This document shows positions 1 through 64,000 of a stretch of DNA of 64,000 nucleotides, piece after piece. Source of the DNA: Zygnema circumcarinatum SAG 698-1b (taxonomy: Eukaryota > Plantae > Zygnematophyceae). A model generated the notes under the pieces. The model worked only from the letters and a program-made list of their open reading frames with translations. It had not been told where the DNA came from and ran no database searches. The DNA is taken from NCBI GenBank assembly GCA_037447605.1, contig CM074808.1, positions 1,736,001 through 1,800,000 on the forward strand, given 5' to 3'. The position numbers and the translations under genes are program-made. Position 1 is the stretch's first letter, and each line of letters begins with the position of its first letter.

Positions 1-3000
1 GCCTTCGCCACACATCTCGCCGACATCAACTCGCTGACCTACATCGCGAAGTGGTCCACGTATGCATTCCTAAGCCACACCAAATACCTTATGTCAAGCT
101 CACGCCAGAACTTTATGCCTCACAAGCTACTGTCATGCATTAATCGAGTCGCCAAGGTCTCAGATGCTAATCATGTCACACACTAATCAAAGTTGCGTGA
201 TTCAGACTCCACTTACTTGTGTCACCGCCACACTAATCAGCTACCAGACTCCTCACAAGACTACAAGACTCACCAAAGTCAGAGCAATCGGCTATCACTA
301 AATCTAAGAGCACTACGCTTCTTAGCAGATTCATGTTCTACAAACTGAGTACTACAACAAGTTAGTGTGTGCCATACAATGTCTAACTATCATACACTAA
401 CACTAAATAACTCTTGGGACTCGCCTCATGGGCCCCAGCCCAATCAACCTGCCGCTCACTAGTAGTGTCTCCCCCTCACACCTTTAGTCAACATGTTCGC
501 GAGCCTGCTCTTTTGTTCCTACAAACTTCACCACTATCATCCCTTCCTCTACCAACTCTCGCACATAATGATATTGCACCCTAATGTGTTTGGTTCTTTT
601 ATGGAACACAGGGTTTTCCATAAGAGCTATAGATGACTGGTTGTCCGTGAAAAGAGTCAATGGTAAGCCAGGGTCGTGCTTTACATTCTACCTCAAAGAA
701 ATGTTGGAACCACATCCCTCCTTCACAAGGCGGGCACGCCCCATGTATTCTCCTTCGGTGGCTCTACGCTTACCGTAATCTTGTAACTGAAAGCCCATGA
801 GATCGCCCGCTCAGAACACAAATCCTGACGCCGCATCGCGTGACGCGTCCACGCCACCTCCTCAATCTCGGAAGTCGGTGTATCCCATCGACTCAGTCGC
901 CCCTCTCAAACCCGAGGTCAGAATCCGTCCCTTTCATCAATCTCAAGATCCGCCACCGCCTCCCAGCCGTCAAGACCGATTCTCCATGAACCGACTTGCT
1001 GAGCTCACGGCTTTCGCCAAGTCAGGACGAGTACCTATCATCAGATACATTAAACTCCCGGATGTCGATTCAGACGCACTGCACATTCTCTCGTATCTCC
1101 GCGATCTCTGCCGCAGTATCATATTTCCGACAATCGCTGCTCCGACATCTCCATCAACTCGAGCAAGGACGCACTCTCCATTTTTGAACCTGGCAGTACA
1201 TCTGCGGCGCATTTCTTCCTCGAATATTAAAGAAAGAAGCTGCCGCCCTCGCCTCTTCAACTGCATTCCTAGGAGATACTGTGCCTCCCCTAGATCCGAC
1301 ATTTTGAAGTTAGCTTCCAAAAGCTGCTTCAAATCATTGATTCTCTCCAATGAGAGGCTCACCATTATGAGGTCGTCCACGTAGATCCCAACGTACATGA
1401 GATCTGCCTCTTCCCCTTGTCGGTAGACGGAATGATCCGTCTCAAATCGCGCAAATCCGTTACTCCTCAGGAGGTCATCAATTTTCGTACCAAATCCTGG
1501 GCACCTGTTTCAGTCCATACAATTTTTTTACAAGACGACAAACGATGTTTCTTCGCCTCGACAATCCTTTCCTTCTGCCGTACTTACGATCTCTCGAGAT
1601 CTCCGCATAAAACGCTGTCTTGATATCGAAGTTGATGTAATGGGTATCCCTCGCCGCCGCAATCGCATATTAGGGGCACCTGAGGAGTTGAACTACTCAC
1701 GGGGCGAAGGTCTCCGTAGCTCCATTCCACGCTTCTGGTTGAAGCCCTTCACACTGTGACGCTGCTTTGTAACGGTCGTGACGCTTTCCCGCCCGCCGCC
1801 GCCTTGAACACCCACTTGCATCCAATGGCCCGCTTTCCCCTCGCCGCAGCTCCTCAAGTCGCCACGCGGCCGCTTCTCCAGCAACTGTCCCACTCGCTGC
1901 CGATCGCCGCCGCTTTTCTTACTTTCTCCATCACCCCGCTGCAGGCCTCCTCAAAGGCTTGCGTTCCTGATCATAAACAGGCAGCCTCCCTTCACAGGTC
2001 CGCCGAAGTCTGTAGGCACTCTTTCCTGTACTAGGTTAGTCTGCAAAGGCCTGTAGTGATCAGGCCTCCTCACCACACGGGTGCTCCTCCGAGGTCCTTG
2101 CGCTCTCCGGCTCCTCGTGTTGAAGAAAATCCCCGGGACAAACCCGGGAGGCATGCTCGACAACATAGCCTCTTTCTCAGCCGTCTCCAAATCCTCAGAC
2201 TCCTGCCCATGCAAAGGTACAGCTGCCGAAGTTCTCCCTCTGGCTCTGACAGTGAGTGTGTAGTGGTGCCGCTCTCCGCTGGACGGGTTATGCTCCTCGC
2301 CATGCCTCGGTTCAACTCCCACGCCGCCCACGCTCGGGCGCAGCTCCTGCCTGCCTCGCTTCTTCAAGCGTACATCTCCTTCAAGCTGACCAGAGGGCGC
2401 CCATGCCTTCGCTGGTCTCCACATCCTCGCATAATTTCCAAACTCGCCTTTTGGGGTGCGGGTCTCAATTTAGCCGAAGCTCACTCAGCTTCTCCTCATC
2501 CACATCAACGCTCGGTGCCTCTGCACTGCTTGTTTCTCGAGGGTTCCACACCGTAGGTGCGATCGTCTATGTTGTAGCCGAAGGTACCTTCCACGCTCTG
2601 GGGTCGAACTTTCTCTTCTGCCTCGCTTTCGGCACTGTCGACCAGCAGCGCGCTCCAAAGGTCTTCAAGTGGGACACCGTGGGTTTCCTCCCACTCCACA
2701 CCTCTTCAGGAACCTGATCCTTAAGCACAGAAGATGGGCATCTATTTCTAAGGTAAGTTGCGGTCATCACCGCCTCTCCCCAAAAAGATGCCGGGAAGGG
2801 GGAATCTATCAGCATGGTTCGTGCCATGTCCCCCAGCGTCCTATTGACCCTCTCAGCAGCTCCATTACTTTGAGGAGAGTAAGGAGCAGAAAATTCATGC
2901 CTTATTCCGCGAGCCTTCAAGTACCCGCCGAACTCCTTCGACTTGAATTCCCTCCTGCTGTCTGGAGCCGTTGCCTTTCAGTTTCTCGACCGCCTTCGCC

Positions 3001-5762
3001 CATCTCGAAATCACAATCTCCTCGAAAAGTCTGAAAAGCCTAGACTTGTACTTGAGAATTTTCACCCAAATTTTCTCGAAAAAATCATCAAGGAAGGTGA
3101 TGAAGTAGCTGCAGCTCTCCTGTTGCCGTGTCACGGGCCACAAATCGTATGTACCACCCAGTTTCTCCCTACAAGGGAAATGACCTCTCCACCTCGAAAA
3201 GGGCCCCTCGGCGCGCCTCTTCCCCTACACACACTCTTTGCAAAAAGCCTAGCTCCTTCTCAACTATGTCAATGTCTAACCCGCGGACCAGCCCCCTTGC
3301 AGCAAGCTGTTGCAGTCCCCTATGGTTTAGATGACCAAGTCTACGATGCCAGAGATTTACTGCACCCTCAGTTACGGCCATCACACCCTCATCTTCTTCT
3401 CTCCTATAATGAAGGTAATATAGGCCTCCCTTCTCGTACCCCTCAAACAGCCGCTTCCCCGACTCCAAGTGAGTAGCTACGCAAGACTTCTCCTTAAAGG
3501 TGACTTCGCACTCCCTCTACATACTTGGATCGACCGACATGAAGTCTTGTTTCAGATCGTGGTGTGAAGTACGCCACCATGCACAACCGCTTCTTTCTTT
3601 CTTCGTGAGATGATGCAGAGCCGTCATGAGGGATCATCTTACCACTCCTCCTTGTAACCCACCTCTCCGGGTTGCCGAAAGTGAAATTAAAACCGTCCTT
3701 CCAAGGTGTCAGCCGTGAGAACATTCGCTTGTCGCCACACATGTGCGGAGCTTTTGTGTCGACAAATTATGGCCGCCCCGATCCGCTAGAACCTGGATCT
3801 TCTTCCCAACAAAATCGCATCGTTCGGGCCAAGATGAGATTCGCCTCCACCGCCACTCTNCAATCCGTGCTCTTGTGGCCTCGCTTCTTGCATTTGAAGC
3901 AGATTCCCTTGAATCCCTTCTTGACGGATGACGATGCTCCCCCACCCCGATCTTGGGTGTTCTTGTTCTTGTAACAGCTTTGGCCGGTAGCGGGCTCCGC
4001 TCTACGCGACGTAACACGCCCTCGTGAGGGCGCTCTCACTTGCCCGCCCTCGGCGCACTCCTCTTCTACCCTTGTCGAGTGCAAAGGCCAACACCTTCTC
4101 CTCGTGCCCCTAACGCCTTGGACAGTTGTTCTCCTCCTGATCCTCCTCGCTTCACTTTGCTCAAGGGTCATCAATGCAAAGTTTGTTAGAACAGTCCTAA
4201 GAGCTGCACCGCTACATCGACCGCCAGGCAGTCCCCTAGAAACCGCTGATTTTATGGTCTCCCCTAACGTTTTGCAAATACTTAAGAATCTCTCCTCCAT
4301 TAGAGTATCAACCACCATATATTTCCTTCCTTCTTCCGAGGACATCTTCATTTTCCTAAGCTGCGTAAAGGCTGACATCGCTACGCTATCCTTTACGCCA
4401 TATCTCCTCTAAGCATCTCCACATAGCATGTGAAGTCTTAAGGTCATACAGCATGGAAGAGGGACTTCCCCTCACGCTCATGACGATCTGGGTGAGGGCC
4501 TTGTTGTCCTTGGTCCTCCATCTGGCGAAGCCGCCGTGGTTTTAACTCCCACTGCTGCCCGGGCCAGGTTCTCCCGCTGCACCGTGCTCTGATGGTGCCG
4601 CTAACGCACTTCAACGGTAATTCCCGCCCATAAGCAAAGGAACCGCCGCCATCTCCACCCCTGTAGTCCCAACCATCGAACGCTGATGCTGAACTTCACG
4701 CGGGTCCTCCTCGCCACCTTGGGCACAGATACCACTTGATGAAGCAGGGGTCTGCTCCCCACTTCCGGCGCCACCTCGGGTGTCGCCCTCCATTGGAACT
4801 TGAGTTCCCACGGATGAGGACATTCAAAACACTCAAANCTCTATCTTACTTCACCTACCTACCATAACAAATGAATGAAGTTACAAGACAAAGTACGGAA
4901 ATCACAATGAGAGAGAAAGTTAGGAGAAAGCTCTCACGCTCTAAAACTCCTTATAATAAAACTGTTCTCCCACAATGAAGTTCTCCCCACCACTTCAAGG
5001 TCCCTCTTACCACTACCACGCATTTCACAAGTGTGCAGCTCAAAGCAAAGACGAAAGCGTGTTCTGAGTAAAGACCCGGCATCGCGCATGCAGTAGTGTA
5101 GGTGATTACTTCCCATAGTAAACCACGCGACTAATATGAGGGCCCGCGACGCGTGACACAATATGTCACGCCGTCCGCCATTGCAAAACCCATGTACCGA
5201 AGTCCGAAAGGGCGCACGTAACAGCGACTAGCTAGCCGCCAGAAACCTACGGGCTGGCGCCGCACTCCAGTTCTGTCGGATCGCATATCCGGCCCGCATA
5301 GCTTTCGCTTTTTCGCGCTACGCTTCCTTCAAGAAGCCTTCGCCGGCTATCTCGCCGCCGCGACATTCAACCGCTGACCTACATCAGCGAGTGGTCCACG
5401 TATGCATTCTGCCACAATATCTTCCATGTCGCTTCCGCTGGGCCAAGAACTTTATGCCCATAAGCGGCGCTTCCGCTGTCAGCGAGCTCAATTCCGAAGT
5501 CGCCGTCCGCATTTCGCGCGAATCATGCCGCCGACCAATCAAAGCTAAGATTCGTATTCCACTTACTTGTGTCACCGCCGCGACCAATCAGCGCCGCTCG
5601 TTCGTACTCCGCGCACTCGCGGCGCACTCACCAAAGTCAGAGCACCGACATCACTAAATCTAAGAGCACTACGCCTAGCAGATCTCATGTTCTACAAACT
5701 GAGTACCACAACAAGTTAGTGTGTGCCATACAATGTCTAACTATCATACACTAACACTAACA
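1..5762 (-). mobile_element. Ty1/Copia LTR retrotransposon, frameshifted; 3' LTR cut by window start
   Basis: Minus-strand order gag (zinc knuckle CFKCKKRGHKSTD, 3767-4378), protease region (MCGDKRMF, 3494-3742), GAG-pre-integrase (LWHRRLGHLN, 3169-3468), integrase (HEFSAPYSPQSNGAAERVNRTL, 2567-2920), RT (YVGIYVDDL, 970-1398), RNase H (about 430-800). Integrase before RT means Copia. Direct repeats 1-410 and about 5337-5762 are LTR copies. Confidence 0.93.
4865..5762 (-). repeat. 5' LTR of the Copia element (low-coordinate boundary approximate)
   Basis: 5337-5762 aligns by eye with 1-410. Begins TGTTAG on the minus strand at 5762. Confidence 0.65.
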
Positions 5763-6900
5763 TCATGCCCCCGAGGTGTCACAGGAAGATCTGTGATCAA
5801 GTCCATACCCACACTGTCCCATTTCCGAAAAGGAGGTGTGAGGGGTTGCAGCTGGCTAGGGATCCTGCCAGTGCGGGGTTTGTTTCGTTGACAAGTTGGA
5901 CAAGCGAGTACATACGCTTTCACATCCCTCGAGAGTCCAGGCCACCGTAACTCCTGAGCAAGGCTTCACCTGCTCTTGCAACCCCATGTGACCTCGGCAC
6001 GGAGGATCATGTACTACCTGCACGAGTCAGCTGCATGGGGCCCCTCGCCTGGGCACGCACCGTAATCACGTCAGTAGTGGTACCGTATCTGTCCTAGGAC
6101 ACCACTTCACCATTACCTTGGCCATCCAGGAACAAAGGATCACCAGTATACCCCTCCTGGATCATCTGTCTGAGATCAGAGAGAGCAGGAGGGTTGACTG
6201 CGTCACTGGTGGAGGGATCTATGACAAAGCATACTGGAGACGGAGACTCGGGGTTGGCCGGCCCCTCACCTCTGTCATCTCGTTCCACCAACACTCGAGT
6301 CGACGAGCGCACCATCCAGGCAAGATGCCGAGGCTGCCTACTCAAGTGGTTCAAGTATATCCGCCGATAAAGCGCGACCCACCGGCAAATAAACCTTTGA
6401 GGAACTCACCTCGGGCCAAGTGGCTCACGCCAAGCAGACAAGGTCTCGCTGGGCTGAGGAACGCCGGGCCAGCGGTGGTCGCTGACTGGCCAGGACTGCC
6501 ACTTTTGGGGCCAGCACCGCCATGTCCTCGTATGCGGACCACCGCAAGCGCTTCCTCGCTCGCTAAGTGTATCAGCTTTGCGCCGGCCGGATTCATTTTG
6601 GCGACTTTCATATGCCAAAGGTTGGCCATCCTGAAACAAGACGGCACCCAAGGCGAATCCCGAAGCATCACAAACCACTTCATAAGGCTTCGACTCGTCC
6701 GCTTAAACGCGAGAGTGGGTGCGTGAATAGTGCATGGCGACACCTTCAATGCATCCCGCATTCGCGGGTCCAGGCGTAAAGGGACACCGAACGTCAAATT
6801 AGTCAAGGGGGTAACCAGTTTACTAAACCCTGGATGAACTTTACTCTAAAATAATTCGCAAAGTCCGTAAAAGACCTCAACCGGGTGCGTGTCAGTTTTC
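5763..6900 (-). mobile_element. Ty3/Gypsy fragment A (RT C-terminus, RNase H, integrase N-terminus), interrupted by the Copia
   Basis: CDASGFALGAVLFQDGQPLAYESR (6406-6678). FSKLVTPLTNLT near 6800-6830. Integrase zinc finger LACPTCQRNKPRTG..WDSVGMDLITDLPVTPRG runs up to the Copia LTR at 5763. Same family as the plus-strand Gypsy at 7-14.6 kb. Confidence 0.85.
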
Positions 6901-6964
6901 TGCTGGCTTCAAGTTTTCACGGAATCTTTAAGCGTGATCGTCGGCGACTCGAATATTGAGGATA

Positions 6965-9900
6965 TGTTTAGCGCACGCTACGGGGCCAGGACCTCGAGGG
7001 CGTACTCATAAGGATACTATGACTACCCCTTTCATCTCGCCAATGATAGGTTAGACGCCAAGACCGCTAGGTTTTGGCCTCATCCCGCGCGGCAAGGACT
7101 TTTGATCGATCGGGTCGTCCGCATGCGTGTACTGACTACTCCATTACACGATCCCGCCGCCGCAGATCTAGCCGCCGCTGCCGCCGTTACGCCGGCGTAG
7201 CCGCCGCACGGCCGGGCGCTGACTCCACGAGATGCGTGGCATCTTTTGACAAGTAAATCCGCATCGCACGACGGGCTGACAAAGTTCACTCGCCGACGCA
7301 TGCGGCGCCGCCGTTATTTGAGCCGGGCCAAGGCGACGCTCGCGGAGATGCGCGAGACCATTTGCTTGTCCCCAAATGATAACTCGGGCATGATTCACGC
7401 CGCGGGCTCGATAAGGGCCCCGGCCCCGTCCTCCATGCCGGGTAGGTTCAATCTGGGGAGCTTTGTTGATCATGCGATGGGAGACCATCCGAAATTGTAT
7501 CAGCATTGGAAGCTCACGCCTCTCTCTCTCTCTTCTCCTCTTGACACTCGCATTTCAGAGCAGTACCGCCAGGCGTGTTGTTACATTGGTGACGAGCCGC
7601 AGTTTAGAGACTCGAATTTCTTTCGAGGGGGACCAGCACGCCGCAGCGCCAGCTCACGCCGAAAAGCGCGCCGGGCAGATGGCGCCGCGCTACTCACCTC
7701 CCCTTCTCCGGATTCGGAGGAGGACGCGGACATATACAACCGTGGGCGACTTCATGACCCCATGGACACGGGCCCCGGCTGGGGCTTCACCTCCGCTGCC
7801 CCCTTCTTCTTCACGGAAGCTGAATCCTACGGTATCACCTCGGCCGCCGAGGAGCAAATACGGGGCCGTACCGCCGTTGAGCTGCGTACGCTTCCACCGG
7901 CTCGACAGAGGTTTCCAAGGGGCCGCCTTCGGGCGGCAGAGAGCACCCTAACACCCCGTGAGTATTGGGTGCCTATCCCCTGGATGGGGATGAAGTCCCG
8001 GCCGAGCGGAGGGGCCGGGCCACGGATAAGCTTTTCCGGCCGGAGGGAGGCGCCGGGCTCCTGGAGCGACAGCCAGCCAGGACGCTGCTCCAAATAGGAA
8101 CGCCACGCTTCCTCGGCAGATCTTTGAGCGTGGTCGGGCAGAATCCGGTGAGGACCCTCCGCCCATCGGTAAGTCTGACAATCCCTCCTCCCAGCATTTG
8201 TCGATATAAAGAGAGAGAGGCGGCACCTCCTGTGGGGAAATGGGGAGGAGTCATAGCCGCTCAGAGGTGCACAAGACCCTCTCGCTTGTCCGCTGCCTCC
8301 TGCAGCTGGCGTGGTCCACGGGCGCTCCTAAAATTAATTTAGGGGCCAGGCTCCCGCCTCGGGCCGCTTCCCCTCAGCCAAGGAGCACCTGCGGCCGCCT
8401 CGCTGAGGGAGGGAGGGTGATCGCCAGCAAAGAACCCACCTTCGGCCGGTGTCGTTGGCGGACGGGCGCGACCCCATCAACTACTCGCTTTGTGAAGACC
8501 CTCCCCCGAGAAATCGGGCGAAGGTTCCTCCGATCTCCTTATGGGGAGATCGGCCGAATTCCGACTGCCCAATTGATCATTGGATGGGGGAAGTGCGTGG
8601 GTACCTGTGTGCTACTCAATGCCCTCCCGATCAATGGGTGAACTTTGCTTCACCCGCTTTGAGGGCGTGGCATGGAGTGTCTAGTGCCGCCGCAAGGTTT
8701 AATCGAAAAGACTTTATAGTTCAGCCTGAATCTCAAACACTTTGGTATCCTCGATCCCGCTGCCAAGCAGACGCAGATGTGTTCCAGCCGCTTCATGCAT
8801 CGGAAGCGCAAGGAATTCCTACGAATTGCGGCGGCTTGGGCTTCACTGTTCCCACTGACCGAAGAATTTTCTTCCTGCTCAGCCCATGGATTGAAGCCGC
8901 ACGCTCGAAACAGCCGGGTCAATCCTCGCATCTTTGGAACCCTCGGGACCTATGGATGACGGAAAGCAGATGTTTGCAAAATGCGTTCAAACTCCACGTA
9001 CCGGGTCTACAGATGGTGCAGGCCTTCCCGGCCCCGCTGGAGCATTAACATCTACCGCATCACTACAAGAAACTGGTGCGCGCCACAAAGCACAATCTAA
9101 GGGAATGGCAAGAGAAATTTCCTTCCTCCTCACCAGCTATTAATTCAACGCCACAAATGAAAAACTTGCTCCACAGGAGATGGAGGCTTTGCGCGCGGAA
9201 AACAAGTGTTTCCGTTGCAGGAAAGTGGGGCATAGGTCTTATGACTGCCCATCTTTCAAGAAGGATAGGAAGGGGAAAGGGCCGGCGGAAAACGGCTCCC
9301 CACCGGCAGCTTAGGGGTCTCTGCTGGTGGGCTTGACAGTAGGGGGGGCAGCGCATTAGCTGCCATCACTAGTGTAGAATGTTGTATTCCAAGGGCGGAT
9401 GACATTCTTAAAGTGATTGGGGGAGTTTTCAGCGGGAATCTGTTGTTTGTGTGCGATGCATTCCCTGCTGATTATTCATTGCCACCTGCTATGCTTGTGA
9501 CTCCAACAGCATTTCCGAATGCTGTCTTGATGAATGAATGGCATGTCATTATCTTGAATGCCATGGGCAGTGATGCCTTAGTGCAATGTGCATTCGATGC
9601 CTTGCGCTTGCTGCGGTCGAAAGACCATGTACTCAGTCTGCGAGTACTGCTCCCACAACACGTGGCAGTGAAGGCTTATCCACAGACTGAGTGGAAAGTG
9701 GTAAAGCTTTGGAAGAAGGGCTTCTCCCTTCTTAGGTGGGTGATTGGAGCTCCCACCAGTGTGCTGGTGAAGTCTCCTCATCCCCTTGTGTGGCGGTTAG
9801 CGCGCCCCCACGCACCGAATGTGCTACGGTCCATTTTCCACTTGTCTCATCGTGCTATGACCTTCGAGGGTTCGCCTTCATGGACACTCAAAGAAGTTGG

Positions 9901-12900
9901 TTTTGCTGGACATCGGGCGCGACGCCAACTTTGTTAGCGCTGTTCTTTTGTCGTGACCGGGCAGGGTTTGCGTACCCGCACCTCTTCATTCCTATAGTGT
10001 AATCTTTCGTGATGGACGCGATCGCCAGCTTCGGGTAGCGCCACAGAAATTGAAGATCTGGGCCTTTACTCCGGGTGGCTCAACCGCTATTGACGCTATT
10101 AGCCCCAGGAACAGACTTGATCTTGGGAAGCAAATGGCTGACGCTTATGGGCGCTCAGTTAGATTTTGTTGTCCCTAATTGCGTCCTCCGCAGTGAAGGA
10201 AGACGCATGACTCTGCAACCAGGCACTCCTTCGAGACCAGCCTCGTTGCGGTCATCTTTGTCGTTTCTGTGCTCCGCCATGCAATTGGGCAGAGCACTAA
10301 AAACGAGTAGCATCTTGTTTATGGTGCAAGTCATGACGGCAACCGAGGACGCTCATGACGAGGATCAAGAGTGGCAGCCCACTGCGGGTGAGGCAATGCC
10401 AACTGTTCCAGCTTTGTTTCAACCGTTGTTGAAAGCGTTTGAGGATGTTTTCCCAGACGATCTGCCAAGAGGTCTGCCTCCGGCACGCGGGGTGGGTCAT
10501 ACCATTCCCCTTGAGCCAGAACAGAAACCTCCTTGGAGGCCTATCTATCGGCTTAGCCCAAAGGAGACCGAGGAGATGCGAAAGCAACTCGCTAACCTGC
10601 GTGATAAGGGCTGGATTGAACCCAGCCAGAGCCCCTTTGGGGCCCCTATCCTTTTCGTTGGAAAGAAGGATGGGTCTTTGCGAATGTGNNNNNNNNNNCT
10701 GTTCCAGCTTTGTTTCAACCGTTGTTGAAAGCGTTTGAGGATGTTTTCCCAGACGATCTGCCAAGAGGTCTGCCTCCGGCACGCGGGGTGGGTCATACCA
10801 TTCCCCTTGAGCCAGAACAGAAACCTCCTTGGAGGCCTATCTATCGGCTTAGCCCAAAGGAGACCGAGGAGATGCGAAAGCAACTCGCTAACCTGCGTGA
10901 TAAGGGCTGGATTGAACCCAGCCAGAGCCCCTTTGGGGCCCCTATCCTTTTCGTTGGAAAGAAGGATGGGTCTTATGCACGTGCATCGACATCTGTTAAT
11001 CATTAAGATCACTGCAGAAAGAATCGTGTTTGCTTTTTACCGGGCCAAGATAGATGACTTTCCCCTCGACCGCCTCGCGAAGTACGGCGTGTTCACCGCC
11101 GCATCTTTGCGCTAGGTACCATCGCATTCGCGGTCACGATGCCGATGTTCCTAAGACGCATTTCCTGGACGCATTGGTCACTCAGCATAAGGTGCTACCT
11201 TTGACTGACCAGCCCGCTACATTCCAAGTCGATGAATCCAAATGCTCGTCGCAAGCATGGATAAGTTTGTCCTGTCTACCCGATGATATCCCCAGTATTC
11301 AAGAAGATCTTATCAACATCTTGTGCATGTGTAATGCTAGTGTTCGAAAAGTTGCTTAAACACACGCTTTTATGCCGTTTAAAAGAAGTGTAACTTCATG
11401 CAACGGGAGTTGTTGTATCTTGGGCATATCTTGAATGATCAGGGCTTGAAGCCTGATCCAGCCAAGGTGTCTGCTGTTAAGACATGGGCAGTACCGACTG
11501 ATCTTCATCAGTTGCGATCTTTTCTTGGATTTGCGAATTACTTTCGTAAATTTATTCAAGGCTTTAGTAAGTTGGTAACGCCGCTTACCAATTTGACACG
11601 CTCCTGTCGCTATGCATGGACAACACCGTGAGTGCCAAGCAGACGGATGGTGTTAGATTACGCGCTTTGTGACAAAGACTCTACGCTTGAGGTTAATATC
11701 CGCGGTTACCATACGAAGTGGTATTTTGACGCCTGGTTTCGCTTTGGGTGCTGTCTTGTTCCAAGATGACCAACCTCTCATACTTAAAAGTCGCAAGATG
11801 AACCCAAATGAAGCGAACTATCTCTACCACAGCAAGAAGAGCTCTTGGTCGTTGTTCACGCTCGGTGACACGGGCGTTGCTATTTCGAGGGAAACGGTGG
11901 CGCCACGCTGGTTATCGACCACCGCCCATCGACGCTCTCTCCACTCAAGAGACTCTTCGGCGGCCAGCAGGCACGCCGGGTTCGAAGTTCCTCCAACGGG
12001 TTCGATCAAGTAGTGGGTATACAGCCTCGGGAGTGCCGAATGTAGCTGACCTAATCGGCGTGCAACCCATTCATCTAGCTCGATTTATGCGCCGCTTCAC
12101 TCGAAAGTGTTGGTGGTAATGAGATGGTGGAGACGTAAGGGCCGCCAACCCAAATAAGCATCTCCAAAGATGTTTTGTCATAAACCCTCCACCAAAGGAT
12201 TTGGCCAACTCCTCCCCGCCTTCTCCGACATTTCGCATGTATTCAAGAGGGGTACACCGTGATCCTTTTGTTCCCCGACGGCCAAGGTAATGGCTAGTAA
12301 AGAACAAGCTCGGGTGGCTTTGGACGGCTTTTGGTACCATCGATAAAGTTAGCTAGTCGCATCATACCGGATCTGCACGGCAGCCTCATACCGGTTGTAG
12401 ATGCACGATCCTCCCGCATGCAGGCCATGCGGGGAGCGCCAAACCCGTGAAGCACCGCCCAGAATTCCGTGGCCCGAATTACAGCTGACGCTGAGGCGCA
12501 TTTACTCGCATGCCCAACTTGTCAACGGGATAAGCCCCGCACAGGAAAAGTGACGGGCTTGCTTCAGCCGCTCACCCCTCCTTACAGGAAGTGGGAGAGT
12601 GTAGGGATGGACTTGATCACAGATTTACCTGTGACAGCTCGGGGTTTTGACTCCATCCTTCGCAGGTGTTTGTCGACTCGGGCTCGAGCAAATGGTGGTG
12701 CATTTCGGCAGCCTGATCGCTAAGACGGTATGGTGCCGGCCTAAATAAAGACGGGCTATACGCCACGCGTCCGAGAGCCAAAGATGACTTCAACTGCAGA
12801 TAAATCTCAGATGCGATACCCCATTCACCGCCATTTTCGAGAAATCCTCCTGACATTCCGACTAAGCAAAGTTATGAGTACGTACCTTCCACCCTCGCAT

Positions 12901-14578
12901 TTATGGCCAAACCGAAAGGGTGAACCGGATTCCGAAGACTATTTTGGAGTATTGATGTGGGGACCCATCCCGATGGACGTGTGGGATGAATCGCCCGCGG
13001 TCGAGTATGCCATTAACAATGCATTCCAGGAATCAATCGGTACCACTCCTTTCTTCTTGAACTTTGGTCAGCATCCTCTAAATCCCCTGCAGCCAAGAGA
13101 TCAGCAGCCAGATGTGTGGAACATGGATGTTCACGTGCTCCCATCCTTGGGGCATGAGGAGCCGGCGGAGTCAACCTCCCGCCAAGCAGTGCTTACCTCC
13201 GGAAAATGTCCGGTGGCGCATGTAGGGCGCGCACTCGGCATGAGCTCATGCGTAAGCCTATGCCGACGACGCCGCGGGTTGGCAAGTAACTACGTGAGCT
13301 TATCAAGTACTGAGCACGCCGAACTTGTGCTCAAGACTTACGGCGAAACCCGTAAGTTGTGGCTCCTCGCCTACGGGACCTTTTCGTCAGGAAGTTTAAT
13401 CGGGTGAGGTCACACGTTGGCTTTAATGCTCATATGAAAAGTGCATCCCGTCTTTCACGGGTCTTCTTAAGGCATACCGCAGCGATGGGAGAGTCCAACC
13501 ACCTCCCCCTCCAGTGGAAGTTGAGGGTGACCTCGAGTATGAGGTAGAGGCCATCCAAACCCACAGGACTGTGAGTAGAGGTCAGACTTCCCGCCACGAA
13601 TATCTCGTGAAATGGTTGGGCTATGGGGTTGAACATAGCACGTGGGAACGTGAGAGCAATCTGACAAATTGCACGGAGCTCCTGAGATTGTACTGGGAGG
13701 CGCAGACCGCTGGTGAGCGGGCGAGGGCGGCTAGGGGGGTTCCCGAACCGCTCCACGCGCTACTCGGAAAGGGACTTGACCGGGATTAACGCTGAAGCCC
13801 TTCCCGCATACCCTTCGCATGCAGGCGCTGCATTCTCTTAAACCGGCCGCCAAGACATTTTTTTCAAAGGAATCCAGGGCGCTCACATACTGGGGAGTAA
13901 TGTAGCGTGAACGCTGCTGAAGGTGATTCTCGAGGCTACGCATCATAGTGATACTATGATCACCCCTTCATCTCAGCCAATGATAGGTTAGGACGCCGCC
14001 AAGACCGGGGCTTTTGGGCTCATCCTTGTGGCTGCAAGGATCTCTTTTGATCGTGACGCCGCCCCGCATTGTGTGTACGGACGCCATCCCACACAGGGAT
14101 CCCGCGCCGCAGACTGCCGCTGCTGGCCAAGAGGCCGAGAGGCCGCACTGCTGCGCTGTAATCTACCAGATGCGTGTGGCATCTTTTGATAGGCACCGCC
14201 CTGCATCGCAGACGACGGGTCAATGCGTCTGACTACGACTCTGGCCGCCAAGGCCACAAGACTAGAGCCGCTACACAGGTCAGCGACGCCCCTGCGAGAT
14301 GCGGGGCGAGACTATTTGCTTGTCCTTAGCCGAGCACCTCGGCTAAGGATCTCGACAACACGCCGGGCGTGGGCTCCCTGACAAGGCAGTCCCGCCCTCC
14401 CCGGCCCTCCACATGCCGGTAGGGGTTCAACTGGGGAGCTTATTGGGACTGGCGCCCCTATTGGAGACCATCCGAGCTCTTTGTACCAGCATTGAGCTCA
14501 CGCTCCTCTCTCTCTCTCTCTCTTCCTCTCTTGACACTCAGACTCTCAGAGCAGCCTGCCAGGGGGCAGGTTGTTACA
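6965..14578 (+). mobile_element. Ty3/Gypsy chromovirus-type retrotransposon B, full-length structure with many indels
   Basis: LTRs about 6965-7585 and 13901-14578, both ending TTGTTACA. PBS-like TTGGTGACGAGCC at 7586. PPT GGGGAGTAA before 13901. gag (about 8450-9300, CFRCRKVGHRSYDC), protease (about 9900), RT (PPWRPIYRLSP..SPFGAPILFVGKKDGSLRM), RNase H (about 11400-12000), integrase (about 12470-13400), chromodomain. Confidence 0.92.
13514..13700 (+). CDS. Chromodomain at the integrase C-terminus of Gypsy B
   Basis: YEVEAIQTHR...YLVKWLGYGVEHSTWERESNL..C.ELLRLYW is a canonical chromodomain pattern with Y/W/Y aromatic residues. Confidence 0.9.
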
Positions 14579-14906
14579 TTAATTGAGCGTTTTGCAGAAC
14601 GTTCATGGAAAGAATATTGCACACGTCTTTGCATGCAAGACATAGGGATGTACTACATTTTGCATCGATCTACTCATTTTTCATTGCATTTAATAGTGGA
14701 TAACAGATGAGCAGTATAGAATAATGTTCACACTTTCTAAGCCACTTGTTTCTGAATTAACCTCTTATTTAGTAGATTCTTTGCAAACAAACCCTCCCAA
14801 TGCGTTCCTTGACATTCCAAACCGTCTCCTTGAAGTCCGTAGGCAGGTAGTGTAGCGAAACGCTACAGTCACCCACGGGAGGTGTACTTAGGGCGCGCTC
14901 CGTCCT

Positions 14907-15359
14907 TGTAACAAACCTGCCAACTGCAAGGTTTGAACACAAGACCTCCCGGTATCCACACCAGTGCTTTACCATTAAAAGGCAACCGCGGATGTAAATA
15001 CTAGGCCATACAACACATGTATAGCGTTTCGCTACATTCCTCCCCACCTAAACCGGGCTCGTCCTCGAGCGCACTCAAGGGTTTTCACGAGCAGCGTTCA
15101 AGCTCCTTCAACACATGGACTACGGCCTTAGCCCCTCAGGCCACTAAGGGTCTGCAACCCGTACCATGCTCAGAGATCACGGTGTTTTTAGGGTGGATTA
15201 CAAATACCGGGCACTGGCTCTGATACCAATGTAACAAACCTGCCAACTGCAAGGTTTGAACACAAGACCTCCCGGTATCCACACCAGTGCTTTACCATTA
15301 AAAGGCAACCGCGGATGTAAGTACTAGGCCATACAACACATGTATAGCGTTTCGCTACA
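14907..15359 (-). mobile_element. Complete TRIM (terminal-repeat retrotransposon in miniature), 453 bp, with tRNA-like LTRs
   Basis: 130-bp LTRs at 14907-15036 and 15230-15359 (TG...CA, one mismatch). Minus-strand PBS TTGGTATCAGAGCC next to the 5' LTR and PPT TAGGTGGGGAGGAA before the 3' LTR. 193-bp noncoding interior. Perfect 5-bp TSD GTCCT at 14902-14906 and 15360-15364. Confidence 0.95.
15241..15306 (-). promoter_or_regulatory. tRNA-like segment (Pol III A-box-like and B-box) inside the TRIM LTR; also at 14918-14983 and 17201-17266
   Basis: Minus strand reads GCCTTTTAATGGTAAAGCACTGGTGTGGATACCGGGAGGTCTTGTGTTCAAACCTTGCAGTTGGCA. It has a D-arm-like CTTT-TAATGGT-AAAG, a stem CTGGT/ACCGG, a variable-loop-like GAGGTC, B-box/T-loop GTTCAAAC and a 3' acceptor-like AGTTGGCA. 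T-stem and acceptor stem are degenerate, so it is not a functional tRNA. Confidence 0.7.
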
Positions 15360-17189
15360 GTCCTAGTACTCTCACCCCGGGCGCGGGCCGAGTGGCCAAG
15401 GCGTCGGGGACCACCTAGGACCAGGAAGGGTCACGGGATCGAGCTGCTGCGAGGTTGCAAGGGTTGATGCGGCCCATGATGCTCTGAAGACATATATGTA
15501 TCAGCGTCGCCCGATGTGGTCGAGGGATCACGGAATCCCGACCACATCTTCCTTACGTTTTGGAACGTAACCGTCGTCCGTACAATTCTGGTCCGCGTTA
15601 TGCAGACGGTACGGCACCGATCCGAATCAGCGCGTAGCGCAGGATCGACCGTGCAACTGACGTGCGGCGGCGCGCGTCAGCGGCGCTTACAGCGCCCGTG
15701 AATGCGATGGCGTTGATGCGTTAATACACCTCCCGACCCATTGGTCGAGAGAGAGGGATTCTGTCTTGATCGCCATTGGGCGACCACGCTTCCAATCCTC
15801 CATGCTGGTAGGAGGTTCAACGGGGGAAGCGTAAAGGGGCGAGGGTGACTGTCGTCACCCAACCAACGTACCGGCATTCGGTTGCACCCCTGACCGGGGC
15901 TGCGCCACCCTCGGAAGCTCTCTCTCTCTCTCTCTCTCTCCTGCCCTCCCTCGCTGAACTCGGAGTGCTGGTGTGTGATTCCGCGCAGGCTGAAGAGGCA
16001 GATTTCAGCCGTTACATTGGTATCAGAGCCAGGTTGCGGCCTTCTCTTTTGCGAGAACACGCGGGTCATAGTGACCCTTTCGCGGGCGGGAGGGGCCAGG
16101 GGCCCACCGAGGGCCGCCACCTCCACCACTGTCCCGGGGCGAGGTGATGGAGGAAGAACTTCGAGAGGCTACGGCCCACTCCCGTGGGGGCCGGTCGAAA
16201 CCCGCGGATGACCAGGTCATCCGGTGATGCCGCACCCTCAGCGCCACTGGAGCCGTTGGCTCCGGTAGAATCCTCCGATCCCATGATCGGGGCCCACATC
16301 ACGGTGGGCGCGGCCTTAAAGATGAGGAAGAGGATCGATGATCTGGGGAAGGATGTAACGCAGCAGCGCATCTCCACCATGGCTTGCTCGAGGAAGGTGG
16401 ATGACATGGAGCTCACGGTCCGCCGCTTGGTGGACACGCTCCAAATGGAGTTCCGGGGTCTTGCGGACAGGCTCCGGAGGATCGAGGAAGGTATGCCCCG
16501 AACCCCTCCTCAGGCTGTAGAGGCAGTAGATGCAGCAGGTCCTGGGGAAGGGGTTAGGCATACCACTCCGGTAGCGTCGTCTTTCAAGCGCCCCAACGGC
16601 TACTTGGGAGAGCGGCGGCGAGAATCGCACCCCAGAGCTTTTCCCGCGAGTCATCAGCGGGGGGGTGGCGAACCACCAGTGGGGACCCCGTGGTGGCGGC
16701 TCTTTGAGGCGGAGAATCCCGGTCCTCGGACTGCTCTCCATAACCTCTTGAGGATGCCCGGCGGAGTCGGGCCAAGGTAGCCCGCTTTCCTTTAGGCGAA
16801 CATCCTACCACCGACTTTCGATTGAGCAGTGGATTTGGGTGGTGGGAGGGCCGGCCGTGCACTACCCGGTGGGGTGCGGCGCCTCGGCACTGAAGGAAAC
16901 GCATACGTGTCATGAGGCCTTTACGATAAGGGTAGGGGCGGTGGGGTAGTTCAGGAATGAGCTTATCAAACACTTTGGGGCCTTGGATCCCGGCTTGGAG
17001 GCCCGGGATAAATTTCAGAACATGGTCCAAACCGGCAGTGTCAAGCAGTTTCTGCGAGACCTGCGTCAAGTGGTGCCTCAAATCACCACTCACAAGCCTA
17101 GACAGGCTGAGTTCTTTTTCCACTTCAGGAATGGCTTGAAGCCACACCTGAGGAAGCAGCTAAGAACTAACCCACGGACTCTGAAACCG

Positions 17190-17319
17190 TGTAACAAACC
17201 TGCCAACTGCAAGGTTTGAACACAAGACCTCCCGGTATCCACACCAGTGCTTTACCATTAAAAGGCAACCGCGGATGTAAGTACTAGGCCATACAACACA
17301 TGTATAGCGTTTCGCTACA
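17190..17319 (-). mobile_element. Isolated TRIM LTR at the truncation point of Gypsy C
   Basis: Identical by eye to 15230-15359. Flanks AACCG and ATTAA do not form a TSD. Confidence 0.92.
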
Positions 17320-17996
17320 ATTAATTGCCGCCTATGTGACCTCCTCTGCTTAGAAACCTCCAACAACAATATATTTAACTCCGTCATATCTGCTTCTCCA
17401 ATGAGCAGAATGTTCACTAATGCGAAAAAAACCATCATCACTCTTGGATCCATTGTCGAACTGCCTGCCCAAAAATTGAGCCTTCGCAAGAAAACGTGCA
17501 GAATAAAGTGCTGCTAAGAGGCCGAAGGAGGAAGGGCACTCGGCCAGGGCGGAACGGCGGCGGCGGCGGCGGTGGCGGCCGTACGGTAGCGCCTCCGCTC
17601 AGCCCTTCCCTTTGGCGACGCACGTACGGTAACCGCGGTGGGCCACGGTGGACGAGTAAGTGTGTCCACGTGGCGTCCGCTGATTGGCTCGCGCGACCTC
17701 TGATGGAACCCGCAATTCTCCCTTCATGACTCATGATCCGATGTGGCGGTACAGGCAAACGCTGATGGACCCCCACCCTTAAGAGATCCGTCACCCTTTC
17801 TTGGCCAATGGGAGAGCGCCACCAGGCTTTCCTTTGTCGGACCGTACAGCGAGCACGATACGTTTGATATATCGTTCATATCGAACTCATCTGCGCGACA
17901 CGTCCTCGCCCACTCCGCGGCCGTTTCGTTCCATGAGGCGTGTTGGAGGCGGCGTCGTTCTGTTCCGTTCCGTTGCGCGGGCCGTTCCATGCGGCC

Positions 17997-20010
17997 ATGG
18001 CCATGGCCGCGGCGGGGCCGCCCGCGGGCGCGTTCGTGAAGGCGTGCGAGCTCCGCCCGTCGCCGGCCACGACCGTCAACTGCGTCCTCATCCTCCTCGA
18101 GAAGGGTGAGTGTGCGCGCACACCCGAGAGGGAGGGAGGGCTCGAACCCTCAACCCTCCCTCGCGAGGGCTTGAACCCTCATTCTGAACTCTGAACCTTC
18201 CCTCGCGATGGCTTGAACCCTCATTCTGAACCCTGAACCCTCCCTCGCAAGGGCTTGAACCCTAAACCTGAACCCTGAACCTGAACCCTGAACCTTCCCT
18301 CGCGAGGGCTTGAACCCTGAATCTGAACCCTGAACCCTCCCTCGCGAGGGCCTGAATCCGAAACCTGAACCCTGAACCCTCTCTCGCGAGGGCTTGAACC
18401 CTGAACCTGAACCCTGAACCGTCCCTTGCGAGGTTTTCAATCCTGAACCGTAATTTAAACTCCAAACCCTACCCAAAACCCTCAATCCTAAACCCTACTT
18501 ATTCAGACTTAAACCTAATTCTTAAGCGTGAAACTCTGATTCTTTAGCCCTAATCCTTCAACCAATACCCTTATTCTTGGAAAGTTAAACCCTGAATATT
18601 TAGATCGGCTTTTTAACCTTAAACATGTTCGTCACCTCCTCTTTTTCTCTCCCTCTTTTTCTCACCTTCCCCCTCCCCCCACCCCCCTCCCCTCCCCCCC
18701 TTCTCTCTCTGCCCCCCCTCCCCCCTCTCCCCCTACACCCACCCCCTCTCTCCCCCTCTTCCCTCTCCCTCTCTCCCCCTCCCCCCCTTCCCCCCCCCCC
18801 TTCTTCTCCCTCCCCCCAGGCCCCCCCAGCCGGCTCCCCGAGAGCGGCGCGACGGTGTGCGTGGCGCTGGCGGCGGACGCGACGGCGGCAGTGCACCTCC
18901 AGCTTTGGGGCGGCGAGGCGGAGGCGCTGCACCCGGGGGACATCGTGCGGCTCACCAACGGGTGGGGAGGGTTGGTAGAGTTTCAGGGTTTTGGGGGTTT
19001 AATGGTTTAAGGGATTAGGGTTTTTAGGGTTGGTAAAGACAAAGTGCTTTCACAGAAAGTTTTGAATTGAAGTTTTATGATTTGCAGGTAAAAATCCAAC
19101 GGGTGGGAGCAAGGTGAGGGTTGCTAGAGTTTTAGGTTTTGGAGGGTCTAATGGTGGTAAGGGATTAGGATTTTAGGGTTAGAAAGAACAATTGCTTGTA
19201 CGGAAACGTTTGAATCGAAGTTTTGAAATTTTATGATTTGCAGGATTTTTTCGTACCATAAGGCAAATCTCGTGCTTCGGGCAGGCAAAAAAGGGCAGCT
19301 CGAAAAAATTGGCGAGTTCGTTCCTTTTCTCACAAACTGCCTGCCACGATTCTTCTTTTCCCTAGGTTTCATCATTAATTAGAGAGGAAACAAAATGGAA
19401 TGTGTAAAGTTTGGCTCCCTTCCTTCCATTCCCCTTTTGTGTTTTAGAAGAAATGAAATTTAACAAGGAAGGAGATATCGTCTCCTCTAAGTTATGCAAT
19501 TGGCTTTGTTTTTTTCAGGATTTGTAAAGCTTCCAGTTTTTAGGGTTAATTACTCAACTTTTATCTTTCTTTCTTTGTTTCTTTCTAGTTGCAGGAGGTT
19601 TTGTTCACTTGAGGTTTTGAAGAGTCCTGCGTTTCCTGTCACTATTCCCCTCTCTCTCTCCCTTTCTCCCTCTCTCTCCCGCCCTCTCCCTCTCTCACTC
19701 TCTCTCTCCCTCCATCTCCCTCTCCCCCCTCTCCCCCCCTCCCTCCCTCTCTCGCACACCTCCACTCGCACTCTCCTTCCCCCCTCCTATTCTCCCCTCC
19801 GTTTTCCTCTCTCATCACTCGCTCGCTCTATCACATCCCTCTCACTCCCTCTCTCTCTCTCACTCCCGTCTTTGGCACTCCTATCCACCATTCCCAACAA
19901 CTCCTACCAACAAACTTTTCCATTTTCCCTTACAAGGGGTACAAATGGGGTGCAGGTTCACAATGGTATTTACGGAATCTCCGAACATGAGCCGTGTGCC
20001 CTTTGTATGA
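17997..20010 (+). CDS. SOSSB: SOSS complex subunit B / SSB1-like OB-fold ssDNA-binding protein (4 exons, about 125 aa)
   Basis: Exons 17997-18105, 18820-18961, 19244-19315, 19956-20010 with GT-AG introns give ..VLILLEKG..CVALAADATAAVHLQLWGGEAEALHPGDIVRLTNGIFSYHKANLVLRAGKKGQLEKIGEFTMVFTESPNMS, matching the recalled plant SOSS-B/NABP pattern. Confidence 0.92.
18140..18480. repeat. Telomere-like (TGAACCC) minisatellite with a 42-bp period and 12-bp palindrome, in SOSS-B intron 1
   Basis: CCCTCGCGAGGG-type palindromes start at 18158, 18200, 18242, 18297, 18339, 18381 and 18423, separated by GAACCCT heptamers. Confidence 0.9.
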
Positions 20011-20864
20011 ACCCTAAACCCTCCAAACCTTACACTCAAAAAGTTTGAAAAAATTGCGAATTGAACTGCTTTGGAGACGGAAAGCGTTTTTCTATCGTTT
20101 TTTTCCTTTCTTTTTTGGTACCTACTTTACTCTGAGCCCTTTCTGGATTGTTTTTTTTTCCCCTTTTTTTTGGGTAATCGTATTTTTGCAGGGCCCGAGA
20201 GGCCCAGCGCCAGCTGGCAGCCATCCTGGAACTGGAGCTGTCCCATATGTGACTCGTTGAGCTTTCTCTCTCTCTCTCTCGCCCTCTATCCCTCTGTCTC
20301 TCTTTCTCTCTCTCTCTCTCTCCCTCTCGCTCTCTCTCCCCCCTCCGCCCCCACGCTCAATATTTACTCCCCCCCCCCACACTCTCTCTCCCTCTCTCTC
20401 TTTCTCCCGCCGGTCCTCACTCTCTACGCGCTCTCTCCTTCTCCCTTTCGTTTCCGTCTCCTTCTCGTGTCTCTGGATTGCTCATTACTACCCCGATCCA
20501 GAATGCCCATTAGTTCGGGCAAAAAAAGGGGCATAATCCAAGAAAGCAACGCAAAGAAACGGATGACCATTTTTACACACTTTTTTTTCAATGGGGTCCA
20601 AACGAAATGAGCCGCAACTAAGAGCGAACCCTCATGGCAATTTGCAAGTTTTGATTTTCATGTGCTCACTCAAATTCTAAATCAAATCACCTCCAAATAA
20701 GTTGTCTTGTACTTTTTCTTTTTATTATTTTTTTTTCGGAGATGACTGATTGGAATGTAGCAAGTAAGGTGACGTCACTCCAATGGAATAAACGATAGCT
20801 TTACCTTTTGCTTCGTTGAAGAAGAACCGTATGGTACTGCACACGTCAAACAAGGGTTCCAATT

Positions 20865-21050
20865 GTTGGCGATCGGTTCCAACCGTTGGCGATTAGTTCC
20901 AAAACTTCGACTCGTTTCAACCGGCAATGGTTTCAACCGTTGGCGATTGGTTCCAACCCTTGGCGACTAGTCTAACCGTTGGCAATGGTTTCAACCGCTG
21001 GCGATTGGTTACAGCTACCAACTGTTGGCAGCGGCTGCCAACCTGCCGCC
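20865..21050. repeat. About 20-bp tandem repeat with near-palindromic core CCAACCGTTGG
   Basis: Repeated TTCCAACCGTTGGCGATTGG-like units upstream of the permease gene. Confidence 0.8.
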
Positions 21051-21725
21051 CTCGTGTAGCCCCGCCAAATGAAATCGGACGGCCACGATCCCACCCCGCG
21101 CCGGCTCCCCGCACACCGCCTACGGGATGCTGTCTGGCTGTACGGACAGCGCTGTCCATCACCGACAGGATCCCGGTGAGGGTTGAAAAAATCCAGTGGC
21201 CTGAGCCAATAGCCCCCTGCCACGTGGTCCTCCAGTCCCGCCAGCAACGTCTCTGAGACACGCCTTGTCCTATTGAACCGTGTCGGCAGCGCTGCGACGG
21301 GCGCCACGTGTCCGTCCACCCTCCGCGGCCGTACGCGCCTGCCCGGTGGGCGCTAACGGCCGAGCGGCTGCCGCCGCGGCCCCGCCGTCCGATGCCGCAC
21401 GTGGGCGCCGTGGCGCATCGCGGCCGTTCCGTTCCGACCCGTCCGGCGCGGCGATCAGCCGCGGGAGGGCGGGCGGTCGGTCGGTCGGGGAGGCCCGTTA
21501 CGCGCCACCACGTCATGGTCGGCCTCGCCTATGCCGAGGAGGCGGCTGCCTGCCACTCCCCGGCCGCCACGTGTTCCGCACTGTACGGAGGATCACAGTG
21601 GAGGCGGGGACCCGCCGCTTTGCTGTCAGTCCATCGGAGGGAGGGAGGGAGGAGAAGCGAGGAGGAAGGTGGGAGAAGGGAGAAGGGAGAAGGGAGAAGG
21701 GAGGACGAGGTGGTCCCTACGTGCC

Positions 21726-24700
21726 ATGGCTCCGTTTGCGGATGAGTCGGAGAACGGATCCGGCATTCCCCGTGAGTGGGAGGGATGGAGGGAGGGAGGG
21801 AGGGAGGGAGGNNNNNNNNNNGGGAGGGAGGGAGAGAGGGAGGGAGAGAGGGAGAGAGGGAGGGAGTGAGGGGCTTTCTGCATTGAGCGCTGAATTGCTT
21901 CCGGGAGGGTGTGCAGATCCGAAGAAGGAGATGGTAGAAATGGATTCGGGTGAGAAGAGGCTGCGCGAGTTGGGCTACAAACAGGAGCTCAAGCGCGGCC
22001 TGGTAATTGCGCGCTACGGGATCCGTAAAGCCTCACATTGCACCCTTAAAAGAGAACAATTGTCCTATAGAACTGGCGATTGAGAATTCCGTGTGCTGTC
22101 TAATTGACTGGTGATTGGTTCATTGATAGATGAATTTTTCACCCCAACTTGAAGTGGAAAGGGAAGAGGGAAGAGTAGAGAGAGGAGCCTCTCCCCTCTC
22201 AGCCACTCTCTTCTCCTCCGTTTCCGTGACATGGGAAGCGCGGCTATGTCCATGCAGAGTGGCTTTACAAACTATGGCTTCGCGTTCTCGGAGATCGGAG
22301 TGATGATGGGGGTCACCGGACTGTACGGCTATGGCTTCGCCTACGGAGGCCCCGTCGCGCTTTTCTGGGGATGGGCCCTCGTCTCTCTCTTCTCCAACTT
22401 CATCGGCGTCTCCCTCGGAGAAATCTGCTCTTCCTTTCCGGTGAGCTGCACTCCTGCCTCTGCTCTGCACTCGGTTTGAGTTTGAGTTCTGAAGCAGGGA
22501 GTGGGTTGGTACTGAAGCGGAGGGCGGTGGGGGTGCGCTGCAGACTGTGGGAGGCGTGTACTTTTGGGCGTACCATTTGGGGGGGAAATATGGCAATGTA
22601 TACTCCTGGATCACGGGCTGGTAGGGCCGCCGCTCTCTCAGCCCCCTCAGGCACTGTCAATTCAATTCAGTTTTTGCAGCAATTAGAATAGAATGTCTAT
22701 CGAAATGCTTGGCTGTGGTCTGAGACTGACTGTCAGTGATGTAGCTATAGTACGCGCTCGTGCTCTCACTCTCATTTTAGTTCTCAATCGCTCTCTCTCC
22801 CTCCCCATCTCTCTTCCTCTCTCTCCCTCTCCTCCGCCTCTCGGCCCCTTGCCCCTCTCTTCTAACTCCTTCCTCACTCTTCCCTCCTGTCCTCACCCCC
22901 TGCACTCCCTTCCTTCTCTCCTTCGCTCACATCCCCTCTCTCCCTCCTCTATCCTCCCTCCTCCCTCCTCCCTCATCCCTCCTCCCTCCTCCCTCCTNNN
23001 NNNNNNNCCCTCCTCCCTCCTCCCTCCTCCCTCCTCCCTCCTCCCTCCTTCGTCCCCTCCTTCTCACTACCACCTCTCTCTCTCGCTTTGTCTCTCATTT
23101 GCCCTGTCCAAAATTGGCACGGGAGCTTAATGGCGATTGGGACGTACATGAGAGAACACGTTTCTCTCCTCTCTCTTTTTTTCCTCTCCTTCTCTCACTC
23201 TCCCTCCATCTCCTCCGTCCTCCCTCCACCTTCCTCCCTCCACTCTCCTTTCCCGCCCTTCTCTCCTCTTCCCCACCCACCCTCCTCTCTCTCTCTTGCT
23301 CACTTGCTCTCCCTCTCTCTCTCTCTCACAAACACACACTCTCATTATATGCCGTAATTTTCACCCACCTCTCCCTCCCCCCCGGATCTGCGGTTTCGCA
23401 GGTTCAACCTCGTGGCCGGCTTCGCGAACGTGGCGGCCGTGGACATGATCTGCGCGGACCTGATCGGCGAGATGGCGCTGCTCGCGACCGGCGATTGGTA
23501 CCCCAACAAGGACCAAATGCTCGGGATCTTCTGCGCGGTGCTCGCCACGCACATGGCGCTCAACCTCATCGGTCAGCGCCCGCCCGCAACCCAACCCGAC
23601 CCAACCCAACCCAACCCAACCCAACCCAAACCCAACCCAACCCAAACCAGTCGCAGGCACGCAGGGGAGGTCGAGGGGCACTCAAGCTGCATTGGAATGA
23701 AACGTGCATCCGAGACTGAGTGCTTGTAGAGGCGGCTGGTGAAGGACTCTCTTTTTAGTCTGAAATCAAGCTGTTTGTGGGCAAGATAGTCGCTAAGACT
23801 GACTGGAAATGCATTTTCACTAAGAGTACTTCGATAATTTAAGCCTTGTCTGTTTATATTCTTAGCTGCACGGCTGTTCTCGGTGTTTCCTTGTCCCTGT
23901 TCGAATGACAATGACTTGAGGAATTGTAAGGTTTAAATATCGACAGCATTTTGTAATTTATCGCTCCTGAACGCTAATGTGACTACTTTGTCTGCCCTTC
24001 ACAGTCATCCCAGGTATCAGTAACAGCGTAGCCTGGTGACAGATTTGGAACGTCCTGAGGTCAATTTTAGCGAGGCATTGAGCCGAGCATAAACTCATCA
24101 TTTGTGCCTCTCTCGAATGCGCAGGCCTCTCGATCGTCGGACCGCTGGAAAACATCGCCATTTTTTGGGACTTTTTTGGCTGCATCATCGTTTCGATCAC
24201 ACTGCTCGCGGTTGCTCCGACGCATCAGTCGGCCGACTTTGTGTTCACCAAATTCATCAGCGACCAAGCGCCGGGGATACACAGCAAGCCGTACATCTTT
24301 TCGCTGGGTCTGCTCTCTTCTCTCTTCACTCTTATCGGTAAGCGTTGACAAGCCAACTCCTCCAATGATAATTCGTAGATTTTTTCACGTCAGCTATCAC
24401 AGCGAACTTAACTTTTTGCCCTGATTAAACTTCGATAATATAGTACGCCAATCAATGCAATCATCTATTTACCCGACTCTACCGTAAAATCTAACAGGTT
24501 GAGAAACAAAAAGAAATTAAAGATTTTGGCATATTTAGTCTTTGAATTTTTTATTTTTTTTTGAATTCGCTTTCTTAAATCAAAAAAATTTTGACCTAGA
24601 GTGTTCAAAGTTTAACCCTATTCAATAAGATTGGGAATTGAGAAATTAAGTAAACTCGTTTCTCAATTTCTCAACCTGTTCGGTTTTACAGTAACTCCAT

Positions 24701-26711
24701 TCGTTACCCTTACCCCTACCCCTAACCCTAACCATAACCCTAACCCTAATCCTAACCCTAACCCTACCTCCTCGCTGACGAGTCGCAGGGTACGACGCGG
24801 CGGCGCACATGACGGAGGAGACGAAGGGCGCCGACAAGACGACGGGGATGGCCATTTGGCTCGCGGTCGTGGTCTCGTCCCTCAACGGCTTCCTCTACAT
24901 CCTCGCGCTCACCTTCAGCATCCAGGGGGTCCGCCTCCTCCCCCCTGCCCCTGCAGTTAGGCGCACGGGAGGGAGAGGGGAGGGAGGAGGGAGGAGGGAA
25001 AGGAGAGAGAGGGGCAAGATCAAAGGGAGAGTAGCGATGGAGGCAGAGGAAAGAGAGGAAGTGCGCAGCTTTGCGAGATGAGGGTTAGGGTTAGACAAGG
25101 TTGGGAACGGGGGAAGCATGAGAGGCTGACGTGAATCTATGGGCAGTGAACATGATCATCGTATGTTTAGAGATTTGGCCATACGCGTTTTCTTAACTGT
25201 AGGGTTTGGAAAAGTCGTTTTTTTTTCTGATATCGTTTTTTAGGATGGAAACCAGAGGTCAAGAGATTGTCTGTAGGCCGTGCGGTTTACAAACTCTGGA
25301 CAAGGCTCCTCGCTTCAAGCTGTAACTGATTGGTTGCATATTGTGCGACTATACGAAGAAGGGAGAAATCGAGAGTAATCAGTAGTGCTCGGGAAACGTT
25401 CCGAAGATTATTCTTATGGGTAGAGAGAGGGGACGAACTTGACGTTTGAACATTATTCGTACACCATTCTGTGCAGGATCCGTTACATTTGCTCAACAGC
25501 GACAATGAATCAGGAGGTTATGCCGGTGCTCAAATTTATTACGATGTGTTCAAGGCGCGATATGGCAGCGGGAAGGGAGGCGTGGCTCTTCTCATCTTCC
25601 CTACCGTGGCTGCGTGGTTTTCCGGCATGTCTTGCCTTACAGCTGCATCCCGCATTGTAAGTATGCCTCCTTCCTGCTAAGCAACATCACCGCCAGCACA
25701 CCCAGCTAAAAAAATCTCCTCCGTCTGCTCTCATCCTACTCTGACATTTTTGAATCTCCCGGCAAGTACTCGGCTTGACTTAGGGTTGCCCTTCTGCTGA
25801 CCTCTCTCTCCTCGTGCAAATCGTGCAGTGCTTCGCATTCAGCAGAGATAGGGCTCTTCCAGGATGGCAGCTATGGCGCAAGGTCACCCCCTACACGGGC
25901 ACCCCCATGATGGCGATCGTCCTTGTGGGAATCTGCGCTTTCGGCTTTGCGCTGCTCTCACTCACGGGCCCCACTGCCTTCGCTGCGGTCACCTCTGTGG
26001 TGGTTATCGGCTTCTACATCTCATATCTCATTCCCATCTTTTTGCGACTCACAGTCGGCCTTCGGTCATTTGTGGTACGGTTCACTCTCGGCCTTCCAGG
26101 GTCCTGCATCATTGAGCCTGGAAGCATGTTTCTTGAGTGAGGTCGATAGGGACTCGGCTATATGCCCTGTAGGTGTGCTTGCATGTTTTTTTTTTGTCTA
26201 TTTTCTTCTATTTTTGAGTTGTCTTGTCACCACTAATTGCAAAATTTATGGGGTCTGGGTGCTACAGAGAGGACCCTTCCATGCAGGCCCATTCTCCCTT
26301 GTCTTTGGCTGGCTGTCCGTGTTTTGGATCATAGCTCTTGTGGTGATTCTTTGTCTCCCTGCTGGTGAGTTCGTACTCTACTTTCCTCCTCCAAAGATCA
26401 CTTTGGAAAGCTTCCTGCTTTAATGCTGCCTTTTTTTTGGTCTACAATTTTCCCAACTGCAATAGCAGATGACTATGTGAGTATGCCATTCCTATTGGAG
26501 TCAAAGCTATCTGTCGAAACACTGCTCAATCTGCTCATTGGCACTGTCTGCAGTCTATCCCGTTGACGCCAGCACTCTCAACTACGCCCCGATCACTGTT
26601 GGCGGCACCATTATAATTGCTGCTCTTGGCTGGATAGGCGCATATTTCTGGCGGCCTGGGTTTTTCAAGGGGCCGGTCCCGACTTTAGAGTCTGAGGAAA
26701 TCAAGCATTGA
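21726..26711 (+). CDS. BAT1: BAT1-like amino acid/amine permease (APC superfamily, ACT family), 11 exons, 531 aa
   Basis: Exons 21726-21771, 21917-22002, 22258-22440, 22544-22620, 23402-23571, 24125-24337, 24789-24928, 25477-25656, 25829-26074, 26268-26364, 26554-26711 sum to 1596 nt in frame. Motifs DSGEKRLRELGYKQELKR, GGPVALFWGW, EICSSFPTVGGVYFW, GYDAAAHMTEETK, FAFSRDRALP, LNYAPI. Confidence 0.93.
23586..23648. repeat. (CCCAA)n microsatellite in a permease intron
   Basis: Read directly from the sequence. Confidence 0.9.
24712..24767. repeat. (CCCTAA)n telomere-type hexamer array just upstream of a 3' splice site
   Basis: cctaaccctaaccataaccctaaccctaatcctaaccctaacccta; acceptor AG at 24787-24788. 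Confidence 0.9.
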
Positions 26712-27907
26712 GGGAGGAGAAATCAATGAATAAGGACAGACATGACATATTAGGCAGTGCAGGAAGTGGGGGGGGGGGGGGGGATGGAGAGGGTTAGCTT
26801 TGGCGACAGAAATGGGCCGGAAATAACATTAGGGTTAGTAGCCGTTCGTAGGTGTGGGAGCAGCTGTGGTAGGGCTTCCAGCGAGTCCGCTCCTCTGAAA
26901 AGTAGGGCAGCGGAGCCTTCCGCAGCTCCTGCCACAATACTGCAATACAGGTTATGGTGTTTCTGTGTTGGTCATTGTTTTAGTTATTGCAGCCAAGCCA
27001 AGCTAGTGCTGGCTGGAAGGAGGACAATACTCCAGCTTTTGTATTGTGACATGTTCAATATTTTATTGCTGGCATGCAGTATTTGCAGCCACTGTAAACC
27101 AATCCTCCCCAAAGCCGCTGCTCTGAAGGCCCCTCGCTTGGCTCAGAAAACAATTACAATTAAGGAGCTATTCCCAAAGGAGGCCCCACCGCTGCCTGCC
27201 TCCTCGTCCGAAAAAACGCAAAATGTCTCTGTTCAATTTCACGCTGGTGACACGCGATTCGCAGTTCAGTGAGCCACCACGGAACTGCCTGCACGGAAGC
27301 GGTCTGCAGAGCCCCCCCTCCCATTGGCGGAGCCGATCACGTGGGCCCTCCCCCGGGGCCCACGTGTCCTCCCTCTCTTGTCCCTCCTCACCTTCGGACA
27401 TTTCGTACATAGGAGTTACTGTACTGTACAGTAAGCGAAGCTCTCACTTTTCTACTCGAAAGGGGCACTCTGCCTCTGCGCCTTTGAGCTCGCCTGGAAG
27501 CCTCAGGGACTGCAGCGCTGCGGGCTGGAGCAACGTGAGGTGAAGGAGGGGGCGAACACTGGGCCCTCTTTTTTTGGCGGAGATGTTTCTCTGAGTTTCT
27601 AGCTGCCGGAGTTACGGAAAACATGGAAATCTGGTTTTACTAATGCAAAGTGTTGTGTTGCGTGAAAGTTTTGGTGGCAGACATTGACGAGGATACTGGT
27701 TGTTGTTTGCATGGAGAAAGAGTGAAATTTGAAGAAATTTTGGTCGAGGAAATGCATTTGGTTTAAATTGGAAGTTCAATACATTGGCATTCAAAGAGGA
27801 GTCGCGTGACTTCACGGACTGGTATGAAGCTGCAGGCCTGAGAAATTTCTGCTGGTGCGATGGAACGATTTTGCAGGAACTTTGGACAGTTGTAAAGAAG
27901 TTCGACT

Positions 27908-30900
27908 ATGGCTAGCTGGACTGGGAATGGACCTGTGCCGGAGAAGCTGGAGGTCAGAAATGTCCTCATCGCCGCCTGCCTGTGGATTCTTGAGCGAGAC
28001 ATTATGCTGGGATAGAAAATTTGACGAAAAAATTGTGCTTGTAGTGGTGGAACTCGAGCATCGTTCAGAACAGTCTGAATAGTGAATGGTTCTCTTATAA
28101 ATGGAATTCTGCTCTGATGAAGCATGGCTACCTATTAGATGCGCACATGCCGTCAAGTTGTGTGTTACGCGTATTTATTTTTGCATTAAGCTGGAGAAAT
28201 ACATTGACGCAGAAAGCTGGCTTTCAGCTCAGAAAGATAATCAGAAGCTTACAGCGACGATTTGGAAATATTTTAGACGGATAAAGCATCATGATGTGAA
28301 GATGCGATGGAAGTTGCAATACAACAATTCGTTCGCAAATGCTGAAGCCTTTCTCTAATTTTATCTGCAGTCGCTTGAAGTATTTTTAACCTTTGCGAGT
28401 TGAGTGACTTGATGCCCGAGAGATCAACATATCCGTAGCATATCTCACCACTGTTTCACCGTCGTCAGGCTAAGAACTTTGGAAAACGGTCGGTCGAGTT
28501 TGCTTCCCTTTCATTTCACTTACTTGAGGCGCCACTCCGTGCTAGCACTGCAGGATCTCCAAAGTGTCCTCCAATCGAAGGGAGTAAAATACGCCATTGG
28601 CAGCTTTGTGGACATACACGGCTGCTGTAAGGGCAAGGTATTCTTTTCCTAGCTATTGAGAGCAGCTGATGAAGCAGCACTTTTCTTCTGAAATGTGGCC
28701 AAAGAATTCTCAGAAGTGGTTAATAGCTCAATTGTTTCTAATTTCTTGAATTGATTAAACGGCAGATAGAGATAGATCCATGATTTAGTCGGTGGTTGAT
28801 CAAATTCACGCATGCCAAAAGCGAATTGTACGACACTGTCTCTAAACGGTGACTTGGCATCAAATCTCCATTGGGGTATAGCATTACTGTAAAGCAAGGA
28901 CCTAATATAAGTATAGTCTAAGGGTGGCTAAAAAGCCTAAAACGTTTGCCGCATGGTGCGCCTATTTCGTAACTCCTGTTTTATATATTCTACAAAGAAG
29001 AAAAATGGAGATGTCTTCAAGTTCTCGATATAGGACAGGTGCCATTTGGTGAAGGTCTGGTGTGACACGACACGGGACACCGCCAAACCTTATTTCAATC
29101 CATTTCTTGGCACGCTCAATATTACAATGGCATTCCCACCTATCTAGTGCATCATTGACCTTGATTGTATTTGTGCCGCGCAGATTGTTCCTTTGAGCCA
29201 CTTTGTCCATATGTTTGAAGGTTCAGAGCTATTTACAGGTGCAGCATTAGATGGTGTTCCTCAGGAGGTTTCTGACGAGGAAGTGGCGACCATGCCCGAT
29301 GCAAAAGGGTAAAGTCTGAGTACAATTTCCATTTCAATAGAGTACTTTATGTCTAATGGTCTATGTCTTCGTGACTTATGTTAGTACTTGCTCCCGTCGT
29401 TCTTCCAGTTGTGTAAATGACTGCCGGCCTAGTTGTTGAGATCTCAACGAGACAAATAACAGCAATGCAGCTTGTAGCCAAAGTTCGCTGACTTCCACAT
29501 TGCAGCTTCAACGTTATTGCCACATTGATGATGATGAAGGCAATAATTCCCATACTGTCAAGCACAGTCTTGCAGTTTTTTGAAAGGGAAAAATGATTAT
29601 GGCAGGTGCACGATTCTTCCGTGGAATCGAGAAATTGCATGGTTCCCAAGTGACCTTTACTTGTCTGGTAAGTGGTCTTGCATCGCGGCTCTTACAACCA
29701 AGCACATGACTTGTGAGAAAATGAAATTGTTTTGAAAGTTTGGAAAGTCCACGCTAGATCCATTAAGCGGGCCAGACCTGATCCTTAATGACCCTGATAA
29801 GAGTGGGAAAATGCATGTGAAATTGCTGTTTATTGCAGGTCGACCATTTGAAGCTTGCTGCCGCACCATTTTGAAGCGTCAGCTAGCAGAAGCTGAGAAG
29901 TTAGGCTACATGTTTAATTTGGGTATCGAGACAGAATTTTTCATTCTTAAAGGTGCGTGAATCCTTAGCCCTCGTGAGGCAAGCTATCTTCAGTTACTCG
30001 TTATAAAACACGCTTGTGAGCCAGTAGTTAGTTATCCAAGTTATCAACACATGATGCACACATCATCACATCATACTGTCAAATTTCAGTATGCAAGATG
30101 CTGCACGTCAGGCTTCCTGCCCCTTTTCTCTGTAAAACGGAAACAAAGCCTCTCACACGCAGTGAAGTAACTTGTGCCATCCGGCTCTCCTCAGATCAGA
30201 CCAACCCGATGGCAAGTTTGTACCTATAAGCGACCGAGACACTCTAGACAAGCCATGCTACGATGTTGTGGGCTTTTTGGACAACTACAAGTGGATGGAT
30301 GAGATTGTCCAGGCCATGAATGAGCTCGGATGGGATGTCTATTCCTTTGATCATGAGGACGGGAATGGGCAATTCGAGACGGACTTTGCCTACAGGTGCG
30401 CCCTCAAGGCGATGTGCCATGTTTGCATAGCACACAGGTTTTTCCACCTTGAGTAGCTTCAAAAGCAGGAATGACGTGCAATAACTGTCGTTCGCAGTTG
30501 CAATCAGTTGCTTTTCAAAATGATCGATTTTACACTGCGCTACGACAATCACTTGATGTGACGTAACAAAGTATTTTTGGATGTGGCAGCGATGCTTTGA
30601 CCATGGCTGATCGTTTCACTTTCTTCCGCCTAATGGTGAAGGAGATAGCCCGTAAACATGGCTACTTTGCAACCTTCATGCCCAAACCCTTCAAGAACCG
30701 AACTGGTAAGTAGGGCAAAGTCCAGTTTACGTCAGCAGCAGAAGCTAATGCACGTCTAATCAATGAGCCAATGCCATTTTTATTTGCCGGCAATGATCAG
30801 CTGATGAATGTGGTAGGTTACGGATTGGTATTGAAGCACCTTACAACCGGGGGATGTTGGCAGGCAGTGGAGCGCATTACAATATGTCGCTGGCGGATTC

Positions 30901-32252
30901 AAAGACAAAGGAAAATCTCTTTGAATGTAAGGATGATCCTCGGGGCTGCGGCCTTTCAGAACTTGGATATCATTTCATTGCCGGCATTCTGAAGCACGGT
31001 CAGGCTCTCTCGGCCGTCATCGCACCCACTGTGAACAGGTGATTCCCAAACCTAAGGAGAAGCGAACGCCCTGAAATATTTCCACGTCCAAAAACTTGGA
31101 AGGAAATTGCTGAGCGGTCTGCCCTCACCCACTCCTGAGCTTCCCACTTTTTTAGAAAAGTCGGAGGCGAGTCTTCTGCACCATCCATGAATCGCAACAT
31201 CATGAAGTCAGATATGCTATATGCTCGCTAAAACGCTGCGTTTGTTGTGGATTGCAGCTACAAGCGGTTAGTGGCACAGGGCAGCATGTCTGGCTTCACA
31301 TGGGCCCCGGTCTATGTCTGCTACGGCAACAACAACCGCACCAACATGCTCCGTATTCCGCTAGGTGGTGGGCGGGTGGAATGTCGGGCTGCAGATATTG
31401 CTACTAATCTGTACCTTGGTGAGACCTAAACGTTCTGAGGATTTCAGCAAGATGAATGCATCACATGAATGAACTGCGTGCAAGATTCCCCCGCACACGC
31501 AATAAAAATTTAAGCATGAAGGGAGCCTTGGTGATTTGTACGATTGGGTCACGTGACCTTTATTCCCTCATTGTGAGCAAAATGAGCTGCAATGGGCGAT
31601 TGGTATAACCTGTGCATTGACGTGCCTTTGTAGGGAAAAGTTCGCAATGCATCAGGGAATCAGGATACGCAGCATCATTGCAATTGACCTGCCAATTCTT
31701 GATTCAAGCGGGTGCTGCAGACGATGTTCGCGCAATTCTCTTTTGTCTTTCTGATTAGATGGAGTGACTATGTGGGTGCAGGAGCTGCAATGATCTTGGC
31801 GGCAGGCCTGGAAGGCGTCCGGGAGAAATTGGACCCTGGACAGCCTCATACTGAAAACATGTACAAAATGACTCTCGAAGAGCTCAAGGAGCAAAAGATC
31901 GAAACACTCCCACGCACTCTTGGAGAAGCTGTTGAAGCCTTTGCAGGTATGATTACTCGAGGCTGCCTGCTTGCAACTCCTATGGCTCCATGCGCTCGTG
32001 ATTGTAGTCAGTCAGTAGGATCTTTTCACCAGTCCGGTTGTGCTTCATGTAGTATGGTACACCTGTGAACAGGTTGAATCGGTTCTAAAGTAGTGTGTTC
32101 ACTGCTTTCGTGTGGCAGCGGATCCGCTGAGCAAGGAAGTATTCGGAGAGCAGATGTTCAAAAGCTTTGTGGAGTACAAGTCCAGGGAGTGGGCGGAGTA
32201 CCACACGCACGTGTCCGATTGGGAGATCGAGCGGTATCTCAAGTTCTTTTAA
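27908..32252 (+). CDS. glnT: Bacterial-type 'type III glutamate-ammonia ligase' (GlnT / gamma-glutamylmethylamide synthetase-like), 11 exons, 458 aa
   Basis: Exons 27908-27952, 28554-28637, 29184-29308, 29606-29667, 29839-29952, 30200-30395, 30590-30705, 30864-31038, 31258-31418, 31782-31946, 32119-32252 sum to 1377 nt with no internal stop; all introns are GT-AG. Motifs [115 protein letters not shown]. Exon 1 is the least certain. Confidence 0.9.
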
Positions 32253-33039
32253 ATTGCATTGTGCATACTCACTGCTCCGCTTCAGATCGGTTATTTATGC
32301 TGCGCTCGTCACTAGCATGTTGCCATTAGCCTGCGTGCCGTCAATGCAATGGACCTTATCTGGCAGCCACCGTGGAAAGTATTGATTATCTGTTGCTAGC
32401 CCCACAAAGGTGAATAAGATTTTTGTCGCATTGACATCCTAGAAACAAGGACATCCTCAAGAAGAGCAGAGGGCCGTAGTAGCCACAGACGGAGCGAGAT
32501 CCGCTCAAGCAGCAGCGGAGGAGGGTCTGTCTCCGCCTCGCTCCTCAAAAGCTTCCACGCATGAAATAGAATTGGCGAGCTCTCCCTATCCGTACAGCGT
32601 CATGTTCGTACGACCGGGAATGACGGCGCCGTATTGTACGAAAACAATTTACGGCCGCCCTTCAATTTTAAATACTTTAATTTTGAGTCCGTGACCTGAA
32701 TACCTGATCGCTAGAGTTTTAGATTTCAGAGTTTTAGAGTTCAATCAAACATCTTTTCTCTTTTCAGAATTGGAAAGTTCTAATATCTAAAAGATTCAGA
32801 GATTTAGAACACTTTTAGAATGAGCGTACAACCGTTGAAATAGAACGGAACGTACGGTCGTACGGTTAGTGCTGGCACGTCAGAGAGGCTTCCGTACGAT
32901 CGTGTGGCCGTATTATTGTACGGCCCTTCTAAAAGTGTTTTATAAAACGGAATTGGAATTTAATTTCTAAATTCTAAAAATTCCTTGACTTTTAGAATCT
33001 GTATTGGAATTGTAATACACTCCACAGTTCGGACCAGTG

Positions 33040-33310
33040 GATCGGCAACCATTGGACAACCATTGGATGGCAATGGTTGGACGTCTACTGGTTGGCAACC
33101 AGTCGACTGGTTGCCAACCAGTGGCATCCACTGGTTCCAAACCAGTCGAATGGTTTTTTCGGTCCGCAACCACTGGTTGGCAACCAGTCGAATGGTTGTT
33201 TCGATCTGGCGGCACTGGTTGGCAACCAGTCGAATGGTTGTTTCGATCTGGCGGCACTGGTTGGCAACCAGTCGAATGGTTATATCCAGTAAATCAAATG
33301 GTTGGCAACC
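33040..33310. repeat. 42-bp hairpin minisatellite, array 1
   Basis: Units CACTGGTT(GG/CC)(C/A)AACCAGTCGAATGGTT... at 33129, 33171, 33213, 33255. Perfect palindrome GGCAACCAGTCGACTGGTTGCC near 33094. Confidence 0.92.
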
Positions 33311-33544
33311 ATTAAATCACTAGTTGTAGCGAACTGAACGCTACAGCTACCAAAATGCCGTCGGCGTTTCGGAGAAAACTATTACGGTTCGGCCGTACAG
33401 AATCTTCGTACAATCGTACGACTCGGCTGTACGAATCCGTACCCATCTGTACACATCAGGCTTGTTGCACTAGTTGTCAACGGTTGGCAACCCACCAAAA
33501 AACACATACGACCCATTTTTGCAAAAAGGCATAATTTCAGAAAT

Positions 33545-33720
33545 TCAATGGTTGCCAACCATTGGATCACTGGTTCCGAACCAGTCGAATGGTTGTTTCA
33601 GTCCTGCGCCACTGGTTCCAAACCAGTCGAATGGTTGTTTCGATCCGGCGGCACTGGTTGGCAACCAGTCGAATGGTTGTTTCGGTCCGCAACCACTGGT
33701 TGCCAACCAGTCGACTGGTT
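33545..33720. repeat. 42-bp hairpin minisatellite, array 2
   Basis: Units at 33568, 33610, 33652, 33694, same family as array 1. Confidence 0.92.
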
Positions 33721-34468
33721 TGTCTAATGGTCTGATCTGTGATACACCACTGCGTAATAATATCCATCTCTACTCGTCAGTCACTGCCGTACGGCGGCAT
33801 CGTTATTGGCCAAAATCTCGTCACGTCACATTATTCCAACCAATGGCGCGGGCCCAATCCCGCGTCTCCGTACGGACTTCGCTGACTGGACTGGTCCTTT
33901 TCTTGTTACTGTACTGCCCTTGTACGGACCAACACTGCTCGCTGTGTGTACGGTCGTGTACTTTTATGTACGAATAGATATGCTGGATGTACGGTCCGTG
34001 CTGTACGGCCATTCGGTCGGCCCTGATGGCGACGGCGCCGGCATGCAGGGACAAGCAGCCATGGCGCCGCGCCGCCTGGTGGTCCCGCCGTGGCCGCCAC
34101 CGGCCGACGTGGCCACCCCTCGGCGCACCGTTAGCCTTGGAGGGAGGCTGCTGCGGATTCTTCCAAAGACCGGACATGGCATGGCATGGCATGGTGGCAT
34201 GGCATGGCAGGTGGACCGAGATGAGGGTGTGAAGTAGTCCAAGATGGGAGAGCGAGGGGGGGGAGAGAGAGGGTGAGAGAGGGGGTTTAGGATCGTTATT
34301 ATCGGACTTGATTAAATGATATTGATTAAGTTTGGATTTTTAGGTTCTTGAGGGTCATGAGTGATGTTGGAGCAGTTTAGACGCTTGTCAGGCTTTATGT
34401 ATCTGGAGGATTGGTTTGGAACTTTCGAGTTAATGAGTTTCTTTTAGACCGCGGAGGATCGATTAGGG

Positions 34469-37400
34469 ATGGGAGCTGCGCATTCAGCAGCGAAGATAAG
34501 TAGCATCCTCCACGGGAACGCGGGTTCTGATTCGAATGATGAATCCACATGTCTGTCAAGAGACTGCAGTAGAGAAAATCAGGTAAAAAAATGGATTTTT
34601 TCCAGCAGACAAAAAACTGGCACTTCTATGAGGGAACCCGCATGTTATGTCGTAGGATTTTCTTTTTATTTTCCTAGTAAACAACCTGAAAAATCTCCTT
34701 TATTCTTTCATTGTAACCCGATCCCCTCTAGGCATTTGGCTCCCTCAAGCATTGCAAACTGCAAACTTGGCTCTGAGGAAAGGACAGTTCACCTTTTTTT
34801 GGCCCATCTCTCGTATTGCCATCTTTCTAAACATTGGAATTTTGAATGCAATGCGAAGTAGAAGATGGCAGATTCTGAGGCTTGATTTTTTTCGTCAATA
34901 ACCCTTTGGTCACCTGTGTCTTGAAAATGTCTCACGTTTTTATGATGGTGAAATCGAGGTTCTTTTTATGTGGACAGTGCATTGACGGGCAGGATTGATA
35001 GCTGTGTGGTCAGTTATTTAAGAAAAACGAAACATTGACACACATGTACTCTATGCGTTTGTTCTATTACGTTTATACATGCGATCGGTTGCCCTGAACA
35101 GCTTTGGCAAGTCCCCTTCACGCTCCGGCAAAGTGGCACTACTGTTGAAAGTCTGGGCCATGTACAGTCTGATTCTTCCAGCGAGTCTTTCCCTACTTCC
35201 CAGGTTTGTTGCAAAGGGATACTCCGTTCGTCAGATTCTTTGGCAGAAGCACCCGGCATTAGTAACTCAGCATTGAGCTTTTCGAGAAATTAGAAATGTA
35301 GGAGCGAAGGTTTGGTGTTTACATTTCAGTTGTCCGAGTGTTGAACGTTGGTGTTCATCCAAGCATTTCATAGGCAAACGGCAATTGTGGCAAACATATG
35401 CACCTACCACCATGTATTGGTGTTGAATCATTTCAATCTCAAGCAAGGGGCTTTCTGTATGGGTAGTGGAACTAATTGTATCCAAGTACTTACTGCTGTT
35501 TCTTTTCCACCTGTTAAAAATGTGCAACGAAGTAGGACGGAGCCCGTTGTCCTCTGTATCCCGTTGGCTACAGGTACATTCCGACAAAGCCTGCTTTATG
35601 CATCACTTATCTATTCTATCCAAATAAAGCAATAGTGAGCTCCATTCAGTACATTCGGCGGATTGCCAAGTTATCACCTTACATCACTAATGGCAAACAT
35701 GTACTGCGTCTATGAAGGGCTCGGAGAAACTATGTTCGACGGGAATGGGAGCTCGAAGTCTCGTGCACTGACAATGGTCAACTTTTGTTTGTGGCGAGTT
35801 TTTTCCCGGCTCTTCCCATTGTAGTCCTGCTTTCTGTTTTGCATGCACTGGTGGGGTCAATTAGACAGTCGTGAGCTGATCATCCCTGCGGACAAGCGCA
35901 GTCCTGACAAGGTTCATTAAGTGTTGCAGAAGTCCATTTCGCAGGTTTTCTGGTGAAATCATCTGTCACCCCTGCAGATGTTACTGCTGTAGAAGACTTG
36001 GAAAAGTTGTTCAAAGAGTCAATGAGCTAGAGGGCACGCTTGACTTTATCCTGCATTCTATTGGCATGAGCCCGAACGTCAGAAAAAATAAATCTTACGG
36101 CGATTTGAATTATGATTGGTTTCTTAAAACCTTGGATGTATCTGCGTTGTCGTTTCATAAAGTCATGCAATCAGCAAAAAAATTAGTTGCAATGAACGAC
36201 TGGGGATCTATTCATGTGGCTTAACTTCAGTCAATGCAATGCCTTCTCAGGCCCTGGCTGCTTATATTCCTTCCTTCCCCTGAATCAACTTGCAGATTCT
36301 TTGGGTCGAAGATGCCTGCCTTCTTCATTACATCGGTCCATTTGAGGGATTCAAAATGATTGCCTCAAGCTGAGACTGCCATGTGCTCGCCTTGGAACAA
36401 TATGGCAGGTGACTGGAGAAGGAAAGGAGAGATACGAGGGGGCTACTCCCACTGCTCCGTGGGCACTTCTTGCTCTCCACCATCGGCATTCGACCGTTCT
36501 GAATGGGCCGCAGGTGAGGAAGTCACTTGAGATGCTGCAGCCACTTGAAACTGCATAGCAACCCACTCAGGAACATGAAAGGAGAAAAGACTCACTTTTC
36601 GTTTTAGTGTCATGCTGAGTTCACAAGGAAAAGCCCTCTCTCAGCATCAGTTTCTCGCCACCTGACAGGCGTTTGGCTTCACCGACCCGGCTCTCCGTCG
36701 CCTGCTTCGACAGCTTCACTGCGCTGACCCATTGAACCTGCCAGATACATTTGGTACGTTTTTCAAGATACAGTATTTTCTGCATAAGTTCGTGAGTACT
36801 TTGTACTTGATGAACTGATTGAATGCAGTTTTCGCATTTTCGCTCCTGGGCTTGTGCCCCCCCTTTCGGAACTGATTTTTCTGTATCATTTTCTCCTCCA
36901 ATTACGAAAGGTAAAAGTCGAGAGTCTCATGTTGGCTCCACCTCTTTCTGTGGGTGAATAAGGGCAGTTCCACGACAGCCCTTTCGACTGTTCTTGACTT
37001 CGCCAGCATCCCCCACCCAGGCAGAGACCCCCCCACCCCTTTCCTCTGCCAGAAGCGCATCTGCTGCCTCTCAGAGCGCGTTAGAGGGTGGAGCCCATCC
37101 CGTGCGGCAATCTGAATGCAGCGAAGTTCCTAGGGCGCAAGTTTCGGCACTAGTAACAAACAACAGTGGGGCACCCTCTACATCTCATCACCTCTTCACT
37201 GCTCCCAAAAGGAGGCGAGTGTGCAGCGGTCAGGCAGCCACTGGAGCACCTGCAAGTCCGACCATCTTGGGGAAGGGGAAGGAGCAGTCTTATACTCCAG
37301 CAGCTGCGGCAAACGGATCCGTGTCTCCCGGGCGTAAGGCACAGAAGGCTGCCCGTGACCGGCAGCGAAGGGCAGAGAGGAAGGCTGCGCAGGCAGCAGC

Positions 37401-38600
37401 TAATCTGCTTCTCACTGCGCGGGCTGGAAACCAACCCAGCCATCACGAGCGCAGAAATGAAACCCCTGCGGAGAAAGTCTTGACCTGAGAGCCACAAGCA
37501 ATGGACTGCTGCCAGCATGGTGTCTCTTCGCTTCCTCTGCTTTTGGGAGCAAGCATCCTTCCGGTGCTGAAGTGCCCCAGCTTTTTGAAGGAGCCGCTTC
37601 TGACTCGAACGGCAATGTGGCCTCTTCCAAAGGAATATGGCCCCTAGTCAACGTGTGTAACACAACTGCATGCAGTATTGAAGTTGCCTTTTGATAAACT
37701 TTTGATAAAGTGCAGTACATTGAAGCAGTCGTGATCTGCACGAATGGATGGGTAACCACAAAAGGTGTTGCTTTGAAACTCGTAACACGAAGGGACGAAG
37801 TGGTGATGTCCAGGGTTTCTTTTTGTTTTTTTTAAGTTTCCAGGCAATTGAGAGATCATTTTCATTTGCGAACGACTGCATACATTATGCGGCCTGCGGC
37901 CTCAAACAAGTATGCGAGAGAACACAATCACATAAAGGGCAAAGCAACCATTATTATACTATTATACCGTTTGCATCTTCCTTGCATTACGAAAGGTGAC
38001 AAATTCAGCCCCTGCATCACCACACGCCGATTGGCCCAATCGGTGCATCTGCAGCTCCTCTTTATCGGCCAGCTTCCCACTTCCCAGCGAGAGAGCATCA
38101 TCCTGCTGGAAAGCAAAGCGATATTGGTGAGGCAGATAGGCATCGCAAGCGCAGCAGGTCGGCCACAGGAGCTCTGCGATTCCTGACTCACACATCTGCC
38201 GAGGGAGAGATTCAAACCTCAGCGCGCGTCGCTCGCACGCCTGCTTTCGAAGTGCAGACGAAGGAAAGGGTCGCAGACTCGACGATGTGCAGTCAGTCGG
38301 CTGTGATATGTTTTGCAATAGTGGCACCGACCGCGCTATTGCAAGTCTACTGCTCAGAAGGTTGTAACGTGAAGTTTGTCACAGGAGGGAGGGTATAACC
38401 GATAGCTCTGCTCCTCGCACTGGCGACTCATAAGAGCTTCCGAAAAAGTATTGAATTCAACGCCTTTTTTCAGCATTCTGCGTTCAGTTTAGTATGCTGT
38501 CGGGTCTCGTCAAGGCCATGAGAGCAGAAGGCGAGAACCTGCCGCAGTCCGATGCAAAAAAAGTAGATTCTTACGAAAAGAGAGCTGGCGTCCAGCGTCA
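34469..38600 (+). pseudogene. Unresolved decayed gene or TE relic
   Basis: Basic low-complexity ORF 36994-37488 (PKRRRV, RKAQKAARDRQRRAERK) continues after a frameshift into LFASSAFGSKHP..LFEG...IEVAF**TFDKVQYIEAVVI, with in-frame stops and plausible splice sites. No family confidently recognised. Confidence 0.3.
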
Positions 38601-38613
38601 AGAACAAGGTAAT

Positions 38614-39045
38614 TAGGGTTGGGGGCACGGGGGCACGGGCATGCCCGGGGGGTGGGCATGCCCCCCATTTTTTACCGTCCGTGCCCGGGGCACGCCTCCA
38701 AAAATTTTCCCCATATATTTCGTGCCCCCCCGTGCCCCCTTGTCACGTGACGCTTACCTCGTACGACCGGGCCCGGGCCGGTGACGATTGTTGTGTTGAG
38801 TACTGTCCGTACTTTTCATATTTCCGTACATTTGTACCTTGATCCGTACATTTAGTACATTCATCTGTACTTTTCGTACCTTCATCCGTACCGATTTTAA
38901 AATATTATATTCTTTTTGGGGCCGATTTGAATTGCTCAATGCAGTCACGTCACGGGGCACGAAAAAGGGGCATGCCCCCCCCCCCTTGGGGGGGGGGCAC
39001 GTGCCCCTGGGCACGGGTCGGAGTGGGACCGTGCCCCCAATCCTA
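38614..39045. mobile_element. hAT-type MITE, 432 bp
   Basis: 17-bp TIRs TAGGGTTGGGGGCACGG and TAGGATTGGGGGCACGG (reverse complement of the right end). Perfect 8-bp TSD AAGGTAAT at 38606-38613 and 39046-39053. Confidence 0.92.
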
Positions 39046-39568
39046 AAGGTAATGCTGAGTCTAATGCTCGTTGATAAGTTTTGGAGTGAAAAGATACTCT
39101 GGTCGGAAAGCTGAATTCTATACATGCTTGATGCCTTGGGTCGAACAAGAGGTGTCTCGGGCGACGACGGTGGCCAGTACTTGACGCATCTTTAATACAG
39201 GCACAAAATAACATAACAGCAAATCTGCAGAACACAAACAGTAGAAAACGACCACTTGGTAAAAGAGCCATATCAAGGCAAGGATTCTCTTGCGGGTGGC
39301 AGACCCCTTATATGGCCTTCTAGCGCAAGTACTCTTCAAAAGGAAAACCCTAATGTCCCGTGTTCTTTTCCGAAGGATCCGTTTTGTATATTTTCCGCCT
39401 TCAGCTGTGCCTCGGGGGGGACATACATGCAGACGACGGCCAGAGAAGCACGCAAACATACAGACCATGACTGGTGGTGCGGTGACGTAACGTGTCGGTT
39501 GCATGTTTAATACCACTCTGTTTTCCTGGAGTGCATTTACGGGAGACGGCCAGCGTTAGCCTGCTGTA

Positions 39569-42500
39569 ATGGCTGATCCCAAGAGAGTTCATTTGGAGAG
39601 GTCTGTGATCTGGTCAGCGCCATCAAAGGAGAAACAAGCGGAGTCGAAAGGGTTGAAGGGATTGGTTTCTTACACAGCTCAGCATCAGCATAGTGGAAGG
39701 GATGAAACGGAGAGCAAACAGAGCGAGGCGTGCACATGGAACTTCGGAGAGTTTGGAAAGTAAGTCGGTTTGGTCAAGACTGGACTTGAAGTTTTCAATT
39801 TACTGCACCCAACCCAATTTTACTCAATTATACTTGTAACAACCAGTACGGGTAAAGTCTCGCTACTTAAAAGTAGAGCTGAACTTCAGTCTTGTGGAAT
39901 TCGTTTTGTCAAGTAAAACAGGCTTAAACATTGGCCATACTTAATCAGACGAGATCAGGACTCGCTAGTTAGAAATCTGAAGCTTCTACTTTAGTTAATG
40001 AGATTAAATAGTTAACATGATAAAAGCAAATGATTGGAGCCCAAGAATGAGTGGAAGATTACAGAGGCTGCTCCTTTACACGCAGATCGTTAGAAACAAG
40101 ACGAGAGCACATTTCTCTGCTTGTCATTCTTAGGCGCCTCCATGGGTTTAATCTGCAGAAACTAGTTGAAGCTGTTCTTCTGCAAACATGAAAATGAACA
40201 ACAAATAACCTTTACCGAAGCTCCTCCATCCTCTATTTCCTGACCACTTGTCAGCTAATTTGAACTCGTGACTTTTTCATCACCAATGTTGAATGATGAA
40301 GTAAAGGTGCCTTATGGTTGCATTGGATGGTTTTCTCTCAGGTACATGAACGAGAAGACGAGAAAACTTCGCGAGCAGTTTCAGTCAGACGCTACGGAGA
40401 GGCTGTTTCAGTGAGTGGTTTTTTTTTTGCTTCTTTTTGTACCAGCTTTTCTTTCTCGAAAAAATGATTAATGAAACATTTGAGACTGAATGTTGGCAGA
40501 TTTTCCATATTTACCTCTTCACCCATAACAAAAAGGATATTTCCATGTTCAGTGTTCGTGTTCAAGTCTGTGCTGTGTCATTCCTATTTTCTAAAAAAGA
40601 AAACGCCTTGCTACTTAATCAGCAGTCGTGTCAGCCTTCACTCATTTGTCCCTCTTGTATTGCTCAAGGTTTTTAGGGTTAGTCTTATTGTCAATGCCAC
40701 GGGATGCATTCGCAGGCCTCCAAAAGTCCATAGAGCCGACGAGAGTTTGAAGACTGTCTCCTTGGACGGTCTCAATAATATTTTTGAAGGGGTCACCATA
40801 TGGGTGAATGGATACACCACTCCCCCTCATCAGGTACAACTCTCTGCTTCGTTATCAATACACCTCACATGAACTTCGTGAGGACCTGTAGCCCAACCAC
40901 ATCTACTTCTTCAATGTTCTGGTTCGTTGAGAAGAGAGATATAGTTTTCCTCATTGTCTGGCACTATTCACTGGACGAGCGTCGTTCTATTCCAATCTGT
41001 TTTATTGTTTATTTTCTTTGGAATTTTAGGCTGGTAATTTCTGCTTTTTAAAGGTATCCCGAACAAATTGTGGCAGGAGCTCCGACGCCTCATGTTGGCA
41101 CATGGAGGCATCTTTGAAAATTATTACAGCAACTCACGGGTGACGCATATCATCTGCGAACATCTTCCTGACGGAAAATACCTCGACTATAGGTTTGCTC
41201 CATGCAGCTCATAATACAACCCTTTTAAGAATGGTTAGAGGTTATGTATGATTTTCTTGTTGAGATCTGAGGAGTCGACTGACAGATCTTAAACTCGAGA
41301 ACAGCAACGTTATTATGCAATAGTGTGCACAGAGGACGACTTTAAAGAGTTCCCAAGGTGGGCCAACGCCTCCGGTTATGAAATTGTTGTTTGCAATTAA
41401 TGTAGTGCAAGCTTAACCAAAATGTCCAAACCAAAGCATCTCATTGAAAAGAAAGAATCTGGAATGTATGGGAGTGATTCAGCATTTACAATCAACTGTA
41501 GGTGAACGGACTAGCGTGGAAGATGGGGAACGTCCAAATTTTCGCTTTTGTGGATTTCGAATTTCAGGATGTAAGCTTTTGAATCTGGGTTGCAGGCACA
41601 AGAAAAAACTTCCTCCCATCTTGAAGCCTCAATGGGTGACCGACTCCATCAAGGCGGGGAGACTGCTGCCAGGTGGCGCTTTGCTACTCGCTGTCTTCTC
41701 GTTGTCGTTTCTTTTACCTTTTGCTTCCGCTCCGTTCCAAGGACTCTGTTTGACGGATCTCCTCTACCTCTTTCTTTCTCGTTCCTTTTTTCAAACTCCG
41801 GTGATGGAAATTATTACTTTTTTTTGGGTGCTTTAGCGTTTATCCGTGACTTGCCGGGAGGTTTGCACTCCGTCGAGCTTGTTAGCAATTACTTTAGTAA
41901 GCTGCGACGATAAGACCTGCATTCTGTTGTTGATGGGAGGAGTTCGGCATGTGATGGCGGCTGCAGTCGATCATTACAAGCTGCTCCGCTTAGCCTACGA
42001 CCATCCCGGGCAAAGTACTCTCGATCCGACCTTAAAGAAATCTCCGGCTCATTACGCTTTGGAAGGCTCACGTGGAGGCAGTTCAAGGAAAGGTAATTCG
42101 CAGGGAGACTTGGAAACCGAAAAGGAAGTTATGGAAAGAATTGCTGCGCCGGATGAGGGGGAAAGTATGATGGCCACAAGGGAAGCAGAGGAAGGGGGGT
42201 TCAGCAAACCAAGGCCAGATGCAGTGAATTTTGTGGAGTGCGGCTACCTTCATATGAATCCAAACAGTGATGGGAAGAGTGCGAAAGGGGGGCTTTGCCA
42301 TGAAGAGTTAGTGCAGTCTGACAACTTAGCATGTGGACCTATCGGAGTCAACCTAGAGAGGAAACAAGATCTTTCTGACATGAGAAGATGGGCCATTGAA
42401 GATCAAGCGGGAATGTCAATGGAAGTCGCAGTGGAAAGAAGTAATGGTCCAGCTGCAAAGGGCACACCCATGGCAGAGTCTGTCAATGGGGACCAAAGAG

Positions 42501-45500
42501 CTGGACAAGCCCTGATTTTGGATGAAGATGAGGGAAGACATGGCGATGGAGATGAGACGAATAATGTGGAGAAGGAGGGGAGAGGCGATGTGCAGAGGGG
42601 GTCAGCCACGAGTCCCAGTAAGGTGGTCCCTGCTCGCTCTCACTCCACCAAGGGAGATCCAAACTTTATACAGAACTACTACAAGGCAAGTGCTGCACTT
42701 CAACCGCCATTGTCACCTCAAAATCATGTCATCCTGTTTGCAGATCTTAGTGTTTTACCATATCCTCGACGTGTCTGCCGGCCGTACAAGCTAATAAACC
42801 CATTTCTGATGTTCCCTGCAGCATTCCCGCCTTCATTTCATAGGCACATGGCGGAACCGCTACCAGGCAGCCCATGGGTCGGCAGGTCCCCTGCCTTTTC
42901 CAGAATCTCTCAGAGAGGGGGAGAGGGAAATGCACGGCAGCCATGGCCGCAGTGGTGAGCAGCCCCCAGTGCCAAAGGTTGGCTCGGCGGAGCGGACCAT
43001 TCTTCATATTGACATGGACTGCTTCTTTGTGTCGGTCGTTGTACGCAATCGACCCGAGCTCGTGAATGAATCCGTGGCAGTGTGCCACTCAGACAGCTCG
43101 AGAGGGACGGCAGAGATTTCGTCAGCCAACTATGTGGCCAGAAAGTTTGGAGTAAAGGCGGGGATGTTTATGCGGGAGGCTAAGTCGCGATGTCCAAACC
43201 TTGTTGTTCTTCCGTATGACTTCGAGGCATATCAAGAAGTAGCAGATCAAGTGAGTGAGAGCGCATGTGGAGAAAAGCAAAGTAGCTGTGTGGTCTGGAC
43301 TAAGTCTCCTCTGCTGTTTCTATGCAGTCAGAGCCTTTCCCATTTTTCTCTGCTTCATGAAAGTGCATTGTGCAGTCTAAGTTGTTTTCGTTTAACGGTC
43401 TTGTTGACACCAACTCGTAAATTTAGGTAAGAGGCATCCTCAGAATGCAAATGCAATCCAAATCAGATTTTGGCGAATCTTTCAGCGAGAATGTGGTTTT
43501 CTCTTCCGTCTGCTGCACCCAGGTGTACTCTATTCTCCACCGTCACAGCAGCGTTGTGCAGGCCCTCAGCTGCGACGAGGCATTTCTTGATATCACCGGC
43601 TTGGGAGATGCAAACGAAATCGCTCTCTCCATCAGAAAAGAAATTTTCCAAACGACCCGCTGCACTGCAAGTGCTGGGATCGGCCCCAACCTGCTTCTCG
43701 CCCGCCTTGCCACCCGCAGAGCAAAACCTGACGGCCAACTTCAGGTGTCACTCGCTCAGGTGAGACAGAATCACCACTTTCATCATTTTTTTTTTTTTAG
43801 TTATTGACAAATATCCTGTCTGTTTGCTGCAAGTTACGCATCCACGACCAGCATATGCCAAATTTTTTTTTTTTTTTCCCTCTGCTCTTTCACCCACAGG
43901 CTTCCGAGTTTGTAGCAGACCTGCCGGTTGCAGACCTGCATGGGGTCGGCTGGGCACTTCGTGACAGACTGCACTCCAAGGGAGTGAAAACCTGTGCAGA
44001 TTTGCTGCAGCTCTCACTTGAAACCCTTCAACGCGAGTTTGGGGAGAAAACAGGAGACATGCTGCACTCGTACGCGCGGGGGAGAGACTCGCGGTCCGTG
44101 CAATCTGCGCAGGAGAGGAAGTCTATTGGAGCAGAGGTCAACTGGGGAGTGAGATTTTCAAACGATGGCGATGCACAGACCTTTCTGCAGGGACTTGTAG
44201 AGGAAGTTTGTCGGCGTCTCTCAGCTGCGCGAGTGAAGGGGCGGACCCTCTGTCTTAAAGCAAAGAAGCGGAAAGCTGATGCTCCCAAGGAGCCGGCCAA
44301 GTTCATGGGTTGTGGGGCATGTGATAATTTGAGCCGCTCTGCGAATCTTGGTGCTGCGACAGATGACCCCTTAGTGTTGTTGAAGGTAAGCAGGAGGCTG
44401 TATGCAGCTCTGCAGCTGAACCCTTTGGAAGTGAGGGGGGTGGGCCTGCAAGTGACAAGGCTTGATTCTTCCTTGGGCGGAGGAAGGAGTGGTTTTGCTG
44501 GAGGGGGCTCCTTGCAGGGCCGCCTCTCCGCACCTTGGGGTTCAGGGGAGCAAAGGGGGAGAGCTGGGAGGGCTGAGGGAGGGGATGTGGGTGGTGATCC
44601 GCATTCAGAAGCAGAGGAAGCTGAAACGGTTATGAACTCTGAGCAGCAGCCGGAGCTGGGAGGAGGAGTGGAACATGAGGAGTTAGAGGTCAGGGAGGCA
44701 GTGAAGAGGCGTGAGGAGGGTCTGGGGGTGAGGAGTGTGGAGGTCATTCAAGGAGAGGAGGGGAAAGAGGAAGTGGAAGGGAGGGGCATGGGGTTCAGGG
44801 AGCAAACAAAAGGGGAGCGATTGACAGAAGGAGGAAATTTTCAGAGGGAGGGAGATGCACGAGAGGAAAGCTTGCAGGTGAAGGATAAAGCCGTAATCCA
44901 GGCCCCCTTCCTGCCTGCGGAGGGAGTATCGGGGGAAGCAGGTCCAAGTATGCAGCAGCGGGTTAAAGAGTCTCACGGACTACCGTCCGTTTCTCAGCTT
45001 GATCCAACGGTCCTTGCAGAGTTGCCTGAGCAGATCATTGCGGAGTTAAAAGCAGCTTACGACGCAGACTGGGGTTCGGATCAATGGAACCTTCGAAAGC
45101 AAGAGGTCGTAGGGAGATGTGAAATGAAGAGGCATTGTGAAAACCTTGAAGGTATGAGAAATGGTGGGGAGACGGAGAGGGAGGAAGAGGAGGCTTTGCC
45201 TCATCAACTCATGCCAAACGGCTCTATGATTAACCCGAAGGATAGTGAGGGGACGGTGTGCTTGGATGTCGCACTAGCGAATGGCAGTAGGCAAACAGAA
45301 ATGGATAGGGGGAACCGTGATATTACCGAACACGCAAGCGTGGAAGTTCTCCCACCAGCTTCTCAGGTAAAGTGGTGAACCTCGGAACATACTTTTGAAC
45401 ATACATATGCTGAAGAAGTGCTCGATGTCTGGCAGTTTCTGAGAGGGGACGAAAGCTCTGTCGAGAAGAGGGAAAGATGAGGTGTGTACTCAGGTCTCCT

Positions 45501-47237
45501 CACTCAATCCTGCTCTCTACCCCCCTCTCTCTCCGTCCTTCTCTCCCTCCCTCCCGGCCTGCAGCTGGACCATGCTGTGCTGGACGCTCTCCCACTGGAA
45601 TTACGGCGCGAGTTGGAGCGTGCCTACAAGCAGAGGGAAGTCGGCATTCGGAGAAGGGCGAGCTCACCTCCCCGAACGCATACAGCAACAGGCATGGCTA
45701 CAAGGTGAGAAAAAGGCAGGAAATCTTCGAAGGATAAATTAATGGAAGCGGAGTGGAGAGGTCATTACTCTGCCTGGGCACTGATGCGTACGGTGAAAAA
45801 TGGTAGCTACCAAATGAAGGCACGACATCATTCCGGGAAATAGTCTTTTAGTTGTATTCGAAGTTTGGAAACGATTGCGTTCCACGTGCAGCTTTTTGGT
45901 AAATGCAGAGTATTGCAGGGGCATGCTCACTCTAACAGGCAGCGAGTGTGTTGCAGGGGGAGGAAACGTGCTCAATTCGCCGACCGAGGTGATCGCAAAA
46001 GGCAGCGGACACTCTTTCAGTTGGTGAAGACAAACGATCCGGTAGGTTCAAGTCATAACCAGTTCGTCAATACAGATTGTCCGGAGTGCAACCCCTACAA
46101 GTGGGATGAATTGGAGCACAGGACCTCTTGCTCTCTGCTGAGAAACGAGTCCTTGAGACCTTGAAAAAAAGTGAGAGAAAGGATCTGAAACTTGCATGTG
46201 GGTGGTTGTTGTGAGGGAGGTTGTGTGTGCTGTGCCAGATTCCTCAAAGAAGCAGTCACTCCGACACAGGGGGGGGCTGCAGTGAGAGTACTGTGAGCCA
46301 TTTTTCAGAGGAATATGTCTCAAAAGAAGACATGGCAGAACTCACCAGCAATGCAGCAAACTCGATGCATCCTGCTGCAGACTGCCCTACTTTGCGACTT
46401 GGGGGTCAGGAATATGAGACACATGCGGAGCAAAGACTTAAGCCGACAGAGGAGAGGGAACACGAAGGGCTTGCTAGTAGTTGGTCAGTGTCGCTCACTC
46501 AAATAGACAAGCAAGTGCTGAGTGAGCTACCGCAGGATGTGCAAGAGGATGTCTTGCGAATAGCGCCTCCTCATAGAAAGGACATTCGAGGCAGTTGTGG
46601 AAGCATTTTGAAAGGGGAAGAGGCAAGAGGAATGCCATCTGTTGCCCAAGTCAAAGAAGTGACAAACTTTAAGGTCAAAGGGCCGCAAGAGAACACGTTG
46701 AAAACCCCACTTTGGATAACGTTCTTGACATGTAAATATTCGAAGAACAGTTATGCGCAGTTTCCAGCTGAGACAGCTGCATCAAAGAATGGCCCATCTT
46801 CTTTGTCACAAGCGCTGAAGCAGGTGTGGTGCAGCGGCTGCTGTCAGCATGTCCCCCCTGACGTGGCCCCCTCCGCAGCCGCCACGTGCAGCGCAGCGGT
46901 TGTTGAGTACGCGGAGAGGGTCGTTGAGCGCGACCTTGAAGAAGTGGCGGCACTCGCCGCCATGCTTCGCAGGTCAGTGAGTCAATGTTGGTCGGAGAGG
47001 GTACAGTAAGCAGCAAGAAGCAGCCACAGGGAAGTGAATGTGAATGTGAATGTGAACATTGGGTTTCGTTCCTTTCGATCTTGCAGGTTGGCAAGTCAAT
47101 GGCCGGTCTGGCAGCTTGTGGAAAGCAGCTCTGTTCCAGTCATCCAGGTGAGAGTGAACGTGACAAGGGAGGGGGGGCAGAAAGGAATAGAATTGGCTCA
47201 GCATGCTTACAGGATCATCACATTCGGGGGTTCGTGA
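39569..47237 (+). CDS. REV1: DNA repair protein REV1 (BRCT, Y-family polymerase, UBM-like repeats, C-terminal domain), multi-exon
   Basis: FGKYMNEKTRKLREQF; BRCT (IFEGVTIWVNGYTTP..HGGIFENYY..VTHIIC..LPD..ILKPQWVTDS); HSTKGDPNF..SRLHFIGTW; ILHIDMDCFFVSV; SSANYVARKFGVKAGMF; VQALSCDEAFLD; RKSIGAEVNWGVRF; RGVGLQVTRL. The 3' end coordinate is tentative. Confidence 0.95.
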
Positions 47238-48244
47238 ACTTTGCAGCAATCTTCTGTATCGGCTCCATTTTTAATTTCTCTTGTGTGCCCGCATGTTCCA
47301 CACATTGCAGGACATGGTGCGACATTTGTATGGGGGGCAGTTGACCGGCTATGGGCCGGCTGTTGAAAAGGAAAGAGGGCCAATTAGCGGCGGCGCATGT
47401 ATCTGCGCTGCTGAAAATGGCGGGTCGTAGGTGAAGGGACTTCGCAGGCTGATCCTTGGGCTTGGTGTCTGCTTGTTTGTTGCTCGAAGTGTACCAATAG
47501 TAACACTTCTTACGCCGCATTCATGAACTACTTCTTTTCCATCTTGGCTCCTTCACATGTCAAGGAGTCCTCACACTCTCATGTTGAATGCGAGTTCTTG
47601 CAGGAGAGTGCTGAGTGTGTCTGGGAGAATTTCATTTTTTGGGATAACAGCCCTGAAAACAGTCCGCCAGTGTTATATGTGACTCGAGAGGAATTTTTAG
47701 TCCGTGAGTGAGCGCTTTCCTGTTATCAATTTGAAGCCAGCAGAACCATTTGGGGCTCCCAAGATTCCATTTTAAGCCCCCTTGTGAGTGCCCGTGGAGT
47801 GTGTTTGTGGGAGAGAGAGAGTGAGAGAGAAAAAGCTGTAAAGGGCGAGAGAAGGCTGAGAGAGGGAGCTTGTGAGAGAGGGTTTTTTTTTTTTTTTAAG
47901 GGAGCTGAAACCGGCCAATGGTGTGCGTCGCATTCTGTTCAAGTCGACACCCGATATTATCGATACGCCGATACTTGGGATGCTTTCCTCCTTGGGCGGA
48001 TATATCGCGATACTGTACTGCTGTGCGACCCTCGACCTGTGCCGACATGTACGGACGTTTTTCCGTTGCAAACGGCCGGCCAGTTTGTCGTCGTCATACG
48101 CGACAAAGCCCCCCGCACCTTCCAGTCAGACACCATATGTACGAATTGACGGCCGGCAGAGTCAAGGGCCGCTTTCCGCCGGCCGACTGCTCTGACCGTA
48201 CACGTACGGCTCGCACGAGGGTTGTCGTCCGTATGTATAGTCGG

Positions 48245-48713
48245 GGGGTCCTCGTATTTACCGCCCTGAGTGCGTCCCCAAGAATTTCGCCACGATTTTG
48301 CCGAAACCACCTTTTTGTACGGTAACTTCGTGTTACCGTACTGTCCGTATTGTCCGTATTATCCGTACTAGCTGTACTAGCCGTTACGGGCTTACGCAAA
48401 ACTCACCTAATCTCCCCGCACGTGCCGCCGTAAGAGGCGCTCGCTCTTCTCCCCTACTTTTTGGATTCGATACGATACGATATGATACGGTACGATATGT
48501 TACGATACGAAACTCCCCGATACGGTACTATCCGTACTAGCCATGCGAGCTATAGTATCCGATACAGTACGGTACGATACGATATAGTACGGTACGATAC
48601 GTACGGTCCAACATGATAATACCGCCCGTTGGTAACACGAACCTTATATATGCAAAATCAATATTTTCGCCTCATATTGGCCAAAACCAGGGTGGAAAAT
48701 ATGAGGACCCCTG
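48245..48713. mobile_element. MITE-like inverted-repeat element with (TACGA)/GTAC-rich core
   Basis: Left arm GGGGTCCTCGTATTTACCGCCCTG...TTCGTGTTACC mirrors right arm GGTAACACGAA...CAGGGTGGAAAATATGAGGACCCC. No clear TSD. Confidence 0.55.
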
Positions 48714-49056
48714 ACTGTATGGGTGCGCGTACCGCCGTACGGTGCCGCGGTTCGCGCACGCCTTTGGACCGGACTCCGATTCTGGTTGAGGGCTGGGCTG
48801 AGCTTGACGGGAGAGGGCGGACTGGCGAGGACTTTAGGGTTAGGGCAGGGGGAGGGGTAGGGGGAGGGGTAGGGTTAGGGGGAGGGAGAGGGAGAGGGGA
48901 GAGGGGGGGCCTTGGAGGTGGAGGGAGGGGAAGGCGCTCTCTTGGGGAATGATTCGAATGCGAGAGGGCGGGAAAGGGAAAGGGAAAGCTGGTTTGTGGG
49001 GCTAGTAAGTTGTTCGTTCCAGCGCGCGGAGGCAGTTTGCAGAGGGAGGAGCGGAC

Positions 49057-50530
49057 ATGTTGTCGGAGTTTGGTGCAAAGAACGGTACTCTCTACTCTGA
49101 ATTTGGCTATTTTTTTTCAAGGATTCTAGTCTCGTTTCTCGTAGTTCTGCTTTCAGCATGTGACATTCGCCAATTGTTTTTGTTGTTGCATCCCTGCAAA
49201 TGTGCACATTTGTGCGCCGTCATGGTTGCTGTACTCGGTTCTTCCACTCCCTTGCTTGCTCCCGTTCGTTCCGTCTCCAACGAAAATGTGTCAACTCTTT
49301 GAATTTTTTGAAATTTCTTTCTCAGGACTTGTGGACAAATCACAAATGCCATACAACTGTTCGCATAACTGTTCAGAAAGCACGTCTTCCGGCTCAGAAA
49401 AATGCGACAAGGGCAGCGTGAGGGCGGGAATGCCCCATGTTCCGGAAGCGAATGGAGGAAGAGGAGGCCCTGCTGAGAGCAGCCGAGGCTCCGCAGAACG
49501 TTTATGGCGGGCCTCCGAGGTGCATCGAACTCCCTTCTTCTCTCCCCCTCGCACGCATTCGTCGAGCAGCCACAATGACGAATCGCCGCCTGTCCCTACT
49601 CGACCTACAGCACAGAAACCTCCGAGGCCTCCAAGACCTCCTCGAAAACCGTCGTCGGGAATTCTTGTGGGAGGGGCGCTTCTCAGTCCCAGAATTCAAA
49701 GGAAGAGGAGGGCGGGGATGGGGGCTCTGCCGCCATTGGGGCCTGGGCAGGCTACAGGAAAGGGTAAAAGTAAGGCATCGTCTTCTCCGACGGAGTTCAC
49801 CACACTTCTGGCGCTATTGCTCACGGTCTTGTTTGGAGTGCTAGTGATTTTTCAAGGTGCGATACAACATAATCATTTCCTGTCAAGTGGACACTCGTCA
49901 GTCTAAACCTTGAAACTGGCTGCAGCTTCTGACGCGCAGACTTACGACTTCCAGAATCCTAGCATCGATAGGAAAGCACATATCTGCATTATGGCAACTC
50001 CTCTTAATTGGGCTCAGCTTTGTTATACGTCCGTGTTGAGCTATCTTTCCCCTCTTTCCTTCCTTCTATCATAAGGTAGTTGTTTATTGATTGGTCTCGC
50101 ATGTTTGGACACTCCCTCTGTACTTCCATAACTATTTTTCGACGTGAGTGCAGGGTTTCATGCGAATGTTTTGGACGGTTTGAGGACTCTAGCCCACCGT
50201 GGTCAGTCGTCGCAGGCCTTTGATGACCCTCTTGCAACGGAACATTTTCTTGACACTATGGCGGCATCGTCGCATATGAACTTAGTTCTCACGAAAGGCA
50301 AGCAACGAGCGGGAGGTCGGAAATCGGGTCCGCTACTCCGAGCATGGCGTGTGGGTGGAGAAACGAGAGGAATTATCAACTCCGGCAAGAGAGGCTTCGT
50401 CGTGGAGGATTTGACTTCCAATTTGACCTCTCTTGGGGGGAGTGAAGATCCATCTTTGGAATCAATGCAATCGCAGTTAGCGGTAAATTCGAGAGCAGTG
50501 ACTCGGGGGCGGGGGGAGGCAGCAATTTAG
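49057..50530 (+). CDS. Uncharacterised single-pass membrane protein (3 exons, about 311 aa)
   Basis: Exons 49057-49084, 49326-49856, 50154-50530 join in frame (936 nt). Pro/Ser/Arg-rich N-terminus and hydrophobic FTTLLALLLTVLFGVLVIFQG. Confidence 0.65.
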
Positions 50531-51429
50531 AGGAGATATCAAGAGGGGTGCTAACGAATTCCTCCTTAGTGATATAAAATAGACATAATTTCTAGTCTGT
50601 TTATTCTTCTCGTAGGTACTAGGTTTTTTGCAGCAGTTTCGGAACAGGATTTTGTTGTAAAGTTTTTTGAGGAAGGTTTGTTGTAAGTTTCAGGAATCAC
50701 CGCGAGTAGACTAGTTGAGTTCGATCGCTTGACTAAAGTGACGTCCTTTTGGAAGGTGAAGACTTTTGGAGGGGCCGATTTAAGCCAGCGTAGGGATAAT
50801 GGTTAACTGATAGTTAAGCAGGCGGTTTGAGAATTGAAATACATCTTTGATTCAGGTTGACGTTTAGTATAGGGATTTGTTTGGTATATTACAGTGTGGC
50901 CTATTTTTCTATTCTCTTCTAATGAACGGAACAAATCTATTTTCGTAATTGGTTGGCATTATGATACATATCCCTTTGTCCTTATTCTCATTGCAACAAT
51001 ACAGCGTGAAAGTTGAATATGTCCCAAATATCTCTCTTGTTGCAATTCGCATTATTTTGTTGGGGTTATATTATTATTACTACTTCTACAGAAGAAAGCA
51101 TGAGTACACATGCTTAATACTCTTCTCATTTTGAACGGGGCACTTTCAACGACAGTCTTAATTAATATTCAGGAAATCCTTTCACTACTGCAGCATAAGA
51201 TTCAGTGGAAGTGAACATTGCCTAGATTGAACCACGATCCGATAGCAGCTTCGCCAGCAAAAACGTTCATTAACAGCCGGGAAAACCGGCAGGTTTGACT
51301 ATATACATCCACGGTCTTATTAAAGCGAGTCGTAAAAAAAAATCAAACAATCTGAAATAAGAATAATCCTCTCGCTTCTACTAGTGCTGCCTATGCGCCA
51401 AAATAAAGTATTCATCAAGCCCACTTGAT

Positions 51430-53050
51430 CACTTCAATAATCTTGGTGATACACTGGTCTTACAACACATGTACTCGTTCATGTGCTGGTTCATCTCTTG
51501 TTCCATTTGTATTGTCATCTCCCGCACCTGCAGCCACAAATTGCAACACAATTTCAGAAAAAGATGATGGACCTATCTTGACCAAAAGATCGCCTAATCA
51601 CCATCAGGGAGACTTGACAAAACAATAAAGCCAATAGGAACTGAGAGCCCTCAGGTACTAAGCGGAATTTTGTCCACAACTTAACCTTGTAAAGGAAACT
51701 GTCAGGTCTCAAAGATTTATGCATCACAGGGCCCTCATCTGCTTTACATGTACACGACAACTGAACTACGCCAGTCATGAATGCGTAATACACAACAATT
51801 ATGGAAGCAGTGGCTTTACAGAGAAAACAAAACATAACTGGTGTTAACGGGCTTCAACTCGAATAATTGAATGTGACATGACCAGTGATACCCGATAAAC
51901 ATTTCGTGGAGACAGCCACTCTACTATATCTTCTGCTTTGACTCTGTACGCATGCTGTCTCAACAACAAGACATACCACAAACTTTTGCAAACGTTCCCT
52001 AGAGACAAACGATGGACACGACATTCACTACTTGAATGAGGTTCAACCCACAAAGGACCTTTCAAAGGCTTGTCAGAGGTAAAAAATCCATATTATCAGC
52101 GCAGCATAAAGCTCTGATGACCGTCGTGATGGTTTATTTTCATCATCCAAGCCCCTTGAAACTTCAAAGTTGTCACACAAAAACCTCCAGGCCCGACCAC
52201 AGTAAGGACTTACTCCAAAAAAAAAAGTAGACTGACTTGCGGAACGGCATGCAATTAAACTCCCAGCCAAACCAAGGCCGGTAAAACCCGAAACTAAGGC
52301 AATGCCTTAGTCAAAAATCAAGATTGTTCTCTCAGACAAATGCCTCGATTGGACGTCACAGCACCGGCTTTAAGGGCCGGCAGCGACATCCGCACTGCCC
52401 ATGCAAGTCGTCGTGAACAGAACGCCCACTTCAACCGCAGGACAGCGCAGAATGCCGCTACAGCTCAGTCTCGTCATCCGTTTGGATCATCACCGAGAAC
52501 ATTCTACACATCAGACAGATCTGTCGAATCAACACCGAACCAAGAAGAACGACGAACCAATAATTCAAGCATGTAAGGAGCATCGGAACGTCGGCTACAC
52601 AGCCGTCCGGAACCATCGCCTTACCAGAATTGGCGTCTGGCGCACTACAGTAACGAAAATCAGGCCTTCTGGCAGCTGCTGTCACATGTGAAGAACGCAA
52701 CCAGCTGGTCGATTCCAGCTTAAACCACTAGAACTGACGCGATTCCACATAATTCCTCCACTCCTTTGGGAGACTGTGTAAGGCCAAAGACAAATTGACG
52801 CCATTTGGCGGCTGCATAACAAAGAAAACCAGCCTCCAACAAAGCCTTAAGCCAAACGCCCTGCACAGAGCAGCAAGCAACGGCTGCAAACCCACTCACT
52901 CACTCCCTCCCTCCCTCCCTCTCCCCCTCCCTCGAGGCAAGATGAAAACCAAACGAAACAGACAGAGAAAGCGGTCCGTGAACGCATACCGTACTGTGCA
53001 TCAAAGAGGCGTGCGCAGCCTGGTGGCGCACAAGGCCGCCCTTCATAGCC
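51430..53050 (-). CDS. Possible multi-exon gene of unknown function
   Basis: GC-rich promoter-like zone at 53.1-53.6 kb and several short frames bounded by splice sites (for example GVWLKALLEAGFLCYAAAKWRQFVFG and HAYRVKAEDIVEWLSPRNVYR). I could not assemble a full model. Confidence 0.3.
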
Positions 53051-54280
53051 GCGCTTCCTCCTTCCCCTCCTGCGCCTGCAGCCCGCCGCCCTCCATCCCG
53101 CCGCCACTCTGCACCGCCGGCAGCCCCATCCCGCCTCTCTCGCCCCACCGAGGAGGGGAAGCCTGGACAACACACGCGGCAGAAACATAGAATATCGGGG
53201 GCCTTTAAAAGCCCCCCGGGCAGGCGGGGTGCGGCCTGAACCCTAAACCCTGGCCAATCAGTGCATGCCACGTACATCGTCCACAACGACGTAAGGCCTC
53301 CCTGCAGATCGTGCCGTTGCGGATTGTACGGTCCAGATTTCACGGATCGGCGGGCGGCCGAGCGGCTGGAGAGGAATTCGGATGGGTCGTTTTTATTTGG
53401 CATGTGACCTGGTTCCCATTACCGTTCCCGTTTTGTTCCAAAGTTGCGCACGGAGCTTTGTTCAGAAGGGAGTGTCCGCACGAGCGGCTCCCGTGTGAAA
53501 AACAAGCGAGGTTTCCGAATAAGCACACGCCACGTGGCTGCCACGTGGTTGAACCGCATCTCCTGCCTGTGTGCTCTATGCATGGCATGGGTGCCGTGCC
53601 ACGCTATGTATACATACAACGCTTTACATGTGGACAATGACAAAGAGAGACAGAAATAAACTTTTGAGCGAGGAGATGCAGGTAGACAAGGAGGGTTCAC
53701 CAAAGCAGCTGCAGCAAATCGTTGGAATTTTCATCCTTGGAAAACTCGAACCTTTCAATAGCAGCCAGCATTCAACCCTTCATTGAACTCGCTAAACACC
53801 AACCACCACGTCTGATCAACTCAGCAAAACGCTTCTTAATGACGAGTCCACATGCGTGAGGTCCACGTTTCGAATAACGTTCAACACGCCTTAATGAAAA
53901 AGCAAAACTTCAAAAAAACACTTTTAAAACGACAAAAATAAAAAATGGACCCTTGCAGTTCTCGAATTGTCAACCTTAAGTTGTCAACGATCCATTGACG
54001 CATTTCCCACAATCGAGTTTCGAGCATGTAAAGTTCAACAGAAATTTAAATAATTGGTACAGTAAAGGCGATATAAACAGTGAGTGGTATGGAAATGATT
54101 CCCTTCGCTCTCCAGCAGAAAGAGGCTGAAATCCATCCCTTAAAAAGGTAAGACGTGGCGACACAGCCTCTCCCCATGATGAAGCGTCAATATCACTAAA
54201 AAAATTCCTGCAGAAAGTTCTGACTCAGCTGTACAAGGGACCCTATAGCCCCCACCAAAACTACAAGCTTCACACGTTCC

Positions 54281-55090
54281 TTAACCTCCGCATCCCCCCC
54301 CTCCACATCCTCCTCCTCCGCATCCTCCTCCACCGTCGTTATCAAAGGCTTCACCCAACGCCAGCCCTCCAAGTCCTCCAAGAAGAAGACCGGTGCCCAT
54401 ACCCATCCCTCCTCCGCCAAAACCACCTCCGCCTCCGCCAAACCCTCCTCTGCCGCCGTATCCTCCATAGCCCCTCCTCTGCGCATACACAACCTGAGGC
54501 TGACCATACCCCGGCTGGTAATATTGCGGAGGAGGTGCTCCCGGGTATCCATTAGTAGGAGGATAGGGGTAGTAGCCCTGCGCGCCTCCTGCATACCCTA
54601 CTCCCTGCATGCCCCCCCCATACGTAGACCCATGCGGAGCCTGTGGAGCGGTAGCAGCTCTCGCCCTCTCCAACTGCTCGCTGGAGAATTTAGGACCCGC
54701 TATCTTCACAGACACGTTGACCCTCCCCTGCACGCGCCCACTCGGCCGGTACACGCTGTACGCGCCGAAGTGAAGCTCCTCCGTTTTATTCACGGCCTGC
54801 GATAGAGGCACTTGCGCTGTGCCGACAGGAGAGCCCCTGCACGCCCCCGTGCTGTAAATCCTGATCACCACCGTAGGATTTGCGCCGAGCAGGAGGTTCT
54901 CATCGACGGTGAAGATGAACTGCTCGTTCCAGACGGGCTCTGTCTTGCTGGTGCTGCATGCCTGCGAGGCCTTCCGCTGGTTGGTGCCTGCCACCCCGAC
55001 CACGGCGGCAGGCGCCTGCGTCCCGAAGTGCTTAACTTTCTTCAAATCTGTCGCCGAAATTAGGTTCACCGTCACTGCTCTGTGTGCCAT
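54281..55090 (-). CDS. SRC2: SRC2-like C2-domain protein with Pro/Tyr/Gly-rich tail (intronless, 269 aa), paralog 1
   Basis: ATG at 55090. VTVNLISATDLKKV..PVWNEQFIFTV..PVGTAQVPL..YSVYRPSGRVQGRVNVSVK followed by PPPQYYQPGYG and GMGTGLLLGGLGGLALG, the SRC2 architecture. Confidence 0.85.
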   Translation of the reverse strand: MAHRAVTVNLISATDLKKVKHFGTQAPAAVVGVAGTNQRKASQACSTSKTEPVWNEQFIFTVDENLLLGANPTVVIRIYSTGACRGSPVGTAQVPLSQAVNKTEELHFGAYSVYRPSGRVQGRVNVSVKIAGPKFSSEQLERARAATAPQAPHGSTYGGGMQGVGYAGGAQGYYPYPPTNGYPGAPPPQYYQPGYGQPQVVYAQRRGYGGYGGRGGFGGGGGGFGGGGMGMGTGLLLGGLGGLALGEAFDNDGGGGCGGGGCGGGGCGG

Positions 55091-55519
55091 TGGTACCTCC
55101 TCTCCCCGTGAAAGACAGGCCCGTTCGGTAAGCGAAACAAGAAAAACTATTGGCAAACTGCCTCCGTGTTTGACTTCCCTGCGCTGCGCTGTGCTGCCCT
55201 CCCCTCCCCCCCTCTGCACGGCTCAGGCAGACAGTCTCCGCCCCTCAGAGGGCCACTTCCCGGCTTTGAAGGCAGAGGGCGCCGGGGCGGGGCGGGGCGG
55301 GGCGGGCGGTCGCGTGGCGCCCCACGTGGCGGGGGCGCGCCTTCGTGCGAAGGTGGGAGCCGCGCGTGGTGGCTCCCTCCGCGGACTGCGGGCTCAGGCC
55401 GCCACGTGGCCGCGCGTCGAGGTGCCACGAGGCGCGCAGGGGCGGGCGGGCGGCTTCCGCGCGGGGGCGGGCGGCTTCCGCGCGGGGGCGGGCGTTGACC
55501 GCTCGCTGACCGACCGCGC

Positions 55520-55805
55520 CGGATGGATGGGTGGATCCTGGAGGATGGATGGTTGGATGGATGGTTGGATGGATGGATCATGGGATGGGTGGATCATGGG
55601 TGGATGGATGGATCATGGATGGATGGGTGGATCGTGGATGGATAGATGATGGATGGATTGGTGGAGGGTGGATCATGGATGGATGGATGAATCATGGATG
55701 CATGGATGGATGAATCATGTATGGATGGATGGGTGGATCATGGATAAATGGATGGATGGATGGATCATGAATGGAAGGATAAATCATGGATGGATGGATG
55801 GATGC
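55520..55805. repeat. (GGAT)n / GGATCAT simple repeat
   Basis: Read directly from the sequence. Confidence 0.95.
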
Positions 55806-56331
55806 CTACGGGCCTATTGCGGTCCTAGGATCTTACAGGCCTACGATCGTACGGTCATACGGTTATGGCACTTGCGCCGTCGCCCGCCGGAGGGGGGAGG
55901 CTGATGGCTCCCGTACACTCCCTTCAAAACTTTGAAGGGAAGGGGAGGATGCGGCATTGGCCTCTCGACGAGGTGAAGTCGCGCCTGCTGTCAGTGAGCA
56001 GTGACAGATCCAGGATTTTTGCCAAAGAGGGCCTACGCCCCTCCCTCGGCATAAAATAGATATATTACATACATAAAATCACGCACACCCCCCCGCCAAT
56101 CTCTCATTGAACTGCACGACATGGCCATGCACACGCCTCACAATTTGGCGACGAAGGTGGAAAAAAGCAATAATTTGTGTAGGAAAGAGATGCATAGAGG
56201 CGAGAAGGGTGTATAAGATTAGCTTGCAGGTCATTGGGGATCTTCATCCTTGGAGACTCAAACATTTCAGTAGGATTTTCTGTGCTTCACCTTCGCTGAA
56301 CTTTCTTTCAACCAACTCAGCACCAAGCTTC

Positions 56332-57189
56332 TGTTGTGTATAATAGGGGTACTGAACTGTATAGGCTAGCATAGTACCCTGTACGGTCCTTAGCCGTTGT
56401 CGGCGGTCCTTGGGAGATTTGGTCAGTCTGAATAGAGCCCTAGGGTGCTGTTCTCACTTCTCAGTGGGAACACGGGCGTCTGATTAGGACACGTGGAGGC
56501 CGCGATAGGCCGCGCCATAACTGGATGTCCGCTTAGAATTGATAAGTGAAGTTTGGACACGTGGCGCGCGACGATAGGCCGGGCGGCTGCGAGTATAACT
56601 TTAGTACTGTACCGCTTATTGAAGGGACGAAGGGACGCGGAAGGTTCGGACTGCGAGGGAGGCCGTTTTCGGTACGGACACTCCCACTGTCCATGGCGGC
56701 TCTTCTGGCAGAGCTTCCCGCGCGGTGGGGAGCGAACTCCAAGAGGCGTGGAGCAACTCCAACGACATGGAGGTGCACTGTGCGGTGGATTGTGGTGACG
56801 CGCGGCGGAACGTGGAGTAGTGCAGCGCTTAGTATTTAATTAGGATTTGTTTAGGATTTAATTAACCTAAGAGTTCAACTTAATTCAGCTGCAGCTTGGC
56901 TCGTGTTGCTGAGTGCAGTTTCCTGGCTGTATGGGCAGCAGGAATTAAGGGATTTAGTCAGAGCAGAAATGGAGTTCTAAGGGCTTGACCTCAATGCTTG
57001 TTTCTCTTCATATTTAATTAAGGAGTTTTGAGGCCGGTGGTGCTTTCTCCTTTATTTCCCTTCTCGGTGTTTTACTTTCAGTGTTTTATTCTCTCTTTCC
57101 GCTGCGTGCATTAGGGAGGTTTATTCGCTGTTTTGCAAGCATGTCTTGGAGTGAGATTAGTGAGAGAGACCGGGCCCAATTTGTCAACA
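56332..57189 (+). mobile_element. Solo LTR A (858 bp)
   Basis: TGTTG...TCAACA termini. Perfect 5-bp TSD GCTTC at 56327-56331 and 57190-57194. Homologous in inverted orientation to 57926-58862. Confidence 0.9.
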
Positions 57190-57541
57190 GCTTCGTCATG
57201 ACGTCTCTATGTCATGTATAAGATTCACATTCCATAACGTTCAACACGTATTACTGGTACGAGAAAGTTAAATCAAACACACTTTCAGAATAGATATTTG
57301 CAATAATTTGAACTGTCGAAATAGATTGATAACAGTATAGTGGCAGAACTGAGCTTCTAATCTGTAAAGTTTAAAATAATCGAATATAAGGAGGTGAAGT
57401 GATATGTACAACATTTTTTCCCTGAGCTCCATCAGAAAGAAGCTCAACACCATCCTTTGAGAAAGAAGGTGGGGGCACAACCTACTGAAATGATGAAATG
57501 CCTGATCATCTTTAACATTGGCTACAGAAGACTCAAGCTCA

Positions 57542-59095
57542 TCATCCTCCACATCCTCCCTCGCATCCACCTCCACATCCTCCTCCACTATCCCCCCCAT
57601 AAATTCCAAGATTAAAGCCCAACAATAAAGCCATCCAGGAAGCGCGGCTATCATCAGATCTTCCACCTCCCATCCCTTGGACATTTACAACCTGAGGCGG
57701 CGGTTGGTAGTACTGCGGAGGCGGAGCTGGCGATAACTGACCGCTGGAGAACCTAGGGCCCGCTACCTTCACAGACACAACAATCCTTCCCTGCACACGC
57801 TTATTTGGGCGGTACACGGGGTACACGCCAGTGTGAAGCTCCTCCGTTTGGTTCATAGCCGGCAATAGGGACACCAGCGCTGTTCCCACAGGGCGGCCCC
57901 TGAACTTTTCCGTGCTGCAGATCCATGTTGACAATTTGAGCCTAGTCCCTCCCACTACTCTCACTCTCTGACATGCTTGCAATGTCTGAATCAATACAAC
58001 CCTCAAGTGCACACACTGAAAAGCAAATGATCCAATCAAGCAAACACCGAAAGAGAATAAGTAAGGAGAAAGCTCCTCGGCCTCAAAACTCCTTAATAAA
58101 GAAATGAAGAGAAACAAGCATTTATGTCAAGCCCTCAGGCTTCCACCTATGCTCTGAATAACTCCCCTACTTCCTGCTGCCCATACAGCCAGGCAACTAC
58201 ACTCGGCAACACGAGCCAAGCTACAGCTGAATTAAGTTGAACTCTCAGGTTAATTAACTCCTAATCAACCCCTACTTAAATACTAAGCGCTGCACTACTC
58301 ATCGCTCCCATCAGACCAGCCAAGGCCACCGCGGGCTCCAATCGCCATTGCAGCGCACTTCCATGTCAGCTGGTGATGTTCCACGCCCCAGGAGCTCGCC
58401 CGCACCGCGCTGGAACTCATCCTCAGGGTCGCCATGGCCAGGAGGGAGAAGGTCCGTACAGTTTCCTCCTTCCAAAGGCGCACCGACCTTCTCGAAGCTT
58501 CGCATCCACGCGCGCGCTTCTCCAGCGCCTAAGTGTTGGTCGTCCGTACACCCATGCATCTCGTACGCTCCGGACATTCTGTACGGTCGTCCACTAAAGC
58601 AATAAGCAATACAAAGCTGATCGCGCAGCCTATCGCTGCGCGCCACGTGTCCAAACTATACTTATAAATTCTAAGTAGACTCCTGTGGTGGCGCGGCCTA
58701 TCGCCGCCCTCCACGTGTCTTACTCAGACTTCCCGTGTTCCCACCAAGAACAGCGCCCTAGCGCCTTGTTCAGACTGTGACCAAATCTCCTAAGGACCGC
58801 CGACAAAAGGCTAAGGACCGTACAGCGTACAATTCTAGGCTATACCCCTATTGTACCCAACAATCCAGATCACAATCGTTGGGTTTGCGTTGAGCAGGAG
58901 GTTCTCATCGACGGTGAAGATAAGTTGCTCGTTCCAGACGGGCGCCGTTTCGCTTGTGATGCATGCCTGTGAGGCCTTCCGCTCCCTCGTGCCCAGAAAA
59001 GCGACCTCAGCGGCAGGGTTCTGCTTCCCGAAGAGCTTAACTTTCTTCAAGCCTGTCGCCGAAATCAGGTTCACCGTCACTTCTCTGCGTGCCAT
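57542..59095 (-). pseudogene. SRC2: SRC2-like paralog 2, interrupted by a solo LTR
   Basis: N-half 59095-58863 (MARREVTVNLISATGLKKV..IVIW) and C-half 57925-57542 (ICSTEKFRGRPVGTALV..GGGCGG) are collinear with paralog 1 once 57926-58862 and one TSD copy are removed. Confidence 0.85.
57926..58862 (-). mobile_element. Solo LTR B (937 bp) inside the SRC2 paralog 2 coding sequence
   Basis: TG...CA termini. Perfect 5-bp TSD ATCCA at 57921-57925 and 58863-58867. Confidence 0.92.
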
Positions 59096-59919
59096 GGGCA
59101 GCTCCTCTCCCCGCGAAAGGCCAGCCCTTTCGGTAAGGAATGAGTGAAAAACAGACCCCTTTCCCCTTCGAGGCAGGACCTAGCGACGGCCTCCTTGCCT
59201 CTCTAGTCCCTCCCCTCCACCCCACGCCCCCCTCCCCCTCACCCTCCCCCTCCCCCTCCCCCTCCCCCGCCCCTCTCCCCCCTCTGGACAGTGCCGCCTT
59301 TGTAGGTACAGTAGCGCAAGGCGGGCCGGAGCGGACCTCGCTTGCCCGCGAAGCCGGACAAAGGCGGGCGGGCGGACTAACGCCGTACGGTACCGGGATC
59401 AGGATCAGGATCAGGATCGGGATCAAGCGCCGGATCAAGATTCACGAGTCGCAGATTCTCGAAGGTGGACCTTTTTCTTCGCGGGCGGAGGGCCGGGCGT
59501 GCGACACGTGGCTTGCGGCCTCTGGGGATGATGTCATGGTCTGACGTTGCTTAGCATCGTTTTAACTTTTGCGGACGGGGTTCAAGTTTGCTGACGTCAC
59601 CTCCCACTTGCGGAGGGTTGAAGTTTTTTGGGCCGATGTAGCAGTGGATGGGCATGGATCCATGGATCGATCTCCCTTGCTGCCATCGACTAACTGTGCG
59701 GTGGATGGTGTGTGGAATGCCATGTTTTTGTTTTATGATGTTGATGATGATGATGCTGATGCTGATGCTGATTTTGTCCATGTACAGTTGATGACATCGC
59801 CATCAAGAGATCCATGCCACATCCCTTTCTTAATTTATGCCACGTTTCTTCTTTATGTAGAGAACAAATGGGAAATGAAAATCAGTCAGTCCTTACTTTC
59901 CGCCGCGGATCACTTCCGA

Positions 59920-60265
59920 CAGCCAAATCAATGGTTGATTTCGACCGTGGGCAAGGGTGGGCTGGGTCCTGCGCCAATGGGTCGCAACCAATTCAATGGC
60001 TGGAAACCACTGCCATCCAATGGCTCCAACCAGTGGCGGACCTACATATTCAAGCTGGGGGGGGTTAGCCCCCTCTCACTCAGTTTTTGAAAATTTAACT
60101 TTTTATTTTATTTTATCTTACTATGCTAAAAGCGGACTTAGTCTCCCCTTAGGGTTTAATTCAATTTTTATTTTATTTTACCGTATGTATTTTATGCTGA
60201 AAGAGGGCTTAGCCCCCCCTCAGCAAAAATCCCGGATCCGCCACTTGCTACCCAACCGTTGGCAA
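59920..60265. repeat. Degenerate copy of the 42-bp hairpin repeat family with a small CAGTGGCGGA...TCCGCCACT MITE-like insert (about 60031-60246)
   Basis: GTCCTGCGCCAATGGGTCGCAACCAATTCAATGG resembles the unit at 33601-33640. Short inverted termini; TSD not clean. Confidence 0.5.
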
Positions 60266-60731
60266 TGACTGGAGGCGGATAGTCCCCCATTCATTTGCTT
60301 CCTTGCAACCAAGGCAACTTTTTTCAAGTCTGAGACCCCGAGACGCTAAATTCTGTAACTCTGAAGAAAAAGGGGCTTCCGCCCGTTTGATACCAAAACG
60401 AGTACCGGTACGGTACCGCCCCTATAGCGATCCAGTTGCAATGAGTACTCCCTCCGTATGCGACCCCTTAGCCATTACCGAGAATCCCCTTCCGTTCCTT
60501 AGCCATTACCGAGAATCCCCTTCCGTTCCATATTGTTGCCCGCCCTACCGTAGCAATGTCGGCGGAGGGAGGTTTTACAGCGCGCTGAACCCCGCCCAGC
60601 ATTCCGCCGCCCGCCTGCCCTCAAGGGGGGGCTAAGAGAGCTGTGCCCGGCGTCAGTTGAGGCCCCAGCTGGCGACTTGCTCGCTCGCCCGCGCTTCCGC
60701 GCGCTGAACAGGAGGGCAGGCAGGAGGGGCC

Positions 60732-63700
60732 ATGGCTGCCGTGCGCGCTCCCGTGCCGCTGCCGGCTGCGAGCTCTAACTGCCCTCCTCTTCCGCGCGGG
60801 AAGAGCTCAATTGCTAGCTATGGAGGAACTGACTGCTCTTCTGATCGCGCTGCACTCCGCGCTACGCCTGCAAATCCTGCTGGAAGGTCTGATAAACATG
60901 TAGGACTAAGGCAGGATGGATTGCGTGGTGGTCATTTGCATGCCTGGAGAGTCTGCGAAGGTGGATCCGCCGTGTGCCAGCAGGAGCTCCAGGGCCTCAG
61001 GAAAAAGGCAGGCCGGCGGGAGACTTCAGTGCGTTGTGAGGCGGTTGAGAAAAGCGCAGTAGTGGAGGCTACTAGAAGTGCTCAAAAGTCAAACGGATTC
61101 AGTGTAGTTATGAAATTTGGCGGCTCTTCAGTAGCAACGGCAGAGCGCATGCTTGAGGTGGCTTCTCTGGTTCAAAAGTTTCCTGAGGAGTCGCCTGTAA
61201 TTGTTCTGTCCGCTATGGGCAAGACAACCAATAATTTGCTTAAGGTAAACTCACATATTTGGCCTGTGCATCTTCACAGCTAGATGGAGGGAGGACCTTC
61301 GAGAATCCTTTAAGCACTCGTTCAATTGTCAGGAATTCTTAAACGCATTCAATTATTGTCATAAAAGTAGTAATTTTCTCCCTGTTAGTTATCACTTACC
61401 GGCCATCACAATCTCAAACTTAATCCTTTACTTCTTAAACCGTAGGGTTGTCAAGGGACTTGAGTTAACGATTTGGAGGAATTAACTGCAAAGCTAGGTT
61501 AATTTGGCTCGCTTATGAAGTCTGTAGTTATTCAATTTCAATCATGTCAACTGATTTCGTTTTGCAGGCTGGAGATGCGGCAGTAAGTTGCGAACAAAGT
61601 CGCTGCCGCGATATCCAAGAGCTGCATACCATAAAGGAACTCCATTTGCAGTAAGTTCACAAGTCATGTATTCGACTTATTCAACTCAAACCATTCATTG
61701 TGTTTTTAGCGTTTTTCTTTGGCTCTCCCAATTTTGTCAGACGCTCTCTATGCATGGATGTTTTTAAAAATACAGTTTGCTGAGTTATTTCATCTTTGTT
61801 ATGGTGATAATGATATTGATAAAATAGTTAGCTCTACCCGTGGCTGTGTAGGCAAACTGAAACAAAACGACTGAATGCGTTGCATCGTGGTTTGTTTCAG
61901 AACTGTGAAGGAGCTTGGCTTGGATTCCACTATTGTAGATGGTATGTCTTTTATGCCACATCCTTCACTGTACCAAAGAACCTACAAAATAACAGCGTCC
62001 CTGTATTTCATTAAGGACTGACTACCAGAAGCTTTCAAGGACTTGTACGAGTATGAAGTTCTTACTTTTTTAGTTCGAGTCGCAGTGCGTTGTATTGCAA
62101 GTTGTAGCATTTACATTTGAGTCATTCTTTGGTTGTTTTAGACTCTACTTGCTCATGGAACGCATCAAGGGGGAATTTCAGAGCTTTTGGAGGAGCTGAG
62201 TCAACTATTGACTGGGATTTCCCTCATGAAGGAGCTGACACTGCGGACCAAAGACTACCTGGTATCATTTGGAGAGCGTTTATCCACACGGCTCTTCTGC
62301 GCTTTGCTTAACAAGCAGGGTGTAAAGGCTCGCCAGGTGATTTTGTTTATCAGAGAATTATGGTGAAGACTCCCTTCAATTTGGTTGTGTGCCATCACTC
62401 TCCTCAGCATGGCTTTAAGGGTTTTATGTCTAGTGCATGGCTGCCAGCATACAATGTGTGGATGGGTTGTGTCTTAACCAATACTTTTGCCTTTTCCCCT
62501 CAATGAAAGGCGTGGCTCTCAATGTGTTGAGCCCAATGCTACATTAGCGTCCGCCTGCCTAAACGCAAGAGGATTGTGGTAGACACTGACGGAACTTATT
62601 ATGAATGATCGCAGTATGACGCATTCAAGATTGGGTTTCTGACTACGGACGAGTTCACCAATGCTGATATTCTTGATGAGACTTACGGTGCGGTGTCGGA
62701 GCACCTGAACAGAGAATGGCAGGAAGATCCAGCCATTGCAGTTGTTACAGGATTTCTGGGCAAGGTACGTTCCCTCGCCTAAGTATCTGGGGAAAGAATA
62801 CGGATTCAGGTGGGCCTTTTGTACGGAACTCTTGTGGCGTCGATAAACTCATGAATGCCACATCATAGAGTATGTACAGGTTAGAGCAAGGTGCAATCAG
62901 GGTCTCTCGGAATCGTTTTGTCTTTTGTGATCTTCTTGTTGATCTAGCCATTAATTACCCATAGACAGCAATATCACCATTGTCGAAGTTTTAATCATTT
63001 TGGACAGTCAGCCACACTTCTGCTATAGTTCTGGTCATAGCAGCTGTGGTTGGGGTTTCTTATGGAGGAAATTTTGTAACCTTTGCCTGCCCTTGCTACT
63101 TTGAAAGTGAACGATGAAGTTAAGGAATATTTGTAAACTATGATATATTGATCAATGGAAAGGGAGGATGCAGGGCCGAAAGACAGGTGCGATTACCACA
63201 CTTGGTCGTGGTGGCAGCGATTTAACAGCCACAGTTATTGGCAAGGCGTTAGGCCTTCGAGAAATACAGGTAACTACTGTTGGCCTTTAGTAGCAGGAAA
63301 GGCACATGAAGGGGGTGACTCCAGCACGCACATGAATGTTTTTGGTGATTGAGTGAATGACGTGCTGCAGGTTTGGAAAGACGTCGACGGAGTGCTGACC
63401 TGCGACCCAGGAATCAGACCACAGGCCCTCTGTGTGCCTTTCCTGACTTTCGATGAAGCAGCTGAACTCGCATATTTTGGGGCTCAGGTATATCATCAGT
63501 CTTTTGAAAGTAGTACTACAGATAATCATTGGAATTATCTTTCATCGTTAACCACGAAATCTGAAGATGTGAACGAGGGGGACAATGCAAGTTAAGATCA
63601 GAGATATGTTATGACTATCTTTTTGTAAACATGAGTTCTTTGCTGTGCTTGTGTACTTCAACTTTTAATCAATACGCACTATGCCCTCCCTGTGTATTTT

Positions 63701-63970
63701 TGGAAGCTGCCTCGCTTTCGCCGGTGTACTCAATTGGATGCAGTGTGACCACTGCAGGTGTTGCATCCACAGTCCATGCGTCCAGCCAAGGATGCTAATA
63801 TTCCTGTACGCGTGAAAAATTCATATAATCCGTCGGCTCGGGGTACGCTCATCACAGGGAACCGTGACATGAGTGGTGCCCTTCTCACCAGCATTGTGCT
63901 CAAGTCTAATGTGACGATGCTGGACATTGTCAGCCTGCGTATGTTGGGCCAGTTTGGATTCTTGGCAAAG
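60732..63970 (+). CDS. AK: Plastid-targeted monofunctional aspartokinase, 3' end beyond the window
   Basis: Transit-peptide-like N-terminus, then [124 protein letters not shown], across GT-AG introns. Confidence 0.96.
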
Positions 63971-64000
63971 GTATGTCAATTTTCACGATACTGGTCAAGC

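Follow-up and report, generated by a model that had tools for sequence, protein, structure and literature searches.

Organization of the Locus

The 64-kb window (the whole stretch of Zygnema circumcarinatum DNA that was analyzed, 64,000 nucleotides [nt] in length) carries, in tandem on the plus strand, genes for a predicted permease of the ACT family (TC 2.A.3.4, APC superfamily) and a predicted glutamate-amine ligase of the GlnT/GmaS type (TIGR03105). The permease gene (positions 21726 to 26711) encodes 531 amino acids (aa) and the ligase gene (positions 27908 to 32252) 458 aa, each in 11 exons separated by GT-AG introns throughout. The gene models, built by hand and checked by script, are supported by RNA joints and by matches to the TIGR00907 and TIGR03105 families, respectively, and reproduce exactly the coordinates of the initial annotation, which had placed a 531-aa ACT permease ending at 26711 and a ligase starting at 27908 on the same strand. 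The RNA evidence consists of contigs of four runs from three studies, whose depth cannot rank expression and which cannot prove a shared transcript or coregulation; every intron that was tested with them was confirmed, in both genes. These are two real, expressed nuclear genes that form a tight tandem pair.

The permease exons lie at 21726-21771, 21917-22002, 22258-22440, 22544-22620, 23402-23571, 24125-24337, 24789-24928, 25477-25656, 25829-26074, 26268-26364, and 26554-26711, with the ATG at 21726, the stop codon at 26709-26711, and an open spliced reading frame. Comparison of the sequence with the gene model places two assembly gaps within introns, one at 21812-21821 in a GGGA-rich repeat of intron 1 (21772-21916) and the other at 22998-23007 in a CCCT-rich repeat of intron 4 (22621-23401). 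The frame is open across exons 1 and 2; exons 3, 4, and 5 match TIGR00907 positions 15 to 75, about 76 to 102, and 103 to 158, respectively, and are therefore contiguous on the model, so that no exon or other coding sequence is hidden in the intron 4 gap. Introns 8, 9, and 10 are confirmed by RNA joints in contigs of the four runs, and the end of exon 7 (24928) is confirmed by loose contig ends. All parts of the gene have independent support except exon 1, a predicted exon of 15 codons for an unconserved N terminus; if it is wrong, translation would start at the Met codon of exon 2.

The ligase exons are located at 27908-27952, 28554-28637, 29184-29308, 29606-29667, 29839-29952, 30200-30395, 30590-30705, 30864-31038, 31258-31418, 31782-31946, and 32119-32252, with the ATG at 27908 and the stop codon at 32250-32252. 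RNA joints confirm introns 1 to 8, and loose contig ends confirm intron 9. The ATG-carrying exon is joined through a GT-AG intron (27540-27876) to a 5' untranslated region (UTR) exon at 27093-27539 on the plus strand, as seen in the joint 27537>27875 (cut +2) of runs X1, X2, and X5. This joint and the joint 27950>28552 probably lie on one X5 contig, because the leader joint matches the latter in its depth (12.8) and 76-nt side and because record 22 of this run (592 nt) is long enough to hold both. The only upstream ATG in the leader, at 27223, begins an upstream open reading frame (uORF) of 111 codons that ends with TAA at 27893-27895; because of this in-frame stop codon, the ligase cannot be extended N-terminally from that ATG.

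The distance between the permease stop codon and the ligase ATG is 1,196 nt, close to the 1.2 kb given initially as the spacing of the genes; the genes themselves are closer than that, because the ligase mRNA starts with a 5' UTR exon inside this interval, which also holds the UTR intron. RNA contigs cover the sequence from the permease stop codon to the ligase almost without a break. The permease 3' UTR (26712-27131, plus strand) contains a run of 16 G residues (26768-26783) that coincides with a break in the contigs: those joined to permease exons stop at ∼26763, and further contigs span 26786-27131 and 26795-27414. The only TGTAA between the two genes, a putative poly(A) signal by analogy with chlorophyte algae, is found at 27093-27097. 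The ligase leader, which extends from 27093 or earlier to 27539, therefore abuts or overlaps the permease 3' UTR.

A spliced transcript of the opposite strand covers ligase exons 7 to 10 (30587-31946, minus strand). In all four runs its contigs read through 30587-31175 without splicing and resume at 31918 or further on; the sequence left out between these parts begins with CT and ends with AC, i.e., it is a GT-AG intron on the minus strand, and run X2 contains the additional CT..AC joints 30671>30838 and 31175>31415. This antisense transcript may regulate the ligase.

Pfam scans of long ORFs detected no recognizable genes in ∼20 kb upstream of the pair (1 to 21.5 kb) or in ∼9 kb downstream (32.3 to 41.8 kb). 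Farther downstream, the first domains detected are of the Y-family polymerase (from 43.8 kb), C2, and amino-acid kinase types.

Family Assignment of the Permease

Protein families were scored exon by exon rather than on the whole spliced proteins. TIGR00907 was the best model for every scorable permease exon, with eight exons colinear on positions 15 to 472 of its 482; their scores add up to 248 bits, an exon-wise sum that lies below the whole-protein cutoff of 598.3. Exon 9 scored 37.8 bits against PF13520 (AA_permease_2), above the gathering score of 27, and hit only generic amino-acid permease clusters in the ESM Atlas; the permease exon searched against PDB had no sequence match there. These matches bear out the initial assignment of the protein as an ACT-family secondary permease. 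The second-best family on three exons was TIGR03428 (“permease, urea carboxylase system”).

Active Site of the Ligase

The GlnT-type family TIGR03105 was the best model on eight scorable ligase exons, and the hits are colinear on positions 2 to 434 of its 435; the rough exon sum is 431 bits, compared with a curated whole-protein cutoff of 469.6, and a bacterial ortholog that is 76% identical to the algal protein (L029) scored 597.6 bits. The ligase also matches PF00120. Compared with TIGR03105, the GlnA model (TIGR00653) gave lower scores throughout, apart from a tie on exon 10 (49.7 and 49.9 bits, respectively). The closest matches among solved structures were the two GmaS entries, 9qur and 7cql (42 to 54 bits per exon).

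Mapping of the residues through the 7cql alignments, with roles taken from PMC7948447, revealed that the glutamine synthetase (GS) residues Asp50' and Ser53' are replaced by Thr and Ala, respectively (loop FTGAA), and the Glu-flap residue Glu327 by Trp (GFTWAP). The catalytic Asp177 and Glu186 of GmaS are retained, as are the metal- and ATP-binding residues Glu124, Glu179, His235, Arg312, Arg317, and Glu325, along with Tyr147 and Lys30'. The initial view of the protein as GlnT/GmaS-like rather than a true GS thus holds. However, two of the seven amine-pocket residues differ from those in GmaS: Gln175 is replaced by Ser and Asn188 by Asp. The Ser and Asp residues were found in the alga and in all 89 members of its clade that were tested, as opposed to Gln and Asn in both solved GmaS structures, and the algal ligase carries the pocket signature YSFDHED...QFE.DF. 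The protein, which lacks a targeting peptide, is a predicted cytosolic, ATP-dependent glutamate ligase of the GlnT/GmaS family that belongs to a distinct subfamily with a Ser...Asp pocket.

GlnT is said to have been first described in Rhizobium as a GS isozyme, and the respective NCBIfam family is named “type III glutamate--ammonia ligase.” The algal protein could accordingly be viewed as an extra GS isozyme that assimilates ammonia, e.g., from guanidine or urea, next to an unrelated permease. The cyanobacteria that carry this ligase presumably also have a normal GlnA, which speaks against such a role. Bacterial orthologs do co-occur with enzymes that free ammonia from guanidine (see below), and GmaS has weak activity with ammonium (PMC7948447), but both ammonium-binding residues, Asp50' and Ser53', and the catalytic Glu-flap Glu are replaced, and in GmaS such replacements are accompanied by a strongly raised Km for ammonium (PMC7948447), making the isozyme role quite improbable.

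The GmaS-like features, including the structural matches, the catalytic residues, and the Trp that replaces the Glu-flap Glu, are those expected if the pair took up methylamine, ethylamine, or polyamines and gamma-glutamylated them, with the products passing to an N-methylglutamate-type pathway whose genes lie elsewhere. Several small amines are substrates of GmaS enzymes (PMC7948447). Nevertheless, the Gln175-to-Ser and Asn188-to-Asp replacements are found throughout the algal and cyanobacterial clade, and for polyamines the model of gamma-glutamylputrescine synthetase (PuuA, NF045547) scored well below TIGR03105 on every exon. Together with the gene neighborhoods described below, these observations render amine uptake of this kind an improbable function of the pair.

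Cyanobacterial Relatives of the Ligase

The closest relatives of the algal ligase are cyanobacterial proteins that are 70 to 78% identical to it over the full length, and in the tree it is sister to a cyanobacterial clade (SH-aLRT support of 88 to 90), which makes more specific the earlier notion of an acquired, bacterial-type ligase. It retains 165 of the 166 columns that are invariant in 78 orthologs; given this conservation and the 70 to 78% identity, it likely shares its function with the bacterial orthologs. Its identity to the ligases of riboswitch-carrying loci (see below) is 65 to 78.5%. A guanidine-regulon ligase subfamily is provisionally defined here by the pocket signature together with an identity of 65% or more to bacterial members linked to the riboswitch; the algal protein has both.

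Profile searches for eukaryotic homologs that used a bacterial scaffold and the algal exons listed only bacterial proteins, a result that is not evidence of absence, and a metagenome scan seeded with algal exon 6 returned only intronless bacterial genes with at most 78.5% identity. Three short, high-identity sequences considered as exons from related algae (P0054, P0276, and P0015) proved to be bacterial genes with frameshifts or truncations. The sequence L003 is cyanobacterial and has several GCGATCGC repeats.

Guanidine-Related Neighborhoods of the Bacterial Orthologs

The gene neighborhoods of the ligase were compared in 160 orthologous bacterial loci, 80 from GTDB and 80 from metagenomes. 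Our own covariance model detected the guanidine-I riboswitch in 73 of them (40 and 33, respectively), and RF00442 scored above its gathering threshold in 6 of the 7 loci scanned. In 13 loci the riboswitch preceded the ligase ORF by at most 400 nt, and in another 31 it lay farther upstream, at 0.4 to 4.5 kb, on the strand of the ligase. The most common neighbors of the ligase are genes for ABC importers (NitT/TauT, GimABC-like), with a membrane subunit in 54 of the 80 loci of one sample and a binding protein in 44 of the 80 loci of the other, in line with the earlier expectation that bacterial ligases of this kind are paired with a transporter. A guanidine (urea) carboxylase is encoded near the ligase in 14 loci, and an arginase-family, GdmH-like hydrolase with HypA/HypB-like nickel chaperone genes in 10 to 13 loci; other neighbors include creatininase, a BiuH-like hydrolase, and, in about 37 of the 160 loci, a GbcA-like Rieske oxygenase. 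In bacteria, this ligase subfamily is part of guanidine-assimilation loci that are controlled by the guanidine-I riboswitch and usually adjoin a GimABC-type importer. GimABC encoded beside gdmH was experimentally shown to be a guanidine importer (PMC12704784).

Among the neighbor families of the 160 loci that could be named by Pfam or NCBIfam (some of the smaller ones remained unnamed), there was no mgsABC or mgd; guanidine genes and riboswitches are found there instead. Guanidine-type nitrogen therefore fits the ligase better than methylamine does, since the Ser/Asp pocket differs from that of GmaS and the orthologs belong to guanidine regulons without named mgs or mgd genes. The framing of the initial annotation in terms of methylamine and N-methylglutamate is accordingly not supported; from its two-gene module for amine scavenging, the family assignments and the bacterial pairing with an importer are supported, and methylamine as the substrate is not.

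In the algal window, tblastn searches with all bacterial operon neighbors matched nothing except the ligase itself, detecting no hydrolase or other pathway gene, in agreement with the initial remark that no mgs or mgd genes are visible in the window. The covariance model found no guanidine-I riboswitch in the 64 kb; the algal gene adjoins neither this riboswitch nor a GimABC-type ABC importer and has the ACT permease in that place.

Possible Functional Coupling of the Two Proteins

Functional coupling between the permease and the ligase appears plausible, if somewhat short of probable. It is supported by the start of the ligase leader at or before 27093, with the sole TGTAA and the last permease-side contigs at 27093-27131; against it, the analysis covers the pair in a single genome, and the bacterial orthologs offer no direct precedent for a permease-ligase pair. 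The same observations can be read as adjacency without metabolic meaning, the permease being a general carrier of the BAT1/Uga4 type for an amino acid, gamma-aminobutyric acid (GABA), or choline, and the ligase acting on a substrate that is internal or imported otherwise. Tight spacing would then be due to chance or to a transferred gene having gained expression by inserting into the 3'-flanking sequence of a host gene that was active, and the overlap of the leader with the 3' UTR is just what such read-through expression capture is expected to look like. In the plant lineage, ACT-family permeases are ordinary and common; the ligase has no ACT/APC permease as a neighbor in any of the 160 bacterial loci; and the window shows no further pathway genes. 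On the other hand, the orthologs are usually in operons with an importer, so that the function of the ligase seems linked to uptake; green algae often cluster nitrogen-assimilation transporters with enzymes; and a random neighbor would be a permease for organic-nitrogen cations in ∼1% of cases or less (a rough figure from typical gene counts, not those of this genome). Meaningless adjacency is thus a serious contender that we would not call probable.

The interpretation that we favor, with reservations, is that the pair could be an uptake and glutamylation unit for guanidine-like nitrogen, in which the permease replaces the ABC importer and the ligase glutamylates the imported compound. In this scheme, which is built by analogy with the bacterial loci, the neighboring permease would take over the role of the ABC importer and import guanidine or a small organic-nitrogen cation closely related to it; the ligase would then use ATP to attach the imported compound, or a nitrogen nucleophile formed from it, to glutamate at the gamma-carboxyl group. 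The compound could thereby be trapped or activated, to be hydrolyzed later by enzymes whose genes lie elsewhere. Coexpression of the two genes would be permitted by transcription units that abut or overlap. The second-best match of the permease to TIGR03428 is consistent with guanidine transport, and in nitrifiers, the predicted importers of guanidine encoded in riboswitch operons are permeases of the APC superfamily (PMC11410670, PMC12186494). Free guanidine is made by plants and green algae (PMC11018352). Because the subfamily co-occurs with complete guanidine-degrading pathways, the substrate of the ligase may be a product further down the pathway, such as ammonia or an amine, instead of guanidine itself.

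A bolder version, which we consider unlikely, is that the Ser/Asp-pocket ligase is a glutamate-guanidine (or guanidino-compound) ligase, acquired by this streptophyte alga from cyanobacteria and wired to a host ACT permease as its importer. If so, it would represent a third, previously undescribed way of ATP-dependent activation of guanidine, a very stable molecule, alongside guanidine carboxylase and GdmH. The pair would then be the first module for guanidine assimilation in the plant lineage, and its transcripts might overlap or be shared.

Free guanidine has been recognized as a metabolite only recently. If the favored interpretation of the pair as a guanidine-type uptake and glutamylation unit is correct, these would be the first candidate genes for the handling of such nitrogen in the plant lineage, and an unstudied ligase subfamily that occurs in a sizable proportion of the guanidine regulons of bacteria would be a missing enzyme of guanidine metabolism. 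It would also mean that a cyanobacterial gene, now with 10 coding introns, one leader intron, a uORF, and an antisense RNA, has been fully domesticated behind a host transporter, an example of the way in which operon-like units of uptake and enzyme can be reassembled in eukaryotes. If the adjacency is due to chance, a well-documented transferred gene and a new observation on bacterial gene context remain. A literature search covering sources other than subscription journals retrieved no paper that links a GS-like ligase with guanidine or its riboswitches and none on GmaS in algae.

Comparison with Known Systems

GmaS (RhGmaS, PDB 7CQL; PDB 9QUR, “glutamate--methylamine ligase”) shares with the algal ligase the TIGR03105/PF00120 membership, the Trp in place of the Glu-flap Glu, the loss of Asp50' and Ser53', and the presence of Tyr147, Asp177, Glu179, Glu186, Lys30', and all metal- and ATP-binding residues. 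It differs in having Gln175 and Asn188 in the pocket, where the alga has Ser and Asp, and in its much lower similarity (42 to 54 bits per algal exon, compared with the 70 to 78% identity of the cyanobacterial orthologs). Further, the orthologs of the algal ligase are linked to guanidine genes, not to mgsABC or mgd, and the algal gene is nuclear with 10 coding introns.

In Escherichia coli, the putrescine importer PuuP, a member of the APC superfamily, is encoded beside PuuA, the GS-like gamma-glutamylputrescine synthetase. The logic, an APC importer adjoining a GS-like gamma-glutamylating ligase, is that proposed for the algal pair, but NF045547 scored well below TIGR03105 on every algal exon, and the substrate and lineage differ. 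The permease itself resembles plant BAT1/GABP and yeast Uga4, Hnm1, and Tpo5 (TC 2.A.3.4) in matching the ACT model on all scorable exons and in its typical length of ∼530 aa.

In the pathways for arylamines (aniline and 1-naphthylamine), a GS-like ligase glutamylates the amine before a Rieske dioxygenase acts on it (PMC11335346). A Rieske oxygenase likewise accompanies the ligase in a fraction of the bacterial loci; however, that enzyme is GbcA-like, and there is no Rieske gene near the algal ligase.

The published guanidine locus of Synechocystis lacks a GS-like ligase (PMC12704784), but the orthologs of the algal ligase are found in cyanobacterial loci of this riboswitch/GdmH-GhaAB/GimABC type (PMC12704784), with the riboswitch, a NitT/TauT ABC importer, and, in some cases, an arginase-family enzyme with HypA/HypB-like genes; the alga, a eukaryote, has neither the riboswitch nor the other genes of the locus in the window. 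In the riboswitch-APC permease-guanidinase operon of comammox Nitrospira (PMC11410670), the partner of the permease is a guanidinase, not a ligase, and the algal permease is of the ACT type (TIGR00907), with the bacterial TIGR03428 as the second-best family. What this operon would have in common with the algal pair is an APC permease that serves as the uptake partner of a guanidine enzyme.

Gene structures and transcription

Both gene models were built by hand from a reading of 21.5-32.8 kb and then checked by script. The ACT-family permease gene (21726-26711, plus strand) encodes 531 aa in 11 exons (21726-21771, 21917-22002, 22258-22440, 22544-22620, 23402-23571, 24125-24337, 24789-24928, 25477-25656, 25829-26074, 26268-26364, and 26554-26711), with GT-AG boundaries at all 10 introns. 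The GlnT/GmaS-type ligase gene on the same strand (27908-32252) encodes 458 aa, also in 11 exons (27908-27952, 28554-28637, 29184-29308, 29606-29667, 29839-29952, 30200-30395, 30590-30705, 30864-31038, 31258-31418, 31782-31946, and 32119-32252). The end points of both genes and the permease length in the initial annotation match these models exactly. The sole unsupported piece of the permease model is exon 1, which consists of 15 unconserved codons. Two N gaps fall in permease introns, one in a GGGA low-complexity repeat of intron 1 and the other in a CCCT low-complexity repeat of intron 4; since exons 3, 4, and 5 align to adjoining segments of the family model, no coding sequence is missing across the latter. 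Permease introns 5 and 6 carry AACCC-type and (CCCTAA)n telomere-like repeats (23590-23650 and 24700-24770). Three long open reading frames (ORFs) elsewhere in the window are unrelated to the pair and encode Y-family DNA polymerase domains (IMS_C and HhH; 43804-45378, plus strand), a C2 domain (54281-55219, minus strand), and an amino-acid kinase domain (60732-61283, plus strand).

The two genes are adjacent and both are expressed. Of the words sampled from 25450-31440, six public RNA runs from one organism contained 39-58%; contigs from four runs (three studies) were placed on the window. These contigs show GT-AG joints at all predicted introns of that interval (8-10 of the permease and 1-8 of the ligase), and their loose ends agree with 24928 as the end of permease exon 7 and with ligase intron 9. 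Run X2 alone shows a minor alternative acceptor, at 30195, that would disrupt the reading frame. The contigs also reveal a 5' untranslated exon of the ligase gene that starts at or before 27093-27114, ends at 27539, and is spliced across 27540-27876 to the ATG exon. Coverage further spans 26786-27414, between the genes; the sole break separating this stretch from the permease (26764-26785) coincides exactly with a G16 run at 26768-26783 in the permease 3' UTR, and the only TGTAA between the genes lies at 27093. Hence the 3' end of the permease gene touches or overlaps the 5' end of the ligase gene, in a pattern that fits one shared RNA as well as two. The ligase leader contains a single upstream ATG, at 27223, which opens a Ser/Pro/Arg-rich ORF of 111 codons that crosses the leader intron (27223-27895) and is in frame with the main ORF. 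A TAA closes it 12 nt before the main ATG, so the ligase has neither an N-terminal extension nor a transit peptide.

A spliced antisense transcript (30587-31946, minus strand) covers ligase exons 7-10 in all four runs. Its contigs read through ligase intron 7 and into intron 8 without splicing, then omit 31176-31917, which begins with CT and ends with AC (GT-AG on the minus strand); run X2 has two extra CT..AC joints (30671>30838 and 31175>31415). The contigs differ from the assembly by one extra A after 27210 (runs X3 and X5) and by C>T at 31373 and G>A at 31386, both in a single low-depth X2 contig.

Protein families and the predicted ligase active site

Family scans were made on separate in-frame exons of both genes. 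Eight permease exons are colinear on TIGR00907 (TC 2.A.3.4, ACT family), from position 15 to position 472 of this 482-position model; the runner-up on three exons is TIGR03428 ("permease, urea carboxylase system"), and PF13520 is passed by exon 9 alone. For the ligase, TIGR03105 (GlnT type) is the top model on eight scorable exons and ties with GlnA on exon 10 (rough sum, 431 bits); apart from that tie it outscores both GlnA and gamma-glutamylputrescine synthetase. The only two strong matches among solved structures are GmaS enzymes, 9qur and 7cql.

Through the alignments to these two structures, ligase residues were mapped to the solved enzyme RhGmaS (PDB 7CQL; PMC7948447; chain number equals residue number plus 20). 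The algal protein retains Tyr147, Asp177, Glu179, Glu186, Lys30', Glu124, His235, Arg312, Arg317, and Glu325. It has Trp at the position of the Glu-flap Glu of glutamine synthetase (GS), and Thr and Ala at the positions of GS Asp50' and Ser53'. This combination of retained GmaS residues and replaced GS ammonium-site and Glu-flap residues marks the enzyme as a GmaS-like amine ligase rather than a GS, its active site being devoid of the GS ammonium site; that the gene encodes a plain GS isozyme is accordingly improbable, the tie on exon 10 being the one place where GlnA scores as well. In the pocket, Gln175 and Asn188, present in both solved GmaS enzymes, are replaced by Ser and Asp, respectively; compared with GmaS, the pocket thus has less bulk at one site and greater acidity at a second. 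The Ser and Asp pair is found in all 89 scorable members of the clade and in 36 of 150 family representatives.

Origin of the ligase gene

In a profile-free search of the full database with exon 6, all matches were ∼70% identical or less, and those looked up were bacterial; none of the matches listed by any search was eukaryotic, and these searches had little power to detect a eukaryotic homologue. A Logan contig of 1209 nt (L003) encodes a product 76% identical to the ligase and carries several GCGATCGC repeats, which are typical of cyanobacteria; the contig is cyanobacterial. Its ligase homology sets in abruptly at residue 135 and is interrupted by a frameshift, which makes this copy a truncated or chimeric one. 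With L003 as seed, 80 GTDB loci were fetched. Against proteins of Leptolyngbya, Phormidesmis, Nodosilinea, and other, related cyanobacteria, the spliced algal ligase shows 70-76.5% identity over ∼446 aa; against those of Arthrobacter and Planctomonas, identity is ∼67%, and against a Verrucomicrobia-type protein it is 54%. Another 80 loci, sampled independently from metagenomes with algal exon 6 as seed, yielded exclusively intronless bacterial genes (best identity, 78.5%). A maximum-likelihood tree places the algal sequence as sister to the entire cyanobacterial clade, with SH-aLRT values of 88-90 that are not decisive. The algal protein keeps 165 of the 166 columns that do not vary among 78 bacterial orthologues. 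The identities, tree, and invariant columns together indicate a domesticated cyanobacterial-type gene with 10 coding introns and 1 leader intron, on which purifying selection has evidently been strong. It may derive from endosymbiotic or later horizontal transfer.

Bacterial orthologues and guanidine

Bacterial orthologues of the ligase are embedded in loci for guanidine sensing, uptake, and degradation. Neighbours in the 80 GTDB loci include a two-copy BPD-type ABC permease (54 loci), an ABC ATPase (46), Rieske oxygenase (19), isochorismatase (18), creatininase (16), SDR (14), HypA-like (12), HypB-like (11), and arginase-family (10) proteins. The transporter belongs to the NitT/TauT group, with a binding protein of the SsuA/"urea-carboxylase-system" type (NCBIfam); such a system beside gdmH is GimABC, an experimentally demonstrated guanidine importer (PMC12704784). 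The guanidine-I riboswitch (Rfam RF00442) exceeded the gathering score in six of seven loci scanned. A custom covariance model built from these matches and applied to all 160 loci and the window placed it within 10 kb of the ligase in 73 loci (40 GTDB and 33 metagenome) and gave no match in the 64-kb window. In 13 loci of Nodosilinea/Leptolyngbya-type cyanobacteria the riboswitch lies no more than 400 nt 5' of the ligase ORF, such as in Nodosilinea nodulosa PCC 7104 (L059, 9068-9211), where the riboswitch is followed by the ligase, binding protein, permease, ATPase, and Rieske oxygenase; a further 31 loci carry it 0.4-4.5 kb upstream, in the same orientation as the ligase. Hits to an Rfam group II intron domain fall at 4912-5041 of a Phormidesmis priestleyi locus (L025), ∼4.5 kb away from its ligase gene.

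In the metagenome sample, urea (guanidine) carboxylase joins the neighbours (14 of 80 loci), along with arginase-family (11), HypB-like (13), creatininase (13), and TetR (21) proteins. A 1,208-aa carboxylase (L150, 8695-12321) adjoins a ligase of the same subfamily, as in 13 other metagenome loci; other loci have arginase-family and HypA/HypB-like genes in its place, so the ligase accompanies both known routes of guanidine degradation. The openly accessible literature that was searched contained no mention of a GS-like ligase in guanidine regulons, and the guanidine link of this subfamily appears to be undescribed so far. No mgs or mgd genes occur among the named conserved neighbour families of the orthologous loci. 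The methylamine/N-methylglutamate version of the initial annotation is at odds with both the pocket substitutions and the gene context and has little probability, despite the overall GmaS-like site.

One possibility is that the ligase couples glutamate to guanidine or to some nitrogen nucleophile of the guanidine pathway. Acylation could ease hydrolysis of the very stable guanidine group, yielding, for example, glutamine and urea, which is our own speculation. The algal ACT permease encoded upstream would provide the substrate, replacing the bacterial ABC importer; APC permeases in riboswitch operons of nitrifiers are predicted guanidine importers (PMC11410670, PMC12186494). The evidence for such coupling is circumstantial, and a permease-ligase module is proposed here tentatively, as something short of probable. 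It is equally likely that the two genes are unrelated neighbours, including through capture of transcription by the transferred gene: the adjacency is known from one genome, and many kinds of "plausible partner" would have been counted by the initial annotation, although by a rough estimate a permease for organic-nitrogen cations would be a random neighbour in ∼1% of cases or fewer.

Comparison with known systems

The algal pair, if coupled, would work like the bacterial units of an importer and a GS-like ligase, of which PuuP-PuuA is an example. It shares this logic with the GmaS loci, from which the ligase differs in pocket residues and gene context, and is likewise comparable to the arylamine pathways that combine GS-like and Rieske proteins. 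Among such importer and GS-like-ligase units, the nuclear, intron-rich ligase gene that follows an ACT permease here represents a new form.

Follow-up and report, generated by a model that had tools for sequence, protein, structure and literature searches.

The window is the whole 64-kb stretch of Zygnema circumcarinatum DNA (64,000 nucleotides) that was analysed here, and a spliced model of the putative glutamate-amine ligase gene that it carries was rebuilt from the sequence. This model bore out the 458-aa frame over 11 exons that had been read in the original prediction, with GT..AG ends at all introns, and once an intron in the 5'UTR is counted the whole gene comprises 12 exons and 11 introns. 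The neighbouring genes contain introns and are of eukaryotic type, encoding an AA_permease_2 permease, a REV1-like Y-family polymerase, a C2-domain protein and an aspartate kinase, and the GC3 of the ligase gene (0.56) is inside their range. The features of the locus are as follows:

27908-32252, + strand: coding gene, 11 coding exons, 1377-nt CDS for 458 aa plus stop
27300..27539, + strand: 5'UTR exon, 3' end set by a spliced joint, 5' end unmapped
27540-27876, + strand: 5'UTR intron, GT..AG, RNA contigs of three runs joining 27539 to 27877
27877..27952, + strand: start-codon exon, ATG at 27908, coding part 27908-27952, in-frame TAA at 27893-27895
28554..28637, + strand: coding exon 2, holding Lys43; TIGR03105 profile positions 2-27; RNA joints on both sides
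29184..29308, + strand: coding exon 3, Asp50' loop region, holding Thr61 and Ala64; RNA joints
29606..29667, + strand: coding exon 4, 20 aa, aligning with orthologues; RNA joints on both sides
29839..29952, + strand: coding exon 5, where the Gln-synt_C catalytic domain begins; RNA joints
30200..30395, + strand: coding exon 6, KPCYD motif and predicted amine and metal pocket (Tyr164, Ser192, Asp194, Glu196, Glu203, Asp205)
30590..30705, + strand: coding exon 7, profile matches and RNA joints
30864..31038, + strand: coding exon 8, SGAHYNMS to APTVN; upstream joint in RNA, downstream junction by L002 mRNA collinearity only
31258..31418, + strand: coding exon 9, flap region SGFTWAP with Trp321, Arg333 and Arg338; both junctions by L002 mRNA collinearity only
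31782..31946, + strand: coding exon 10, profile matches; downstream joint in RNA
32119..32252, + strand: coding exon 11, ending with the stop codon; profile match and RNA joint
30587..32626, - strand: spliced natural antisense transcript overlying exons 7-11, CT..AC joints in several runs

In four RNA runs of the organism, contigs carry spliced joints for 8 of the 10 coding introns (introns 1-7 and 10) as well as for the 5'UTR intron, with no direct joint for introns 8 and 9 among those listed, so that the RNA check of the predicted junctions held by splicing at the eight introns and by collinearity with L002 only at the other two. L002, which encodes the protein P0176, is a transcript contig of 1925 nt found in another run; it has no introns and is collinear with the window CDS across all coding junctions in one gapless HSP (78.5% nucleotide identity, CDS positions 69-1376). 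The window protein and P0176 are 88% identical, and purifying selection between the two is strong, with pN at 0.079 and pS, which is saturated, at 0.77. A minor alternative acceptor was seen for exon 6 at 30195, which would shift the frame if used. The antisense transcript has minus-strand introns at 31176-31917, 31176-31609, 31176-31414 and 31474-31609, and no ORF longer than 22 aa was found in it by an ORF check.

At the 5' end of the coding sequence, the exon with the ATG has the in-frame TAA 12 nt 5' of this codon and the preceding exon is 5'UTR, and therefore no N-terminal extension is possible. The window protein is homologous to the bacterial proteins from around residue 13 onwards, and the N-terminus MASWTGN/MASFT is kept in P0176 and in both proteins of Spirogloea muscicola (P0295 and P0366). 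The absence of a transit peptide, which had been noted from the sequence, was upheld by the upstream stop and by the point at which homology begins. As there is no targeting extension, the protein is probably located in the cytosol.

With the exception of the 20-aa exon 4, exons 2-11 give collinear TIGR03105 matches spanning profile positions 2-434, with exon-piece scores totalling ~431 bits for the window protein scored as separate pieces and not whole, where the curated NCBIfam cut-off of 469.6 bits is a full-length one. Its orthologue P0176 (588.9 bits) and the Spirogloea protein P0295 (559.6 bits) both score above this cut-off, and P0176 falls below the cut-offs for gamma-glutamylputrescine synthetase and for GlnA (TIGR00653; 343.1 bits, under 429.15). 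A custom profile of 42 bacterial orthologues gave 877 bits for the window protein and 875 bits for P0176, PF00120 (Gln-synt_C) matches exons 5-11, and the best PDB matches were the glutamate-methylamine ligase 9qur (E 9e-123) and RhGmaS 7cql (E 4.5e-95). Judged from these matches, the window protein is a member of TIGR03105, "type III glutamate-ammonia ligase", the GlnT/GmaS family, to which it had been assigned on a set of family motifs that are all present in the spliced protein.

In RhGmaS the residues of the pocket and of catalysis are Tyr147, Gln175, Asp177, Glu179, Glu186, Asn188, Lys30' and Arg312 (PMC7948447). The GmaS catalytic residues Asp177, Glu186, Arg312 and Lys30' are all retained in the window protein, as Asp194, Glu203, Arg333 and Lys43 respectively, and five of the seven methylamine pocket residues are kept (Tyr147, Asp177, Glu179, Glu186 and Lys30'), with Gln175 replaced by Ser192 and Asn188 by Asp205. 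Thr61 sits where RhGmaS has Ala48'. In an alignment to B. subtilis GS, Asp53', Ser and Glu304 of that enzyme line up with Thr61, Ala64 and Trp321; the loop FDGSS of that enzyme aligns with FTGAA here, Thr61 and Ala64 replacing Asp50' and Ser53', and in the flap GY-EAP aligns with GFTWAP, Trp321 replacing the catalytic Glu (E327 in E. coli, E304 in B. subtilis). Ser192 and Asp205 were found in 46/46 clade members, with Gln and Asn at these positions in 9qur and 7cql; Asp194, Glu196, Glu203, Arg333 and Arg338 are likewise there and do not vary within the clade, and the 12-residue active-site signature as a whole is the same in all 46. By these alignments the active site is GmaS-like and not GS-like. 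The earlier suggestion that the substrate may not be methylamine is supported by Ser192 and Asp205, but the N-terminal motif from which it was drawn is not the basis for it.

The protein most likely functions in the manner of gamma-glutamylmethylamide synthetase. In an enzyme with this active site, the gamma-carboxyl of glutamate would be activated as an acyl phosphate by ATP and Mg2+/Mn2+, the acyl phosphate would be stabilised by Arg333, the incoming amine would be deprotonated by Asp194 and the tetrahedral intermediate resolved by Glu203, the product being a gamma-glutamyl amide. The preferred nucleophile is probably a small nitrogen base, not ammonia and not necessarily methylamine, because Asp50' and the flap Glu, through which a true glutamine synthetase uses ammonium efficiently, are missing and because Ser192 and Asp205 differ from the residues of proven GmaS. 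No characterised enzyme was found in the subclade carrying the Thr/Ser/Asp signature, and the substrate assignment is therefore a guess.

Ammonium assimilation in plant-lineage organisms is carried out by GSII enzymes, and the algal protein could be a third, bacterial-type glutamine synthetase assimilating ammonium in the cytosol. Such a role would accord with the NCBIfam label of TIGR03105, an equivalog for glutamate-ammonia ligase, and with the presence of some bacterial orthologues in guanidine-degradation clusters, which release ammonia. It is however unlikely, given that the ammonium-binding and deprotonating Asp50' and Ser53' are Thr and Ala, that the catalytic flap Glu is Trp, that P0176 reaches 343 bits against a GlnA cut-off of 429, and that GSII enzymes are already available to these organisms. 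GmaS enzymes are somewhat active with NH4Cl, RhGmaS accepting ammonium poorly but measurably (PMC7948447), and the algal enzyme might for this reason have a weak glutamine synthetase role.

The closest bacterial orthologues adjoin NitT/TauT ABC importers, often together with guanidine-I riboswitches and guanidine carboxylase genes. As a universal feature the guanidine link was rejected, since no guanidine riboswitch occurs in the 7 other gammaproteobacterial loci; a scan of 7 alphaproteobacterial, cyanobacterial and unclassified loci found none either, and L007, a close cyanobacterium-like locus, has an unrelated gene context. N-methylglutamate-pathway Pfam families (mgsABC, mgdABCD) were absent from the five loci with gene-by-gene tables (L001, L003-L006) and from the neighbours sampled in L007, L009 and L018; the other 90-odd bacterial loci were screened for guanidine and ABC neighbours only. 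What the bacterial neighbourhoods suggest is a small nitrogen compound, guanidine for example. That the algal enzyme, like its closest cyanobacterial relatives, uses guanidine or some other small nitrogen base that plants are not known to metabolise, through direct gamma-glutamylation or for nitrogen capture, is improbable. No homologues of the neighbours of the bacterial orthologues are present within the window. A permease and ligase mini-cluster was considered and rejected, as the upstream gene is a eukaryote-type AA_permease_2 whereas the partner conserved in bacteria is an ABC importer; the tandem arrangement is regarded as an unproven coincidence.

The window protein is ~76% (75-77%) identical to its cyanobacterial orthologues and 62-70% identical to proteobacterial and actinobacterial ones. 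For the ML tree the P0023 clade served as outgroup, and P0093, P0051 and P0034 were dropped (branches of 5-10 substitutions/site, unstable root). In this tree the window protein, P0176 and the two Spirogloea proteins form one eukaryote clade (100/99), which lies inside the cyanobacteria after Nodosilinea (84/98) in a Cyano+Euk clade supported at 94/90. AU tests did not reject topologies in which the eukaryotes fall outside the cyanobacteria (p 0.287) or join the proteobacteria and actinobacteria (p 0.222). The best tree thus agrees with the old bacterium-to-alga transfer of the original prediction, and the AU tests leave the donor unfixed. Judging by tree position, the donor was most likely cyanobacterium-like, and we infer that the gene was gained before the split from the Spirogloea lineage. 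A member of the GlnT/GmaS branch of the GSI-type superfamily would then have entered the alga and later acquired 11 spliceosomal introns, together with a codon usage like that of the host.

Among the matches listed from EukProt, nr and UniRef, the only other eukaryotic orthologues were the Spirogloea muscicola proteins and the transcript product P0176, and a vertically inherited green-plant clade, the outcome that would have told against transfer, is not indicated; these listings are dominated by cyanobacterial proteins, and more divergent eukaryotic orthologues could be missed. The Spirogloea gene models are irregular at precisely the positions of introns 2 and 7 of the window gene. The best 80 metagenome loci were all intronless and ≤77% identical to the window protein. 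Among cyanobacteria the gene is patchy and mobile, with a Gloeobacterales copy nesting inside the crown.

The cyanobacterial appearance of the donor makes an endosymbiotic origin a live rival, in which the gene would have passed from the cyanobacterial ancestor of the plastid to the nucleus, been lost in most Archaeplastida and survived in a few streptophyte algae. The position of the eukaryote clade among cyanobacteria in the best tree would fit such a relic, as would the AU test that allows the eukaryotes as sister to all sampled cyanobacteria. We nevertheless consider it improbable, as the protein has neither a transit peptide nor room for one and the gene is patchy and mobile among the cyanobacteria themselves. 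In addition, other eukaryote groups are without an orthologue among the matches listed, and the relic scenario therefore needs many independent losses.

Vertical inheritance from an old plant GSI-like lineage, either NodGS/FluG-type or like KnGLNA of Klebsormidium, is very hard to sustain. NodGS and FluG carry an amidohydrolase domain fused N-terminally, whereas this domain is absent here and the upstream in-frame stop excludes a fusion, and the nearest relatives among the matches listed, 76% identical, come from cyanobacteria. Plants do have known GSI-like genes, among them KnGLNA, which has been reported in Klebsormidium nitens (PMC9310647), but the KnGLNA sequence as printed is that of a different GSI-like protein, differing throughout from the window protein (e.g. 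AGSSCHVHMS, SKDNRTAPFRI), and it was rejected as an orthologue. Bacterial contamination or misassembly, which the high identity to cyanobacterial proteins (~76%) might suggest and which had been argued against from the outset, is already refuted by the spliced transcripts, with 9 of the 11 GT-AG spliceosomal introns seen as joints in RNA contigs of the organism, and is further contradicted by intron-containing host genes on both flanks within the 64-kb window, by a GC3 matching that of the neighbours, by strong purifying selection and by bacterial and metagenome identities of ≤79% among the matches listed.

The reading that we prefer, with a probability of about 0.7, is that this is a functional nuclear algal gene of bacterial, most likely cyanobacterial, TIGR03105 descent, which was acquired before the split from Spirogloea and encodes a GmaS-like amine ligase. 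Nothing relevant was found in the literature on a eukaryotic GlnT/GmaS-type gene or on the Spirogloea gene itself. Streptophyte algae near the land plants are already known to have acquired bacterial genes, and a transfer of this kind is unsurprising, but it is unusually clean, the gene being intact, spliced, expressed, under purifying selection and present in at least two algal lineages. It also touches nitrogen metabolism, for which the plant lineage is believed to depend on GSII enzymes, and the protein belongs with a large bacterial subclade whose invariant active-site signature fits neither glutamine synthetase nor proven GmaS. If the guanidine or small-base reading were true, some streptophyte algae would own a bacterial-type scavenging or detoxifying route, and the subclade with the Thr/Ser/Asp signature would represent a new enzyme specificity in the GS superfamily. 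Knowledge of the substrate would allow thousands of bacterial "type III glutamine synthetases" to be assigned a function and would show what the algae gained.

Of the known systems compared, the Spirogloea muscicola proteins SM000003S11135 and SM000417S15261 (EukProt; P0295 and P0366) have the MAS(W/F)T N-terminus and the active site in common with the window protein, but their identity to it is only 76%. The TIGR03105 proteins of Leptolyngbya sp. FACHB-711 (P0188) and L. boryana NIES-2135 (P0220) show 75-77% full-length identity, are of the same size, have a 12-residue signature identical to that of the algal protein and belong to the same tree clade. The bacterial genes adjoin an ABC importer, whereas the algal gene has 11 introns and stands alone among eukaryote-type genes. 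Plant NodGS, fungal FluG and Klebsormidium KnGLNA are likewise GSI-superfamily proteins, NodGS and KnGLNA being encoded in plant-lineage nuclear genomes, but they represent a different subfamily, and the amidohydrolase fusion of NodGS and FluG is not shared. The GSI enzymes GlnA of B. subtilis (4lnf) and Salmonella (1f52) have the same fold and the Gln-synt_C domain, with conserved metal, ATP and glutamate ligands and an identity to the window protein of roughly 35-40% by eye; in contrast, their Asp50', Ser53' and flap Glu are all replaced in the window protein, and P0176 is below the TIGR00653 cut-off. The best solved relatives are the GmaS enzymes (EC 6.3.4.12; 9qur and Rhodovulum RhGmaS 7cql), which share with the window protein the catalytic Asp, Glu and Arg, Lys30', Tyr147, the flap Trp and the lack of Asp50', and differ from it in having Gln175, Asn188 and Ala48' where it has Ser, Asp and Thr.

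The coding sequence of the ligase gene was rebuilt from the raw sequence and comprises 11 coding exons at 27908-32252 on the forward strand (1377 nt, 458 codons plus stop), with GT at the start and AG at the end of every intron. This bears out the frame of the original prediction, and all of the motifs quoted there are present in the rebuilt 458-aa protein (hereafter the window protein). Over 27300-32900 of the window, RNA contigs of the same organism, taken from four public runs, carry spliced joints with GT..AG ends for introns 1-7 and 10, exactly at the predicted borders. These contigs also show an extra 5'UTR intron (27540-27876), giving the gene a total of 12 exons and 11 introns. Among the joints listed from the four runs there is none for introns 8 and 9, where an antisense transcript dominates. 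The predicted splicing is thus confirmed by RNA for the other coding introns, and is supported for introns 8 and 9 by L002, a collinear, intronless 1925-nt transcript contig from a different run. Its protein, P0176, shares 88% identity with the window protein across all 458 residues, and at the DNA level the contig matches the spliced CDS in one gapless HSP (78.5% identity). In one run a minor alternative acceptor of intron 5 was seen 5 bases upstream of the main one (29952/30195 vs 30200), which would shift the frame and give an unproductive isoform. Only one copy of the ligase occurs within the window.

The antisense transcript is the following:

30587-32626, reverse strand: spliced transcript overlapping ligase exons 7-11 and the 3'UTR

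Its joints, CT..AC on the forward strand, were found in several runs and connect 31175 with 31918, 31610 or 31415, and 31473 with 31610. No ORF of the rebuilt isoform exceeds 22 aa, which makes a non-coding natural antisense RNA the probable interpretation.

An in-frame TAA (27893-27895) precedes the ligase ATG within one exon, making a longer N-terminus impossible. The N-terminal MASWTGN is kept in P0176, and MASFT occurs in two EukProt proteins (P0295 and P0366) which, from their SM... gene identifiers, we take to be from Spirogloea muscicola. From about residue 13 onward the sequence resembles bacterial proteins. With the upstream stop codon, this agrees with the predicted lack of a transit peptide, for which there is no room.

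Intron-containing, eukaryote-type genes flank the ligase on both sides within the window, the other features of which are:

1-13500: retrotransposon-derived ORFs with integrase- and reverse-transcriptase-like fragments
21900-26710, forward strand: multi-exon APC amino-acid permease (AA_permease_2), upstream of the ligase on the same strand, nearest Atlas clusters eukaryotic
41800-47100, forward strand: REV1-like Y-family DNA polymerase (IMS, IMS_HHH, IMS_C)
54281-55090, reverse strand: C2-domain protein with a Gly-rich tail, Pfam-confirmed
57500-58100, reverse strand: candidate ORF resembling the C2-domain gene by look
60732 onward, forward strand: aspartate kinase with an N-terminal extension looking like a transit peptide

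The N-terminus of the permease reads MVEMDSGEKRLRELGYKQELKR, and some of its introns are filled with low-complexity Pro/Ser-rich and PNPTQ-type repeats. No evidence emerged for a functional pairing of this permease with the ligase. Short N runs in 1-13500 appear as XXXX in translations. The GC3 of the ligase CDS (0.56) is inside the range of its neighbours (0.49-0.69), and the ligase introns have 44% GC. Given the spliced RNA, the introns, the eukaryote-type neighbours and this GC3, the gene belongs to the alga and is not a contaminant, as had been argued. It is under strong purifying selection, as the non-synonymous difference from P0176 is 0.079 per site against saturated synonymous sites (0.77).

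The proposed placement in the GlnT-type family was upheld by profile searches. TIGR03105, the NCBIfam 'type III glutamate-ammonia ligase' family, is matched in order by exons 2, 3 and 5-11 (profile positions 2-434), the 20-aa exon 4 being the exception, and Pfam Gln-synt_C spans exons 5-11. P0176, used in NCBIfam scoring as a proxy for the full-length window protein, reaches 588.9 bits and the Spirogloea protein P0295 559.6 (cut-off 469.6); neither protein reaches the cut-off for GlnA or that for gamma-glutamylputrescine synthetase. A custom profile of 42 bacterial orthologues gives 877 bits for the window protein and 875 for P0176. The solved structures that match best are 9qur (E 9e-123), a glutamate-methylamine ligase, and Rhodovulum GmaS (RhGmaS; 7cql, deposited under the title 'type III glutamate-ammonia ligase'), with ordinary GSI structures ranking after these (E ~1e-79). 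By score, the ligase is a TIGR03105 member; it is neither a classical glutamine synthetase (GS) nor a NodGS/FluG-type protein.

Active-site residues were mapped by alignment to B. subtilis GS and RhGmaS, with residue roles from PMC7948447. In RhGmaS these include the catalytic Asp177, Glu186 and Arg312, and a methylamine pocket to which Gln175 and Asn188 belong (PMC7948447). The window protein has lost the ammonium-binding Asp50'/Asp53' of GS (Thr61) and its Ser53' (Ala64), and the GS flap glutamate (E304 in B. subtilis) is replaced by Trp321, as by Trp300 in RhGmaS. All three catalytic residues of RhGmaS are kept (Asp194, Glu203 and Arg333), as are its Lys30', Tyr147 and Glu179 (Lys43, Tyr164 and Glu196). 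Two pocket residues differ, Gln175 being Ser192 and Asn188 being Asp205; these positions hold Gln and Asn in 9qur and 7cql, and Ala and Asn in two far GmaS-like matches. By its residues, then, it does not qualify as a classical glutamine synthetase and lacks a complete methylamine pocket, but it has the catalytic residues of GmaS, and is read as a predicted glutamate-amine ligase working like GmaS. That the substrate may differ, as originally suggested, is supported, with the basis moved from the N-terminal motif to Ser192 and Asp205. The 12-residue active-site signature is identical in 46/46 clade sequences, covering eukaryotes, cyanobacteria, alpha- and gammaproteobacteria, actinobacteria and the outgroup clade of P0023.

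An exhaustive search with exon 6, plus word-indexed searches, found thousands of bacterial orthologues. Among the matches listed, which are mostly cyanobacterial, the nearest come from filamentous cyanobacteria, most of them of soil or subaerial habitats (Leptolyngbya, Stenomitos, Oculatella, Elainellaceae, Chroococcidiopsidaceae) at 74-77% identity to the window protein, with gammaproteobacteria at 67-70% and actinobacteria at 62-66%; the only eukaryotic relatives among them are P0176, P0295 (76% identical) and P0366. The best 80 loci of a metagenome contig scan are all intronless and at most 77% identical. In the gammaproteobacterial locus L001 (7715-9033) the orthologue is split into two called genes of 343 and 96 aa, and its tail read in the frame giving 'SATATTTAP' is a frameshift in the bacterial genome assembly. 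KnGLNA, a GSI-like protein of Klebsormidium (PMC9310647), was ruled out as an orthologue, being a different protein.

Both Spirogloea gene models, at loci s3:1180064-1183731 and s417:26139-29804, have a 10-residue insertion exactly at the site of window intron 2 (KVADLYGVTQ or KVADLFRVTQ; residues 44-53 of P0295), and one lacks about 51 residues, the gap starting exactly at the site of intron 7. These irregularities are probably annotation errors at shared, conserved introns, in which case the introns and the acquisition of the gene would predate the split of the alga and Spirogloea lineages.

An ML tree (LG+C20+F+G4), with the P0023 clade as root, unites the three sequences from eukaryotes (support 100/99) within a clade of cyanobacteria and eukaryotes (94/90), where they branch after Nodosilinea (84/98) from a polytomy that also gives rise to other cyanobacterial lineages. 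A cyanobacterial donor is favoured by this topology, not proven, since AU tests reject neither cyanobacteria held together without the eukaryotes (p 0.287) nor eukaryotes grouped with proteobacteria and actinobacteria (p 0.222). The old bacterium-to-alga transfer proposed originally is supported and is refined to a probably cyanobacterial donor and a gene shared with Spirogloea, with an endosymbiotic origin as its rival. A later bacterial transfer is preferred at a probability of about 0.7-0.75, as, with the eukaryotic relatives listed, it needs one gain rather than many losses and the ligase has no transit peptide; on the same two counts, a plastid-derived relic is unlikely.

The bacterial gene neighbourhoods offer a lead on function. 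In Leptolyngbya (L003-L005) and Marinobacter (L006) the ligase gene lies within NitT/TauT-type ABC importer clusters that also encode a urea/guanidine-carboxylase-like protein of ~1200 aa and two DUF1989 proteins (carboxyguanidine deiminase type), to which L006 alone adds allophanate hydrolase. Guanidine-I riboswitches (RF00442) occur in these clusters at the Rfam gathering score; at 68-90 bits they lie a few kb from the ligase there and in L023, L024, L030, L031 and L032, all with the importer, two DUF1989 and guanidine/urea carboxylase genes nearby. Among 25 metagenome loci that share at least 71% identity with the window protein, 23 have genes of this ABC importer within 5 kb of the ligase, and 5 of the 13 scanned have the riboswitch in their flanks. 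Other gammaproteobacteria (L001, L011, L015-L019, L045) share a core of alpha/beta hydrolase (divergently oriented, 49-54% identical to the Marinobacter copy), ligase, TetR regulator and NMT1-type ABC system; a scan of seven of them (L011, L015-L019, L001) detected no riboswitch. The gene context is unrelated in alphaproteobacterial loci and in one cyanobacterium-like locus. For the loci with gene-by-gene Pfam tables, no Pfam family suggestive of N-methylglutamate-pathway genes is listed, and the window contains no homologue of the bacterial neighbour genes. Gene context links the subclade with the uptake of small nitrogen compounds and, in the closest relatives, with guanidine, but does not show which substrate the ligase itself uses.

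Bacterial gene transfer into streptophyte algae is known from published Spirogloea and Mesotaenium genome work, and the Spirogloea orthologues were already in a public proteome. In the literature outside subscription journals, no paper was found on this ligase gene, on any eukaryotic GlnT/GmaS-type enzyme or on a GS-like gene in guanidine-riboswitch clusters. Of greater interest is what the Thr/Ser/Asp subclade as a whole uses as substrate: set against GmaS, the window protein is predicted to work most like that enzyme by its catalytic residues, but differs from it in the methylamine pocket.
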